62,993 nt of DNA from an uncultured bacterium (GCA_964010765.1 CAXGMD010000008.1:1-62993), one strand, 5' to 3'; positions 1-62,993 are shown, counted from the first letter of the stretch. Made by a program: numbers and translations. Notes: a model not told the origin generated them from the sequence alone.

Positions 1-171
1 CATGACATCTGTCACGGAACGTCCATCCCTAATTGCTTCGAGCAACTCGGAGGTGATCAAGGCCACAGCCTCAGGGTGATTGAGCTTGAGTCCGCGAGCA
101 CGACGCTTGCGAGCCAGTTCACCTGCAGTGAAGATAGTAAGTTTTTCTAGTTCTCGGGGAGTTAGGTTCAT
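1..171 (-). CDS. ureA: Urease gamma subunit (runs off the left window edge)
   Basis: Not in ORF track. Manual translation from ATG at 171: [57 protein letters not shown], the classic UreA N-terminus. Follows the urt operon. Confidence 0.95.
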
Positions 172-422
172 GGCAACCCATTATTTGATAACAGATTCGA
201 AATCTTGGTGAGTTCTGCGAAGTACCGGCAGAAGATGTTGACGGTTCAAAAAGCCAAATTTTAAAGAATATTGGCCATGACGTTGTTGAAGCAGCTTTTT
301 CAAAAACGACAGGCAAGATAGCTAATTTATGCTCGAAGGCAAACTCTTATTATAGTTGCCAGAACGGAATTGATGCTTTGAAGAATGTGGGATTTCCACT
401 AACTCACATTTAAGTCAGTAAT

Positions 423-1118
423 TTAGACAGTCAGCCAGCGTCGAACTTCATGAGGTTGAACCTCCTTTTCGCTGCCTGCAAGAACAACTTCACCACGATC
501 CATGACTACATATTCATCGGCCAACTCACGAGCAAAATCAAAGTATTGTTCAACCAACAATATTGCCATTTCACCCCGTTCCCGCAGTGTTTGAATGACT
601 CGACCAATGTCTTGAATAATGGAGGGTTGAATTCCTTCGGTCGGTTCATCAAGTACCAATAGCTTTGGTTGGGTCACCAGAGCACGGGCGATTGCCAGTT
701 GTTGTTGCTGTCCTCCAGAGAGGTCTCCACCACGTCGGCCTAGCATTTGTTGAAGTACTGGAAATAGTGAGAAAACCTCCTCATCAAGACGTTTTTTCTC
801 TCTTGCCAAGCAGGCGTATCCTGATCTTAGATTTTCTTCAACTGTGAGTTGGGGGAAAATTTCTCGTCCTTGGGGTACGTAGGCAATGCCAGAGCGTGCT
901 CTTTTGAAAGGAGGCCAGTTTGTAATATCTTTTCCTGCCCAATGAATGGAACCTTCACGGAGTGGTTGCTGGCCAACAATGGCTCGAAGCAAAGAGGTTT
1001 TGCCAACGCCATTTCTTCCGAGAAGACAAGTTACACTGCCAATCGCTGCCCTCAGGTTAACCTTGCGGAGTGCTTGGCTCGCTCCGTAGTAAAGATCGGC
1101 TTGTTCCACCTGTAACAT
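423..1118 (-). CDS. urtE: Urea ABC transporter ATP-binding subunit
   Basis: Walker A GRNGVGKT, LSGGQQQQLAIARAL, DEPTEGIQP; last gene of the urt cluster. Confidence 0.93.
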   Translation of the reverse strand: MLQVEQADLYYGASQALRKVNLRAAIGSVTCLLGRNGVGKTSLLRAIVGQQPLREGSIHWAGKDITNWPPFKRARSGIAYVPQGREIFPQLTVEENLRSGYACLAREKKRLDEEVFSLFPVLQQMLGRRGGDLSGGQQQQLAIARALVTQPKLLVLDEPTEGIQPSIIQDIGRVIQTLRERGEMAILLVEQYFDFARELADEYVVMDRGEVVLAGSEKEVQPHEVRRWLTV

Positions 1119-1120
1119 AC

Positions 1121-1900
1121 TTACCTCCCTAGGTAGACTTCGATCACGGTAGCATTGGACTGCACTTCTGAGTGAGTACCTTCGGCCAGAACACTCCCTT
1201 CGTGTAAGACCGAAACTCTACAATCTAAAGCCTTGACAAATTCCATATCGTGTTCCACCACCATTACGGACTTAGTACCAGAAATTTCCTGAAGTAATTC
1301 AGCAGTCTGTTCCGTTTCTGAATCGGTCATTCCAGCAGCTGGTTCATCAACTAGCAGTAGTTGAGCGTCCTGAACAAGCAGCATTCCAATTTCTAACCAC
1401 TGCTTTTGACCGTGCGAGAGGGAGCCAGCGGGATCATTCTGACGTTCAATCAAGCGAATTCTCTCGAGCACCTGTTCCACAAGCTCTTGTTGTGTTCTTG
1501 AAGGTTTGAAAGACAAAGCGGCCCAGATTCCTCTGTTTGCCTTGAGAGCCAAGTAAAGATTGTCAGAGATACTTTGCTGCTCAAAAACAGTTGGTTTTTG
1601 GAATTTTCTGCCAATCCCAAGCTGGGCAATTTCACTTTCATCCAATGTAGCTAGATTGATCGTTTGGTTGTGGTAGAAGACATCTCCTTGATCAGGGCGG
1701 ATTTTGCCAGTTATCACATCCATCATCGTAGTTTTTCCTGCTCCGTTTGGTCCGATGATCGCTCGTAATTCTCCGTGTTCCAGCAGGATCGATAAATTAT
1801 TCAGTGCCCGAAAGCCATCAAAGGTGACGGTTACACCATCTAGATAGAGGATACTTTCATTGAGAATCTTTTCTCCGTAGGCTAGAACAGGCTGGTTCAC
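1121..1900 (-). CDS. urtD: Urea ABC transporter ATP-binding subunit
   Basis: GPNGAGKT, GIGRKFQKP, LSHGQKQWLEIGM, C-terminal VIEVYLGR. Confidence 0.93.
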   Translation of the reverse strand: MNQPVLAYGEKILNESILYLDGVTVTFDGFRALNNLSILLEHGELRAIIGPNGAGKTTMMDVITGKIRPDQGDVFYHNQTINLATLDESEIAQLGIGRKFQKPTVFEQQSISDNLYLALKANRGIWAALSFKPSRTQQELVEQVLERIRLIERQNDPAGSLSHGQKQWLEIGMLLVQDAQLLLVDEPAAGMTDSETEQTAELLQEISGTKSVMVVEHDMEFVKALDCRVSVLHEGSVLAEGTHSEVQSNATVIEVYLGR

Positions 1901-3045
1901 GAGCTTGACTCTGAACCGGATGGTTTGAGTGGAGTCTTCAGTCTGTGTTGAAAAAGTTTGTCTCGATAAAATTGAATGCCCACGATGCCCCTAGGCAACA
2001 AAACAGTCACAACAACAAACATCCCACCCAGAACAAAAAGCCAAAGTTCTGGCATTGCGCCAGTAAACCAAGTTTTTGCTAAATTAACGATGATTGCTCC
2101 CAAGGCAGCACCATAGAGGGTTCCTCTTCCCCCAACAGCGACCCAGATAACGATCTCAATTGAATTCAGTGGAGAAAATTCACCAGGATTGATGATACCA
2201 ACCTGAGGTACATACAAGGCCCCCGCTAATCCTGCGAGCATAGCCGCAACAACAAATGCAAATAGTTTATAATTTGCTGTGCGATATCCAAGGAAACGAC
2301 TCCGACTCTCTGCATCTCTGACCGCCAACAACACTTTTCCATAGTGAGTTTTGAGCAGCCAGCGGCATAAAACAAAGCCCCCAGCCAGAGCTAATGCTGA
2401 AATGATGAAGAGTCCCCGCCGAGTAGAATCCGCCTGTATTTCAATCCCTAAAACATCTTTGAAATCAGTCAGCCCATTGTTCCCACCAAAGCCAAGTTCG
2501 TTAAGGAAAAAAGCAAGCATCAAAGCATAGGTCAGTGCCTGAGTGATGATCGAAAGGTAGACACCAGTAACCCTGGAACGGAAGGCAAACCAACCAAACA
2601 CAAGAGCCAAAAGTCCTGGAATCAGAAGAACCATCAGGATCGAAAAAATAAATGAGTCAAAGCCCCACCAATACCAAGGTAAGTTTTCCCAGTTCAAAAA
2701 CACCATAAAATCAGGCAGAACTGGATGCCCATAGACTCCACGTTCTCCAATTTCCCGCATCAAATGCATCCCAAATGCGTAGCCACCCAGCGCAAAAAAA
2801 GCACCGTGTCCAAGGCTGAGAATTCCACAATATCCCCAGACCAAATCCAGCGAGAGAGCAAGTAAAGCGAAACAAAGATACTTGCCCATCAGGCTTACAG
2901 CATAAGTTGGGATGTGAAGTACCGAGTCTTGACTAACAAGACCGTTCAGTATGGGAACTAGAGTGACCAGAGCCAGGAGGCATCCAAGGAACCATCGAGC
3001 ACCCGAATCAGCTAGTAAGGTGTTGAAAAATGAGTTTGTTTGCAT
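1897..3045 (-). CDS. urtC: Urea ABC transporter permease
   Basis: DLVWGYCGILSLGHGAFFALGGY, LPDFMVFL, GGNNGLTDF motifs; polytopic. Confidence 0.93.
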   Translation of the reverse strand: MQTNSFFNTLLADSGARWFLGCLLALVTLVPILNGLVSQDSVLHIPTYAVSLMGKYLCFALLALSLDLVWGYCGILSLGHGAFFALGGYAFGMHLMREIGERGVYGHPVLPDFMVFLNWENLPWYWWGFDSFIFSILMVLLIPGLLALVFGWFAFRSRVTGVYLSIITQALTYALMLAFFLNELGFGGNNGLTDFKDVLGIEIQADSTRRGLFIISALALAGGFVLCRWLLKTHYGKVLLAVRDAESRSRFLGYRTANYKLFAFVVAAMLAGLAGALYVPQVGIINPGEFSPLNSIEIVIWVAVGGRGTLYGAALGAIIVNLAKTWFTGAMPELWLFVLGGMFVVVTVLLPRGIVGIQFYRDKLFQHRLKTPLKPSGSESSS

Positions 3046-3085
3046 GATTGAGGTTCGTTATTTGTGTCAGCCATTTCTTGAGATG

Positions 3086-4702
3086 CTAGTTTTCAACAAA
3101 TCGTCCCTTGAGTGCAAACATGCCGCGAGGTCTCTTCTGAAGGAAGAGAATGATCAAAACGAGCACAATGATTTTTGCTGCAACTGCTCCAGCGAAAGGC
3201 TCCAAAAGCTTATTGGCCAAGCCCAGGCTCATGGCCCCAAAGAAAGTCCCCCAAAGATTGCCCACTCCTCCGAAGACTACGACCATGAAAGAGTCGATGA
3301 TATAAGACTGCCCCAAATTTGGGCCCACATTAGTTAGTTGACTGAGAGCTACCCCAGCAATTCCAGCGATACCTGAACCCAAGCCAAAGGTGAGGGCGTC
3401 AACTTGGTCGGCTCTGATTCCCATTGCATTAGCCATCCGCCGATTTTGGGTGACTGCACGCATTTCCAAGCCGAAATGACTTCTTTTTAGAAGAGCGAAT
3501 AACGTCAGCAGTACGAATGGAACAAACAGGATGATGGTCATTCGATTGTAGGTGATTGATAGAAGTGGATTGATTTCCAAGGCTCCCTGCATCCAACTTG
3601 GGGTCATTACGTTTTGGTTGAGAGGCCCAAAAATACTCCTGACAGCTTGCTGAAGAAAAAGGCTCACTCCGAAAGTTGCCAGCAGTGTCTCGAGGGGTCG
3701 TCCATAGAGTAATCGGATGACAGTACGCTCGAGAATAATTCCGACTGTACCTGCGACGAGAAAAGCTGCTGGAATAGAGATGAAAAGTGAGTACTCCACA
3801 AGGTTTGGTAGTGCCCTCTGGATAACATAGGTCGTGTAGGCACCCAGCATGATCATCTCACCATGAGCCATATTGATTACGCCCATTACACCAAAGGTGA
3901 CAGCTAGGCCGATTGCTGCTAACAGCAACACAGACCCCAAACTTACCCCAAAAAATAACGTCTCAACTCCACCATAGATATCTTCCCAAAACTGAATTTG
4001 CTTCAGAGTTGCTGTGATTTTTTCTCTGATATCTAACTCAGGTTCATTCCAATTACCTGAGGGATCCTTCTGTAGTAGCTCGGTCAGAAGATTCCTGACG
4101 TCTGGGTCAAGAGATCCGCTCAGTAGTGCGACAGATTGGCGGCGGATCTCTGGGTCTGGATGCTTCAGTTGAAGGGTGGCCAAACTAAACCGCAGAACTT
4201 CTCGAACAGATTCCACCTTTTCATCGGCTAGTGCTTGTTGAAGGAGGGGCAAAATTTCTTCCGCTTGGCCATCTCGTAGCTTACGAGCAGCTTCACTCCT
4301 TGCCTTAGGATCAGGATCGGAGAGCGCTAGGCGGGCTAGGGCGTTACGTAGTGTAGAACGTATTTTGTTGTTGACACGAATGCGATTGAGTTGACGAGAA
4401 GAAACCTCCTTAGCTAATTCAGAACCTGAAAAGATGTCGTAAAGGGTATAATCATTACGGCTACCAACCGCTCTCACCAATTGTTTATCACTCTTTCGTT
4501 GATACAATTCGTTTGCAAGCATAGCCTCCAACAAGGGTTGGGCTCGTTGATCACCAGATTGTCCTAAAGCTTTGACAGCTGTCTCTACGACGGAAAACTT
4601 TTTTTGGGTCAATTGTTGTAGAATATTTTCCCATTCTGATCCTTCCACATGCAGAACATGAAGAGGAAGAAGCAGAAGAATGAGGAAGGTGACCCGGCTC
4701 AT
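3086..4702 (-). CDS. urtB: Urea ABC transporter permease with N-terminal helical (HEAT-like) domain
   Basis: GVMGVINMAHGE, RPLETLLATFG, LQKRPRGMF; signal peptide plus ~240 aa helical N-terminal domain. Confidence 0.92.
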   Translation of the reverse strand: MSRVTFLILLLLPLHVLHVEGSEWENILQQLTQKKFSVVETAVKALGQSGDQRAQPLLEAMLANELYQRKSDKQLVRAVGSRNDYTLYDIFSGSELAKEVSSRQLNRIRVNNKIRSTLRNALARLALSDPDPKARSEAARKLRDGQAEEILPLLQQALADEKVESVREVLRFSLATLQLKHPDPEIRRQSVALLSGSLDPDVRNLLTELLQKDPSGNWNEPELDIREKITATLKQIQFWEDIYGGVETLFFGVSLGSVLLLAAIGLAVTFGVMGVINMAHGEMIMLGAYTTYVIQRALPNLVEYSLFISIPAAFLVAGTVGIILERTVIRLLYGRPLETLLATFGVSLFLQQAVRSIFGPLNQNVMTPSWMQGALEINPLLSITYNRMTIILFVPFVLLTLFALLKRSHFGLEMRAVTQNRRMANAMGIRADQVDALTFGLGSGIAGIAGVALSQLTNVGPNLGQSYIIDSFMVVVFGGVGNLWGTFFGAMSLGLANKLLEPFAGAVAAKIIVLVLIILFLQKRPRGMFALKGRFVEN

Positions 4703-4758
4703 CGGTTTGGTAACTATTAGTAGCGGTCATTAGGTATGACAGCTGGATTGGGGAGGGA

Positions 4759-4789
4759 TGACTCATTGATCAGTTTGATCAGTGAGTCA
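4759..4789. terminator. Stem-loop between urtA and urtB (mRNA stabiliser or partial terminator)
   Basis: tgactcattgatca-gtt-tgatcagtgagtca: 14 bp arms with one mismatch, just after the urtA stop. Confidence 0.55.
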
Positions 4790-4801
4790 CTTTTTAGGGA
4801 A

Positions 4802-6097
4802 TCAATAGTTTTGGCCGGAGCACTTTCCATTGCTGAGGTTGTAGTTTCCACAGGAAATTGGAGCCGTCCAGTCTGCTACAATTGACTTACTATCCGGTAA
4901 AAAATCTGACCATGCATCTCCAATGACTCCCCCAGGGGTCTGCCACACTGTCTCAAATTGACCATCTGCTTGAATCTCTCCAATCAAAACAGGTTTCGTT
5001 AGGTGATGATTTGTATTCATCACTGCGGTTCCTCCTGTCAAATTTGGGTAAGTGAGCCCATACATCGACTCACGGACTGCATCAACATCTGTGGTACCTG
5101 CTTTCTCGACCGCCTGAACCCACATGTTGAAACCGATGTAGTGAGCTTCCATTGGATCATTGGTTACACGTTCCTCATTGCCAATGAAAGCGTGCCATTT
5201 TTCGATGAAGTCATAGTTGACATCCGCGTCAGCACTCATGAAATAATTCCAAGCAGCTAGATGGCCGACTAGAGGTTCAGTGTCAATTCCAGACAGTTCC
5301 TCTTCACCCACAGAGAAAGCTACTACGGGAATATCTTCTGCTGAGATTCCCTGGTTACCAAGTTCTTTGTAAAATGGCACATTTGCGTCTCCATTAATTG
5401 TGGAGACCACTGCAGTCTTTTTTCCTTCAGAACCAAATTTCTTGATGTCAGAGACAATGGTTTGCCAGTCAGCATGGCCGAAAGGGGTGTAATTGATCAT
5501 TATATCTGATGCAGCGACTCCACTATCTTTCAGATATTGTTCAAGAATTTTGTTAGTTGTTCGAGGATAGACGTAATCTGTACCTGCTAGTACCCATCGT
5601 TCTACTCCGAGATCTTCCATCAGGTAGTTGACCGCAGGGATTGCTTGCTGATTGGGCGCAGCGCCCGTGTAGAACACGTTTTTTGAAGATTCTTCGCCTT
5701 CATATTGGACTGGGTAGAATAGCAACCCATTTAATTCTTCAAAAACCGGCAAAACTGATTTTCTGGAAACCGAAGTCCAACAACCAAAAATGACGTCTGT
5801 CTCCTCTACACTTATTAGTTCGCGTGCTTTCTCAGCAAATAATGGCCAGTCGGAGGCGGGATCGACGACAACGGCTTCCAATTGTTTGCCCAATAAGCCA
5901 CCTTTTTTGTTCTGTTCATCAACGAGCATCAGCACAACATCTTTAAGAGTAGTTTCGCTGATTGCCAAAGTTCCTGATAATGAGTGCAGAACCCCTACTT
6001 TTATAGTGTCCGCAGCATTTGCCAAACCAACTACCAATCCTGCCAATCCGGTCAACAGGAGGCGCTTTGCAAACAAAGAATGCTTCTTCCAAATCAT
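4802..6097 (-). CDS. urtA: Urea ABC transporter substrate-binding protein
   Basis: Signal peptide; IKVGVLHSLSGT, FGCWTSVSRKSVLP, YPVQYEG, GTDYVYPRTTN. Confidence 0.95.
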   Translation of the reverse strand: MIWKKHSLFAKRLLLTGLAGLVVGLANAADTIKVGVLHSLSGTLAISETTLKDVVLMLVDEQNKKGGLLGKQLEAVVVDPASDWPLFAEKARELISVEETDVIFGCWTSVSRKSVLPVFEELNGLLFYPVQYEGEESSKNVFYTGAAPNQQAIPAVNYLMEDLGVERWVLAGTDYVYPRTTNKILEQYLKDSGVAASDIMINYTPFGHADWQTIVSDIKKFGSEGKKTAVVSTINGDANVPFYKELGNQGISAEDIPVVAFSVGEEELSGIDTEPLVGHLAAWNYFMSADADVNYDFIEKWHAFIGNEERVTNDPMEAHYIGFNMWVQAVEKAGTTDVDAVRESMYGLTYPNLTGGTAVMNTNHHLTKPVLIGEIQADGQFETVWQTPGGVIGDAWSDFLPDSKSIVADWTAPISCGNYNLSNGKCSGQNY

Positions 6098-6161
6098 AAT
6101 TACCTTGGGGGTGAAGGTTAAAGTTCAAGGTGAGCGCCTTATAAAAAGGCACAAATCATTC

Positions 6162-6178
6162 TGCAGCCAGAATGCCAG
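6162..6178 (-). promoter_or_regulatory. Putative sigma54 (-24/-12) promoter of urtABCDE
   Basis: Minus strand CTGGCATTCTGGCTGCA = GG-N10-GC with TGGCA and TGCA context, ~65 bp upstream of the urtA ATG, with a very AT-rich region further upstream. Confidence 0.65.
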
Positions 6179-6678
6179 AAAATAATTTAATTAAAATTTG
6201 TTCTTAAATACTGAAATCATTATTGATGAATAAAATATAATCAGTTAAATTTAGAAAATCACTGAAAATTCGTGATTAGAATTTAAATTTTTGATTAAAA
6301 ATTATACATAAAATTATAAAAAGGCTACTAATTATCAATTTTCTATTGAAAATCGAATTTGCTCGATCAAATTTCAGATATTTTTTGATGTAAATTTATG
6401 TTGATGCCATTTGAGTTGAATTTCTGAAATCTCCCAAAACTCATGAAAATAAGCTTGTGTAACTGTCAATGTCATGTTTACAGATTTAAATTATTGTGGT
6501 GACTTGACTTGAATAGTGGAGTATGTGATCTTGCACAATTTCTGCATCTGGTAGGTTTATGTTTAACCCAAAAAAGCCCTGAGTTCAGGAAATCACTGGA
6601 GTAGAACAATCTTCTTTAAATGCAATTTGAGGATGGCCGAGTCCTCCTTGGGAACATGGTGTCTAGAGAGCTTCGTAT

Positions 6679-8094
6679 ATGGGTAATGAGAAGCGCCAGT
6701 TGGCACCCCTGACTTATGAATTGCCAGATCCTTCCCAATTCTTGGTACTGGACCCGGAAGAGGAGACTCTCGATGCCCAATTACTGGTGCAGGGCTTTGA
6801 GGCATTCAATCAGGCTACCCAAAAGCTTCAGGATTATTACAGGGGTATTGAGCAGAAGGTTGATGAACTGAACTCTGAGTTAGCTCGGAAGAATCGAGAG
6901 CTAGAGCAAAATCTCCTCGAAAAAGATCGGGTCAAGAGTCACCTGAATAATATTTTTGAGAGTTCTGCCCTCGGAATAGTTGTCACTGACCTTCAGGGTG
7001 AGATTCTTTCTGTGAATCAGAAAGCACTGCGACTGCTTGATAAGATGGCGGAGGAAGTAAGGGGTCTCCGGTTGAACGAAATCTTGGGAGAACGGGTTCT
7101 TCCGTTGAGGTTGACTCCGGAGTTCATGCAAAGCTTACAGCAGGGTCAAGAGCAGGAGATGACATTACGAGGGGGCGCTGGTCTCTCTCGTCAATTGCGG
7201 CTGCATCTGTCTTTGATGAAAAGTGATCAAAACGAATGGCTCGGCTTGATCGTCAATATTCAGGACATTACAGACCTGCGGAAATTGGAAGAAGAGGCGG
7301 AGAGAAAAAATCGCTTCACAGGAATGGGTCAAATGGCCGCCAGCATTGCGCATGAGATTCGTAATCCTCTGGGAAGCATTGAGTTGTTCACCTCTTTACT
7401 TCGCAAGGAAGTTCAAAGCGAGTCTTCACAACAACTGGTTCATCATATTTCTTCAGCGGTTCAGAGTATGAATCACATCATCTCGAACTTGTTGGAGTAC
7501 ACCAAACCAAGGCCAGTTGCTAGAGAAGTGATTGACCTTCACAAATTTCTACGAGAAAATCTAAGTTTTTTTGAACAGTTGGTCGAGTACAATGATGTCG
7601 AAATGCGGACCGATTTCCTGGCGACCAACACCAAGATTCGCGGTGAAGTTGAGCTTCTCAAACAAGTCTTTCATAACATACTGATTAACGCGATCCAGGC
7701 AATGGTTGAAGAAGGTGAAATTCGCCTGACAACCAGAAATGTACTGACTGATAACCGCAAGATGCTAGAGCGATTCACTCATGTTCCGCTCTCCCAACGC
7801 CGACATGGTATGTCTTTGTTGCAGGTGTCCATTGAAGACACTGGCACGGGCATGTCGCAAGAAGTGCGCAAGCGCATTTTCGATCCCTTCTTCAGCACTA
7901 AGGAAAGAGGCACCGGATTGGGCCTTGCAATTGTTCATAACATCATTGAATCGCATGGAGCGATCATCGACGTGGAAAGTGAAGTAGATCAGGGAACCTG
8001 CTTCACCTTGTTGTTTCCAGTGGCCCACGATGATGAAGAAATCCCAGTGGATGAACCCACGTCAATCCTTCCCAAAGAACGAGTCCATTATTGA
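6679..8094 (+). CDS. PAS-domain cytoplasmic sensor histidine kinase, FleS/FlrB-like
   Basis: N-terminal coiled coil (FEAFNQATQKLQDYY), PAS region, H-box AHEIRNPLG, N-box NILINAIQA, DTGTG, FFSTK, GTGLGL. Confidence 0.85.
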   Translation: MGNEKRQLAPLTYELPDPSQFLVLDPEEETLDAQLLVQGFEAFNQATQKLQDYYRGIEQKVDELNSELARKNRELEQNLLEKDRVKSHLNNIFESSALGIVVTDLQGEILSVNQKALRLLDKMAEEVRGLRLNEILGERVLPLRLTPEFMQSLQQGQEQEMTLRGGAGLSRQLRLHLSLMKSDQNEWLGLIVNIQDITDLRKLEEEAERKNRFTGMGQMAASIAHEIRNPLGSIELFTSLLRKEVQSESSQQLVHHISSAVQSMNHIISNLLEYTKPRPVAREVIDLHKFLRENLSFFEQLVEYNDVEMRTDFLATNTKIRGEVELLKQVFHNILINAIQAMVEEGEIRLTTRNVLTDNRKMLERFTHVPLSQRRHGMSLLQVSIEDTGTGMSQEVRKRIFDPFFSTKERGTGLGLAIVHNIIESHGAIIDVESEVDQGTCFTLLFPVAHDDEEIPVDEPTSILPKERVHY

Positions 8095-8105
8095 AAGGAA
8101 GCAAT

Positions 8106-9629
8106 ATGGTTTCGCATCCCATCCTGATTGTAGACGACGAAGTCGAAATGCGGATAGCTATGTCGGAGACCCTCAAACACTGTGGGTATCCTGTTGAGCT
8201 TTCGCACAATGCAATCGATGCCCTCAAGAAATTCAAGAACAACGAATACTCGCTGGTCATCACAGACATGACGATGCCTAAGCGCAGTGGCTTGGAGTTG
8301 CTTAAGGATATCAAAGGCTTGGAGCCCTACAAACCAGTGATCATGGCCACCGCCTACGGTACGATTGAGACTGCTGTGGAAGCAATGAAGCATGGTGCCT
8401 TCGACTACATCGTGAAGCCCTTCAACTTTGAGAATTTTATTTTCATTGTTGAACGAGCGCTGGCTTATCAGGACAACAAGGGACCCATCATGTTGCGTCC
8501 CACAGAAGATAAGGGATCTGCTGCTCCTACTAGTGGGGGTGCCCGTAAGCAAACGAACGGTGATCCAAAGGAAATCGTCACCCAAAATGCTGCGATGAAA
8601 TCACTGCTGGAAGTTGCACGCAACGTTTCCCGTAGTAAGGCGACGATTCTCATCCAGAGCGAGAGTGGAACTGGTAAGGAATTGTTGGCTCAATATATCC
8701 ACAATAACTCTGAACGTGTGAACAAACCTTTTGTAGCTGTGAACTGTGCAGCAATGCCAGATACGCTGCTTGAAAGCGAGCTCTTCGGACACAAGAAGGG
8801 TTCTTTCACTGGTGCAAACCAAGATCATCGTGGAAAGTTTGAGCAAGCTCACACCGGAACGATTCTATTGGATGAAATCAGCGAGATGGCTCTTCCGCTA
8901 CAAGCTAAGCTTTTGCGTGTTCTTCAAGAGCAGGAAATTGATAAAGTCGGGGGCAAGGACCCAATCAAAGTGGATGTTCGAGTAGTAGCAACCACAAATC
9001 GTCATATGCTGGAGTGTGTCGAGTCAGGCAAGTTCAGAGAAGACCTCTATTTCAGATTGAATGTTATTCCTCTTTCCTTGCCCGCTTTGCGGGAGCGGAA
9101 GGATGATATCCCTCTTCTGGTAGAACATTTCCTGACTAAGCATGCACAGCTTAATGGTCGTGAAAGGCCTAAGATTGTTCAGGATGCTCTAGATGTCTTA
9201 ACGAACTACAACTGGCGTGGCAACGTCCGAGAGTTAGAAAACGTGGTGGAACGCGCAATGTTGCTTTGCAACGGAAACGAAATCTTGCCACACCATCTCT
9301 TGATGCATTCACAAATGGGCAGTCGTACCATTAATGAAGACCTAGCTTCTGCAACAGCTTCGATAACATCAAAAGTCTCTGCACCTGCTGTGGTAGCAAC
9401 AGAGTCCATCGTTGAGTCAAATGCAAATCCAGTGAATGGGCCTCTTGGGATTGAGGTAGGGATGTCAATGAAGGAAGCAGAGAAGAAGCTTATTTTTGAA
9501 ACCCTAAAGGAAACCAGCGGAAATCGAACCCATGCCTCACGAATTTTGGGCATCAGCATTCGTACTTTACGAAACAAGCTGAATGAATATCGTGAAGAAG
9601 GTGAGGTTTTTGAGTTCGAGGCAGACTAG
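8106..9629 (+). CDS. Sigma54-dependent response regulator, FleR/FlrC/FlbD-like
   Basis: Receiver (ILIVDD, ITDMTMP, KPF), AAA+ (ESGTGKE, GSFTGA, LLDEI), HTH LGISIRTLRNKL. ATG at 8106 after aaggaag is preferred over TTG at 8091. Confidence 0.88.
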   Translation: MVSHPILIVDDEVEMRIAMSETLKHCGYPVELSHNAIDALKKFKNNEYSLVITDMTMPKRSGLELLKDIKGLEPYKPVIMATAYGTIETAVEAMKHGAFDYIVKPFNFENFIFIVERALAYQDNKGPIMLRPTEDKGSAAPTSGGARKQTNGDPKEIVTQNAAMKSLLEVARNVSRSKATILIQSESGTGKELLAQYIHNNSERVNKPFVAVNCAAMPDTLLESELFGHKKGSFTGANQDHRGKFEQAHTGTILLDEISEMALPLQAKLLRVLQEQEIDKVGGKDPIKVDVRVVATTNRHMLECVESGKFREDLYFRLNVIPLSLPALRERKDDIPLLVEHFLTKHAQLNGRERPKIVQDALDVLTNYNWRGNVRELENVVERAMLLCNGNEILPHHLLMHSQMGSRTINEDLASATASITSKVSAPAVVATESIVESNANPVNGPLGIEVGMSMKEAEKKLIFETLKETSGNRTHASRILGISIRTLRNKLNEYREEGEVFEFEAD

Positions 9630-9778
9630 ACATAAGCTGATCATGAGTGCGGTCCTTCTGAGACCGCTCTCTCCCTTCAAGATACCCTTCCGTTGATCCC
9701 TTAGAAATCTCTCATCAAGATCTCGCCCTAGTACACTAGAGGCTGAGTAAGCAACAATACTCATTATAAACCAAATTC

Positions 9779-10288
9779 TTGATGAAGACGAATCTGCATA
9801 TATTGATCTGTCTAGAACAGACGGCATTACTGGATGCGGTCAAGCAGGAACTGTCATTTCTGGAAAGCCACTTCCACTTAAAATGTGTCGGGACTGTTAA
9901 AGAGGCGGAGGAATTCTTGAATTCGACTCTGCGTGAAGAAACATCTCTGTCCTTGTTGATTTCCAGTGATGCTTTTTCGGAAGCAGATGGTGTAGACCTA
10001 ATTGTTCGTCTACATGAAAACTCTCACACAACCAATGCGCGAAAAATTCTTGTTTGCGAAAAGCTAGACTCTGAAAAAATCCTTAGAGCTCTGAATCACG
10101 GTGGCTTGGACTACTGCCAACTAGCACCCTGGCAGATCGGTGACTTTGCCAAAACCGTGATCAAGATCCTCAGCGAATATGTCGTCCGCTTTGTGGAACA
10201 TCCCCTGCCCTACGCCTTTGTACTGGACGAAGGCATCATTCTGCAACACCTGCGAAACCAGAACCCCACCCATTTAGATTTTAGATGA
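9779..10288 (+). CDS. Degenerate receiver-like protein coupled to an SLC13 permease
   Basis: Receiver-like pattern (DGVDLIVRL, ARKILV, ALNHGGLDYCQLAPW) lacking the DD pair and the conserved Lys; ATGA overlap with the next gene. Confidence 0.65.
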   Translation: MMKTNLHILICLEQTALLDAVKQELSFLESHFHLKCVGTVKEAEEFLNSTLREETSLSLLISSDAFSEADGVDLIVRLHENSHTTNARKILVCEKLDSEKILRALNHGGLDYCQLAPWQIGDFAKTVIKILSEYVVRFVEHPLPYAFVLDEGIILQHLRNQNPTHLDFR

Positions 10289-11688
10289 CAAAAGCCTTGA
10301 TCTGTGTGGCAGTACCTCTGTTAGTGCTCTGGTTACCCATGAATCAAGTGCTTCAAGAAATTGACGTGGTACAAGTACGAATGCTTGCCATCTTCACCCT
10401 GGCAGTTCTCTGTTAGATCCTTGAACCTATCCCCATCTTTGCGACTTCTGTTTTACTGATCGGACTAGAATTGTTGCTGATTTCCAACAAAGGGTCTATC
10501 TGGTTTAGGGATCCCAGTAGTATTGAGGAGATGGGAAAGTTACTTCCCTACCAAGATATACTTACTACATTCGCTTCTCCCATCATCATGCTTTTTTGGG
10601 GAGGCTTCTTTTTGGCGATGGCTGCGACAAAGTATCATCTGGACGTAAATCTCGCTCGGGTATTTCTCCGGCCTTTCGGTGAATCCCCAAAATTTGTCAT
10701 GCTTGGGATGATGATCATTACAGCGGTTTTTTCGATGTTCATGAGCAACACGGCGACCACAGCTTTGATGATCACGATTGTAACTCCTGTTCTCCGACTG
10801 TTTCCAAATGATGACTTAGGCAGGACAGCGCTGGTTCTGTGCATTCCATTAGCTGCAAACATCGGAGGAATTGGAACACCAATTGGTTCACCACCTAATG
10901 CGGTTGCCATGAAGTATCTGGTAGGTGAGCAAGCTATAAGTTTTGGTGGATGGATGGCTTTCGGGGTGCCCTTTTCAATCTGCTTACTTGCCATTGCTTG
11001 GACCTTGTTAGTGGCTCTACTGCCTTCTAGACAAGAACGGATTAAGCTAGTAATTGAGAGTGAGTTTCGCCGTACTCCTCGCGCATGGGTTGTTTATATT
11101 TGTTTTGCCATGACCATCCTGCTCTGGCTTACAGGTTCCTTGCATGGGATGAATTCTTATGTTGTTGCGATGATTCCTGTAGCTGTTTTTCTTGTCAGCG
11201 GAGTAATTGGGAAGCAAGACCTCAAAAATTTGAGTTGGGATGTCTTATGGCTGATTTCTGGAGGAATCGCCCTGGGGCTTGGTCTGGAGTCAACAGGACT
11301 AAGCCAAACTCTCGTTACCAATATTCCTTTCGCTGAATTGTCTCCACTGATGATTGTAGTGATGGCAACAGTGATGGGTCTCTTGATGTCGACTTTCATC
11401 TCCAATACCGCAACAGCAAATTTATTACTGTCGATCATGGCTACTCTTGGGGCAACAATGAGTACGCTCGGCGAAATTGGTGGTTCAAAGTTGCTAGTTT
11501 TGCTGGTCCCCTTTTCTTGTTCACTCGCGATGGCGTTACCAGTCAGCACACCTCCAAATGCGATGGCTTATGCGACAGGACTTCTTGAAAATCAACAACT
11601 TCTGCAAATTGGTGCGTTGATTAGTGGGATTGGCTTGGTGGCCTCCTATTTAATGGCAATGTTGCTTTGGCAAATTGGATTCTTCTAA
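10285..11688 (+). pseudogene. SLC13/DASS sodium:dicarboxylate/sulfate symporter interrupted by an in-frame TAG (10414-10416)
   Basis: ATG at 10285 is in frame with the 10471 ORF and reads ...LAVLC*ILEPIPIFATSV. Downstream are FMSNTAT, GGIGTPIGSPPN, FISNTAT and PVSTPPNA, typical of DASS. Confidence 0.75.
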
Positions 11689-11782
11689 CATTTTTCCTAG
11701 TTGTGCTTGTCAGTCTTCTGTAGATGCGGTATTTAGGGTTTTCAAAAAAGATTTGTAATTAAAGTGATAGAGAAGTCTTCTC

Positions 11783-13222
11783 ATGGCCAAGAATATTACC
11801 CCACGAAGTGAAAACTACTCCCAGTGGTATCTAGATGTTATCAAAGCAGGACAGCTGGCTGATTACGCTCCTGTCAAGGGATGTATGGTCATTCGCCCGA
11901 GCGGATTTGCGATCTGGGAAGCGATGCAGGCTCGGCTGGACAGAATGTTCAAAGAAACGGGACATGTAAATGCCTACTTCCCATTGTTGATTCCACAAGA
12001 GTTCCTGAACCGAGAAGCTGAGCATGTTGAGGGATTCAGCCCAGAGTGTGCGGTGGTGACCATTGGGGGAGGTAAAGAGTTGGAAGAGCCATTGGTCATT
12101 CGTCCAACTTCCGAAACAGTGATTGGCCACATGTATGCGCAGTGGATAAATAGCTACCGAGATCTGCCGGTTTTGATCAACCAGTGGGCTAACGTGATGC
12201 GTTGGGAAAAGCGAACCCGACTTTTTTTGAGGACTTCCGAGTTTCTTTGGCAAGAAGGGCATACTGCCCATGAAACCTACGAGGAAGCTCAGGAAGAGAC
12301 ACTCAAGATGCTGGAGGTGTATCGAAGCTTTCAGGAGGACGATCTGGCAATCCCTGTAATTCCTGGCCAGAAATCAGAGGCTGAGAAGTTTCCCGGTGCT
12401 CTGTCTACTTACACTGTGGAAGCGATGATGCAGGATGGTAAAGCTCTTCAGAGTGCGACTTCCCATAATCTTGGGCAAAATTTTGCCAAGGCTTTCGAAA
12501 TTCAGTTCTTGGATCGAAACAACCAGCAATCACTGGCTTGGACTACTAGCTGGGGAAGTTCCACACGTATGATTGGGGGACTGATCATGACCCACTCTGA
12601 TGATGACGGTCTTATCCTACCACCTCGTATAGCCCCGGTGGCAGTTGCTCTAGTTCCCATCTTTTCAAACGATCAGGAACGGACTCAGACGCTTGAGTTT
12701 GCCGAGAAGATCAAGCAACGTTTAGCAGAACATTTAGATCACTTGAGAATTCAAATTGATGATCGAGACAATCTTCGACCTGGAGATAAGTTCTTCCATT
12801 GGATTCAGCAAGGTGTGCCGGTGAGGTTGGAGATTGGTCCAAGAGATGTCAAGCAGCAGTCTGCAATGGTGGCACGAAGAGATGTGCGTGATAAAAAATT
12901 AGTGCCCTTGGATGAGATTGCAGATCATGTGATGAGGCTTTTGCAGCAAATCCAGCAGGATCTTTACCTGCGAGCTCTTGATTTCCGCGAGGCAAATACC
13001 CGAACAGCCAAGAATTACGGAGAATTTAAAGAGATTCTCGAGCAGGAAGGTGGATTTATCAGGGCGCACTGGAATGGTTCGAGAGAAGTCGAGGATCAGA
13101 TCAAAAATGAGACCAAGGCAACGATTCGATGTATCCCTCTGAACGATCAGCCCGAAGCCGGTAAGTGCATTTTGACTGGGGAACCCTCCAAGCAAGAAGT
13201 AATTTTTGCAATTGCCTACTGA
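11783..13222 (+). CDS. proS: Proline--tRNA ligase (archaeal/eukaryote-like type)
   Basis: IRPTSET, NQWANVMRWE, FLRTSEFLWQEGHT, SHNLGQNF, ATIRCIP, C-terminal AIAY; no INS editing domain. Confidence 0.95.
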   Translation: MAKNITPRSENYSQWYLDVIKAGQLADYAPVKGCMVIRPSGFAIWEAMQARLDRMFKETGHVNAYFPLLIPQEFLNREAEHVEGFSPECAVVTIGGGKELEEPLVIRPTSETVIGHMYAQWINSYRDLPVLINQWANVMRWEKRTRLFLRTSEFLWQEGHTAHETYEEAQEETLKMLEVYRSFQEDDLAIPVIPGQKSEAEKFPGALSTYTVEAMMQDGKALQSATSHNLGQNFAKAFEIQFLDRNNQQSLAWTTSWGSSTRMIGGLIMTHSDDDGLILPPRIAPVAVALVPIFSNDQERTQTLEFAEKIKQRLAEHLDHLRIQIDDRDNLRPGDKFFHWIQQGVPVRLEIGPRDVKQQSAMVARRDVRDKKLVPLDEIADHVMRLLQQIQQDLYLRALDFREANTRTAKNYGEFKEILEQEGGFIRAHWNGSREVEDQIKNETKATIRCIPLNDQPEAGKCILTGEPSKQEVIFAIAY

Positions 13223-13296
13223 CAACCGAAGAGAAGCAGTTACAATATTTGGGTGTCATGAAAATCATTCTATCTTCATCCAATTTGAGGTCGTAA

Positions 13297-14793
13297 ATGA
13301 TTAGCTACTCTCATCAGAAACTCTTTCCATCCTCCCCCATTTCGCTTCCTAAGACTTTCTTACTCTTACTCATCATTGCTGTTGCGGCCGCTGTTTCAGT
13401 AGGCTTTGTGCAGGCACAATCAAAAGATGACCTGCAAGCTTTGATTCGGGCTTCGAAGACGCGAGCTGCCCTAGTACAGATTGTTCAGCAAGCTGTCGTG
13501 CACATCAAGGTTGAGAAAGAGATTGCAAACACTGGCAGAAATACTCCGAACAATCCTCTCGATCTATATAATGATGAGTTCTTTGAGCGATTCTTCCCGG
13601 GTATGCGACCCCCAAGAGGTCGAGGAAATGATCGATTCCGTCAGGAAGGCATGGGATCGGGTTCAATTGTCCGTTCAGATGGCTATATTCTCACCAATCA
13701 TCATGTTGTTGGAGAAGCGGACAAGATCACTGTTCAATTGTTTGATGGCAGGGAACTTGATGCCAAGTTAATTGGTACTGATCCCGAGTCTGACATCTCA
13801 GTTATAAAAGTTGATGAGGAAGGAATGCCCACACTTGTGATGGGCGACTCAAAAGAAATTTTGGTAGGAGAGTCCGTCATAGCTGTAGGAAATCCATTCG
13901 GTCTCACACAGACGGTGACTTTTGGAATTGTCAGTGCCAAGGGCCGCACCGGAATCGGAATTACCGAATACGAAGATTTCATTCAAACAGATGCTGCGAT
14001 CAATCCTGGAAATAGTGGTGGTCCCTTGATTAACTTGGAGGGCAAAATTGTCGGAGTGAATACAGCGATCTTCACCAGAAGCGGTGGCTATCAAGGGATT
14101 GGCTTTGCGGTTCCGATTAACATGGCTCGCCGAATTATGAATGATTTGATTGATGAGGGTCGAGTTTCCAGGGGATGGTTAGGTGTTGGGATTCAAGATG
14201 TTACTGCTGAGCTAGCCAAAGCCTTCCGACTGAAGGATAACAAAGGGACACTGATCACGGGGGTTATGCCCGGGACACCTGCCGAAAAAGCAGGTCTTCA
14301 AAAGGGAGACGTGGTTCTGAAACTCAACGGTGAAGTTGTTGAGAACAGCAATGACCTCAGAAATGAGATCGCAGACGCCCGAGCAGATGCAATCGTTGAG
14401 TTGGAGTTGGTTCGTGATGGTACCCCAATGCGAATGATGGTGACTTTGGATGAGCGACCGAAGCAGCCATCAAGAATGGCAATTCCTCAGGAACCCCCTA
14501 CACCAACTCCACAACTTGGTTTCTCAGTTCAAGAATTGACCCCAGAGATGGCAGAACGACTGGGCTATGCACAGGTACAAGGCGGTGTTGTCATTACTGA
14601 AGTAGAACCAGATTCTTCAGCCTCTGAAGCTGGGCTGAGGGCTGGAATGCTGGTGGTGGAAATGGACCGCCAGAATATAGCTAATCTAGTTGATTTTCGG
14701 CGTGTGGGCAGCGAACTTTCCCTGCAAGATGGAATCTTGCTGCTGGTGAGAACTCAACAAGGTTCTCAATATATCTTTTTGCAGGGGGACTGA
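13297..14793 (+). CDS. degP: DegP/DegQ (Do family) periplasmic serine protease with two PDZ domains
   Basis: LTNHHVV, SDISVIK, DAAINPGNSGG triad motifs; RGWLGV PDZ loop; N-terminal signal or anchor. Confidence 0.9.
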   Translation: MISYSHQKLFPSSPISLPKTFLLLLIIAVAAAVSVGFVQAQSKDDLQALIRASKTRAALVQIVQQAVVHIKVEKEIANTGRNTPNNPLDLYNDEFFERFFPGMRPPRGRGNDRFRQEGMGSGSIVRSDGYILTNHHVVGEADKITVQLFDGRELDAKLIGTDPESDISVIKVDEEGMPTLVMGDSKEILVGESVIAVGNPFGLTQTVTFGIVSAKGRTGIGITEYEDFIQTDAAINPGNSGGPLINLEGKIVGVNTAIFTRSGGYQGIGFAVPINMARRIMNDLIDEGRVSRGWLGVGIQDVTAELAKAFRLKDNKGTLITGVMPGTPAEKAGLQKGDVVLKLNGEVVENSNDLRNEIADARADAIVELELVRDGTPMRMMVTLDERPKQPSRMAIPQEPPTPTPQLGFSVQELTPEMAERLGYAQVQGGVVITEVEPDSSASEAGLRAGMLVVEMDRQNIANLVDFRRVGSELSLQDGILLLVRTQQGSQYIFLQGD

Positions 14794-14813
14794 CCACGTT
14801 CTTCAACTTTCAG

Positions 14814-14843
14814 CCTGCCTTGATCTGTGAGGGATCAGGCAGG
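14814..14843 (+). terminator. GC-rich hairpin after degP
   Basis: cctgcc(t)tgatc...gatcaggcagg stem with one bulge; weak T tail. Confidence 0.4.
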
Positions 14844-14866
14844 TCCTTCTGCGAGCAAGAACTTTG

Positions 14867-16105
14867 ATGGATTATCACAGCAATTATCTGCTTGTCTCAA
14901 ATGTGAGTGACGCCTCATTTGCAATCGGTGTCGCCCACGCCCGCTCTCAAAAAATTGATATCTCTGATATTGTTGGTCTAAAAACCTTTGTCAACAGTGA
15001 GTTTTGTCCTCGCTTCCTGCTGGATGATCCCACCGAGGAGAATCTTGGTTTTGGGCTACAGGGCAAGTCCGTATATATCCTCTCCACCAGTTCCGCACAC
15101 TACACTCGCAATGAATTGGCGATGCGCAATTGTCTACTCGCTTCAGCTGCCAAAGAAAATGGAGCTGAGTTTGTTGCCTTGGTCGAACCAGATCTTTTCT
15201 ATTCCGCCCAGGACCGAGGGCCAAGAACTCGTAACCATCCACAAGCTTTAGATTTCACTTCCAAGGTGAAATTTGTTGGGCAACCTTGCTCTGCAGAACT
15301 CTACGCACGGATGTTAAAGGCTGCTGGAGTCGATTTAGTGATGACTGTTCACAATCACAAGCCAGAGATAGTGAAAGAGATTTATCAAAATGTTTTTGCA
15401 AGTGAGCCATCGACCGGGAAACCACGATATATTAATTTGGATATCGCTCATATTGTCGCAAATTATGTGTTGAGATCCGGCTTGGTTCGGCTATGGAATT
15501 ATGGTGAGCACGTAGGCTTTGTTGCCCCAGATGATGGAGCTGTTGATTTTGTGAGGAAGGTTCAAGAATTTTCTGGGTTGCGTAACTCTGTACTTGTCAC
15601 GATGAAGAAGACACGCCATGGTCAACGAGATGTGGAGATTGATGCTTCTAATGATGTGAGCCTTCTCAAAAATCGGGATGTCTTCATTCTAGATGATATG
15701 GTCCGTACCGGAGGTACCATTGCAGCCAGTGTGAAAATGTTGGCCGAAAATCCATCATGTGCCCCAGAGAAAATATTCTTCTACAGCACCCACACCTACA
15801 TCTGTCCAGAGGCACGAGAGAATCTCAATTCTCCCTACCTGACACAATTCATCACAACCAACACCATTCCAAATGTTCTTAACCGGGACGATCAGGGTAG
15901 ACTAAGAAAAAAGACTGTTGTGCTGAAGTTGGAACCCTGGATCGGCCATGCTGTTCAACATTGCCTGGAGTATGGAGAAAACCCAGATGAAATCTATGAT
16001 GCTTCCAGTGTTGGGCATGCGGATGGATTCTATGCCGTAGACATTTCTTCCAAGAATCCGATTTCTGACCGCTCTCAACTTGGTCAATACGAGATGATGA
16101 TCTGA
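14867..16105 (+). CDS. Divergent ribose-phosphate pyrophosphokinase-like protein
   Basis: YSAQDR, VAPDDGA, ILDDMVRTGGT and ITTNTIP correspond to Prs motifs; ~412 aa with insertions. Confidence 0.75.
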   Translation: MDYHSNYLLVSNVSDASFAIGVAHARSQKIDISDIVGLKTFVNSEFCPRFLLDDPTEENLGFGLQGKSVYILSTSSAHYTRNELAMRNCLLASAAKENGAEFVALVEPDLFYSAQDRGPRTRNHPQALDFTSKVKFVGQPCSAELYARMLKAAGVDLVMTVHNHKPEIVKEIYQNVFASEPSTGKPRYINLDIAHIVANYVLRSGLVRLWNYGEHVGFVAPDDGAVDFVRKVQEFSGLRNSVLVTMKKTRHGQRDVEIDASNDVSLLKNRDVFILDDMVRTGGTIAASVKMLAENPSCAPEKIFFYSTHTYICPEARENLNSPYLTQFITTNTIPNVLNRDDQGRLRKKTVVLKLEPWIGHAVQHCLEYGENPDEIYDASSVGHADGFYAVDISSKNPISDRSQLGQYEMMI

Positions 16106-16109
16106 CATC

Positions 16110-17492
16110 ATGGAAAATGAAAACGTCCTAATTCTTGGGCTGGGTGGGGTTGGCATGCATCTGACCAAGAGATTGAGTAATGAAGGACACGCCGTCACGG
16201 TAATTGAAACAGATCCCCATCTGATCCGTCAAGCCAGTGAACAACTTGATGTTCGGATTGTTTCAGGCAACTCCATGCAATTGCAACTTTGGGAGCATGC
16301 CCAGGCGAAGCAAATGGACTTGATGCTGGCTGTCACAAATGATGACGCCACAAACATGATGGCTGGTTTGATTGCGGATAAATTTGGAATCAGAAGGAAG
16401 ATTGCTCGGGTACGTTCACTGGATTTTGAAAAAGGTAGCCTACTGCCGGCAGAAGAACTCAAGATTGATCTGATGGTTCATCCAGAGGAACTGGTCGCAA
16501 AGGAAATCGAGCGATTAGTATTGAGGGCTTCGGGAAATGACATGATTGATGTCTGTGAGGGACGAATGAAAGTGCTTGGTCTACGTGTGACTGAGCAAAC
16601 TCCTATCGTTTGGAAAACTCCCAGAGAACTTGCTGCTGTATATCCTTTTCCATTTCGCTTGGTTGCAATCGCTAGGGGCATCACTACGATGATTCCTGGA
16701 GCCAATGAGGTCGTAAGACCTTTTGACCAGGTCTTCTTGTTTGCTCTTGAACAAGACATCCCTCGTATCATGCGTGAGATGGGAGTGCAGCAGAGGACTC
16801 TTCAAAGAGTGATGATTCTAGGAGGTGGGCGAATTGGTCGTCGCGTGGCCCAACTGCTAGAAGGTTCGATGAGTGTGGTGCTGGTTGAAAAAGATATTCA
16901 TATAGCAGAAGAATTGGCAGGGATGTTGAGGAATACTCAGGTGATTCATGGGGATGGTACAGATGCCAATACATTGATTACCGCCAATCTTGATGAAATG
17001 GATACTTTCATTGCGACAACCGGAGAGAATGAGACCAACATTATCAGTTGTCTTCTGGCCAAGCACCTGATGAATAAGCAAAATCGGGATCCAAACGGAA
17101 GTGTGGGGAAAACAATTGCGCTAGTCAATAAGGAGGATTACCTTGTGCTGGCCTCTACAATTGGTTTGGACATAGCACTGAATACGAAGATTTCTGCGGC
17201 TAACGAAATCTTAAAATTTATCCGCCGGAGCGAATTGTTGTCAGTGGCACACTTGCATGGAGTGGACGCTGAAGTTTTGGAGTTGCTCGCACCATCCGGT
17301 TCCTTGATTACAAAAAAACCGCTCCGAAAATTAGCGAATTACATGCAGGATCATCGAATCCTCGTTGGAGGTGTTGAATCAGGAGGTGAGTGGCAGGTGG
17401 CCGTTGGTGATACTCATATTCAACCAGGAGATCGTGTGATTGCGGTATGTCCCTCGTTGAATTTGAATGATGTCCGTAGACTGTTTCAATGA
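16110..17492 (+). CDS. trkA: Trk system potassium uptake regulatory subunit
   Basis: Two RCK_N domains (GLGGVG, GGGRIG) with RCK_C domains; 460 aa. Confidence 0.9.
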   Translation: MENENVLILGLGGVGMHLTKRLSNEGHAVTVIETDPHLIRQASEQLDVRIVSGNSMQLQLWEHAQAKQMDLMLAVTNDDATNMMAGLIADKFGIRRKIARVRSLDFEKGSLLPAEELKIDLMVHPEELVAKEIERLVLRASGNDMIDVCEGRMKVLGLRVTEQTPIVWKTPRELAAVYPFPFRLVAIARGITTMIPGANEVVRPFDQVFLFALEQDIPRIMREMGVQQRTLQRVMILGGGRIGRRVAQLLEGSMSVVLVEKDIHIAEELAGMLRNTQVIHGDGTDANTLITANLDEMDTFIATTGENETNIISCLLAKHLMNKQNRDPNGSVGKTIALVNKEDYLVLASTIGLDIALNTKISAANEILKFIRRSELLSVAHLHGVDAEVLELLAPSGSLITKKPLRKLANYMQDHRILVGGVESGGEWQVAVGDTHIQPGDRVIAVCPSLNLNDVRRLFQ

Positions 17493-17821
17493 AACAACTG
17501 GCGGTTGTCATCGCGTTGGTAGCTTCGAGCTTGGCAGCTTGTGTCGGTTCAGATTCGTACTATGTCTATCCTTCCGATTACTCCAATGAGCTAGAATATG
17601 TCTGTTTGCATGTGATGCAACGGGGTACTCGTCGGTTCATGGTCAATGATCAGCATGCGGTAATCCCTTTGCAGGCTGCAGGAAGTGGAGTCTTGCCGGA
17701 AGTCCAAACAGATCTGGCACCTGGAGGATATTTCTGTGGAGCCTTTGATGATAGGCAAGTCCCTTGCTCTAAAGGAAAAACGAGTAACTTAGATGGGACG
17801 ACCTGCGCCTTTGCTCGATAA
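17489..17821 (+). CDS. Hypothetical Cys-containing lipoprotein
   Basis: Signal peptide with LAAC lipobox; ATGA overlap with trkA; four further Cys. Confidence 0.7.
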   Translation: MKQLAVVIALVASSLAACVGSDSYYVYPSDYSNELEYVCLHVMQRGTRRFMVNDQHAVIPLQAAGSGVLPEVQTDLAPGGYFCGAFDDRQVPCSKGKTSNLDGTTCAFAR

Positions 17822-18017
17822 TTTTGTAATGAACTCAAATTTTGAGTGGGCCATCATCATTTTCGCTTCTCAAATGAAAGGTTTTAGAACTTTTCACGGT
17901 TTTTGCACCGTTTCTAAACGCACTTTGAGCTACATGGAAGAAGACTGAGTGAGTCGTTGCTGTTAACATAGCTTGTCACCTTATCTACACTACCGGTCCC
18001 CCCGGAGAGGAGCATGG

Positions 18018-19256
18018 ATGCCTTCTAAGAGCAAAAGCACTAATCTGGTTGTTGGTTTAGATATCGGCACTACCAAGATTTGCGCAATTGCTGTCGATGC
18101 CAATAGTAAAGAACAATTACATGTTGTCGGTGTAGGAACTGCCAAATCAGAAGGTTTGCGCAAGGGCGTCGTCGTTAACATTGAAAAGACTGTCAATTCA
18201 ATCAAGAAAGCCATTGAAGAATGCGAATTGATGTGTGGTCAGCAGATCAATTCTGTATATGCTGGCATTGCTGGGCATCATATCAAGGGGCAAAATAGCC
18301 GGGGAATGGTTACGGTACACAATCGTACTGTCTCTGAAGAAGATATTCGAAGAGTGATTGATGCTGCGCAAGTCTTGATTCCAAATGATCGTGAGGTGCT
18401 CCATATTTTGCCGCAAGAGTTCATTGTTGACGAACAAGATGGGGTACAAAATCCCCTTGAAATGGCAGCAGCCCTCCTGGAAGTAAAAGTCCATATTGTC
18501 ACGGGATCGGTTACTTCAGCTCAAAATATCGTAAAGTGCTGTAATCAAGCTGGCTTGGAAGTTGATGATATTGTGTTAGAGCCATTGGCTTCCAGTCAGG
18601 CTGTGCTGAGCCCTGATGAGCAAGAAGTTGGGGTCGTCTTGGTAGACATAGGGGGTGGCACAACTGATATCACAATTTATTCAGAAGGCAGCATCGTCCA
18701 TACAGCCGTGCTAGCATTAGGAGGAAACCACCTCACCCACGATATTGCAATAGGCTTAAGTACACCCCTAGCGGAAGCAGAAGAGATCAAACATGAGCAT
18801 GGAGTTGCAATGGTTGATCTTGTAGGGAGTGAAGAAACAATTCATGTCCCTAGTGTTGGAGGACGAAACAACCGTAGCGTTCAAAAGCAGGTCTTGTCTG
18901 AAATCATTGAAGCCCGTTTCCGTGAGATCTTCGAATTCATCGCCCAAGAAATTGAGAAATCAGAATATCGCAGTGTGATGGCATCTGGGGTCGTGATTAC
19001 AGGTGGAACCTGCATCATGCCCGGTGCAGATGGCCTGGCTTCACAGGTCTTAAATCTTCCAGTAAGGGTTGGCTTCCCCGAGAATGTTGCAGGTCTACAG
19101 GAGTTAATCTACTCTCCAAAATATGCTACCAGTGTTGGCTTGGTCCGCTATGGAATCAATAGTAATCAAGGCAAACTGAACTTCAGTGGTGACGACACCA
19201 ATATGTTCCACAAAGTCGCCCGAAGAATGAAGGAATGGTTGCATGAATTTTTCTAA
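18018..19256 (+). CDS. ftsA: Cell division protein FtsA
   Basis: GLDIGTTKI, GLRKGVVVNIE, DIGGGTTD, GVVITGG, YATSVGL, C-terminal amphipathic helix. ATG at 18018 follows a gaggag RBS. Confidence 0.95.
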   Translation: MPSKSKSTNLVVGLDIGTTKICAIAVDANSKEQLHVVGVGTAKSEGLRKGVVVNIEKTVNSIKKAIEECELMCGQQINSVYAGIAGHHIKGQNSRGMVTVHNRTVSEEDIRRVIDAAQVLIPNDREVLHILPQEFIVDEQDGVQNPLEMAAALLEVKVHIVTGSVTSAQNIVKCCNQAGLEVDDIVLEPLASSQAVLSPDEQEVGVVLVDIGGGTTDITIYSEGSIVHTAVLALGGNHLTHDIAIGLSTPLAEAEEIKHEHGVAMVDLVGSEETIHVPSVGGRNNRSVQKQVLSEIIEARFREIFEFIAQEIEKSEYRSVMASGVVITGGTCIMPGADGLASQVLNLPVRVGFPENVAGLQELIYSPKYATSVGLVRYGINSNQGKLNFSGDDTNMFHKVARRMKEWLHEFF

Positions 19257-19310
19257 ACACACATTACCTCACCTATCTAGGGTGAATGCAAAGATCAGAA
19301 GGAGCATACG

Positions 19311-21257
19311 GTGCTTGATTTAGGATTTGCTAACATCCAACCGGTGCAAAGTGACACTCCCAACATCAAGGTCATTGGGATTGGTGGTGGGGGTGGCAAT
19401 GCCATCAATCGAATGGTTGATGCAGGGATAAGCGGTGTCGAATTCATTGCTGCAAATACAGACCTGCAGGATCTCAACAAGTCTAAAGCCACCTACAAAC
19501 TTCAGCTTGGGCGCTCTAGTACAAGAGGCCTTGGTGCAGGTGCGAAACCAGAAGTAGGTCGTGCAGCTGCAATGGAAAGTGAAGCTCAAATCCGGGAGAG
19601 CATTGATGGGGCTGACATGGTCTTCATCACTGCTGGGATGGGGGGTGGAACTGGAACTGGGGGAGCCCCAGTCATCTCAAGGATAGCCCGGGAATCACGC
19701 GCGCTGACAGTTGGTGTAGTTACTCTTCCATTCAATTTTGAAGCGAGCAAACGTCGTCGTTTAGCAGAAGAAGGCATTGAAGAACTCCAAAAGCACGTTG
19801 ATACGCTGATTATAATTCCCAACAACAATCTGTTGGGAATTATTGACCAACGAACTTCCTTGGTGGAAGCGTTCAGTTTTGCTGATGATGTCCTTCGGCA
19901 AGGAATTCAGGGAATTTCAGATCTGATCACGTTAGACGGCATCGTCAATTTGGACTTTGCCGATGTCCGTACAGTCATGGAAAACAAGGGCAAAGCAGTG
20001 ATGGGTACAGGCCGAGCCTCTGGTGACAAGCGTGCTAGAAGAGCCGCAGAAAGAGCCATCCATAGCCCACTTCTCAGTGATTGTAATATCAGAGGGGCTC
20101 GAGGCATTCTGATGAATGTTGTCGGCAGCGAGTCTATGACACTTCATGAGGTTCATGAGGCTTCATCGTTCATTGAAGAACAAGGTCATGAAGATGCCGT
20201 CATCATTTGGGGTGCTTCAATTAATCCAGGTCTGGGTGATGAGATTCTGATTACGGTAATTGCAACAGGATTTGATAATCAACCATCTGTTTCAACGAAG
20301 AGTCCCGCTCAAGAAATTACCGAAGAGGTTGCAGAACTGCCAATTGCTGAAGAGCAAATACCGGATGTAAAAGAGGTAGAAGTTGAGCCGGAGAGGATGG
20401 TCAGATTTGAGCCGCCAGAGCCTACAGTCGCTGCAGTGATTGAAAAAGAGGAAGAAGTAGAGGTAGACGAAGTAAATGAAGAAAACACTCCAGGGATTGT
20501 TTTCGCCCTAGAACCAGAAGAGATTGAAGAAGAGGAATCATCATTTGCGCCATTGGAAGAGCCTAGAATCACTCTAGTAGCTGAAACCGAACAGGAGGAG
20601 CCTCACCCTGAAATGGATGAAATTCAACCCGAACCAATGTCTACTCAAAGTCCAGATGCGGCAGAGGAAGAAATCCCAGTGATTGCAGATGATGAATCGG
20701 AAGAACCTGCCTTTTATTCTCTAGGAGGAAGTGAGGTTGGCGATGAAGAGGTTGAACCTGTAATGTATGTTGCTGCACCGACAAATCATTTTCTAGAGGA
20801 AAGGGTTCCGCTAGAAGAACCAACCGAAGCGGTGGGCCAGGTTGAAGTTATACCAACAATCCAAAAATCAAACACTCCACCTGATAGAACGGAAGACTCT
20901 GTTATCGTTGAAACGGTGGAACCAGTAATTGCAGTAGCAAGTGCTTCAGGAGCAAGGATAAGGAGACCAGAAGGGGTAGAAATTGAGACAGCCCCAAGGG
21001 AAATTTTTAACTCGTCTGCGGCTAAGAAGTTGACGGATGCTCATCAGCGGCGATCTCAGGAACTCAGGGAGATGCCCAAAACTACTGAAAACATTACAAA
21101 TAAAGTTGATGTGACGGAGAAGACTACTATCTCGGCTGCTAATCCAACACTAACTGCGCAACCGACTATTCGGGGGTTTCAAAACCGCAGGGACTTTCAC
21201 AAAAATTTAGACATTCCGACTTTCATTCGTAAAAAACTCTCACCGCCCAGTAACTGA
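19311..21257 (+). CDS. ftsZ: Cell division protein FtsZ with very long acidic linker
   Basis: [29 protein letters not shown] (F321), C-terminal LDIPTFIRK (from L633). Confidence 0.95.
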
Positions 21258-21272
21258 TCCAAAGAAATTGAC

Positions 21273-21305
21273 GTTCAAAGAAATCTTTTGCAGTTTTCTT
21301 TGAAC
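21273..21305. terminator. Inverted repeat after ftsZ
   Basis: gttcaaagaaa-N11-tttctttgaac, perfect 11 bp arms; no poly-T tail. Confidence 0.45.
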
Positions 21306-21370
21306 AAGGTGATGCTCCTTCCCTCGATGCATCCCTGAAAGTCAATTTTCCTCAGCGTTTCAATCCTGCA

Positions 21371-22237
21371 ATGAGACATTTATATTTACCAAGTGTATTG
21401 AGTCTTGGGCTACTTGGTAGCTTGTTAGCTTGGATTGTGGCGCAATTTGTTTCAATTCTCGCTGAGAGTCTTCTTATTTTGCCAGAAACGACACTTCCAT
21501 TATTACATCACATTTTGGAAGGAGCGTTATTTGGAGCAGGCTTGGGGATGGCACTCCAAATCCGTGAGATATACTTTCAAGGAAGTGAAATTGAATCCTT
21601 GGTCAAACAAGGAGTCAATGGTTTGTTTGATGGTTTGTTACTAGGCTTAGGTGTGACTCTACTCTCTGTGACATTTTCTGAAAGATTTCCACAGTACCAA
21701 TTTGGAGGACTGCTCTATGCGGTTTTATTGGGAGGTGGCATCGGAATTCAAACTTCGAGAGGATGTAATGCTTGGAAGGTCCGCCTACAACTTGGGCTCT
21801 TAGCGGCTGTCGGTGGCGGAGGAGCTCTCTATATTTTATCAACATTGCAGTCGGTTTTTCTGATTCAAGGATTTGCTAGTTGGATTCCGCTGTTGTCAAT
21901 AGGTTTTGGTATTTCCCTGCTATTGGGACTGCCAGAAGCACTGTTCAATCGTTCCCGATTACATCTACTAACCGGGGAGCGTGAAGGACATGTTTACTGG
22001 CTCCATCCGTTTTATAGTTCACTAGGGTATAGCCTTCAAAACAATCTGATCCTACATCCCTTTCGAGAAGTACGTGGAGAACAAGCTTGTATCGAGCGAG
22101 ATCGGGGTCAAATTTTTTTAAAGAATTATGGTGATTCCCAGGAAGTACTGTTGAATTACAGGCCTGTTGTGCAGCAAGAACTCCAGTCAGGAGACCTTAT
22201 CAAGATCGGAACGGCGCTGCTGCAGTTCACCAAATAG
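21371..22237 (+). CDS. Multi-pass membrane protein with C-terminal FHA-like domain
   Basis: About 6 Gly-rich hydrophobic segments, then ...LLNYRPVVQQELQSGDLIKIGTALLQF resembling FHA C-terminal strands. Confidence 0.7.
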   Translation: MRHLYLPSVLSLGLLGSLLAWIVAQFVSILAESLLILPETTLPLLHHILEGALFGAGLGMALQIREIYFQGSEIESLVKQGVNGLFDGLLLGLGVTLLSVTFSERFPQYQFGGLLYAVLLGGGIGIQTSRGCNAWKVRLQLGLLAAVGGGGALYILSTLQSVFLIQGFASWIPLLSIGFGISLLLGLPEALFNRSRLHLLTGEREGHVYWLHPFYSSLGYSLQNNLILHPFREVRGEQACIERDRGQIFLKNYGDSQEVLLNYRPVVQQELQSGDLIKIGTALLQFTK

Positions 22238-22239
22238 CA

Positions 22240-23187
22240 ATGCCTGATTCAATTCGTAACTGGCAACGACTTCTCATAGGAGTGTTGCTAGTGATGGGGC
22301 TGGTGCCAACGCATGCTAATGCGGATATGCAATCCCCAAGTGTACAATTTGTTCTGCACGAACCCACCTCGTCTTCTGTTGATCCGAACAAAATCTCGCC
22401 CCCGCTGGAACCAATCGACCCCTTACAATTTGGAATCCTGATCGGTTTAATGTTGACCTTAGCCGGTTGCCTTTTCTGGTTTTGGCGATCGCGCAGCCAA
22501 CCTGTACGCAAAACCGAAGTGGAACTTGGTTTTGAAATCATTACTCCTGGAGAGAATAGTCGATTTCTACCCTTGGAGCTAAAGAACTACACCTTGGATT
22601 ATCTGAACGATATTGAAACAAAAAATAAGCTCAGATTGTCAGCGAATTTAGAGAAGGTTGCACTGACTCCAAAGCAGAATTCATTTTACTTGGAAGACCG
22701 GAATAGTAAGAACGCTTTGTTGGTGAATCGTCGCCGCATGAACAAAGTTTTGTTGCAAAACGAGGACGTGCTGGATATCGGTGAGTTAACTCTGCTTTTC
22801 AGAAATCGATTACCTGCCTTTGTGCTTCCCTCTGCTGAAGAAGGGAACCCGTTGCTCTATCCACGGCGATCGTTAACTCCGAAAGGCCCCTTACCCTCTT
22901 CAACGGCTTCTCTGCGCTTTCTCGGTAACCGTCAGGATTTTCCATTAGTACGCAACATTATGATACTAGGTAGATCTGAGACATGCGACATGGTACTTGA
23001 GGATTCAAGTGTTCACCTCAGACACGCGCGCATCTTTCGGTCGGGGACAGTTTACAAGCTCCAAAACCTAAGTACAGAAGGGACTTATCTGAATTCAAGA
23101 CGTGTTGAGCAAAAGGAGCTTCATGATGGAGATGAAATCGCTGTGGGACGTTATGTGTTCATTTTCCAAAGTGGCAAGAAACGATGA
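22240..23187 (+). CDS. Membrane-anchored protein with two FHA-like domains
   Basis: Signal peptide and TM helix; FYLEDRNSKNALLVN...LQNEDVLDIG and ILGRSETCDMVL...RHARI...GTYLN...LHDGDEIAVG. Confidence 0.78.
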   Translation: MPDSIRNWQRLLIGVLLVMGLVPTHANADMQSPSVQFVLHEPTSSSVDPNKISPPLEPIDPLQFGILIGLMLTLAGCLFWFWRSRSQPVRKTEVELGFEIITPGENSRFLPLELKNYTLDYLNDIETKNKLRLSANLEKVALTPKQNSFYLEDRNSKNALLVNRRRMNKVLLQNEDVLDIGELTLLFRNRLPAFVLPSAEEGNPLLYPRRSLTPKGPLPSSTASLRFLGNRQDFPLVRNIMILGRSETCDMVLEDSSVHLRHARIFRSGTVYKLQNLSTEGTYLNSRRVEQKELHDGDEIAVGRYVFIFQSGKKR

Positions 23188-23663
23188 ATAAGCAGTCGCG
23201 GTTGCTTTTTGTGTGCATGGGCAATATCTGTCGCTCCCCGACAGCTGAGGGAATCATGCTCCACCTGATCCGAAAAGATGGGCTAGAAGAGTTGATTGAA
23301 TGTGATTCTGCCGGGACGCACGGATATCATGTTGGAGAGCCAGCTGATTCAAGAATGCTGAAGCATGCTCAGATACGAGGATATGATTTACCAAGCCGTT
23401 CCCGTAAACTTCATCCAGTGAGTGACTTTCCTTACTATGACTGGATTCTGGTTATGGATGATCGTAACTACCAAGATGTAATAGGTTTGGACTCTTCTCG
23501 AGAATATGCATCTAAAATCCGAAGGATGACTGATTTCTGCCAATTGATGAAGGTAAATGAAGTCCCAGACCCTTACTATGGTGGAGATGCAGGCTTTGAA
23601 CTAGTGATTGATATTTTGGAAGATGCTTGTGCAGGATTGATGGAGAGGTTAAAAGCTGAATGA
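23184..23663 (+). CDS. Low molecular weight protein-tyrosine phosphatase
   Basis: VCMGNICRSPTAE P-loop, DSAGT, VPDPYYGG. Confidence 0.93.
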   Translation: MNKQSRLLFVCMGNICRSPTAEGIMLHLIRKDGLEELIECDSAGTHGYHVGEPADSRMLKHAQIRGYDLPSRSRKLHPVSDFPYYDWILVMDDRNYQDVIGLDSSREYASKIRRMTDFCQLMKVNEVPDPYYGGDAGFELVIDILEDACAGLMERLKAE

Positions 23664-24514
23664 ATGCAGGTCTCCGTGAAAGTCTACAAGCGGTTCTGGA
23701 ACAACCTATTCTAGATTGGTTGCCGGTTTCAGGTGGTTGTATTAGTGAAGCATGGCAAGTCAGAACAGCGCAGGAAACTGTATTCGTTAAGTTGTCAACG
23801 GGCTTATTGCCAGGAATGCTTGCAGCAGAGGCAGAGGGTCTCAATGAGTTAGCAAAATCAGGTGCGATCCGTGTTCCTGAAGTCATCAGGTTGACAGAAA
23901 ATTTTCTCATTCTGGAATTTATACCAACCGCCATCAATCCCCCTTCAGATTTTTGGTCCAAGTTGGGTCGGCAGTTGGCTAATTTACATGCTTATTCCGA
24001 GAAAATCCCTGGATTCCATCAAGATAATTTCATCGGCCGGAGTCCACAGAAAAATCACTGCACAGCAAACTGGAAAGAGTTTTTCTGGCAAAGCAGGCTG
24101 TTACCCCAATGGGAAATGGCAATGCAGCGTGATATCCCAAACAAAATAAAACTACTTTGGCAGCAGTTGGAGAGTTTTTGGCCAGCACCGTTGGACGGCT
24201 CATCAGCGCAGGCTTCTTTGCTTCATGGAGATCTGTGGAGCGGAAATGTTTTGGTAAGCAAAAATGGTGAGCCAGTAGTGATTGACCCAGCTGTCTATTA
24301 TGGTGATGCAGAAGCAGATCTGTCGTTGACTTATCTTTTCGGAGGCTTCCCTACCACGTTCTATCAGGCCTACCAAGAAATACGCCCAAAAAGGGAGGGC
24401 TTTGCTCGAAGACAAAAAGTCTATCAACTCTATCACCTACTGAATCACTTCAATCTCTTCGGTAACAGTTATACGCAGTCAGTCGAATCCTGCCTTGGGG
24501 AGATCACCCGTTAA
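23660..24514 (+). CDS. Fructosamine/ketosamine-3-kinase family protein
   Basis: VSGGCIS, FVK, EAEGL, DNFIG, LLHGDLWSGN, IDPAVYYG, YQLYHLLNHFNLFG. Confidence 0.93.
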   Translation: MNAGLRESLQAVLEQPILDWLPVSGGCISEAWQVRTAQETVFVKLSTGLLPGMLAAEAEGLNELAKSGAIRVPEVIRLTENFLILEFIPTAINPPSDFWSKLGRQLANLHAYSEKIPGFHQDNFIGRSPQKNHCTANWKEFFWQSRLLPQWEMAMQRDIPNKIKLLWQQLESFWPAPLDGSSAQASLLHGDLWSGNVLVSKNGEPVVIDPAVYYGDAEADLSLTYLFGGFPTTFYQAYQEIRPKREGFARRQKVYQLYHLLNHFNLFGNSYTQSVESCLGEITR

Positions 24515-24549
24515 TGACTCTTTGAAGTCAAAGTAACTGAGTACACTCA

Positions 24550-24747
24550 ATGGAAGTAGAACTCCTAAAAGCACTTTTACAAGCTGTACAGGAAAACAAT
24601 TCAGAACTGAAAGCTATTCGCCGTTTGCTAGAAGCTCAAAATCGAGAAGGTTTGGTGATGCCAGAAAGTCCAAATCCACCAAATTTACAAGAAACAGAAT
24701 CATGGAACAATGAGGTGGATCGCTTGTTTCGTGGGGAGTTGGGTTAG
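24550..24747 (+). CDS. Small hypothetical protein
   Basis: 65 aa, ATG start, N-terminal coiled-coil-like segment; fills the gap up to the convergent glgA stop. Confidence 0.55.
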   Translation: MEVELLKALLQAVQENNSELKAIRRLLEAQNREGLVMPESPNPPNLQETESWNNEVDRLFRGELG

Positions 24748-26201
24748 TTGATAGGAGTTTTCAGAGCTTTAGTATAGATGTTTTCATATTGGGTGGCGGT
24801 GTTTTCCCAAGAAAATCTTTGGCGCATACCCAATTTAATTCTGTTTTCGAATGAAGCGTGGTCGTTGGTAAAACAATCAATCCCTCTCTTTATAGCACCA
24901 AGAGTATCATCCGCATTGGGCTCTGTAAATACGAACCCTGTTCCGTTCCCACCGGATGTGTCGTTCTCCCAAACCGTATCTCGGAGACCGCCTACGGCTC
25001 TAACGATCGGAAGCGTGCCGTAGCGAAGACTATACATCTGATTGAGTCCACAGGGTTCATAGAGCGAGGGCATCAGGAAGAAGTCACTTCCGGCTTCAAT
25101 TCGATGAGCTAAGGCCTCATTATAACCATCGTGAAACTGCAATTTCTCTGGATTCATCTCACTCAATCTGGTGATTTCCTCAACAATCCAGCGCTCTCCG
25201 CTACCTAGAATTGCAAACTGAACTTGCTCACTCAGAACTTTGGCAATCGCCGGTAAAGAGAAATCAAATCCCTTTTGTCCTGTCAACCTACTAACAATTC
25301 CAATCAAAGGAACTTCGGGAGCTTCTGGTAGTCCCATCTCAGCTTGCAATGCCGACTTACATTCAAATTTTCCTGATAAGTTTCCTAGATCATAGTTGGA
25401 AGTAAGATAGGGATCATTTGCAGGATTCCATACCTCGTATTCACAGCCATTTAAAATTCCACTGAAAACTTCTTTGCGTGCCTCGTAAGACTCATGTAGA
25501 CCATGACCTCCCAGTGGAGTTTTTAGTTCTTCAGCATAACCAACACTCACTGCATTCAATTGATCCGCAGCTCTAAGCCCGCCTTTCAATAAATTGATTT
25601 GTCCATGATCTTCAAACCCCGCTGGATGAAACCAATCATCCCCGATCTCCAAAAAGGATTTTGCAGAGGCTGAGCAATGCCCCTGATAGCCGCCATTATG
25701 AATGGTCAGCAGAGAGCGTGTCTTAGCAAATTCGGGATAGGTTGTACGATATTTGCGCAGATAAAGGCATGCTAACGCTCCTTGCCAGTCATTAACATGA
25801 ATGATGTCTGGAATGAAATTTTCAGCTAGACAGAGTTGAAGCGCAGCTTTGCAAAAGAATCCAAAGCGTTCTCCGTTATCTGGATGGGGATTGCCGCCTA
25901 CATCTTCGTAGGGATGGCTACGTAAGAAAAAATCATTGTATTCAATCAGATAACCAGTTAACCGCTCTAGCTCTGTCTGTTGAACTGCACAGAAAAGCTC
26001 TGTGTCTCCCATTGGAACCCCCAGTGAGGAGACTGCAGTTGAGTAATTTTTAGTTCTTGCAATGGAAAGATAATTAGGAAGAACAAGTCTTACGTCGTGG
26101 CCTTTCTGACGAAGCGCCAGGGGAAGAGCTCGAGCAACATCAGCCAAGCCACCAGTCTTGATGAGTCCGGTAGCTTCAGAGGACAAGAAGAGAATATTCA
26201 T
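24744..26201 (-). CDS. glgA: Glycogen synthase
   Basis: KTGGLADV, IIHVNDWQ, GILNG, SRLTGQKG, MPSLYEPCGLNQ. Confidence 0.95.
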   Translation of the reverse strand: MNILFLSSEATGLIKTGGLADVARALPLALRQKGHDVRLVLPNYLSIARTKNYSTAVSSLGVPMGDTELFCAVQQTELERLTGYLIEYNDFFLRSHPYEDVGGNPHPDNGERFGFFCKAALQLCLAENFIPDIIHVNDWQGALACLYLRKYRTTYPEFAKTRSLLTIHNGGYQGHCSASAKSFLEIGDDWFHPAGFEDHGQINLLKGGLRAADQLNAVSVGYAEELKTPLGGHGLHESYEARKEVFSGILNGCEYEVWNPANDPYLTSNYDLGNLSGKFECKSALQAEMGLPEAPEVPLIGIVSRLTGQKGFDFSLPAIAKVLSEQVQFAILGSGERWIVEEITRLSEMNPEKLQFHDGYNEALAHRIEAGSDFFLMPSLYEPCGLNQMYSLRYGTLPIVRAVGGLRDTVWENDTSGGNGTGFVFTEPNADDTLGAIKRGIDCFTNDHASFENRIKLGMRQRFSWENTATQYENIYTKALKTPIN

Positions 26202-26203
26202 GC

Positions 26204-27433
26204 TTAGTTGATTGTAGAACCTTTTGGAATTACCACAATCCCAGAGTCAGTCACATGGTAGCGCTGGCGATCAGCTTCCAAATCATAGCCAATCACAGTA
26301 TCTGGGCCAATCTTGACCTGCTTGTCGATGATAGTCCGCTTAATTCGACAATTTCTGGCAATTTCAACGTCATTCATGATGACTGATTCACTAATGTGGG
26401 AGTAGCTATGGACTCGGACGTTGTATCCCAAAACACTATTGATCACTAAGGCGCCACTGATGATGGATCCAGCAGAAATAATCGCATTGATCGCATGGCC
26501 CGTTCGCAGATCGCTGAAGTGTACAAATTTTGCGGGAGGCAAAGGAGGAGTGTGGCTTCGAACTGGCCACTTCTGGTTATAGAGGTCGAATTCTGGTTTG
26601 ATACCGACCAGATCCATGTTTGATTCCCAATAAGCGTCCAAGGTTCCTACGTCACGCCAGTAGCCAACCTCTTCTTCGACAGCACCAGGGACTCTATTTT
26701 GAGAAAAGTCATACACGAAGACTTGGCCGCGTGGAAACATTCTTGGGATGATATTTTTTCCGAAATCATGATCAGAGTCAGCGAACTGAGCATCTAAGAT
26801 GAGTTCATTCACCAAGGCATTTCGTTCAAATACGTAATTGCCCATCGAGGCAAGTACATGGTGTGGATCATTTGGCATCGGCTTTGGAGGGATGATCGGC
26901 TTTTCCACAAAGCCTGTCATCCGCCATTCATCATCAACCTCAATGATCCCAAAATGTTTTGCTTCGTGAAGCGGCACGGGAATAGCTGCCACAGTTAATT
27001 CAGCGTGACGCTTGGTGTGGAAGCGTAACATCTGGCTGATTTCCATCTTATAGATGTGATCTCCTCCAAAGACACAGACCAGATCGGGATCACTGTCATA
27101 AATCAGATTTAGGTTCTGGTAAATTGCATCGGCTGTTCCTTCGTACCACTTCTTACCAGTTTGCATCTGGGCGGGAATCGGATCAATGAAGAAATTCGGA
27201 ATACCAGAAATCCTCCAGCCTTGCCGCAGATGTTCCATCAACGAGTGAGATTTGAACTGCGTTAGTACAAAAACCTGCATCAGTCCAGAATTGATGAAGT
27301 TGCTTAGTACAAAATCAATGATTCTATAGTTTCCACCAAAAGGTACGGAGGGCTTTGCGCGCACAGCTGTCAAAGGATGTAATCGAGTTCCCTCTCCGCC
27401 AGCTAGGATCATGGACAGGACATTGGTACTCAT
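26204..27433 (-). CDS. glgC: Glucose-1-phosphate adenylyltransferase
   Basis: ILAGGEGTRLHPLT, RAKPSVPFGG, WYEGTADA, FVEKP, ASMGNY, YWRDVGT. Confidence 0.95.
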   Translation of the reverse strand: MSTNVLSMILAGGEGTRLHPLTAVRAKPSVPFGGNYRIIDFVLSNFINSGLMQVFVLTQFKSHSLMEHLRQGWRISGIPNFFIDPIPAQMQTGKKWYEGTADAIYQNLNLIYDSDPDLVCVFGGDHIYKMEISQMLRFHTKRHAELTVAAIPVPLHEAKHFGIIEVDDEWRMTGFVEKPIIPPKPMPNDPHHVLASMGNYVFERNALVNELILDAQFADSDHDFGKNIIPRMFPRGQVFVYDFSQNRVPGAVEEEVGYWRDVGTLDAYWESNMDLVGIKPEFDLYNQKWPVRSHTPPLPPAKFVHFSDLRTGHAINAIISAGSIISGALVINSVLGYNVRVHSYSHISESVIMNDVEIARNCRIKRTIIDKQVKIGPDTVIGYDLEADRQRYHVTDSGIVVIPKGSTIN

Positions 27434-27616
27434 GGTGTAATCTCAAAAAAGTCAGTTTTTGAAAGACTATTTAGTAAGCCTGATAATTATGAAAAGTAAG
27501 TTAGACAGACTATTATAGTATTGGAGGATACGAAATTTCTAATAATTTTGCGTAATCGTTCATAAACTGGTAGGCATGGGCTGTCAAAACTTTTAAAGGA
27601 TCACCAAAGGAAAGAA

Positions 27617-28990
27617 ATGAATGAGCAGTTTGTTGTCCCAAGTCTGGGCAATTGTCGCATCCAATCACCTTTACCACTTAGTACAAGCTCTAAGGAGGAC
27701 AACTTTCGATTTGTTGAGGACTCACAGAGGATTCTATATCAAGCTACCTTTAATAATCTTGATCAACATGAATTATTTGGAGGAGAGTCTCCCGTAAGCT
27801 TTGAAGCTGCCGGTCCAAGAGCGATGACGTTTTTTGATGCTTCCAAGGTCAGAGCGGGCATTGTGACTTGTGGAGGACTCTGCCCTGGAATCAACAATGT
27901 GATCAGAGCTCTGGTGATGCAGATGTATCACAACTATGGTGTGCGTAAGATCTATGGCTTCCGCTATGGTTTTCAGGGATTTATTCCAAAATATCGACAT
28001 GACATTACGGAATTGACGCCGGACTCCGTTGTGAACATCCATCACCAAGGAGGCAGTATACTCTCCAGCTCAAGAGGGCCTCAAGATATTGGAGAAATTG
28101 TAGACTGCCTAGATCGGCATACAATTAAAATACTGTTTTGTATTGGCGGGGATGGAACTTTGCGAGGCGCACATGCAATTGCCCAGGAAGTCAAAGCTAG
28201 AGATCTCAAGATTGCTGTAATTGGTGTGCCAAAGACGATCGACAATGACATTTCTTACTGCTCAAAAACCTTTGGATTTGAAACGGCTTTTTCTAAGGCA
28301 GTAGAAGCCGTTCAATCAGCACATGTCGAAGCTTATGGGGCTAACTACGGAGTCGTTGTGATCAAGTTGATGGGTCGTGATTCTGGGTTTATTGCAGCAA
28401 ATACCTCTTTGGCCTGTCCTGATGTGAATTTTGTCCTAATCCCAGAAGTTCGCTTTGACCTGCATGGCCCAGAAGGAATGATGGCGGCCATGGAAAATAG
28501 TTTTGATGAGAAACAGAAGAGAGGACAGCATCCGCATTCTGTGATCGTCGTTGCAGAAGGTGCCGGTCAATACTTGATGTCGAATAGAATAGAAAAGAGA
28601 GATCCCTCGGGCAACATTCGTTATAGTGATATTGGGTTATTCCTAAAAGAGAGTATTCAGAAGCATTTTGAAGGGAAGATGCCTGTTAGCGTTCGACTGA
28701 TCGAACCAAGCTATTTAATTCGATCCTTGCCCGCTAATCCCCATGATGCGATTTTCTGTTATCACCTTGCTGATCACGCTGTTCACGCAGGAATGGCTGG
28801 TCGTACAGACGTTATGATAGGTTACTGGAACAGTCATTTCACCCATGTTCCGCTGGAAGCTGTGGTGCAGCAGAAAAAACGAATTGATCCTAATGGAGAT
28901 TTCTGGAGACAGGTTCTGTTTTCAACAGGACAGCCAAATCGGATGTATAATGAGGTCCCTGAAGAATCAGACGCAAAATCGCTGAATTAA
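27617..28990 (+). CDS. pfkA: ATP-dependent 6-phosphofructokinase (group X type)
   Basis: IVTCGGLCPGINNVIR, GGSILSSSRG, IGGDGT, PKTIDNDI, KLMGRDSGFIA, PSYLIRS. Confidence 0.88.
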   Translation: MNEQFVVPSLGNCRIQSPLPLSTSSKEDNFRFVEDSQRILYQATFNNLDQHELFGGESPVSFEAAGPRAMTFFDASKVRAGIVTCGGLCPGINNVIRALVMQMYHNYGVRKIYGFRYGFQGFIPKYRHDITELTPDSVVNIHHQGGSILSSSRGPQDIGEIVDCLDRHTIKILFCIGGDGTLRGAHAIAQEVKARDLKIAVIGVPKTIDNDISYCSKTFGFETAFSKAVEAVQSAHVEAYGANYGVVVIKLMGRDSGFIAANTSLACPDVNFVLIPEVRFDLHGPEGMMAAMENSFDEKQKRGQHPHSVIVVAEGAGQYLMSNRIEKRDPSGNIRYSDIGLFLKESIQKHFEGKMPVSVRLIEPSYLIRSLPANPHDAIFCYHLADHAVHAGMAGRTDVMIGYWNSHFTHVPLEAVVQQKKRIDPNGDFWRQVLFSTGQPNRMYNEVPEESDAKSLN

Positions 28991-29923
28991 AGCCTGCTTA
29001 AAATCCTCTAATTTTGTCATTGGCAGATCATTGATCCCAGCAGCGGCTGGTCTGCCACCTCCCTCAAACCGAAGACATATCTCATCAGCCCCAACAGGGT
29101 GTATTTTCGGGGAACGAACACTGACTAGCTGAGCCCTTTCGGGTTTTTCCACCATCACAACCTGAGCTTGTTCAGGATGATTTCTTGCCTTCAAATTGCT
29201 GAATGCTCCGACAATTCGATGACTCCAAGCCGCATCAGGCAACTGATAGATGCGTAGGTTTGAGTTTTCAAAAATGGTTGGTGCTTCTTCAGCGCGTCGT
29301 AAGTCCTCTGCATATCCTTCTCTTAGAGCCAAGAATTCCGGGGCTTCTCCATAGAAATCCAGTGGACTCTGGTATCCTTGCATTTTCCAAAACAGCTCTT
29401 CGGGAGAAAACCAGAGATCGTCGACTTTTCGACCATAACCGTTGTAGTTCAGCAGTTCGCCCAACTCCTGAAGTTTTTCAACTTGGGATGAACTTAGATT
29501 AGTCTTCTGGGCTAGTGTTTTTGCGGTATCTATCAGGTTATCTCCGAAGGCTGCTGTAATCGCCCAATCTCTGTATTTGCCCTCGAGCATTTGATCCACT
29601 ATGACACTTGTGCACACTGCAGGATCAGTATCAATACAACTAATAAAATTCTTGTGCTCAGGAATGGGGCCGGAGTTGTGATGGTCAATGTAGGTCAGTC
29701 GATGGCCGTCTTGGAGGAGACGTTCTGCATCACTACGATTGGCACGCAGTGAAATATCCAGGACAGTAATTTCCGTGGGATCAACTAAAGGAATCTTGCG
29801 AAGAAGAGAGGTCTCCCGTTTGGGACCAGTGACTAGGTGAGAATGTTCTAAAGGTTGATGAAGCCTCAACTGCTGCAGGGCACAGAGCCCGTCAGCATCC
29901 CCGTTGAAGACATCATAAGGCAT
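28967..29923 (-). CDS. DHH family phosphoesterase
   Basis: DVFNGDADG, LDIS, IDHH, C-terminal GGGRPAAAG (DHHA1-like). Confidence 0.8.
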   Translation of the reverse strand: MPYDVFNGDADGLCALQQLRLHQPLEHSHLVTGPKRETSLLRKIPLVDPTEITVLDISLRANRSDAERLLQDGHRLTYIDHHNSGPIPEHKNFISCIDTDPAVCTSVIVDQMLEGKYRDWAITAAFGDNLIDTAKTLAQKTNLSSSQVEKLQELGELLNYNGYGRKVDDLWFSPEELFWKMQGYQSPLDFYGEAPEFLALREGYAEDLRRAEEAPTIFENSNLRIYQLPDAAWSHRIVGAFSNLKARNHPEQAQVVMVEKPERAQLVSVRSPKIHPVGADEICLRFEGGGRPAAAGINDLPMTKLEDFKQALIQRFCV

Positions 29924-29929
29924 TTGTCG

Positions 29930-30118
29930 CTAGCTTAAGATGAGTATCTGTACCGCTAGCGAGCAGGCGAAACAGACTACGCCCATTGCAACAAACATTG
30001 CCGGTTGGTAGGGATTCCAGCCGCGCCGTGATGCCGGTTGGTAACGACGGACAATCATCCGTTGGCTGAGGGAATCTGAAGAATGGTGGGTGTCCTGAAA
30101 CTTTCTTTGCTGATTCAT
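29930..30118 (-). CDS. Small hypothetical membrane protein
   Basis: 62 aa, ATG start after aaggt, C-terminal hydrophobic helix; stop lies 6 bp before the DHH gene start. Confidence 0.45.
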   Translation of the reverse strand: MNQQRKFQDTHHSSDSLSQRMIVRRYQPASRRGWNPYQPAMFVAMGVVCFACSLAVQILILS

Positions 30119-30233
30119 GGGACCTTGCTGGCAAATCCTATTTGCAAATCGAGTGAGTTTGTCTTAGCAGACTCAGTTTAGATATATTCTGCAAAAGAAA
30201 AGCCAAGCATTTTGAACCTGCATTTTGAAGGAT

Positions 30234-31328
30234 TTATCCTTCAAGGTCTGCAAGTTTTTTGTTGCGATTGCGCAACCAATGATCCAGCAGAACAAGATTT
30301 ATCATTGCTTCAACCATGGGTACGGCTCTGGGCAAGACACAAGGATCATGACGGCCTTTAGCTCTCAATTCAGTACTCTCGCCTTCACGAGTAACAGTCT
30401 CTTGGGCAAAATTGATCGTTGCTGTGGGTTTAAAAGCTACTCTCAGGTCGATAGCTTCGCCATTACTAATGCCGCCCTGAATACCACCAGATCGGTTCGT
30501 ATCAGTTCGAATACGCCCATCTTCTGTGTGAAAACGATCATTGTGTTCTGATCCACGCATCAGGACAGAATCGAACCCAAGGCCAAATTCCACACCACGA
30601 GTCGCTGGGAGCGACATCATTGCTTTCGCCAAATCTGAAGTCAGTTTGTCAAAAACAGGCTCGCCTAGTCCAGGAGGAGCATTTCTGATCTGGGCTCGGA
30701 TCAGACCACCGACGCTATCTCCAGACATCCGAGCTTTGTCGATACAAGCGATCATTTGCTCAGTGATCTCTTGATCTGGGCAGCGAACCATACTGGCTTC
30801 GACTTGTTCCAAGGTCACACTCGCAGGATCCATAGTGGTTCGGAGGTCATGGATTTGTTCAACCCATGCCAAGGTTTCGATACCTCCCAGTTGTTGCAGC
30901 AACTTGCGGGCGATGGCACCGGCTGCAACCCGACCTATTGTTTCACGTGCACTGGCTCGACCACCACCTTGCCAATTCCGGAAACCATACTTTTGATCGT
31001 AGGTAAAATCAGCATGACTTGGACGATAGATCTCTTTTAGATGATCATAAGCTTGTGGGCGGGCGTCTTGGTTATCCACCATGATGGAGATGGCAGTTCC
31101 AGTAGTTTTTCCTTCAAAAATACCTGAAAGAATTTTAGCAGTATCGGATTCCTTACGCTGTGTTGTAATCTTACTCTGCCCCGGTTTTCTCCGATCCAGT
31201 TCACCTTGAATGTCTTCCAAATCAATCTGCAACCCTGCTGGGCAGCCATCAATCACGACACCCACACCGCCACCATGAGACTCACCCCAAGTTGTGATTC
31301 GAAAGGTGTGACCAAAACTATCGCCCAT
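30234..31328 (-). CDS. aroC: Chorismate synthase
   Basis: [41 protein letters not shown]. Confidence 0.96.
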
Positions 31329-31415
31329 TTTTATCCCTTTTCGGTATGATCGTATTCTTGGAAATTATATTCTGATGGATTGATAATCCTTCGACTTCAT
31401 CTATTCAAGAGAGCT

Positions 31416-31730
31416 ATGCGAATCCAACAAAGCATCGAAAACAAACTTCAAAATCAATTGGAACCCGAGTTTCTTCAAGTGGAGAATGAGAGCCATCAAC
31501 ACAACGTTCCCTCAGGATCGGAATCTCATTTTAAGGTGACAATCGTCTCTGCTGCTTTTGAAGGAATTAATTCTGTCAAGAGGCATCAACAGGTCTACCG
31601 TGTGTTGCAGGAAGAATTACAAGGCGGGGTTCATGCCCTCTCGCTCCGTTGCCACACTCCAACCCAGTGGTCAGAGTTAGGCGAACAGATTCATCTAACT
31701 CCTCACTGCCGAGGAGGCAGCGGGCACTAG
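31416..31730 (+). CDS. bolA: BolA family protein
   Basis: NESHQHNVP, ESHFKVTIVS, RHQQVY, GVHALS, PHCRGG. ATG at 31416 preferred. Confidence 0.92.
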   Translation: MRIQQSIENKLQNQLEPEFLQVENESHQHNVPSGSESHFKVTIVSAAFEGINSVKRHQQVYRVLQEELQGGVHALSLRCHTPTQWSELGEQIHLTPHCRGGSGH

Positions 31731-34477
31731 TTATTGTCCTCTTCTTCAGCGGCCTCAGCGGCCTGGGTTTTCCCATGACACTGCTTGTATTTTTTTCCAC
31801 TGCCACAGGGACAGGGATCGTTCCGGCCAATATGCACTTTCTGGATGGGAGTCGGTTTCAGTTCCTCTGGCTTTGTATCAGGACTTTCTCCATGCACCAT
31901 CGTCATCTTTTGCTCAGGCATGGTTTCCTGAATTGGCCGCACCGGACTTGGACCAACCTGAATTTTGTAGAAGAGGCTGACGGCTTCTCGGCTGATTCGA
32001 GCCATCAGGTCTGAGAACATGTCGAAAGCCTGACGCTTATATTCGTCCAAAGGCTTCTTTTGAGCGTAACCAACTAGGCTGATACCCTCGCGGAGGTGGT
32101 CCATTGAAAGCAGGTGGTCTTTCCAGAGTCCATCATTGATCTTGAGAAGAATCTGACGTTCAAGATCAACTACCATCGCATCGAACCGAGCAGCCTGATC
32201 TTTTTCTTCTTCATTAACCCCAGCAGCGGCTTGTTCAGCAGCAAGGTTTTGACCTAGTTCGCTGTGGAAATACGTCAGTTTTTCTCGGTAAAGATCCTCG
32301 ACTTGCTGATGGAACTGTTCCCTGAATTCCTCAGCATCAAGCTCTTGTTCGTGCCAATTTTCCTTGGGTAGTTTGCCAAAAATATTGGAGAACGCCTGAT
32401 TAAATCCTGATGCATCCCACTGATCTACGTACTTTTCACTACAGTGCTGATCAAATAACTCATCCACGACATCACCAGACATTTCTAGCATCAGTTCCTG
32501 TACAGAATCTCCCAGGATTTCTTTTCTACGCGAGTAAATGATGGATCTTTGCTTTTCCATCACATCGTCGAACTGCAGAACATGTTTTCGGATGTCAAAG
32601 TGGTACCCTTCCACCTTTTTCTGGGCATTGCCAATGGCCTTGGTAATGAAGACATGCTCAATCGGCTCATCCTCATCAATTTGAAGCCGATCCATCATTT
32701 TGGAGATTCGTTCGCCTCCAAATACCCTGAGCAGATTGTCTTCTAGGGAGAGCATGAATTGAGAGGAACCTGCGTCACCTTGGCGTCCGGATCTTCCTCG
32801 TAGCTGATTGTCAATCCTTCGACTATCGTGACGCCCCGTCCCCAAAACGAAGAGTCCACCTTCCTGAAGTGCTTCCGAGGAGGGTTTAATATCGGTTCCC
32901 CGCCCCGCCATATTCGTTGCTATGGTGACAGACTTAACTTGACCTGCTTTGGCAATGATTTCTGCTTCACGTTCATGATTTTTGGCGTTCAAAACTTCAT
33001 GTGGGATCTTGGCTTGGCTTAGTAGTTTGCTGATTGCTTCTGAGACTTCAATGGATACGGTACCCACCAATACAGGTTGTCCTTTTTCGTGAAGTTCTTT
33101 GATGGTACTGACCACTGCACGATATTTCGCTTCTACCGTTTTGAAGATCACATCAGGTAGATCTTTTCTCGTCACGACTCGGTTTGTTGGAATAACAACT
33201 ACACCCAAGTTGTAGATTTTTTTGAACTCGTCTTTTTCTGTTTCAGCCGTTCCGGTCATTCCGGAGAGTTTGTCGTACAGACGGAAATAATTTTGGAAGG
33301 TGATGGTTGCAAGAGTTTGATTTTCACGCTCAATCCGAACTCCTTCCTTGGCTTCCAAGGATTGATGCAAACCATCACTGAAGCGACGCCCTGGCATTAG
33401 GCGACCAGTGAACTCATCGACGATCACAACCTGTCCCTTTTGAACTACGTAATCGACGTCACGGCGGAAAACATAATGTGCTTTCAGTGCCTGATTGATA
33501 TGGTGCAGCACCTCCATATTCTCATAATCGAATAGGCTAGTGTCAGGTTGAAGTAAGTGTTTCACACGCTCCTCCATCAACTCCGAACCTTTTTCTGTGA
33601 GGTTAATACCGCGGGATCGCTCATCTAATCCATAATCACCCTCACGGACCGTCTCATTGTCCTCTTTCTCCTGCCAATTTGGATCGATATCGTGTTGTTC
33701 ATGGGTTGGAAGTTTGGGTACTTCTTCACGGCGGATTTCACGGTTCAGTCCATGGACCAGTTTGTTGATGACGTAGTATTTTTCGACATTGTCTTCTGTT
33801 GGTCCACTGATGATCAGAGGAGTTCGGGCTTCATCAATCAGAATACTGTCCACCTCATCAACAACGCCAAAATTAAACCCCCGCTGAACGTAATCTGTCA
33901 GCGCGAACTTCATGTTGTCACGTAGATAGTCAAAGCCGAATTCGTTATTTGTTCCGTACGTGATGTCACATCCATAGTTGTCACGGCGACTTTGGTCACT
34001 ATACCCATGCTGGATCAGGCCTGTATTCATTCCGAGGAATCGATAAATTTGCCCCATCCAGTTGGAATCACGACGTGCAAGGTAGTCATTTGGCGTGATC
34101 ACATGCACGCCAAGTCCGGTCAAAGCGTTCAAGTAGACGGGGCAAGTTGATGCGAGGGTTTTTCCTTCTCCAGTCTGCATCTCAGCAATGTTGCCTTCAT
34201 GTAGAGCAATTCCCCCAATCAACTGAACATCATAATGTCGTTCCCCGATGACTCGCCTAGCTGCTTCACGGACCAAGGCAAAGGCTTCTGGGAGCAAGTC
34301 GTCAAGTGCTTCTCCATCTTTGTGTCTTTTTTGATATTCCTCGGTCTTATTTGGGAAATCAGCATCTTGCAACTGCTCCATCTGTGGTTCCAGTTCATTG
34401 ATGCGGACCACCAGACGGCGGTAGCGTTTGAGGGTGCGATCGTTTTCGCTACCGAAGATCTTTTGGATCAGTTTCAT
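31727..34477 (-). CDS. secA: Preprotein translocase ATPase SecA
   Basis: TGEGKTL, DEVDSILIDEARTPLIIS, ATNMAGRGTDI, C-terminal GRNDPCPCGSGKKYKQCH. Confidence 0.97.
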   Translation of the reverse strand: MKLIQKIFGSENDRTLKRYRRLVVRINELEPQMEQLQDADFPNKTEEYQKRHKDGEALDDLLPEAFALVREAARRVIGERHYDVQLIGGIALHEGNIAEMQTGEGKTLASTCPVYLNALTGLGVHVITPNDYLARRDSNWMGQIYRFLGMNTGLIQHGYSDQSRRDNYGCDITYGTNNEFGFDYLRDNMKFALTDYVQRGFNFGVVDEVDSILIDEARTPLIISGPTEDNVEKYYVINKLVHGLNREIRREEVPKLPTHEQHDIDPNWQEKEDNETVREGDYGLDERSRGINLTEKGSELMEERVKHLLQPDTSLFDYENMEVLHHINQALKAHYVFRRDVDYVVQKGQVVIVDEFTGRLMPGRRFSDGLHQSLEAKEGVRIERENQTLATITFQNYFRLYDKLSGMTGTAETEKDEFKKIYNLGVVVIPTNRVVTRKDLPDVIFKTVEAKYRAVVSTIKELHEKGQPVLVGTVSIEVSEAISKLLSQAKIPHEVLNAKNHEREAEIIAKAGQVKSVTIATNMAGRGTDIKPSSEALQEGGLFVLGTGRHDSRRIDNQLRGRSGRQGDAGSSQFMLSLEDNLLRVFGGERISKMMDRLQIDEDEPIEHVFITKAIGNAQKKVEGYHFDIRKHVLQFDDVMEKQRSIIYSRRKEILGDSVQELMLEMSGDVVDELFDQHCSEKYVDQWDASGFNQAFSNIFGKLPKENWHEQELDAEEFREQFHQQVEDLYREKLTYFHSELGQNLAAEQAAAGVNEEEKDQAARFDAMVVDLERQILLKINDGLWKDHLLSMDHLREGISLVGYAQKKPLDEYKRQAFDMFSDLMARISREAVSLFYKIQVGPSPVRPIQETMPEQKMTMVHGESPDTKPEELKPTPIQKVHIGRNDPCPCGSGKKYKQCHGKTQAAEAAEEEDNN

Positions 34478-34555
34478 GGCTTCCTAAATGTGCGAAACAC
34501 CAAGACAAGAAATCAGGGCTTTCGCCAGATTTGGTGAGGGCCTGAGGCGAGTTCA

Positions 34556-35416
34556 CTAGGTTTGAATAAGCAGATTGTCGATCAAACGAGTATTACCTAC
34601 AAACGCTGCAACCATCAAGCAGACATTTCCGTTAAATTGTGAAACCGGTTGAAGTGATTCTGCATCAACGAAGCTGAGGTAATCGATCTTGATTTGAGGT
34701 ACCGCATTCAGTTGGCTTTTAAGGGTTTGGGAAAGTACCTCTAGATTTTGCTTTGGTTTATTTTGAATGATTGCTGCGGCCTGCTGCAATGTTTGGTAAA
34801 GGAGTGGGGCTACTTTTCGCTCTTCTGAATCAAGATACGAGTTACGTGAGCTCATTGCCAACCCATCCTCCTCCCGCACAGTGGGAAATGCTTGAATTTC
34901 AATTTGAAAGTCAAGGTCACTCACCATTTGACGTACTACTTGGAGTTGCTGAAAATCCTTTTGACCAAAAATTGCGAAAGTAGGTTGGGTAATTTGGAAT
35001 AACTTACAGACGACAGTGCAGACCCCACGAAAAAAATGTGGACGACTCCTGCCTTCCCATCTTTCGACTAGTGGTCCGCTGGGAACGACATAAGTGGAAA
35101 AACTATTGGGATAGAGGTCCGTTACGTTGGGTGCAAAGATCTGGGTTGCCCCAGCTAATTGGGCCCTCTCAATATCACTGGCCAAGCTCCTAGGATAACT
35201 TTCGAGGTCTTCTTTGGCAGCAAACTGTGTGGGATTGACAAAGATCGAAACGGCGACTTCCTCTGCACAGTGGGCAGCATGCCGAATCAATTGAAGATGC
35301 CCCTCATGGAGAGCTCCCATTGTCGGAACTAGTCCAACAGGGTTCCTCCAATTTTGCCTCAGTAAACGAAGATCTTTGGACGTTTTGATTGGTACAAGTG
35401 AAGTTGATGAAGTCAT
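34556..35416 (-). CDS. panC: Pantoate--beta-alanine ligase
   Basis: PTMGALHEGH, SIFVNPTQF, FGQKDFQQ, GLAMSSRN, RLIDN. Confidence 0.96.
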   Translation of the reverse strand: MTSSTSLVPIKTSKDLRLLRQNWRNPVGLVPTMGALHEGHLQLIRHAAHCAEEVAVSIFVNPTQFAAKEDLESYPRSLASDIERAQLAGATQIFAPNVTDLYPNSFSTYVVPSGPLVERWEGRSRPHFFRGVCTVVCKLFQITQPTFAIFGQKDFQQLQVVRQMVSDLDFQIEIQAFPTVREEDGLAMSSRNSYLDSEERKVAPLLYQTLQQAAAIIQNKPKQNLEVLSQTLKSQLNAVPQIKIDYLSFVDAESLQPVSQFNGNVCLMVAAFVGNTRLIDNLLIQT

Positions 35417-35662
35417 TAATACAAAGCAAATTGGAATGGGGTGGTGTTAGCCCTTAGTAAGTAATCTCATAATGGAACTAGCAGATTGTTTGGTAACAGC
35501 AAGCCGTACCCCTTTTGTGGTTTGAAATATCTGGGTATTCGTAGTAAATGATCGTTTCATTTGATGAATATTTTGTGACTAATTGTTACGGAACACCTTA
35601 TCGCAAAATTAAATTTATTCGTTGATTCCATCTAAATGAAAATTTCTTGTCGAGATTAGCCA

Positions 35663-36175
35663 ATGAACCATCGCATCCTGGTGATTGATGATGATCCGAA
35701 GATTCTAGAAACCTGTCAGATGATTCTGGCTCCAGAGACATCAAAAGCTGGGGAAGAACTAGAATCTATGGCAGGTGAGTTGTTTGAGGAAGAAGTAGAG
35801 AATGGTCCAGATGAAACCCTGAATATCAAATTTGAAGTAACGACAGCTAATGAGGGAAAGATTGGAGTTGATGAGGTTGGTAAAGCTCTACAAGCTGAAC
35901 AACCATTTACGATGGCATTTGTTGATATCCGGATGCCTTACGGAATTGATGGTCTCGAAACCGCTCGTCAGATTTTGAGTATTGATCCGGATATGGAAAT
36001 TATTATTCTTACCGGATACTCAGACACCCCACGCCAAAGTATGGCTCGGCAATTGGGTGTCAGTAATTTTCAATTGCTAAAAAAACCGTTTGATCCTGAT
36101 GAATTGATGCAAATGGCTCAGTTCTTGGCTCATCGACATGATATGCATCAGCGCAGAGGTGAGCAAAGCAAATGA
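35663..36175 (+). CDS. Stand-alone response regulator receiver (paralog 1)
   Basis: ILVIDDD, AFVDIRMP, ILTGYS, LLKKPFD; acidic insertion after helix 1. Confidence 0.88.
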   Translation: MNHRILVIDDDPKILETCQMILAPETSKAGEELESMAGELFEEEVENGPDETLNIKFEVTTANEGKIGVDEVGKALQAEQPFTMAFVDIRMPYGIDGLETARQILSIDPDMEIIILTGYSDTPRQSMARQLGVSNFQLLKKPFDPDELMQMAQFLAHRHDMHQRRGEQSK

Positions 36176-36210
36176 GAAAAAACATGAACAATGTTTAGGA
36201 GTTTTCAGCT

Positions 36211-36699
36211 ATGCGTGTCTTAGTAATTGATGATGATCCTAATATTCTGGAGACCTGCCGCTTTATTCTTGGAGATGAGGATCAAAGCGCAAAACAGGAT
36301 TTGCAGATGATGGCTAGTGCTCTCTTCGATAATGTAGAGGAAGTGGAAGAAGAGATGGCCAGTAACTTTGAGGTGACTACGGTCAATCAGGGTTTGTTGG
36401 CTTTGGATGAAGCAAGTAACGCAATTAGCGAGGGCAACCCTTATCAAATTGCGACCATTGACATGCGGATGCCACCGGGAATCAATGGTCTGGAGACCGC
36501 GAAGCGCTTGATTGAAATTGATCCCTCCATCGAAATTGTGATTGTGACAGCCTACTCTGACACCTCAAGAATGAGCATGGCCAAGGAACTAGGTGACGGT
36601 CGATTTTTACTGTTGAAAAAACCTTTTGATCCAGACGAACTAACCCAAATCGTTCAATTTTTGGCAAATCGAAGAGACAAAGAATTCTTGGAGAATTAA
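36211..36699 (+). CDS. Stand-alone response regulator receiver (paralog 2)
   Basis: VLVIDDD, ATIDMRMPPG, IVTAYS, LLKKPFD; aggag RBS. Confidence 0.88.
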   Translation: MRVLVIDDDPNILETCRFILGDEDQSAKQDLQMMASALFDNVEEVEEEMASNFEVTTVNQGLLALDEASNAISEGNPYQIATIDMRMPPGINGLETAKRLIEIDPSIEIVIVTAYSDTSRMSMAKELGDGRFLLLKKPFDPDELTQIVQFLANRRDKEFLEN

Positions 36700-36756
36700 A
36701 AGTTGCTCACTAAAGCCGAAGTGCAAAATGCATAGCGATACTGAAGGTAGTCCCTC

Positions 36757-38106
36757 ATGACTCATCGGATTCTCGTAATTGATGACGATCCAAAAATACT
36801 AGAGACTTGCCGTTCAGTTCTGGCACCGGAAGCCAACGTGGCAGGAGAGGAATTGCAGGCCATGGCAGATTCCCTCTTCGGTACTCAGCGAGTGGCTCCG
36901 GAAGAAGGCGTCGGCAAAGTACGTCAACACTTTGAAGTAACCACGGTTAACCAAGGGTTGCTGGGCTTGGATGAAGCAGTCAGGGCGAACAAAATTGGCC
37001 AACCGTTTTCAATTGCCTTCATCGATATGCGAATGCCTCCAGGCATTGATGGCCTAGAAACTGCGGAGCGGCTTGTCACGATTGATCCGTATATTGAAAT
37101 TGTGATCGTTACAGCTTACTCAGACACATCTCGTCAGAACATGGCTGATCAACTTGGTGACAGCAGGTTCTTACTGCTAAAGAAGCCATTTGATCCAGAC
37201 GAATTGACCCAGATGGCCCAGTTTCTCATCTACAGACGAGAAATTGACCAATTGAACAGAGCGTATGAGCGTTTTGTCCCCAAGGAATTCCTAAAACTGT
37301 TGAACAAGGAAAACATTCTGGAAGTGCAGATTGGTGATCACGCCGAAATGCCTATGTCCGTTCTCTTCTCAGATATTCGCTCCTTCACATCCCTCTCCGA
37401 ACGTCTTTCGCCTGCAGAAAATTTTCGCTTCATCAATTCCTACCTTGGATTGATGGGACCGGTAATCCGGAGGAATCGAGGCATCATCGACAAGTTTATT
37501 GGTGATGCAATCATGGCACTGTTCCAAGTGGAACCAGACGATGCTGTGCGTGGAGCCCTTGAAATGATTCGTTCGCTTCGCTGGTACAACCAGGGCCGTT
37601 CACGTGCAGGTTATTCATCGGTGCGAATCGGGATTGGTATTCATAGTGGGAATGTGATGCTGGGGACTATTGGGGAGCACTACCGAATGGAGAGCTCCGT
37701 GGTAAGTGATGCCGTCAATCTGGCTTCTCGCATTGAAATGCTAACCAAGCCTTTTAAGACCGATCTGTTGATTAGTGAAGGTACATACAACGGTCTGAAA
37801 GACCCGAGTCAGTACATGATTCGCCTAGTAGACATGCGCAAGGTGAGAGGTCGAAGTTTGCTGGTCAAACTTTATGAGGTTTTTGACGAGGAATACGAGG
37901 ACTTGCGGGAGTTCAAAAAAGAAAATTTAGAACTGTTTGAGCTAGCGGTGAAATCATTTCACGCTTCAGAATTTGAGGGTGCTCGCTCCCAATTTGAGCA
38001 TCTGGCTTCAATGGGAGTTGAGGATAGCCTTGTGGAGCTTTACTTGGAACGCCTTAAACACATCGCTGAATATGGTGATGATGCCCCGATTGATGAGCAT
38101 TTCTAA
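36757..38106 (+). CDS. Receiver-domain class III adenylate cyclase
   Basis: Receiver paralog 3 followed by FSDIRSFT, IDKFIGDAIM, GIGIHSG, SDAVNLASRIE, VRGR. Confidence 0.9.
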   Translation: MTHRILVIDDDPKILETCRSVLAPEANVAGEELQAMADSLFGTQRVAPEEGVGKVRQHFEVTTVNQGLLGLDEAVRANKIGQPFSIAFIDMRMPPGIDGLETAERLVTIDPYIEIVIVTAYSDTSRQNMADQLGDSRFLLLKKPFDPDELTQMAQFLIYRREIDQLNRAYERFVPKEFLKLLNKENILEVQIGDHAEMPMSVLFSDIRSFTSLSERLSPAENFRFINSYLGLMGPVIRRNRGIIDKFIGDAIMALFQVEPDDAVRGALEMIRSLRWYNQGRSRAGYSSVRIGIGIHSGNVMLGTIGEHYRMESSVVSDAVNLASRIEMLTKPFKTDLLISEGTYNGLKDPSQYMIRLVDMRKVRGRSLLVKLYEVFDEEYEDLREFKKENLELFELAVKSFHASEFEGARSQFEHLASMGVEDSLVELYLERLKHIAEYGDDAPIDEHF

Positions 38107-38138
38107 GCCAATCCGAATCTTTTAAATCAGCTGAGTTC

Positions 38139-40136
38139 TTGATGAAGTTTGTTCGAAGCCTACAAAACGAGATTGTAATTTCGTTTATCCTACTCGCTAT
38201 GTTTCCAAGCCTCATTGGAGGCGTAGTGACTCTGATTTATTTTCAGAACATGATGGAGAAGGAAGCGCAACAAAATCTGGAACATGTGGCAGAACTATGG
38301 GCTCTGGCATCTGACCAGTGGTATCAAAATGCGGCAAAAGATATTCGACAGTTAGCCAATGCCCCCAATCTATGGCAGGCGGAAGCATTTGCACAAAGAA
38401 GCCTCTTTGAACCAGACCACTATGCTGGGATCTGGCAACTGAACTCGGAAGGCCAGTTGCTGCAAACGATCAAAGCAGGTGAATTGCCAGAAGAAACGGT
38501 ATGGGAAACTCTTAAGGAATTCAATCAAGCTGAGCTTGGCCCTCTGCAGCTGCTCAAATCAGGAACAATTGCGCTACCGATTCGGGTAGAAGTAGCTAAT
38601 GAGGGTCTGGTTGGTCCAGGTCAGGCCAATTCGAAACTGTTAGCTCTGCTCAGCAGTCAATCGATAGTGGAGTTGTTTACAGCAAGATATCAAGACGGAC
38701 AAAGCAGAGGATTTCTTGCCGATTCAGCGGGGAATTTACTCTCGTTTATGCCTGATAGAAGTCTGTCTGAAGAAACTTGGCAGTTGATTGAAAACTGTCG
38801 TGACCAGATCACTGGATCTGGGGTTGTGGTGAATGACTTCGGTGATGATGTAGTGACAGCTTTTCGCTGGCTAGGCTATCCGAATGCTTGCCTAGTTATA
38901 GAAGTCGATCGGGAAATCGCTATTGGCAAGCTTGGTGTACGTTTGCCTATACTAGTAACTCTGATCTTCGGAATCATCATTGGAATTTCGCTGTTAGGAG
39001 TTCGTTTTCTGAGTCGTCACTTGATGCAGCCTATTCATGAACTCGTCGGTATTGTCAATCAGGTTGCAGATGGAGATTTCACCTCTCGGCCTAAGGAAAG
39101 TCAATTAGTAGAGATCAAGAAGCTTCATCGAGCTTTTACGGATATGGCGAATAGCTTAGAAACCTACAACCGTTACCTTGAAGAGCGGGTTTCCCAGCGT
39201 ACCTTGGAATTGAATGAAAAAAATCTACAACTTCGCGAAACCATGCGCTTGCTCGATGAAGAAAAGAAAAAGCAGGTACAGCAGGCATACAACGCAGGTA
39301 TTGTTGAACACGCAATCAGTGTTCTGCACAACATCGGGAACGCTATTACCCCGCTAGCGGTCCGACTGCAAAAGCTTCATCAAAATAAGGCAGAATCCCA
39401 GTTTTCCAGCTATCTCCAACAATTATGTAGTTTGTTGGAACAGCACCAGGGTGACCTGGGAGATTTTTTCAGTTCTCCCCGCGGTCAACAGTTTCTGCCA
39501 TTCCTCAAGCAACTCACGCAAACTTCTGACCAACAGAAAGTGGATGAACTTAAGTCGATGGATGTGATGGCCCATCAGCTTGATCACATCACGGAAATCA
39601 TTGCTTTGCAGCAGAAGTATGCTACGCAGCAGTCGCAGACTGAAGAGATTCAGATTGCGCAGGTGATTGATGATGCCATGGAAATGATGAAGCCAGCATT
39701 CGATAAACGAAACATCATGGTCATCGAAGAAGTTCAACCAGAGCTACCAAAAATTCAAAATGATCCAAACAAGCTCGTTCAGATCTTTATGAATTTGTTC
39801 AAGAACAGCATTGAGAGCATTGATCAGTGTCTGCGTGCCCCCAAAGACGGGTATCAGGGGAGGGTCAGAGTGGGAGCTACGATCCTGGGAAGCGATCAAC
39901 TTCAGATGTATGTGGAAGATAACGGCCAAGGTGCTGAACCAGAGTCCCTGAAGCGGGCCTTTGAATTTGGATACTCCACTAAAAAGCGTGGTTCTGGTTT
40001 TGGTTTGCACGATTGCGCAAATTTTATACGTTTTCACAAGGGTATCGTTGAGTTGACCTCCGAGGGGGTTGGAAAGGGGGCAAAGATCACTTTCACTCTT
40101 CCAATCACCAAATCAAAAAACGAAACAGAAGTCTAA
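38139..40136 (+). CDS. Membrane sensor histidine kinase (periplasmic Cache-like, HAMP, HisKA, HATPase)
   Basis: Two TM helices, HAMP (QPIHELV...VADGDF), H-box VLHNIGN, NLFKNSIE, EDNGQG, GSGFGL. Confidence 0.87.
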   Translation: MMKFVRSLQNEIVISFILLAMFPSLIGGVVTLIYFQNMMEKEAQQNLEHVAELWALASDQWYQNAAKDIRQLANAPNLWQAEAFAQRSLFEPDHYAGIWQLNSEGQLLQTIKAGELPEETVWETLKEFNQAELGPLQLLKSGTIALPIRVEVANEGLVGPGQANSKLLALLSSQSIVELFTARYQDGQSRGFLADSAGNLLSFMPDRSLSEETWQLIENCRDQITGSGVVVNDFGDDVVTAFRWLGYPNACLVIEVDREIAIGKLGVRLPILVTLIFGIIIGISLLGVRFLSRHLMQPIHELVGIVNQVADGDFTSRPKESQLVEIKKLHRAFTDMANSLETYNRYLEERVSQRTLELNEKNLQLRETMRLLDEEKKKQVQQAYNAGIVEHAISVLHNIGNAITPLAVRLQKLHQNKAESQFSSYLQQLCSLLEQHQGDLGDFFSSPRGQQFLPFLKQLTQTSDQQKVDELKSMDVMAHQLDHITEIIALQQKYATQQSQTEEIQIAQVIDDAMEMMKPAFDKRNIMVIEEVQPELPKIQNDPNKLVQIFMNLFKNSIESIDQCLRAPKDGYQGRVRVGATILGSDQLQMYVEDNGQGAEPESLKRAFEFGYSTKKRGSGFGLHDCANFIRFHKGIVELTSEGVGKGAKITFTLPITKSKNETEV

Positions 40137-40211
40137 GAGATCTATCAAATTTGACGCTTTCATTTCCCAATTTTAGAAATCAATAGATGTGGACAGATAG
40201 GTAATCAGTTC

Positions 40212-42410
40212 ATGATGGACGCCGAGCAACAAAATCAAATTCAGATCAAACGTGATGCACTGAACATGAATGTGATGTCACTGAAGCCAGAGCACTTTCA
40301 GGATTTGGCTCATGTTGGCTCAATCCTCACAGAACTTGAAGAATTCGCATCATTGATGGATGGACTGGAGCAGCCTCAATTCAGCAAAATTTTGAAGGAA
40401 TTAGGGCATCGGCTTGGCCAAATTGTGGCGGAGTTGTCTCCATACGAATCTGGTCTGGAAGAATTTCAGCAACTTCATGAGCAGTTTGATAATGCATTGG
40501 AGCTTCTCTACGCAGGAGACCAAGAGGACGCTGATAAGATTCTGATCCATGCGTTGGATAGTAAATCAACAGATGGGAAGAATTTAGAATCACAGGATCA
40601 CTACAGTGATTACGCCAAGATTATCCAGCACTGCACTGATGAGATGAAAGGAGATGAAACCCTTGCGGAGTTCATTAGTGAGACTGAGGAAGGGCTCCAG
40701 AATACAGAGGAGACCCTACTTAGATTGGAAGAAGATTTTGAGGATCAAAAAGCGATCTCTAGTATCTTCCGTGTCTTTCATACAATCAAGGGGACTGCTG
40801 GATTTTTAGGTTTGACAGATCTAGGAAGCTTGGCTCATCGGACAGAAGATTTGATGGTTCAGGTCAACGAGGGAGAACGCGAAATCACATTAGAGATCCT
40901 TAACGCAATCCTGTGTGCGACGGATGGTTTATCCAAGTTGATTAGCCAAATGAAGGCTATGATTGCAGGAATGAGTTCAGACCCAGTGGATCTTCGAGAG
41001 GCCTATCAACTTTTGGATTATTTGCTAAGTGATGAAGTTTCGAGATCCGCCTCGGTTTTAGAAAATCCTACTCTTGAAACTATTAGCGTAACCTCACAAC
41101 CTCACTCTGAAGATCAAAAAGCTCTTACCGAAACTCACCCTGAAGCGGGTCAGAATTTAGCGAAGACTTCGAAGTCTCCCACCACTAAGGTTTCAAAAAC
41201 GAATGAGAACGTGGCAGCAACTCAAGTCATGGATATGCTGAAGATTCCAGCATTCAAACTTGATGAGTTGTCTGAGTTCATTGGTGAAATGGTGGTTGCG
41301 CTCTCGGTTTTGTCCCAGAACCCAACGATTGCCAATCTGGAAGATCGCAAATTACATGACCGATTGGATCAGTTGAACAAGATCACAGAGCAACTTCGGG
41401 ATCGAATCCTCAGTATTCGCATGTTTCCGGTCAAGAACGTTTTTTCAAAGCTGACAAGGCAGATGCGAGATCTCTCAAAAAAATCTGGTAAGCAGGTCAA
41501 ACTCACGATTCAGGGAGATGAAACATTAGTTGATAAGACGATCATAGATAGCATCTACGCCCCATTGATGCACATCATGCGAAATACGGTTGATCATGGA
41601 ATTGAAACTCCTGAGGAACGAATAGCAGCGGGTAAGTCCTCTGAGGGAACCGTCAAACTCTCCGCACATCACTTGGGTGATTCCATTCTGATTGAAGTGC
41701 GTGATGATGGGCGTGGATTGGATCGTCAAAAACTACTTTCAAAAGCCTTGGAACGTGGCTTGGTCAATGAGCGAGAGAAACTCACAGATCAACAAATCTT
41801 CATGTTCATCTTCACGAGTGGTGTTTCCACAGCTAAAGAAGTGACTGACATTTCTGGCCGTGGGGTCGGTATGGATGTGGTGAAGAAAGAGGTTGAGAAA
41901 CTTCGTGGCAAGATCAGCGTGGAGACCGAGGCTGGAAAGGGCACTGCCTTCTTGATCAAACTGCCCTTGACGACCTCAATCATTGAAGGGTTAGTAGTGC
42001 GTTTGGGCGAAAATCGCTTTGTTCTACCCATTCTTGATGTACACCTGACGCTGATTCCAAAAAAGGATCAACTTTATGACGTTCAAGATCGTGAAAGTGA
42101 GTGTTTGATTCTGGCTGGAGAAGTCATTCCAATAATGCGGCTTCATGAGTTTTTTGATGTCGAGGCTGATGTGATGGTCCCAGAGGAAGCAATCATTGTA
42201 GTTGTTAAGTACGGTGATAAAAAATATGGACTGATGGTCGATGAACTACTGCACCGGCAACAAATTGTGGTAAAGAATCTTGGAGAAACCTTCATCAATC
42301 TGCCTGGAATCACAGGAGGAACAATTCTGGGTGATGGGAGAGTCGGATTGATTCTAGATCCAGAGACGCTGATTCATCGCTCACACAACATCAACGTGAC
42401 GATCAATTGA
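40212..42410 (+). CDS. cheA: Chemotaxis histidine kinase CheA
   Basis: Hpt IFRVFHTIKG, HIMRNTVDHGIE, DDGRGL, SGRGVGMDVV, C-terminal CheW-like P5 (GTILGDGRVGLILD). Confidence 0.95.
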   Translation: MMDAEQQNQIQIKRDALNMNVMSLKPEHFQDLAHVGSILTELEEFASLMDGLEQPQFSKILKELGHRLGQIVAELSPYESGLEEFQQLHEQFDNALELLYAGDQEDADKILIHALDSKSTDGKNLESQDHYSDYAKIIQHCTDEMKGDETLAEFISETEEGLQNTEETLLRLEEDFEDQKAISSIFRVFHTIKGTAGFLGLTDLGSLAHRTEDLMVQVNEGEREITLEILNAILCATDGLSKLISQMKAMIAGMSSDPVDLREAYQLLDYLLSDEVSRSASVLENPTLETISVTSQPHSEDQKALTETHPEAGQNLAKTSKSPTTKVSKTNENVAATQVMDMLKIPAFKLDELSEFIGEMVVALSVLSQNPTIANLEDRKLHDRLDQLNKITEQLRDRILSIRMFPVKNVFSKLTRQMRDLSKKSGKQVKLTIQGDETLVDKTIIDSIYAPLMHIMRNTVDHGIETPEERIAAGKSSEGTVKLSAHHLGDSILIEVRDDGRGLDRQKLLSKALERGLVNEREKLTDQQIFMFIFTSGVSTAKEVTDISGRGVGMDVVKKEVEKLRGKISVETEAGKGTAFLIKLPLTTSIIEGLVVRLGENRFVLPILDVHLTLIPKKDQLYDVQDRESECLILAGEVIPIMRLHEFFDVEADVMVPEEAIIVVVKYGDKKYGLMVDELLHRQQIVVKNLGETFINLPGITGGTILGDGRVGLILDPETLIHRSHNINVTIN

Positions 42411-42434
42411 ACACGCAAGATCAGTCGAGGTAAA

Positions 42435-42923
42435 GTGATGAATGATCTATTTGAAAATTCGGAAGGGAAGTTACTGACTTTCCTGCTAAGAAACCAAGAA
42501 TATGGTATCAAAATTCTTGAGGCTCGTGAAGTTGTGGGCATGATGCACATTGATCCAGTCCCGCATACCTCGGATTTCATGAAAGGAGTGATCAATCTTC
42601 GTGGAAAGATCATTCCAGTGATTGATTTAAGGACCAAGTTCAAGATGCCTCAGGCGGCTCCGACCAATGAAACCTGCATCATTGTTGTTGATTTTGGCAA
42701 CGCCTTCACGGGGATCATCGTAGATTTTCTGATTGGGGTAACCCGAATTGAAGAGGTCAGCTTTGAAGAGACTCCACAGATGAGCGCTAACATTAGAGCC
42801 GAATTCATTTCAGGAATGGCCAAACTGGAGGATCGGGTCGTGATTGTTCTTGAACTAAAAAATGTTTTGTCTGCGAAGGCAATGGTAAGTATCTCAACAA
42901 ATCAACCTGAGATCGCATTATGA
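42435..42923 (+). CDS. cheW: Chemotaxis coupling protein CheW
   Basis: LTFLL...[19 protein letters not shown]. Confidence 0.94.
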
Positions 42924-44332
42924 CTGTTTCCATGCGAGGGCTTCTGAATCGGGGGGTCTGTGTCTTTGCTTTGCTGATTCTTCTTGGAGGAGAATTGTTT
43001 CTCAGAAGAGAAATGCTGCTGTCGCTCGAAGATTCCTCGGTAGATCAAGCGACTTTAGATACGCTGCATGGACTCTCGGCAACACATGAACTATGGCTCA
43101 TAGTACTCGCGGGAATTCTCGCAATGCTGTCGGGATTAATTTTTTGGAATACAGGAAGCGCCAGTATCAAACCTCTGAAAAAGATGGTTGAAGAATTGAT
43201 GACGGCTTCTTCACAACTTCGTAAAGCGTCTGAACAAGTTGCAAAAAATTCTGCTGAGCTTTCTAACGATTCTATGCAGCAGGCAAACAGTGGAGAACTA
43301 GCTTCTAATGTAATGCACGAAATTGCTTTGCCATCGATTGCTATCTTTTCCTCAAGTTCTATCCAAGTGGCAGAACAGATTGAGGATATCAATGCCCTGG
43401 CTCGCTCTGTTGAAGAGAATACACAGCGCACCTTAGAACTCTCTGCAGAAGCCCGCGCAGCGGCAGAGAGCGGGGTTCAGGCGATGAGTGAGATTAGCAG
43501 TGCGATGCGAGGTGTTCAGGAAGGCAGTTCCCGAATTACGGATATCATTGAGGTGATTGATACGATCACACATCAAACGAAGATGCTGGCAACCAATGCA
43601 GCGATTGAGGCAGCCCGGGCTGGTGAGCAGGGGAAAGGTTTTGCGGTCGTTGCTGATGAGGTGTCTAAGTTGGCAGAAAATTCTAAAAAGGCTGCTCGTG
43701 AGATAGGTGAACTGATTAGAGAAAGTGTTGCCAAGGCCAGAGATGGAGGAAAGCTTGCTGCCGATGGAGAAGCAGCCCTTCAAAATATCCTACAAACGGT
43801 GGTTGAAGTTGTGGACCTCGTAAGCGATGTTGCCCTTTCTGCTTCTGAGCAAACAGAGAAAATGCGAGAAGCTGAGAGGCTGATCATTGAAATCAAACAG
43901 GCTTCAACAGATCAAAACAAGCACACTCCTGAGTTGGCGACTGCTATTCAGGATATGATCAAAGTTGCTCAGAAATCAGCAATGAATGCTGAGTCTGGGA
44001 CCGTTGCAGCAGAACAACTTTTTGCCCAAGTACAGATCTTGAGTGACTTGGTAGATCGTCTCGCATCCCAGATAGGTACTTCCAAAAAATCTCAAATAGC
44101 ACCAATGCAAGCTTCGAAGCCCAAAAAGGAAGCTGTCAACAATGCTCGCTTGCTGCCTGCTCCATCTAAAAAGTCAGGTCCAACCAAGTTTAATCCAGAG
44201 ATGAAACGCCCACTGGCAATGAAAGCTTCGACTTCAAATATCAATCAATCCAGTTCTTCCAAATCAAAACCTGATCCTCAAAGCAAGCCCTCCGATATCA
44301 TTCCCATGCGGGACGACTTCTCAGAATTCTGA
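42920..44332 (+). CDS. Methyl-accepting chemotaxis protein with minimal periplasmic loop and C-terminal pentapeptide
   Basis: Two TMs about 29 aa apart; [23 protein letters not shown]; ends DFSEF. Confidence 0.9.
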
Positions 44333-44376
44333 GAGATTTCTTTACAGGGTTTCTCTCCAAAGCGAGCAATCTTCTT

Positions 44377-46110
44377 ATGGTGTCTCGATTGGGGCTAACG
44401 TCCCGAATTCTGCTTGCCAGTAGTTTTGTAATAATTGTGCTTGCTCTACTACGATTAGGTGTCAATTGGGTGTTGATTGAAGATCAGGTGATGAAAGAAA
44501 TTCTATTGGAATCCAAGGCACTGACTCAGCAGGCTCAGATTGTCTTGAAACAAAGTGCTCAGATTCATGTTCAGTACGTTGAAAAATTGGTAGAGAAGGA
44601 GCAATTAATCACTCAGAATACAAGTAGCATTAAAGGCCTTCCCACCAGCGTAATCCCCATTCATTTCGCTCAGGAAGTTGCTCAGCAAGGATTGAAAAGT
44701 GAGTACTACAGTTTACGAGTAATTCGAAAAAATATCTCAAATCAAGCTGTGCTCACAGATTTGGCCGTCCTTAATCATCTGCGCGAGAATGAGCTTACTG
44801 AACTAATTAAATTGGATGAAAAACAGAATGTTTTCCGCTATGTCAGTCCCATTCGAGTGGGCCAGGAATGTATGGTCTGCCATGGTGCCAAAGAAAGTCT
44901 GGAGCAGGACCCATCAAGCACATTAAATAATGAATTGCGTGGTTGGAAAGTTGGGGATATCCCAGCAGCATTTGCTGTGATTGTGGATCTTCAACTTATT
45001 TCGGATCGATTCCAAGAAACCATACCAAGACTCCTCTTGGTGAGTCTAATCGCGCTTTGTTTTGGGCTGGTGATCGCATTTATGGTCACTTATTCGATCT
45101 TGAGACCGCTAAAGAGTTTTGTCATTCGACTGCATAAAATGGCTCAGAAAAACGTAAGTATCGCTGAACAGGTTAGCCAAAATAGTAATAGCCTGACTTT
45201 GTCGAATGGGAACCAAGCCACTCATCTTTTGAAGGTGATGGAAAAGATTAAGGAACTTGGAACACACGCTCTGGAAAATCTAGACAAGGCCCAGTTGAAC
45301 ATAAATTCCACTAATCAATTGACCGACTCGTTTCAACTGATCATTGCTCAATCCCAATCCACAGAGCAGGCTGTTTCAGACATGAAAAACTCAATCAAAG
45401 AGGGCTCTGAATCAATGGTAAATATCATGAGTGTGCTACTCTCTGTCAGAGATAGTGGCTTGCTCATCAACAAAATTTTGGAGTCCCTGAATAGTATCAC
45501 TCAGCAGACGAAGATGTTGGCTACAAATGCTGCGATTGAAGCAGCTCGAGCAGGCGAGCATGGAAAAGGGTTTGGAGTAGTAGCCAATGAGGTCGCTAAA
45601 CTCGCTGAAAACTCAAAGCTTGCTACTCATCAGATTTCAAAGCTGATCTCAGATTCAGCACAGCAAGGTATGCAAATAGGCGAGTTGGCTGATAGGGGAG
45701 GTCAATCACTGAAGCAACTAGAGAACAAGTTTGAAGCTCTTTCAGATTTTGTAGAAGACTTGGCAAAGTCTGTCCTTCTAAATAGTGACAATGTCATAGC
45801 TATCAACGACCGAGCTTCTAAAGTGAGTGAGTTGTCAATGTCCCAATCAAAGGAAACGGAAGATCTGCTCTTTCTTCTTCAGCAGATGGATGAAAATGAA
45901 CACCAAAACAAGAGCTTTACAGATAAGACCTTGATCGAAGCCCATCAGCTACATGAAGGAGCCTTGCACTTACTGGGATTGATCAAAGAGATTGAATGGC
46001 TAATCTCAGGTGATGAAAATTCAACCAAAATTTCGAAAAACAGGCTGGATAATCCAAGCAAATTAGAACGTCTGCAATTACCTTCAAATACAAAAAATTT
46101 GGGTGGTTGA
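44377..46110 (+). CDS. Methyl-accepting chemotaxis protein with periplasmic heme c-type (DUF3365/Tll0287-like) sensor
   Basis: TM, then FRYVSPI...ECMVCHG...GWKVGDI, then [25 protein letters not shown]. Confidence 0.85.
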
Positions 46111-46113
46111 ACT

Positions 46114-46938
46114 TTGCAGATGTTACTTCCTCAAATGGATGATTCGGAGTTTGAAGACTTCCGAAAACTGATACACGAAAGTATCGGTATTAGCCTGTCA
46201 CTGCAGAAGAAGCAGTTGTTGATGACTCGACTGTACCGACGGATGTATCAACTTGGAATCAACTCTTATGGAGAGTATTGGGCGCATGTCCTGAATGACG
46301 AAACGGGTTCGGAAATGGTTTTGTTGTTGAACGCCGTTTCCACGAACAAAACGGATTTTTTTCGGGAAAGCGATCATTTCACTTTTTTGAAAAATGAGGT
46401 TTACCCCCAACTCCAAAAACAACAAACGATCCGTATATGGAGTTGTGCCTGTTCAAGTGGTGAAGAGGCCTACACAATTGCAATGACGTTGCTTGATGCA
46501 TTTGGTGGAGTATTGGGTGGTCGAGACGCAAAGGTTCTAGCTACTGATATCTCGACTCGCATGCTGGATCAGGCGGAACTAGGCCGCTATCCAGTCAATC
46601 AGTTGCCCTTAATACCGGAAGTTTTGCGCAATCGTTATTGTCAGATTCTCCCGGAAACGAATGGGGAGATGTTTCAGGTTAGTAGTCAATTAAAGGCATT
46701 GATTCGATTTCGCCGGTTGAACCTCATTCAGGAATATCCTTTACGGACCCAGTTTGATTTCATCATGTGTCGAAATGTCATGATATATTTCGACCGGGAT
46801 GACCAAGAAAAATTGATTGAACGGTTGAGCGGCTATATCAAACCTGGTGGTTATCTCTTTGTGGGTCACTCAGAAAGTTTGATTGGTCTCCAGAATTCCT
46901 TGAAATATGTACAAAGCTCCATTTACCAGCGGATCTAA
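46114..46938 (+). CDS. cheR: Chemotaxis methyltransferase CheR
   Basis: STNKTDFFRE, IWSCACSSGEEAY, ATDIS, CRNVMIYF, GHSES. Start may be the ATG at 46120. Confidence 0.95.
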   Translation: MQMLLPQMDDSEFEDFRKLIHESIGISLSLQKKQLLMTRLYRRMYQLGINSYGEYWAHVLNDETGSEMVLLLNAVSTNKTDFFRESDHFTFLKNEVYPQLQKQQTIRIWSCACSSGEEAYTIAMTLLDAFGGVLGGRDAKVLATDISTRMLDQAELGRYPVNQLPLIPEVLRNRYCQILPETNGEMFQVSSQLKALIRFRRLNLIQEYPLRTQFDFIMCRNVMIYFDRDDQEKLIERLSGYIKPGGYLFVGHSESLIGLQNSLKYVQSSIYQRI

Positions 46939-46983
46939 TCGTGATGAATCCAACTCTTTATCCAAAATTCAGAGGCAAATAAA

Positions 46984-48030
46984 ATGACAGGCGGGCCAGT
47001 CAAAGTGCTGATCGTGGATGATGCACCGATCGTAAGAAATGTCCTCACAAAAGAACTCAGTCGTGATTCGCGTATTGAAGTCGTTGGGGCTGCTGAGGAT
47101 GCTTACCAAGCTAGGGATATGATCATTGAAAGGAATCCTGACGTGATCTCCCTTGACCTGCTGATGCCAAGAATGGATGGCTTGGAATTCATGGAGGTCT
47201 TGATGAAACACTGGCCCATGCCGATCATTGTGCTGAGTTCAATCGTCGATGATCATTGGGATCAAGCCCTAAGAGCCCTGGAGTTGGGGGCTATTGAAGT
47301 GTTCGCAAAACCAAACCCAGAAGATCCTGTGGCCTTCAAGGCAATGTTGGCCCGCTTGACAGATACTCTTGTCTGGGCAGCGAGGATTGACATGAACGAG
47401 GTGTTGCAGAAAAAAAAGATCCAGAGCAAACCAAGTCCTCTGAAATCCCCCTCTCTAGCAAGGGCTGCAGACAAGATAATTGCAATTGGTGCTTCAACAG
47501 GTGGGGCCGAAGCTTTGCGAAATATTATTCCACTGTTACCCCCAACAACGCCGGGTATATTGATTGTCCAGCACATGCCGGAGCACTTCACACATTCCTT
47601 TGCACAGCGACTTGATCAGATGTCACAGATTGAGGTGAAAGAAGCAGAAGACGGGGATGAGGTTTATCCGGGTAGGGCGCTATTAGCTCCGGGGGATCAT
47701 CACATGCGATTGAAAAACAAGAATGGAAAGTATGTAGTGGATATTGTCAAGGGACCGCTCGTTTCACGTCATCGTCCCTCGGTAGATGTACTGATGCAGT
47801 CCGTCGCAGATACTGCAGGCGCTGAAGGGGTAGGTGTGATGTTAACCGGAATGGGGAATGATGGGGCCAAGGGGATGCTGTCCATGAGAGAGCGAGGTGC
47901 TCGAACTATCGCACAAAGTGAGGAAACCTGCGTGGTGTTTGGTATGCCCCGTGAGGTCCTGAATAACGGTGGTGCAGAAACCGCTGTACCGCTGCCTGAT
48001 ATCGCCAGTAAGTTGATGAGTTTAGTCTAG
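46984..48030 (+). CDS. cheB: Chemotaxis methylesterase/response regulator CheB
   Basis: Receiver plus GASTGG, VQHMP, HRPSVD, LTGMGNDG. Confidence 0.95.
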   Translation: MTGGPVKVLIVDDAPIVRNVLTKELSRDSRIEVVGAAEDAYQARDMIIERNPDVISLDLLMPRMDGLEFMEVLMKHWPMPIIVLSSIVDDHWDQALRALELGAIEVFAKPNPEDPVAFKAMLARLTDTLVWAARIDMNEVLQKKKIQSKPSPLKSPSLARAADKIIAIGASTGGAEALRNIIPLLPPTTPGILIVQHMPEHFTHSFAQRLDQMSQIEVKEAEDGDEVYPGRALLAPGDHHMRLKNKNGKYVVDIVKGPLVSRHRPSVDVLMQSVADTAGAEGVGVMLTGMGNDGAKGMLSMRERGARTIAQSEETCVVFGMPREVLNNGGAETAVPLPDIASKLMSLV

Positions 48031-48045
48031 TCTTGGCGGTATTCA

Positions 48046-50295
48046 CTATCCGATTGGCAACTCAATCGTGAAGCTTGCTCCTCCGTCCTCTAGGTTCTTG
48101 AAGCGCACAAATCCGTTGTGATCAGAAATTGTTTGATGAATGATTGTTAGCCCCAAGCCGGTGCCATCCTTCTTGGTGGTCGCATACGGTTCGAACAAAC
48201 GATTGATGATTTCTGGTTCGATTCCAGTGCCGTTATCTGAGACTTCAATTCTCGCGATACGCAACTCCTCAGCGACACTTGTCTTGATTTGAACCGTCCC
48301 TTGCCTTAACAGACGGGATAGTCTGCCTTTATTCTCAACAGCTGTAACTGCATTATCTACTAGGTTGACCACCACGCGCTTCATTTGCTCTGCATCAATG
48401 GATAATTTGGGCATGTCCTCGCAAAAATCAGCTACCAACTGAATGCGAGTGGGCAGGTTCCCTTCATAAAGATCCACCACCTCTGATAGCACACCATGGA
48501 GATCCGTAGGTCGTAAGTGAGATTCTGGAATTCTTGCGAACTGTGAGAATTCGCTAACCATTCGTTTGAGTTGTTCCACCTCGTTGATGATTGTCTGTGT
48601 GGCATGCTGCAGAGGTTTGGGATCATCAACTTTGTTTGTGTACTTCCGACGAATTCGCTCCGCAGAGAGTTGAATGGGAGTAAGCGGATTCTTGATTTCA
48701 TGGGCTATCCGCCGGGCAACTTCTCGCCATGCCTGGGAACGCTGTAGACGATGAATTTCAGTGATGTTGTTGTAGACAGCGATCACACCGATAGGTTCAT
48801 TATCTCGATTCTGTAGTGTCAGCAGAGTAACTGCAACTTGGATGGGCTGTTGTTGGTGAATCAAAGTCAAGTGACGATAGACGCTCCCAGACTGATGCTC
48901 CTGTAATTGTTCCCACATTTCGATAAAAGCTGGGAGTGCGTCCTCTGAGAGCACTTCATCAATCCGATTATTTTCACTAACCTTGTCTTCTCGCCAGGGC
49001 AACAGTTGGTGAGCAGCTCGGTTCACACGACGGAGCCTACCCTCCGGATCCAGCAGGACTACGCCAGTACTGATATTCTCCAAGACTAATTCCAAGAGTC
49101 GGTGCTGTTCTTCCAAAGCTTGATGGCTTTGTTGAAGGTGCTCCGTTGTTCGTTCGAGGGCGATCTGATTAATTTCCAGATCTTGACTCATCGAATTGAA
49201 GGCTCGAACCAATAAACCAAAGTCTTTGTCCAAGGTGGACTTGGGTTTGACCTGATACCCCAATTCCCCATCAGCAACTCTTTGAGTGGCTTGGGCTAGA
49301 TCTTCAATTGGTTGAACAAATCCACGTGCAAAATAAAAGGCCAGCCAGGTCGCAACAAAGACTATACAGAGCGTCATCAGCAGAAAGATCACTAGATAGT
49401 ACCGGCGCAGCAAGTCCTCTGATTCCGTAAAGAATCTTGAATTGCGTTCCTGTTCGATGATTCCGTTGATCGCCTGAGTAATCGGTTGAGATGCGGGATG
49501 GAAAAGTTCGAGCAATAACTCCTGATTTTGAGGAGCTTTAAGTTTGTGCAAAGAGCGATAGAGAAAACGATCTTGTTGTTCTTCTACCAACCACGACTCT
49601 TCCTGTTGAAGAACTTGGTACCACTCAGCAGTACTCGGTGCTTTCCAAGAACGCTTGGCTTCTTCGGTACGAAGTTTTTGGTGGATAATTTCTCGCTGGG
49701 GATTATAGATCGTGAGTCCATCACCCAAGGATCTGCCAAGTCGCTCATCCAGCTCTTCTAGGTTTGCGAAGAGGTCGGGGTTCTGCTGAAGGGTCTGCCG
49801 GAGAACCCAGCTTTCCAATGCTAGCATCTCTTTCAAGTCACGATGATAAACCTCAGAGACCTGACGTGCGTTATCAACTACTGACTCATGCTGTCCAGTC
49901 AGCCAGGATTCCAATGTAGTAGAGATGAAACTACTGGCAAAGAGGTGGAAGGCCATTGCTGGCAAGGAAAGAAGTGTGAATGCCGCGATCAACTTGGTCT
50001 TCAGAGTAACACCAAGTACCTGCTTGTGCCGCTCAACGACAAGCTTCAGCAGGTTTTTGGCGATCATGTAGAAGACAACCGCCAACAAGACGATGTTGAT
50101 GTTGATTGCTACAAAGAGGATCAGGCGGGAATTGACACTTCCAGTGTCTGGCAGTCCTTGGCGAGTATTGAAGTAGACAAGAAAAACAATCAGTAGCAGG
50201 AGGATGGCGGTGGCCAACAACCTGTGGCGGATGCGAGGGTCGGCCTCGAGAAGTGTGCTGAGGCCCGCCCGCGCTTCGGCAAGGCGGAGACGCAT
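48046..50295 (-). CDS. ntrY: NtrY-like PAS/HAMP sensor histidine kinase
   Basis: Several N-terminal TMs, HAMP, PAS, AWREVARRIAHEIKNPLTPIQLSAER, FSQFARIP, FEPYATTK. Confidence 0.82.
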   Translation of the reverse strand: MRLRLAEARAGLSTLLEADPRIRHRLLATAILLLLIVFLVYFNTRQGLPDTGSVNSRLILFVAININIVLLAVVFYMIAKNLLKLVVERHKQVLGVTLKTKLIAAFTLLSLPAMAFHLFASSFISTTLESWLTGQHESVVDNARQVSEVYHRDLKEMLALESWVLRQTLQQNPDLFANLEELDERLGRSLGDGLTIYNPQREIIHQKLRTEEAKRSWKAPSTAEWYQVLQQEESWLVEEQQDRFLYRSLHKLKAPQNQELLLELFHPASQPITQAINGIIEQERNSRFFTESEDLLRRYYLVIFLLMTLCIVFVATWLAFYFARGFVQPIEDLAQATQRVADGELGYQVKPKSTLDKDFGLLVRAFNSMSQDLEINQIALERTTEHLQQSHQALEEQHRLLELVLENISTGVVLLDPEGRLRRVNRAAHQLLPWREDKVSENNRIDEVLSEDALPAFIEMWEQLQEHQSGSVYRHLTLIHQQQPIQVAVTLLTLQNRDNEPIGVIAVYNNITEIHRLQRSQAWREVARRIAHEIKNPLTPIQLSAERIRRKYTNKVDDPKPLQHATQTIINEVEQLKRMVSEFSQFARIPESHLRPTDLHGVLSEVVDLYEGNLPTRIQLVADFCEDMPKLSIDAEQMKRVVVNLVDNAVTAVENKGRLSRLLRQGTVQIKTSVAEELRIARIEVSDNGTGIEPEIINRLFEPYATTKKDGTGLGLTIIHQTISDHNGFVRFKNLEDGGASFTIELPIG

Positions 50296-50301
50296 GGCGA
50301 C

Positions 50302-50736
50302 TTATTGAATGACGGACTTGTAGTAATCTTCCTTGGAGGCCACTTGGTTGTGGTCTACTTTGTATTCCTCACTGTGCTTAACGAGCAACTGTTGTGCTTC
50401 AAAGACACCGTTCTGCATACGACCTTCGACCACCACTCCCTGGCCCTCACGGAACATATCCGGTTTTACACCTTCATATACCACTGGAATGGAGCGCATG
50501 GAGTCTTCGGTGATGTGAAATGCCAGCCGAATACTACGCGCATCCCATTCGACAGTACCTGGTTGAACAAGCGCACCGATTCGAATGGTTTTTTCTTGAA
50601 AATCAGTGGGTGCCGCCAGAACTTCCTGGGGAGTATAGAAGTAGACAGTCATCTCTTGTAGCCCCTGCACAGATAAGGCCGCTAATACACCAAAGATAAC
50701 AGCACCTCCAATTACGAACTTATGACGAGTCTTCAT
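50302..50736 (-). CDS. ccmE: Cytochrome c maturation heme chaperone CcmE
   Basis: N-terminal TM, YFYTPQE, PDMFREGQGVVVEG, LVKHSEEY (HxxxY). Confidence 0.93.
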   Translation of the reverse strand: MKTRHKFVIGGAVIFGVLAALSVQGLQEMTVYFYTPQEVLAAPTDFQEKTIRIGALVQPGTVEWDARSIRLAFHITEDSMRSIPVVYEGVKPDMFREGQGVVVEGRMQNGVFEAQQLLVKHSEEYKVDHNQVASKEDYYKSVIQ

Positions 50737-50876
50737 TTCTGGCGTTGAGTTTCCTTAAGAGTTTTCAAAGATTGTTGAAACACTTTACGTTTCTGTTTGA
50801 TCCAAGAGATGTAAATCACGAAAGCCAAAATCCAGAGTCCATAGCTGATTAGCACATATTCCAGATTCATGGGCAT
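50733..50876 (-). CDS. ccmD: Heme exporter protein CcmD (47 aa)
   Basis: Not in ORF track. [49 protein letters not shown] plus basic tail; TGATG overlap with ccmC and ATGA overlap with ccmE. Confidence 0.85.
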   Translation of the reverse strand: MPMNLEYVLISYGLWILAFVIYISWIKQKRKVFQQSLKTLKETQRQK

Positions 50877-51574
50877 CAGCTGACCTCTTGGGCTAGTGCT
50901 TCATGAAGTTGGTCCTGGTTTTCTTCCATTTGCCAGCGCAGCAGCAGCAAGTATCCATAAAACAGCAGCATGGCAAACATGCATGCCAATAGAGGGTAAA
51001 GTAATTCTGGAGGCATAGCAGGTTTGGCAGCACCTTCCTGTACTTTGAAGAGTGTAGAAGGCTGGTGCAATGTGCGCCACCACTCCACCGACTTGTGTAC
51101 AATTGGGATATCAAGAAAGCCGATAATACCAAGCACTGAGCTAAATCTGGCCTCTTTCTCACGATCTTGAACGGAAAGTCGCAAGAGGAAGTAGCCGAGA
51201 AAAATTAGAAACAGCAGCAAGGTAGTGGTCAGGCGGGCATCCCACACCCAATAAGTTCCCCAGGTCGGACGACCCCAGATTGCTCCTGAAAGCAAAACCA
51301 TTGCGCAGAAAATTAGGCCAATTTCAGCAGAGACCTTGGCGATCCGATCAAAGACGAGAAGGCGTTTCCACAAATAGGCTATGCCAAAGGCGAAAGTCAC
51401 AAAGAAGGCTAAGTAGGTGACGATTACGGAGGGTACATGAATGTACATGATTTTTTGGACAAAGCCTTGCTCGGTCTCTGTGGGAGTGAAGGCAAATACC
51501 CAAAGACCACATGCGAATAGTGTTAGTGGTGCGATGATTTCCAGTCGGGCTGTCCAGCGAGCGGCACTATCCAT
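50876..51574 (-). CDS. ccmC: Heme exporter protein CcmC
   Basis: IMYIHVP, WWD motif [24 protein letters not shown]. Confidence 0.94.
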
Positions 51575-52997
51575 TCAGTAGTTCCTCTAGAAGCTGATTC
51601 ACAATCTGTGGGTTTGCTTGTCCCTTGGTTTCCTTCATCACCTGACCAACAAAAAATCCTTTAATTTGGGTTTTGCCAGCTCGGAATTGTTCTACCTGCT
51701 TTGGGTTGTTACTTAGCAATGTTTCCAACAACCCTCGTAGGGCGCCCTCGTCAGAAACTTGTTTTAATCCTTGAACTTCAATGATTGTAGCCGGATCTTT
51801 ACCAGACTTCACCATTTCTTCGAAAACAGTCTTGGCAATTTTCCCACTTATCGAACCTTCCTGCAAAAATTGAATCAGACTAGCGAGGCTTTTGGCAGGA
51901 ATGCCCACATTTCGGATATCCACCTTGTTTTCATTCATTAGCCGCATCAGTTCACCACTGATCCAATTACAAACCAATTTGGGATCAGCTTTGGCGGCAA
52001 CTACTTCTTCAAAGTATTCGGCAACCTGCTTGTCTGCGACTAGCACTTCAGCATCGTAGGTGCTCAGTCCAAATGACTCCATGAAACGCTGTTTTTTGGC
52101 ATCTGGCAATTCTGGAAGTTGATTGTGGATCTGCTCAACAAAATCTGAGGATATTCTGACAACTGGCAAATCAGGATCTGGGAAATATCGATAGTCGTGG
52201 GCCTCTTCCTTGGAGCGCATACTGTAGGTGTTCTTCTTTACTGAATCCCACAACCTGGTTTCTTGGACGATTCGCTTGCTATCTAGAAGCTCTTCTGTTT
52301 GGCGAGCAATTTCATAGGTGATCGCCTGTTGAACAAAGCGAAAGGAATTGAGATTTTTGGTTTCCGTACGAGTCCCAAATTTTTCTTGCCCGATAGGTCT
52401 TAGCGAGACATTGGCATCACAGCGAAAATGCCCCTTTTCCATATCTCCTTCGCTGATTCCAAGATACGTGACGATGGAATGCATCTTCTCCATGTAGGCT
52501 TTTGCTTCCTCGGGAGTACGGAGGTCGGGTTCACTAACAATTTCCAGGAGCGGAACTCCAGCCCTGTTCAGATCAACAAAACTGGAGTCACCATCTTCCT
52601 CATGAACCAGTTTTCCAGCATCTTCTTCCATATGGATACGTGTGATACTGATTCTGCGGGTCTGCCTATCCACCTCAATGTCTAGCCAGCCATTTTCACA
52701 GATGGGACGGTCAAATTGAGAGATCTGATAGGCTTTTGGCAGGTCAGGATAGAAGTAGTTTTTGCGAGCAAATTGTGAATCCAATCGAATGGTACAGTGA
52801 GTGGCCAAGCCCAATCTAATGGCAAATTCTACAACACGACGGTTCAAAACTGGCAGTGCCCCAGGTAATCCAAGACACACGGGACAGGTGCTTTCATTGG
52901 GAGGCTTGCCAAATTGGGTTGAACAGGAACAGAAGATTTTAGATTGTGTGGCAAGTTGGGCGTGGATTTCTAGCCCAATTACTGGTTCAAATTGCAT
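51567..52997 (-). CDS. gatB: Asp/Glu-tRNA amidotransferase subunit B
   Basis: [46 protein letters not shown]. Confidence 0.97.
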
Positions 52998-53039
52998 GTT
53001 AGTGCGGAGAAAGTTTGACGTATGAGCGGGAAGCGGTTC

Positions 53040-53582
53040 TCAGTCCTTGAGTTCCTCTAATCTTGCTTGAAGTTCACGTACCTGGGCCTGTATGCGCTGA
53101 CGTTCTTGTTCTTTGTTTTTAGGGGGTTCTGGCGTTCTTGCTCTGGTTGACGCTTTCGGTTTTGAATCAAGAAATGGATTGAAGAAAGGCATCTTCATTT
53201 CACCACCCATCAGCCAAGGATTTGTGAAACTTGAGAGTTGTCGTTGCATCGCATCGCGAGTGTCCAAATAAGAATCCAACATTTTTGGCACAAAGTCTGT
53301 GAAAAATTCACCGAGGATTCCTTCACGATTGCGAATGATTTGGTGAAGAAAAGACGTAGAGAACAGATAGATGCCATCACGTTCCATAACGATTTGAGTC
53401 AAAATCGCCTGAGTGATATCTTCTTTTGTTTTGGAATCGACCACCTGTACATCAAAGCCTTGTTGAATCAACTCTCCCAACTCTTCGATGGTCAAGTAGC
53501 GACTATGTGCCATGTCATAGAGCCGCCGATTCGAATACTTCTTGATGGTGATGACTGTATTGTATGAAGCTTTCCCCCCCAT
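53040..53582 (-). CDS. phaR: PHA synthesis regulator PhaR-like DNA-binding protein
   Basis: IKKYSNRRLYD...YLT...VVDSKTKEDITQAILTQI, FLHQIIR. Confidence 0.78.
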   Translation of the reverse strand: MGGKASYNTVITIKKYSNRRLYDMAHSRYLTIEELGELIQQGFDVQVVDSKTKEDITQAILTQIVMERDGIYLFSTSFLHQIIRNREGILGEFFTDFVPKMLDSYLDTRDAMQRQLSSFTNPWLMGGEMKMPFFNPFLDSKPKASTRARTPEPPKNKEQERQRIQAQVRELQARLEELKD

Positions 53583-53733
53583 GCTTCTCCAAAAATTCCT
53601 TGTTGAAAAAGATGTCTGAACCTAGAGCAGGACGCCAACAGGCTCAAGTTAATTTAGAAATAGGAATCATCACTCAATATTTTTGAAAAATTCAGGTACA
53701 TTTTTAAATTTTACTTCATCCACAATATTGTCA

Positions 53734-54693
53734 ATGACTTGGAAAGATTTCCCTCGCCCCCTTGTTTGCTTGGCCCCAATGGATGGGATCACAAACACAG
53801 CTTATCGTCGAATAGTTCGTAGCTTGAGCAAGCGCACCCTTCTTTTCAGCGAGTTCACCAGTGTAGACGGCTTGCTACGAAGCGAGCGACTCCGAGAGAG
53901 AATGGACTACCACCCAAGTGAGCATCCATTCTTTATGCAGTTATTTGGAAACGATCCTCAAGCTTTTGCCGAAGTCTCAAAAATGGTTGAAGATCGTGGA
54001 ATTCTAGGGGTTGATATCAACATGGGGTGCCCTTCCAAAAAAATTGTCAATTCTCAACACGGTAGTGCTTTGATGAAAGATGTGGATGGTGCTTGCAGAA
54101 TCATTGAATCGATTCGAAGCGCCTGTAATCTTGAAGTTTCCGTAAAGACAAGGCTGGGCTGGGAAAATGCTGACAACTTGATTCCTTTTGCAAAATCTTT
54201 GGAAGCTGCCGGAACTTCTTTAGTAACAATTCACGGACGCACTTATCGGCAGGCTTTCAAGGGAGACGCGAATTGGGAACCCATTTATGAACTGAAACGA
54301 AACTTATCCATTCCAGTTGTGGGTAACGGGGACGTTCAGGATTATTCAGACGGCATCAAGAAAACCAAAAACCTGGATGGCTTTATGATCGGGCGGAGTG
54401 CAATCGGTAATCCCTGGGTTTTCTGCAATCCATATGAGCGAGCAAATCCCTCCTTGGCCGAGAGAGTTGAAACCGCCATTCGACACTACGAACTCTTACG
54501 AGAATTCCAGACAGAGCATAGGGCCTTGAGAGAATTTAGAAAATACCTTGGAGAATATATTCAGGGATTTCGGCACGCAAAGGAGCAGCGTAAGCAATTG
54601 ATGACCTGTGAGCGAGAAGAAGATTTTCTTAACCAGATGCGTGAGATAGCCAGCTGGGAAGCTTCTGACTCAGAACTAGCTTTTGCCAGCTGA
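53734..54693 (+). CDS. dus: tRNA-dihydrouridine synthase family protein
   Basis: LAPMDGIT, DINMGCP, GSALM, SVKTRLG, IHGRT, GNGDV, MIGR. ATG at 53734 preferred. Confidence 0.9.
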   Translation: MTWKDFPRPLVCLAPMDGITNTAYRRIVRSLSKRTLLFSEFTSVDGLLRSERLRERMDYHPSEHPFFMQLFGNDPQAFAEVSKMVEDRGILGVDINMGCPSKKIVNSQHGSALMKDVDGACRIIESIRSACNLEVSVKTRLGWENADNLIPFAKSLEAAGTSLVTIHGRTYRQAFKGDANWEPIYELKRNLSIPVVGNGDVQDYSDGIKKTKNLDGFMIGRSAIGNPWVFCNPYERANPSLAERVETAIRHYELLREFQTEHRALREFRKYLGEYIQGFRHAKEQRKQLMTCEREEDFLNQMREIASWEASDSELAFAS

Positions 54694-54864
54694 AGCAAAC
54701 ATGCTTGTACCTATCCCAAACGATGGAGCATTTCATCAGAGTGCTTGCAAGAAAAACATTAGTTCTCTCCAGGATACTTCCAAAAATGTGGCTCATAATG
54801 ACTTGATTTTGAGCCAGCTTAAAAATGATTTACTCCCCTATTTGCTGATCCAAGAGTTAGAAAC

Positions 54865-55881
54865 ATGCATATTTTAGTAACTGGAGCCGCGGGTTTTATC
54901 GGGTTCCATCTGACTCGTCGGTTACTCGAGCGAGGAGATACTGTCGTTGGATTGGACAACTTGAATAGCTACTATGACGTGAGACTTAAGCGAGATCGTC
55001 TCATGCTGCTGGAACAGGAAAAAAACTTTAATTTCATTGAAGCTAACCTCGAAGATTCCACTTCCATTCAGAATGTTTTTGACCAGCATGTTTTTGATCG
55101 AGTTGTGAATCTCGCCGCACAAGCAGGGGTTCGTTACAGTTTAGAAAATCCCAGAGCTTACATTGATGCGAATATCGTAGGTTTTCTGAATATCCTTGAA
55201 AATTGCCGCCATTATGAGGTTCCACATTTGGTATATGCTTCCAGTAGTTCGGTATATGGAGCCAACACGAAAATGCCCTTCAGTGTTCACCACAACGTAG
55301 ACCATCCAGTGAGCCTCTATGCCGCAAGCAAGAAATCCAATGAACTGATGGCCCACACCTACAGTCATTTGTTTGGGTTGCCAACCACAGGTCTACGGTT
55401 TTTTACTGTCTATGGACCATGGGGTCGTCCGGACATGGCTCTGTTTTTATTTACCAAAGCAATCTTGAACGGTGAACCGATCCAAGTTTTCAATCACGGC
55501 AAGATGCGTAGAGATTTTACCTACGTAGACGACATTGTGGAGGGATTGATCAGAGTCACGGACAAAATTCCAGTAGGAAATGAAAATTGGAGTGGGGATA
55601 AGCCCGACCCAGCTACCAGTAAAGCACCCTATCGAATTTACAACATTGGTAACCACGAACCCGTTGAACTACTCCATTTCATTGAACTACTCGAAAAAGC
55701 TTTAGGGCAAGAAGCCCAAAAAGAATTTTTATCTATTCAACTTGGCGATGTTCCAGCGACGTATGCGAATGTGGAAGCACTAGAAAAAGATGTAGACTTT
55801 CGTCCAAATACACCAATTGAAGAGGGAATTCAGAGGTTTATTGCTTGGTACCGAGATTACTACAAAATACCAATTTCCTAA
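54865..55881 (+). CDS. NAD-dependent epimerase (UDP-glucuronate 4-epimerase-like)
   Basis: [47 protein letters not shown]. Confidence 0.92.
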
Positions 55882-56295
55882 TTGTTGATCATCCCACTCC
55901 TACTCCTTTGCCGGAAATCAGACTGGCTGGATTTCCATTCAATGAAACTTGATTCGCTCAAACGACTCTCTCCAGTTGCAGTTCATTAATCCCATTGGCC
56001 CTCTTAGTCTCCAGGATTTTTGTTGATTCCAATTCCCCACGCAATTTTGCTAATTTTTGTTGAGGTTCGAAGCCTTAACGTGATTTCTATATTCAATTAA
56101 TGAATAAATAAATAATTAAATCAGTTATATCTTTTAATTTTTGATCAGTTTTTTCGATCAATAGAAAAAATTTATTTTGTATGTACGAAATTATTGACTA
56201 CGATCAATGAAAGTGAAATCATAAAAAGCATAAACATTATCTAAAATATTGTTACTCACCTGCTGCCCCTCCCAACACCCAAAAACGGAGTCACC

Positions 56296-58083
56296 ATGAT
56301 GACCGAAAATAGGGAAAGCGCCAGAACACAGAGCCTCAAATCAAAAGTTATGAAAAGCCTTTTGGACGATGGCAAAGCGAAAGGCTATTTGACTTTAGAC
56401 GACATCAATAGCCACCTCAGCGAACAAAATGATGGAGCCAAAGCAGATAATAGCCAGATGGAGCAGATTTTTAACGCTCTAACAGGTGCTGGGATTGAAG
56501 TGTTGGAAGATGAAGATTCTGAAGAAGAAAATGCCCTTAAGGATAGGGATGAATTAGAAATTGATGATTCCTTAAGCAGTGCAGACTTAGCGGCGATTAA
56601 CAACGATCCTGTTCAACTTTATCTCCGAAAGATGGGGTGCATCAGTTTGCTCACTAGAGATGAGGAATTGCAGATTGCCCAATCGATTGAGGAGGGGAAC
56701 TACGCTCTACTCCAGATTTTTGCTCGTTCAATTTTGGTTCTGGAGAACCTGAGTCAACTGAAAAGGAAGCTTAAGGAGGGTCATGTTCGTGCCAAGAACT
56801 TAATTGCTGGCTTGGATGAAGATGACAACGTTATTGAGGATGATGAGCGAGCGTCAAAGAAACTTCAGGATGTATTGGCTCAGATAGATGAATTTCGCCA
56901 ACAAATGTTGGAGTTAGAAACTGATCCGACTGCTAAGAAGTTTGACCAAACAGAGCTTGAATCACTGCAGAAAAAAATCCTCAAGAGACTTGAGAAAGCA
57001 AACTTCAATTCTCGTCAGTTAGAAGCCCTCTGCTCTACAATGCTTCAGCATCACTCGAAGATTCGGACGCTGAAACGAAGAGTGCAGGTTTATGAGGAGC
57101 AACTGCAGATCGCTCCAAAAGATGCTTCACGTTGGCTAGAGAAATGGAAGAAAGCCCAGGGAGAGCGAAGGCGTGAGCGTTACTATGAACGAAAGTTCGA
57201 AAACGGAACAGGAATGCGCTTCCCTGTAGCCCGTAGGATCTTTGAAAAATGGCAGTTGTGTCGTCGACGTATCGATATGCTTCAGCAGCAAGCCGGAGAC
57301 AATTGGTATGGCTTTGATACCGAGATTGAACACCTGAAAAAAGCAGAACTTCAGGTAAAACAGGCCAAGAGTAAATTGATTGAGGCCAACCTGCGCCTTG
57401 TGATCAGTATTGCCAAGAAGCACACGAATCGGGGTTTGCAATTCTTGGATTTGATTCAAGAGGGGAACCTAGGACTGATTCGAGCTGTTGACAAATTTGA
57501 ATATAGAAGAGGCTATAAATTTTCTACCTACGCGACGTGGTGGATTCGGCAGTCAATCACAAGAGCGATCATTGACCAGGCAAGGACGATTCGTATTCCT
57601 GTTCACATGATTGAGACTCTCAATAAGCTATACCAGGTATCAAAGCAGCTTACGAATCAGCATGGGAGAGAGCCCAGTATTGATGAATTGGAAGAACATC
57701 TCGGTATGCCCCTGGATAAGGTTCGCGATGCCATTCGTATTTCCCGAGATCCGGTTTCACTCGATTCTCCAATTGGGGATGATGAAGATTCGCAGTTAAA
57801 AGATTTTATCCCTGATCAAAATGCTTTGGATCCGGTCGCGAAAACAACTACAACTCATCTCGAAGAGACGATCCGTCACTACTTAGGAACGTTGAGTGAG
57901 AGAGAAGAAAAAGTTGTCAAAATGCGATTTGGTGTCGATGAGGCAAAGGAGTATACTCTGGAAGAGATAGGTCTGAACTTTGATGTTACCCGTGAGCGAA
58001 TCCGTCAAATTGAGGCCAAAGCTCTGCGTCGACTCCGACATCCAAGTCGAAGCGCTCCCCTGCGTTCCTACTACGATGAGTGA
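56296..58083 (+). CDS. rpoD: RNA polymerase sigma70 factor, RpoD family
   Basis: Region 1.1, [51 protein letters not shown]. Confidence 0.85.
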
Positions 58084-58205
58084 GAATCCGTTGGATTAAG
58101 CTTATCCCTGATGTCTCTGGAACTTTCTTCTCCCAGAGACATCAATATACTCTCCGAATTTGCGAACCACTTCTGAAACCCATCCAGACCACTAGTAAGA
58201 AACTC

Positions 58206-59225
58206 TCAGCGAAAATTTGTTTCAAAGAAGCTTGGGACAATCCGAGAGAGCCAAGACCACTCTTTTCCTGGAACGGAACCGGACACAAAGCCTACATGAC
58301 CTCCTACTGGGACGAAAGCCGTCTGAATCAGATCTGACAATTCAGATGCCTGTGGAACAACTTCAGGAACCATGAAAGGATCATCCAGAGCGTGCACCAG
58401 TAGGGTTGGGATTTGAATTCTGGTGAGGTACTGACGACAACTGGCTTTTTCATAATAATCACGGACATTCTTGAAGCCGTGCAAGGGCGCCGTCAGCAAA
58501 TCATCAAATTCCCAGAGTGTCTTTAGCTCCATGATCTGCGAAAGGTCAGATAATCCCAATGCATCCTTCAACAAGGCCCACTTGCGCACTGCGGAGCGTT
58601 TCAGCCGTCCCATCAAATATTGCTGATAGATTTTTGAAAAACCTTGGCTGAGTCGATCAGCGCAGAGCGCTAGTTTGTAGGGAACAGAGATAGCACACGC
58701 AGCTGCAATTTTTCTGAACTCATTCTGACCAAGCCAATTGAGCAGAATACTACCGCCAATGGAGAATCCGACGACTCCAATCGGTGCTTCTGGGAAGCGT
58801 TCCCGAAGTACCTCCACAGTCCAGTCTAACTCCTGCCAGCGCATCGCGTGATAGCTCTGCGCAAGACGGTTCGGTTTTTCTCCGCAATTGCGGTATTGCA
58901 TAACAACAGCCCGCCATCCCAAGAAACCTAATTGACGCATTAGATCCTGAACATAATTAGAGCGGGCGCATCCCTCCAAACCATGTAGAATCAAAATAGT
59001 AGGTACTTTTGCAGTGGCTTCATACGTGTCCTTCAGCCAAAACCATTCAAGGAAATCTTGATCTGGTAGTTCGTGGGTTTCCTCAAATAAATCCACCGAA
59101 GGCACCTGCCGAACTCGTGCATTCCACAAGGTTTGGCTATGGGCTTCCGGAAGCCACCAAGCTGGAAGAAATCCTAGCTCGTTTGAAGTAGAAAATGGCT
59201 TGCCCTGTGATGATCTTTTTCTGAT
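58206..59225 (-). CDS. YheT family alpha/beta hydrolase (start uncertain, probably ATC at 59225)
   Basis: LHGLEG, GFSIGG nucleophile, HALDDPF, GGHVGF. The frame continues upstream of TTG 59129 through FLPAWWLPEAHSQTLW to an ATC just downstream of AAGGAGGT. Confidence 0.85.
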   Translation of the reverse strand: MRKRSSQGKPFSTSNELGFLPAWWLPEAHSQTLWNARVRQVPSVDLFEETHELPDQDFLEWFWLKDTYEATAKVPTILILHGLEGCARSNYVQDLMRQLGFLGWRAVVMQYRNCGEKPNRLAQSYHAMRWQELDWTVEVLRERFPEAPIGVVGFSIGGSILLNWLGQNEFRKIAAACAISVPYKLALCADRLSQGFSKIYQQYLMGRLKRSAVRKWALLKDALGLSDLSQIMELKTLWEFDDLLTAPLHGFKNVRDYYEKASCRQYLTRIQIPTLLVHALDDPFMVPEVVPQASELSDLIQTAFVPVGGHVGFVSGSVPGKEWSWLSRIVPSFFETNFR

Positions 59226-59257
59226 GATGACCTCCTTTAAGTCTTACTCACTATGGA

Positions 59258-60313
59258 GTGGTCGTGTCTGTTTTCTCTTCGCTTACCAAGTCTTTTGTTC
59301 AGGATCTTGCCATTGATCTTGGCACTGCAAATACGCTTGTTTGCACGCAAAAGCACGGGATTGTTATTCGGGAGCCTTCTGTCGTTGCCGTGAAGCGAAT
59401 TTCCCGGGGAGAAATCCAAATTCTGGCGGTGGGCCAGGTTGCGAAAGAGATGATGGGAAGAACTCCACGCGGAGTTGAAGCCATTCGGCCCTTAAAAGAT
59501 GGAGTGATTTCTGATTTTGACATTGCTCAGGAAATGCTGAGTTATTTTATTCGTGAAACTCAGCAACAATTTTCTGCATTGAAGACCAAGCCCAGAATTG
59601 TAATCGCCATCCCCTCCGGAATTACTCAAGTTGAGCGGAGAGCTGTCAGAGAAGCAGCGTTGCTTGCTGGAGCTAAAGAAGTCTTTTTAATCGAAGAACC
59701 TATGGCTGCAGCTATCGGAGCCGGTCTCCCAGTCCAGGACGCTACAGGTTCGTTGATTGTCGATATTGGTGGCGGAACCACGGAGGTTGCCGTTATCTCT
59801 TTAGCCAGCATTGTTTTTAGTGATTCAAGCCGAGTAGGTGGTGATGTGATGGACGACACCATCAGCCAGTACGCCAAGCAAAAATACAACTTGTTGATTG
59901 GCGAACGAACTGCAGAAAACGTCAAGATTCTCTTGGGCAATGCAATCGAGGGAAGTGCTACCCACCAGACCATGGAAGTTCGTGGACGAGATGTAATCTC
60001 AGGAGTACCAAAAACCTTATTATTTCATGAATCAGAAATACGTACATGCTTAGCGGACAACTGTGCGGCAATTGTAAAATTGGTCAAAAAGGCTTTGGAA
60101 CAAACTCCTCCTGAATTGGCCGCAGACATTGTTGAAAAAGGCATTTTCTTAGCTGGTGGAGGTTCCATGCTGGCGGGTTTAGACAAATTATTGAGTGAAG
60201 AAGTCAACTTAAAGGTAATGCATGCTGATGATCCTCTGAGCTGTGTGGCCTTGGGAACTTTAAAGGTTTTAGCAGAATTGGACCTACTGGCTCAGATTGA
60301 ACTCAACAATTAG
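59258..60313 (+). CDS. mreB: Rod shape-determining actin MreB
   Basis: AIDLGTANT, EPSVVA, IEEPMAAAIGAG, DIGGGTTE, QTPPELAADI. Start may be the GTG at 59264. Confidence 0.93.
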   Translation: MVVSVFSSLTKSFVQDLAIDLGTANTLVCTQKHGIVIREPSVVAVKRISRGEIQILAVGQVAKEMMGRTPRGVEAIRPLKDGVISDFDIAQEMLSYFIRETQQQFSALKTKPRIVIAIPSGITQVERRAVREAALLAGAKEVFLIEEPMAAAIGAGLPVQDATGSLIVDIGGGTTEVAVISLASIVFSDSSRVGGDVMDDTISQYAKQKYNLLIGERTAENVKILLGNAIEGSATHQTMEVRGRDVISGVPKTLLFHESEIRTCLADNCAAIVKLVKKALEQTPPELAADIVEKGIFLAGGGSMLAGLDKLLSEEVNLKVMHADDPLSCVALGTLKVLAELDLLAQIELNN

Positions 60314-60372
60314 TCCTTGCCTTTTGTGTGGGCAAATTTATCATCTCAAATTTCCGATAATTTTCCTCGGTT

Positions 60373-60447
60373 GGTGACGTGGCTGAATGGTCAGGCAGCA
60401 GATTGCAAATCTGTTTCATAGCGGTTCGAATCCGCTCGTCACCTCCA
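60373..60447 (+). tRNA. tRNA-Cys (GCA)
   Basis: Acceptor GGTGACG/CGTCACC, U discriminator, encoded CCA, anticodon arm gcaga-ttGCAaa-tctgt, T-arm GGTTCGAATCC. Confidence 0.95.
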
Positions 60448-60483
60448 CCCGCCTGCTGAATTCTTGCTTCCTCAGCAACGCTA

Positions 60484-60570
60484 GCCCGGATGGCGAAATT
60501 GGTAGACGCACAGGACTTAAAATCCTGCGGAGGTAGCCCCTCCGTGCCGGTTCGATTCCGGCTCCGGGCA
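60484..60570 (+). tRNA. tRNA-Leu (TAA)
   Basis: Acceptor GCCCGGA/TCCGGGC+A, anticodon arm cagga-ctTAAaa-tcctg, long variable arm, GGTTCGATTCC; CCA not encoded. Confidence 0.95.
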
Positions 60571-60752
60571 CTCAAATTTCATTTTGTAACATCCACCCTT
60601 GGTCTTCGCTGCTGAGTTGCTGATCTAATATAGTTAGTCGCTTTGCAACCAGATCAAAGGGATGACAACATCAGAATTGGTCTGAATTATGCCATGGTTT
60701 AATAGGCTGCAGGCGAATTTAATGAGTTGATTTCACTATTAGGGAGGCTGAG

Positions 60753-60908
60753 ATGCAGAAAGAATTTGAAGACTATCAAAAGATGCTGATGCTTATTCAG
60801 CAAGACGTTAAAGACATGAGAGAACGGTTTCTTCTGAATGATTTGAATCCTGAGAATTTTCGCGATGGCAATCCTCTGGAAGACGACATTATTTCCCTCA
60901 AAAAATAA
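60753..60908 (+). CDS. Small acidic hypothetical protein (51 aa)
   Basis: Not in ORF track. MQKEFEDYQKMLMLIQQDVKDMRERFLLNDLNPENFRDGNPLEDDIISLKK, with a GGGAGG RBS upstream. Confidence 0.6.
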   Translation: MQKEFEDYQKMLMLIQQDVKDMRERFLLNDLNPENFRDGNPLEDDIISLKK

Positions 60909-60922
60909 ATCTTTCTATTTAA

Positions 60923-60970
60923 TTATTGATAATACTGAGATTTTAGTCCTTTTCAGTATTATTTCAATAA
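60923..60970. repeat. AT-rich inverted repeat (terminator or operator)
   Basis: ttattgataatactga...tcagtattatttcaataa; core arms ataatactga/tcagtattat are perfect. Confidence 0.45.
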
Positions 60971-60991
60971 ACCAACACAGGCACTAACCTG

Positions 60992-61072
60992 ATGGGAAGA
61001 TTCTCACCGGTGATGTTTCTCATCATTGCCTTGACGATCGTTTTCTTCTACTTATCAAATAACAGTATCTGA
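60992..61072 (+). CDS. Possible 26 aa single-TM peptide
   Basis: MGRFSPVMFLIIALTIVFFYLSNNSI; no clear RBS. Confidence 0.3.
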   Translation: MGRFSPVMFLIIALTIVFFYLSNNSI

Positions 61073-61125
61073 CTTTCCTATCAGTCAACAAAAAGTGTTG
61101 TTTTCCCACTGCCGGCGTTCATCGA

Positions 61126-61344
61126 ATGAAAATTACCTTTCAGCATTACAACAAAAAGTTCAGCTCAATTTGGTGCTTGATCAGTGCCCAGATTATTTTG
61201 GTAGCCTGCTCAAATAATAGTTCAGAGGTAAAGACTGCTAACCAAAACCCAGAGACATGCAAGATGGCCTACGAATATGAGTGGGAGCATATCTACGACA
61301 GAAAGGTGTACATTCCCATCGCTTGTTGTAAATGCGCGGAGTAA
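61126..61344 (+). CDS. Small hypothetical lipoprotein
   Basis: LVAC lipobox followed by SNNSS; Cys-rich end ACCKCAE. Confidence 0.55.
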   Translation: MKITFQHYNKKFSSIWCLISAQIILVACSNNSSEVKTANQNPETCKMAYEYEWEHIYDRKVYIPIACCKCAE

Positions 61345-61441
61345 GCTGATCTTCATAACAGCATGCTGATCTCTGCGAGAGCCCCTTCTTGATTTCCTCC
61401 GGTCATACTTTTGAAACCTTCCCCTCAATTCTGAAACTACT

Positions 61442-62464
61442 ATGAAAAAAATTGGAGCTGCCCTTTTTGGGAACAAATCGCTGGAAGTGAGGGAATTTCC
61501 TGATCTAGAGCCTAGATTGAATGAAGTCTTGATTGAAGTGAAGGCAGCTGGCATTTGTGGTAGTGACTTGCATTTTTATCGCTCTAGTCCTGAAGAGTTG
61601 GGTGCTCGTTACGGTAAAATTGTAGGTCATGAGCCAGCAGGAATCGTTGTTCAAACTGGTGACGCTGTCAGTAAATTCAAAGTTGGTGATCGGGTGACCG
61701 TAAATCACACGCTAGGTTGTGGTCACTGCCAATACTGTCATCAAGGGGAAACTGTCCTTTGCCCAACTGGCAAAGGAATGGCCTTGGCGGATGCTGGAGC
61801 AAATACCAACGTCCTGAAGCTTCCGGAAAATACCTGTCTTGAACTCCCAGAGAATATCTCCTTTGAAGACGGTACTTTTATCGCGTGTACCGGAGCGACT
61901 GCGTACAATGCGGTCCAACAATTAAGGGGTCAAGCGGTTCGCAACGTAGTTGTCTTTGGGCTGGGTCCAGTAGGATTGTCAGCGATATTACTACTTGAAA
62001 AAATGGGAATCAATGCGGTAGGAATCGATCCAATTAAGAGCCGCAGAGACTTTGCATCCTCACTTGGTTGTAAAAAAATCGGAGACTTTACAGAGGCTGA
62101 AGGCCTCATCAAGATGTCCCCCAATCCGGAAGGTTTTTGCGGAAGTATTGAAACCAGTGGGGCAAGTAATGCTCAGAGTCAGGCAATTGATGTGCTGAGG
62201 CCAAAGGGAATAGCAATCTACCTTGGATTAAGCAAGGGAGTTCCTAGTATCTCCCCAGAGCAATTTATTCATAAGCAGATTAGGTTGCAGGGCTCAAAAG
62301 TCTTACCCTCTTGGGCAGCAGTTGAGATGATGAATTTTATGCAGGAGAGCAACTTCTCTTTTGAACAGCTTATTCGAGAGAAAATCCCTCTTCATAGAGC
62401 TGCTGAGGCCTTTGAGATGTTTGAGAGCGGAATGTCCGGGAAATTTATTTTATTGCCAAACTAG
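61442..62464 (+). CDS. Zinc-binding (MDR family) alcohol dehydrogenase
   Basis: GICGSDLH, GHEPAG, CGHCQYC...C structural Zn site, FGLGPVG. Confidence 0.9.
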   Translation: MKKIGAALFGNKSLEVREFPDLEPRLNEVLIEVKAAGICGSDLHFYRSSPEELGARYGKIVGHEPAGIVVQTGDAVSKFKVGDRVTVNHTLGCGHCQYCHQGETVLCPTGKGMALADAGANTNVLKLPENTCLELPENISFEDGTFIACTGATAYNAVQQLRGQAVRNVVVFGLGPVGLSAILLLEKMGINAVGIDPIKSRRDFASSLGCKKIGDFTEAEGLIKMSPNPEGFCGSIETSGASNAQSQAIDVLRPKGIAIYLGLSKGVPSISPEQFIHKQIRLQGSKVLPSWAAVEMMNFMQESNFSFEQLIREKIPLHRAAEAFEMFESGMSGKFILLPN

Positions 62465-62751
62465 CCTCTAATTCAGCCGTAGAAACGTGATTTTCAGCTT
62501 CGTTCAAATAGCTGATATCAAATTAGAAAATCTGGAGAGTGTCAAAAAGAATGAATTGGATAGGGGGTTTTGTGTCAAATAAATTACATTTCCTAAGTTT
62601 ATATTAGGAAATACATGAAAATATCTGAAAGTTTTGAATAGTAGTAAGTTTGAATTTGGAAAAATCAATGAGTGCTTGACTTTTAAGTGACAAAATAAAA
62701 TCTTGTTGAATAATTTTTCCCAACATTTATACCAAAGCTATCTGAGTCAAC

Positions 62752-62993
62752 ATGTTCTTCGTGGTCTTTTTGAATAAATTTCCTGAAGTGCCAATCCACG
62801 TCTGTGAGGACTACCATACAGCCATGAAGAGCCTGGCAAAGCATCATCGCTATGGTAGAACCGGCTGGATCTCTGAAATGGATTTGGGCCTGCTCAATCA
62901 TTACATCGAGGTCATTGACACAGAGCTTCACGAGATTTTTGACATGGCCAGGTTCGACTATCTAGAGAAGATGGTTCATGAGCAAATGTCAGT
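62752..62993 (+). CDS. Hypothetical protein, runs off the right window edge
   Basis: Open frame from ATG 62752 (MFFVVFLNKFPEVPIHVCEDYHTAMK...LEKMVHEQMS) with no stop before the end of the window. Confidence 0.5.
   Translation, partial: MFFVVFLNKFPEVPIHVCEDYHTAMKSLAKHHRYGRTGWISEMDLGLLNHYIEVIDTELHEIFDMARFDYLEKMVHEQMS

What the first reader, a model, noticed from the sequence alone, without database searches (positions are those of the whole stretch)
35663..48030. Candidate chemosensory-to-cAMP pathway: three receivers, an adenylyl cyclase and a second kinase joined to a che cluster without canonical CheY
Seen: ten consecutive + strand genes with short gaps, in the order REC, REC, REC-cyclase, membrane HK, cheA, cheW, MCP, heme-motif MCP, cheR, cheB. 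There is no ~120 aa CheY, CheZ, CheX, CheC or CheD in the cluster. Established: some chemosensory systems control second messengers rather than flagella (Pseudomonas Wsp via the REC-GGDEF protein WspR; Chp via cAMP). Inference: CheA and/or the HK phosphorylate the receiver fused to the cyclase, giving a Wsp-like architecture with cAMP output and two converging inputs, with the free receivers acting as sinks or shuttles. I do not recognise this arrangement as a characterised system.
Basis: partly seen in the sequence, partly recalled or inferred. Interest (0 to 1): 0.75.

Follow-up and report, generated by a model that had tools for sequence, protein, structure and literature searches.

The report
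Chemoreceptor gene cluster joined to cAMP cyclase
A marine bacterium carries a complete chemoreceptor signalling gene set with no ordinary CheY, placed directly after a sensor kinase and a phosphorylation-controlled cAMP-making enzyme, so it may turn chemical sensing into a cAMP signal, though that link is not yet shown.

Summary
Ten tightly packed + strand genes (35663-48030) encode REC, REC, REC-class III cyclase, a dCache/HAMP membrane histidine kinase, CheA, CheW, an MCP with a C-terminal tether pentapeptide, a c-heme (Tll0287-like) MCP, CheR and CheB. The 63-kb window holds no CheY, CheZ, CheC, CheD, CheX or CheV.

All phospho-acceptor and catalytic residues are present. The cyclase has the adenine-type Lys/Ser pair.

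New findings:
- The two free receivers are recent tandem duplicates of the cyclase's own receiver.
- This receiver type is otherwise mostly the N-terminal receiver of hybrid kinases, not a CheY type.
- In relatives, cyclase, kinase and CheA share a contig only in the nearest lineage (56-75% identity). A more distant relative keeps cyclase and kinase without a detectable matching CheA.

Best reading (confidence 0.45): an ancestral kinase-to-REC-cyclase pair gained a chemosensory module, as in Myxococcus Che3/CrdS/CrdA, and both inputs set cAMP output. CheA-to-receiver transfer is inference only. Two insulated neighbouring systems remain a serious rival.

One earlier table lists a REC-cyclase regulator in a che cluster (strain NaphS2). 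My searches found no characterised case. Verdict: new variant of a known kind, moderate interest.

The parts
35417..35662 (.). 246-bp divergent intergenic region between panC (- strand) and the first receiver gene; likely promoter region of the cluster
   Evidence: Sequence read. panC identified by Pfam. The consensus promoter scan listed no + strand site here and is uninformative for this DNA. The promoter role is inference.
35663..36175 (+). REC1: single-domain receiver, 170 aa, with an insert of about 30 aa between alpha1 and beta2
   Evidence: Pfam REC 3.3e-16, match starting at profile position 23. DDD at 9-11, D88, T117 and K141 present. 59% identical to the cyclase's receiver. Nests inside the REC-cyclase clade in the tree.
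36211..36699 (+). REC2: single-domain receiver, 162 aa, same insert type
   Evidence: Pfam REC 2.1e-15. DDD at 7-9, D84, T113 and K137 present. 65% identical to the cyclase's receiver. Sister to it in the tree, support 96/86. Part of a tandem array with a period of about 540-560 nt.
36757..38106 (+). REC-cyclase, 449 aa: receiver, long alpha5/linker helix, class III (CHD) cyclase domain, C-terminal helical tail
   Evidence: Pfam Guanylate_cyc and REC. D90, T119, K143 and cyclase residues D206, K246, D250, N321, R325 are invariant in 19 orthologues. S314 sits at the second specificity position. AlphaFold model mean pLDDT 79.3, helix 147-171 leading into the CHD at 195-375. Best fold matches are the photoactivated adenylyl cyclases OaPAC and bPAC.
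38139..40136 (+). Membrane sensor histidine kinase, 665 aa: TM, periplasmic dCache-like domain, TM, HAMP, long DHp with H397, catalytic domain
   Evidence: Pfam HAMP and HATPase_c, no HisKA hit. TM-like segments at about 12-35 and 269-292. Invariant L396 H397 N398 G400 N401, N552/N556, D594/G596/G598 and G620/G622 in 15 homologues. dCache_1 in homologues P0296 and P0297, and dCache leads from the Atlas at 0.94-0.97.
40137..40211 (.). 75-bp gap between the kinase gene and cheA, the largest in the cluster; the junction that decides whether this is one operon or two
   Evidence: Sequence read. No terminator-like or promoter-like site listed here. By eye: TTGACG at 40151-40156, a 17-nt spacer, then TAGAAA at 40174-40179. 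This is a weak sigma-70-like candidate that fails the scan's rule of T at the last position.
40212..42410 (+). CheA, 732 aa: extra N-terminal helical bundle (1-116), P1/Hpt with H190, disordered linker with no P2, then P3, P4, P5; no fused receiver
   Evidence: Pfam Hpt, H-kinase_dim, HATPase_c and CheW. H190 invariant in 13 homologues. Model shows helices 4-116 at pLDDT about 80-90 and residues 275-343 below pLDDT 50.
42435..42923 (+). CheW coupling protein
   Evidence: Pfam CheW 3.3e-36. NCBIfam CheW 6.3e-29, below its equivalog cut-off.
42920..44332 (+). MCP1, 470 aa: two TM segments with a loop of about 29 aa and no ligand-binding domain, signalling hairpin, disordered tail of about 75 aa ending in DFSEF
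   Evidence: Pfam MCPsignal 2.7e-35. Aligns to E. coli Tsr over residues 146-342 against 8-203, a net difference of one residue. Best NCBIfam hit is Aer2. The tail sequence fits the xZxxZ tether-pentapeptide rule quoted in PMC7698151. The start codon overlaps the cheW stop by 4 bp.
44377..46110 (+). MCP2, 577 aa: periplasmic Tll0287-like c-heme sensor domain between two TM segments, signalling hairpin, no pentapeptide
   Evidence: Pfam Tll0287-like 1.4e-15 and MCPsignal 1.8e-26. CMVCH at residue 165 aligns with the CxxCH of Tll0287, PDB 5b82.
46114..46938 (+). CheR methyltransferase, 274 aa, no TPR
   Evidence: Pfam CheR 3e-58 and CheR_N 4.9e-15.
46984..48030 (+). CheB methylesterase with ordinary N-terminal receiver
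   Evidence: Pfam CheB_methylest 1.8e-64 and REC 3.9e-21. NCBIfam CheB subfamily at 394 bits, above the cut-off of 293. Its receiver is only 25-29% identical to the three upstream receivers.

Best explanation
The locus is one signalling unit whose output is cAMP.

**Proposed mechanism**
- The older core is a two-component pair. A periplasmic dCache/HAMP histidine kinase autophosphorylates on H397 and passes the phosphoryl group to D90 of the REC-cyclase.
- Phosphorylation acts through the long alpha5/linker helix on the dimeric class III catalytic domain and changes ATP-to-cAMP conversion.
- A complete, methylation-adapting chemosensory module was added next to this pair in a sub-lineage. It consists of CheA, CheW, a pentapeptide-bearing scaffold MCP, a c-heme redox/gas-sensing MCP, CheR and CheB.
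- The module has no CheY of its own. Its CheA therefore acts on the same receiver family, either donating phosphoryl groups from H190 or draining them as CheA3 does for CrdA~P in M. xanthus. It also controls CheB.
- The two single-domain receivers are recent tandem copies of the cyclase's receiver. They compete for the same donor(s) and so act as phosphate sinks or buffers that set the gain and decay of the cAMP response.

**Shown here:** gene content and order, intact catalytic and acceptor residues, adenine-type specificity pair, paralogy and tandem origin of the receivers, absence of CheY in the window.

**Inferred:** co-transcription, every phosphotransfer step, the sign of regulation, and the order of evolutionary assembly.
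For: 1. Ten same-strand genes with gaps of -4 to 75 bp and no terminator-like site at the kinase/cheA junction.
2. No CheY or auxiliary phosphatase in the cluster or in the 63-kb window. Two MCP genes lie inside the cluster.
3. All parts look active:
   - Receivers have the DD, D, T and K residues.
   - The cyclase has D206, D250, K246, S314, N321 and R325.
   - The kinase H, N, G1 and G2 boxes are invariant.
   - CheA H190 is invariant.
4. In a relative at 75%/56%/63% identity, the cyclase (P0003), kinase (P0294) and CheA (P0143) are each reported from a contig of the same length, 44658. In another relative, cyclase P0005 (72%) and CheA P0145 (62%) both come from a contig of 135787.
5. The association is not generic for this cyclase subfamily: 0 of 80 loci had CheA nearby.
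6. The three receivers are 52-65% identical to each other and 25-29% to CheB's receiver. They form a tandem DNA array. REC1 and REC2 nest inside the REC-cyclase clade after its split from P0007/P0008, with support 97/88 and 96/86. Their alpha1 and beta5-alpha5 segments, which established two-component work identifies as partner-specificity regions, are nearly identical.
7. The model shows a sensor-helix-CHD layout like OaPAC and bPAC.
8. Precedents for an extra kinase plus a CheY-less che cluster acting on one regulator: PMC3147164 (abstract and section 6) and PMC3868531 (abstract).
Against: 1. No result here shows CheA-to-receiver transfer. The one complex prediction gave no verdict and is recorded under Tried and rejected.
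2. Co-location rests on matching contig lengths, not on seen gene order. The DNA of true orthologues could not be fetched.
3. The relative at 59% identity (P0007, contig 267310) has the kinase (P0297) on a contig of the same length, but no CheA from such a contig among the 120 listed CheA hits.
4. REC-cyclase orthologues at 38-52% identity, including Magnetococcus marinus MC-1, show no matching kinase or CheA fingerprints. The che link is therefore at best lineage-specific.
5. Conversely, contig 110466 pairs the kinase (P0296) and a CheA (P0149) without a listed REC-cyclase.
6. This receiver subtype is mostly found on hybrid kinases: 45 of 58 scanned relatives carry HisKA and/or HATPase_c (58 of the 150 listed). 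It is not a CheY subtype.
7. The 75-bp gap holds a weak promoter-like pair of hexamers, read by eye, so cheA could have its own promoter.
8. The rest of the genome is unseen, so a CheY encoded elsewhere cannot be excluded.
Confidence: 0.45

Rival explanations
1. These are two insulated neighbours. REC1, REC2, the REC-cyclase and the kinase form an ordinary two-component cAMP module. The cheA-cheB block is a separate chemotaxis operon that signals to a CheY encoded elsewhere, for example with flagellar genes. Adjacency has no functional meaning.
For: - Cognate kinase/regulator pairs are usually adjacent (established knowledge). Here the cyclase gene ends 32 bp before the kinase gene.
- The largest gap (75 bp) lies exactly between the blocks and holds a weak -35/-10-like pair.
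- The 59% relative keeps cyclase and kinase on a contig of the same length, with no matching CheA listed.
- The receiver subtype is not CheY-like.
- More than half of CheAs lack P2, so that feature does not argue for an unusual output (PMC10782961, passages read).
Against: - Same strand, no terminator-like site in the gap.
- No CheY in 63 kb.
- Two dedicated MCP genes inside the che block. In my recollection this is typical of non-motility systems.
- All three anchor proteins share a contig length in the nearest diverged relative.
- No flagellar genes in the window.
Confidence: 0.3
2. This is a relay rather than convergence. CheA phosphorylates only the single-domain receivers REC1 and/or REC2, which serve as the system's CheY equivalents. 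These then modulate the kinase or the cyclase by protein-protein contact, for example by forming heterodimers with the cyclase's receiver. The cyclase's D90 is served by the kinase alone.
For: - Single-domain receivers occupy the place just upstream of cheA that cheY takes in ancestral F7 clusters (PMC7184735, passages read).
- They are paralogues of the cyclase's receiver and keep its alpha4-beta5-alpha5 region. In many regulators this region is the dimer face (established knowledge).
- In R. centenum Che3, phosphate flows from CheA3 to a receiver of the second kinase and not straight to the output (PMC3868531, abstract).
Against: - Near-identity of alpha1 among the three receivers predicts a shared donor, not different donors.
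- No test of any contact was possible.
Confidence: 0.12
3. The cyclase domain makes a product other than cAMP (cGMP or another nucleotide), or it is a regulatory pseudo-enzyme. The pathway output would then not be cAMP.
For: The nearest solved relative by sequence, Cya2 (PDB 2w01), is titled a guanylyl cyclase in the fold-search table.
Against: - Cya2 has Glu where this protein has K246, and Gly where it has S314, as seen in the alignment.
- Lys plus Ser/Thr is the adenine-type pair. OaPAC has Thr at the same position in the alignment. K246 is invariant across the 19 orthologues, and the second position reads S in the SAR324-type rows and T in the Magnetococcales rows of the alignment.
- Both metal aspartates and the Asn/Arg pair are invariant.
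Confidence: 0.05

Closest known systems
Myxococcus xanthus Che3 with CrdS/CrdA (PMC3147164; abstract and section 6 read)
   Same: [quoted passage not shown]
- It sits beside a classical sensor kinase and its response regulator, and both the kinase and CheA act on that one regulator.
- The authors conclude that the che module was inserted next to an older two-component pair. The contig fingerprints here hint at the same history.
   Different: - The output there is an NtrC-type transcription factor, not a nucleotide cyclase.
- No duplicated free receivers.
- CheA3 was shown to destabilise CrdA~P, whereas nothing is measured here.
- The kinase families differ: NtrB-like there, dCache/HAMP with an LHNIGN H-box here.
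Pseudomonas Wsp system (WspA-F plus WspR). Facts recalled; only titles and abstracts of related papers were seen in the listings.
   Same: A chemosensory module with CheR/CheB adaptation whose output is a receiver fused to a nucleotide cyclase encoded in the same cluster, so that receptor signalling sets a second-messenger level.
   Different: - WspR is REC-GGDEF and makes c-di-GMP.
- WspE is a CheA-REC hybrid.
- Wsp has two CheW-like proteins, one MCP, no second kinase and no free receivers.
- Here the cyclase is class III, and CheA has no receiver.
Rhodospirillum centenum Che3 with CheS3 (PMC3868531; abstract read)
   Same: A non-motility che cluster that contains a second histidine kinase, with phosphate flow that departs from the E. 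coli scheme.
   Different: - Both kinases there are receiver-kinase hybrids, and CheA3 phosphorylates a receiver of CheS3.
- The output is a single-domain CheY3 that controls cyst formation.
- Neither kinase here carries a receiver.
Pseudomonas aeruginosa Pil-Chp system and CyaB (recalled; abstract of PMC12129077 seen in the listing)
   Same: - A chemosensory system linked to cAMP.
- The catalytic domain of CyaB (PDB 3r5g) is a close structural match of the domain here: TM about 0.79 on the target and 31% identity.
   Different: - CyaB has no receiver domain and its control by Chp is indirect.
- Chp belongs to the type IV pilus class, with a multi-Hpt CheA-REC (ChpA).
Ancestral (stage 1-2) F7 systems such as P. 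aeruginosa Che2 and V. cholerae cluster III (PMC7184735; passages read)
   Same: - Order: receiver gene(s), cheA, cheW, MCP, cheR, cheB.
- The in-cluster MCP has a C-terminal tether pentapeptide fitting x-[HFYW]-x(2)-[HFYW] and a core that aligns with 36H Tsr with a net difference of one residue.
- A haem-based sensor is among the receptors.
- The function of those systems is stated to be unclear.
   Different: - No cheD, no anti-sigma-factor antagonist and no serine phosphatase genes here.
- The receptors here are membrane-bound rather than PAS/HAMP cytosolic.
- The class was not tested with class HMMs.
che cluster of delta proteobacterium NaphS2 (PMC3447774, supplementary file 3, row for cheR-TPR gene D8FCI6)
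   Same: The only earlier record I found of a che gene cluster whose response regulator is 'REC - CHD Mononucleotidyl cyclase'.
   Different: - It is listed in a table only, with no analysis or experiment.
- That cluster has a CheR-TPR fusion, whereas CheR here has no TPR.
- Whether it has a second kinase or free receivers is not stated in what I read.

Membership tests
Chemosensory (Che) pathway core | CheA with P1 (Hpt), P3, P4 and P5 domains | tested here: met
   Pfam Hpt 6.2e-14, H-kinase_dim 1.2e-06, HATPase_c 1.6e-17, CheW 2.1e-25. H190 invariant.
Chemosensory (Che) pathway core | CheW, at least one MCP, CheR and CheB | tested here: met
   Pfam hits for all four kinds. CheB is above the NCBIfam subfamily cut-off.
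ACF class of chemosensory systems (Wuichet and Zhulin classes, as used in MiST) | Assignment of CheA/CheB/CheR by the class-specific HMMs | not testable with these tools
The supplementary tables of PMC10782961 hold no SAR324 entry.
ACF class of chemosensory systems | No CheY-motor output and no CheZ/C/D/X/V; a multidomain receiver protein in the cluster | tested here: met
   None of these genes is in the cluster or the window. The REC-cyclase is in the cluster. This is context, not a class assignment.
Ancestral F7 systems (PMC7184735) | In-cluster MCP of heptad class 36H with a C-terminal pentapeptide | tested here: inconclusive
   The pentapeptide DFSEF fits the motif. The core aligns to Tsr over about 197 residues with a net difference of one residue. 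The helical arms appear about four heptads longer on each side, and no heptad-class HMM was run.
Ancestral F7 systems (PMC7184735) | cheD plus anti-sigma-factor antagonist and serine phosphatase genes in the cluster | tested here: not met
   None found by Pfam among the ten genes or their neighbours. The cluster is therefore not filed as F7.
Wsp-type system | REC-GGDEF output and CheA-REC hybrid kinase | tested here: not met
   The output domain is Guanylate_cyc, not GGDEF, and CheA has no receiver. It may work like Wsp but is not a member.
Class III (CHD) adenylyl cyclase, Lys plus Ser/Thr subtype | Two metal-binding Asp, substrate Lys plus Ser/Thr, and the transition-state Asn and Arg | tested here: met
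   D206, D250, K246, S314, N321 and R325. Five of the six are invariant in 19 orthologues. The sixth reads S or T in the rows of that alignment. Positions were mapped on alignments to Cya2 and OaPAC.
Phosphorylatable receiver domain | Acidic pair after beta1, phospho-acceptor Asp after beta3, Thr/Ser after beta4, Lys after beta5 | tested here: met
   Present in REC1, REC2, the REC-cyclase and CheB. The fold is recovered with beta1-beta5 in order, and the insert at 27-55 is disordered.
Che3/CrdS/CrdA-type arrangement (two-component pair plus CheY-less che module on one regulator) | Extra sensor kinase and its regulator encoded beside a che cluster that lacks cheY | tested here: met
Che3/CrdS/CrdA-type arrangement | Both the kinase and CheA act on the same regulator | not testable with these tools
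   This needs phosphotransfer and phosphatase assays.

The most novel reading that the evidence does not exclude
A methylation-adapting chemoreceptor array drives cAMP synthesis directly. CheA~P phosphorylates the receiver of a class III adenylyl cyclase. The cell would then get a temporally adapting (derivative-like) cAMP signal from a periplasmic c-haem sensor. That signal would be merged with a steady-state dCache kinase input and tuned by two recently duplicated decoy receivers. This would be the first direct Che-to-cAMP pathway, and a natural case of gain control by receiver-gene duplication.
Probability: 0.35. Interest if true: 0.7.

Novelty: new variant of a known kind. Interest (0 to 1): 0.5.

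Why it matters
Chemosensory pathways with non-motility outputs are known for c-di-GMP (Wsp), transcription (M. xanthus Che3) and development. The only cAMP link I know of is the indirect Chp/CyaB route.

A che module wired to a receiver-fused class III cyclase would add cAMP to the list of direct outputs. It would also give a compact system of ten genes, all soluble or reconstitutable, for two questions:
- What does adaptation by receptor methylation do to a second-messenger signal?
- How is a chemosensory module grafted onto an existing two-component pair?

The tandem triplication of the receiver is a clear, testable example of how phosphate sinks may arise.

The carrier appears to be an abundant uncultured marine lineage. 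Sources name close homologues SAR324 or Deltaproteobacteria MAGs. The pathway could therefore bear on redox or oxygen sensing in the dark ocean.

If the two blocks prove insulated, the finding reduces to an ordinary two-component cyclase lying next to an ordinary che operon.

Tried and rejected
1. **Fetching relatives' DNA.** The search for related loci with the alignment of 19 full-length REC-cyclases returned 80 loci that match only the generic cyclase domain (cyanobacteria, spirochaetes and others). None was from SAR324 or Magnetococcales.
3. **Complex prediction.** CheA P1 (residues 145-265) with the cyclase's receiver (1-170) gave 'no answer', score 0.00 in two runs, and the controls were not run. 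This is neither for nor against binding.
4. **CheA class.** NCBIfam scores for E. coli-type and haloarchaeal-type CheA are similar (397 and 385 bits) and do not discriminate. The CheA survey supplements hold no SAR324 rows.
5. **CheA N-terminal 150 residues as a second Hpt.**
   - BLASTP against P1 found nothing.
   - Relaxed Pfam found nothing credible.
   - No histidine is conserved there.
   - The model shows a confident helical bundle of unknown family.
6. **Kinase periplasmic domain and C-terminal tail of the cyclase.** Relaxed Pfam gave no hit. dCache is supported only by homologues' precomputed Pfam and by Atlas leads.
7. **Promoter scan.** It found fewer sites than in shuffled DNA (4 against 17.6 expected), so it is uninformative for this organism.
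8. **Locus L019.** This was the only cyclase locus with che genes. I rejected it as an analogue because its cyclase is CHD-hemerythrin without a receiver, and its che cluster has its own REC-HD-GYP.
9. **RNA elements.** Rfam and tRNA scans found nothing in the cluster.
10. **Wuichet and Zhulin 2010.** The paper could not be opened under the id I tried.

Full report
**What is there**

- two single-domain receivers (170 and 162 aa);
- a 449-aa receiver fused to a class III cyclase domain;
- a 665-aa membrane histidine kinase;
- CheA, CheW, two MCPs, CheR and CheB.

Gaps are 35, 57, 32, 75, 24, -4, 44, 3 and 45 bp. The flanks are housekeeping genes: panC and secA upstream on the other strand, and an NtrY-like kinase, ccmE, ccmC and gatB downstream on the other strand. 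The rest of the window is ordinary chromosome.

Sources name close homologues as MAGs of the SAR324 cluster, 'Deltaproteobacteria', 'Proteobacteria' or simply 'bacterium'. The organism is therefore probably a marine SAR324-type bacterium.

**No CheY**

Pfam on 48 ORFs found no CheY-size receiver and no CheZ, CheC, CheD, CheX or CheV. A phmmer scan of all 202 six-frame ORFs of 70 aa or more with local receiver queries found five receiver-bearing ORFs in 63 kb: the three here, CheB, and an NtrC-type regulator at 8091-9629. The rest of the genome is unseen.

**The parts look functional**

*Receivers.* All three upstream receivers and CheB carry the acidic pair, the acceptor Asp, the Thr/Ser and the Lys.

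*Cyclase.*
- It has both metal aspartates (D206, D250), the substrate Lys (K246) and the Asn/Arg pair (N321, R325). All five are invariant in 19 full-length orthologues.
- The second specificity position is S314. It reads T in the Magnetococcales orthologues in the alignment.
- In the printed alignments this position is Thr in the adenylyl cyclase OaPAC and Gly in Cya2. Cya2 also has Glu in place of K246.
- The enzyme is therefore predicted to make cAMP.
- An AlphaFold model built on the 19-sequence alignment (mean pLDDT 79.3) shows a normal receiver fold with a disordered insert at residues 27-55 between alpha1 and beta2. A long alpha5 helix (147-171) runs toward the catalytic domain (195-375), and a helical tail follows.
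- The best structural matches are the sensor-helix-cyclase proteins OaPAC and bPAC. For the catalytic domain alone, the best matches are Spirulina CyaC and P. aeruginosa CyaB.

*Kinase.*
- It has two membrane segments around a roughly 230-aa periplasmic domain. That domain is probably dCache: homologues P0296 and P0297 carry PF02743, and the Atlas gives dCache leads at 0.94-0.97. The window protein itself gives no Pfam hit.
- It has a HAMP domain and an H-box not covered by Pfam HisKA. L396-H397-N398-x-G400-N401 is invariant in 15 homologues, as are the N, G1 and G2 boxes.

*CheA.*
- It has an invariant P1 histidine (H190), no fused receiver, and no P2. Residues 275-343 are disordered in the model.
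- More than half of all CheAs lack P2 (PMC10782961, passages read), so this says little.
- It has an extra, confidently folded N-terminal helical bundle (1-116) that is conserved in relatives down to about 43% identity. The bundle has no conserved histidine and no family hit.

*The two receptors.*
- MCP2 has a periplasmic Tll0287-like domain whose CMVCH aligns with the haem-binding CxxCH of PDB 5b82. The 'heme-motif MCP' is therefore real.
- MCP1 has no sensor domain, only a loop of about 29 aa between two membrane helices. It ends in a tail of about 75 aa rich in Ser, Lys and Pro, followed by DFSEF.
- That ending fits the xZxxZ rule for CheR/CheB tether pentapeptides with a linker of at least 10 residues (PMC7698151, methods passage) and the F7 motif x-[HFYW]-x(2)-[HFYW] (PMC7184735).
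- MCP1 may thus be the docking receptor for the adaptation enzymes while MCP2 senses. This is inference.
- The core of MCP1 aligns with E. coli Tsr (class 36H) over about 197 residues with a net difference of one residue, and its best NCBIfam hit is Aer2.
- The order of receiver gene(s), cheA, cheW, MCP, cheR, cheB recalls ancestral F7 clusters, whose function is stated to be unclear.
- cheD and the anti-sigma antagonist and phosphatase genes of those clusters are absent, and no class HMMs could be run. I therefore do not file the cluster as F7.

**The three receivers are a recent tandem triplication**

- They are 52-65% identical to each other and 25-29% identical to CheB's receiver.
- At the DNA level they form a three-copy array with a period of about 540-560 nt.
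- A full HMMER scan of 1.84 billion representatives with REC1 gave 23210 hits at E of 0.001 or better, of which 33 were at 1e-30 or better. Apart from REC1's own cluster (93%) and a fragment of the REC-cyclase (61%), nothing exceeded 48% identity.
- I built a maximum-likelihood tree of 37 receiver segments. It contained the 3 window receivers, the first 175 residues of 14 of the 18 orthologues in alignment A1 (P0005, P0013, P0018 and P0024 left out), and 20 other insert-bearing receivers picked.
- In that tree REC1 and REC2 fall inside the REC-cyclase clade, after its split from P0007/P0008 (97/88). REC2 is sister to the window's own cyclase receiver (96/86).
- The tree has a midpoint root and 172 columns, so the order of events is suggestive only.
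- The alpha1 and beta5-alpha5 segments are almost identical in the three proteins. Two-component work identifies these segments as partner-specificity regions.

**What kind of receiver is it?**

Of 58 relatives scanned with Pfam (58 of the 150 listed, with the two known REC-cyclases left out), 45 carry HisKA and/or HATPase_c. Most of these have this receiver at the N terminus of a hybrid kinase. Of the other 13, one is a sigma-54 activator and the rest show receivers only (one of them with a weak PDE8A_N match). None has a cyclase domain. The subtype is thus a general relay receiver and not a CheY type.

**Is the junction of the two blocks conserved?**

I could not read it directly. Two indirect tests were possible.

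*Control.* Among the 80 loci, none has a CheA within 10 kb. The one locus with che genes is unrelated in architecture. Adjacency to a che cluster is therefore not a general habit of this cyclase subfamily.

*Contig-length fingerprints* in the three homologue tables:

| Contig length | REC-cyclase | Kinase | CheA |
|---|---|---|---|
| 44658 | P0003 (75%) | P0294 (56%) | P0143 (63%) |
| 135787 | P0005 (72%) | none listed | P0145 (62%) |
| 267310 | P0007 (59%) | P0297 (38%) | none among the 120 listed |
| 110466 | none among the 120 listed | P0296 (45% over 71% of the query) | P0149 (71% over 54% of the query) |
| 24834 (close relatives, 90%) | - | P0254 | P0141 |

Orthologues of the REC-cyclase at 38-52% identity, including Magnetococcus marinus MC-1, show no matching fingerprints.

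The method misses pairs whenever cluster representatives come from different contigs, so absences are weak evidence. The pattern suggests that the cyclase/kinase pair is older and that the che block joined it in a sub-lineage. That is the history proposed for M. xanthus crdSAB and che3 (PMC3147164, section 6).

**Transcription**

No terminator-like site lies in the 75-bp kinase/cheA gap. The promoter scan found fewer sites than in shuffled DNA and is uninformative. By eye, the gap holds TTGACG, a 17-nt spacer and TAGAAA, so an internal promoter cannot be excluded.

**Literature**

Searches combining chemosensory, CheA, response regulator and adenylate/adenylyl cyclase terms found no characterised chemosensory pathway with a receiver-fused class III cyclase as output. 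These searches cover the held open-access library only.

One survey of CheR-TPR clusters names 'mononucleotidyl cyclase' among the domains fused to receivers in such clusters. Its supplementary file 3 lists a single case, delta proteobacterium NaphS2 (PMC3447774).

The mechanistic precedents for an extra kinase in a CheY-less che system are M. xanthus Che3/CrdS/CrdA and R. centenum Che3/CheS3.

**Verdict**

The best reading is a kinase/REC-cyclase pair with a grafted chemosensory module and duplicated decoy receivers (confidence 0.45). Two insulated neighbours is the main rival (0.30).
- It is a new variant of a known kind of system. It has been catalogued once in a table and is uncharacterised.
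- Interest is moderate (0.5). The decisive tests are cheap: reading gene order in the named relatives, and phosphotransfer profiling.

Noticed in passing
window 40212-40560 (CheA residues 1-116): CheA has an extra N-terminal five-helix bundle, modelled at pLDDT about 80-90. It is conserved in relatives down to about 43% identity but missing in a Kuenenia homologue. It has no conserved histidine, no Pfam family and no similarity to P1. Its function is unknown. It could be a docking domain that replaces the missing P2.
   Followed up: partly
window 44100-44332 (MCP1 C terminus): MCP1 has no sensor domain. It ends in a low-complexity tail of about 75 aa followed by DFSEF, which fits the CheR/CheB tether-pentapeptide rule. 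The haem MCP next to it has no such ending. This suggests a division of labour between a docking receptor and a sensing receptor.
   Followed up: partly
window 35676-37224: The three receiver-coding units form a tandem DNA array with a period of about 540-560 nt and 60-80% nucleotide identity. Each has a poorly conserved acidic insert of about 30 aa between alpha1 and beta2, which is disordered in the model.
   Followed up: yes
window 48046-50295 (- strand): An NtrY-like HAMP-PAS-HisKA histidine kinase converges on cheB, only 15 bp away. No partner regulator lies next to it; the next gene is ccmE.
   Followed up: no
window 3086-4702 (- strand): An ABC permease (BPD_transp_2) of 538 aa is fused to HEAT repeats. 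It sits in an operon that looks like a urea or branched-chain amino-acid transporter operon, with a Peripla_BP_5 binding protein and two ATPases. The fusion is unusual.
   Followed up: no
window 19311-21257: FtsZ is 648 aa, far longer than the usual 380-400 aa or so, which implies a very long C-terminal linker. It follows ftsA.
   Followed up: no
window 21371-24514: Two FHA-domain proteins are followed by a low-molecular-weight phosphotyrosine phosphatase and a fructosamine-kinase-family protein. The genes overlap or nearly touch on the + strand. This may be a Ser/Thr/Tyr phospho-signalling operon beside the division genes.
   Followed up: no
window 6679-9629: A PAS histidine kinase and a sigma-54-dependent response regulator with overlapping genes. 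This is the only other receiver protein in the window.
   Followed up: no
L019 13851-20767 (- strand): A Syntrophorhabdaceae MAG locus has a che cluster (MCP with multiple HAMPs, CheW, CheR, CheD, CheB) that ends in a REC-HD-GYP regulator. A CHD-hemerythrin cyclase lies 2.5 kb away behind dsbC and enolase.
   Followed up: partly
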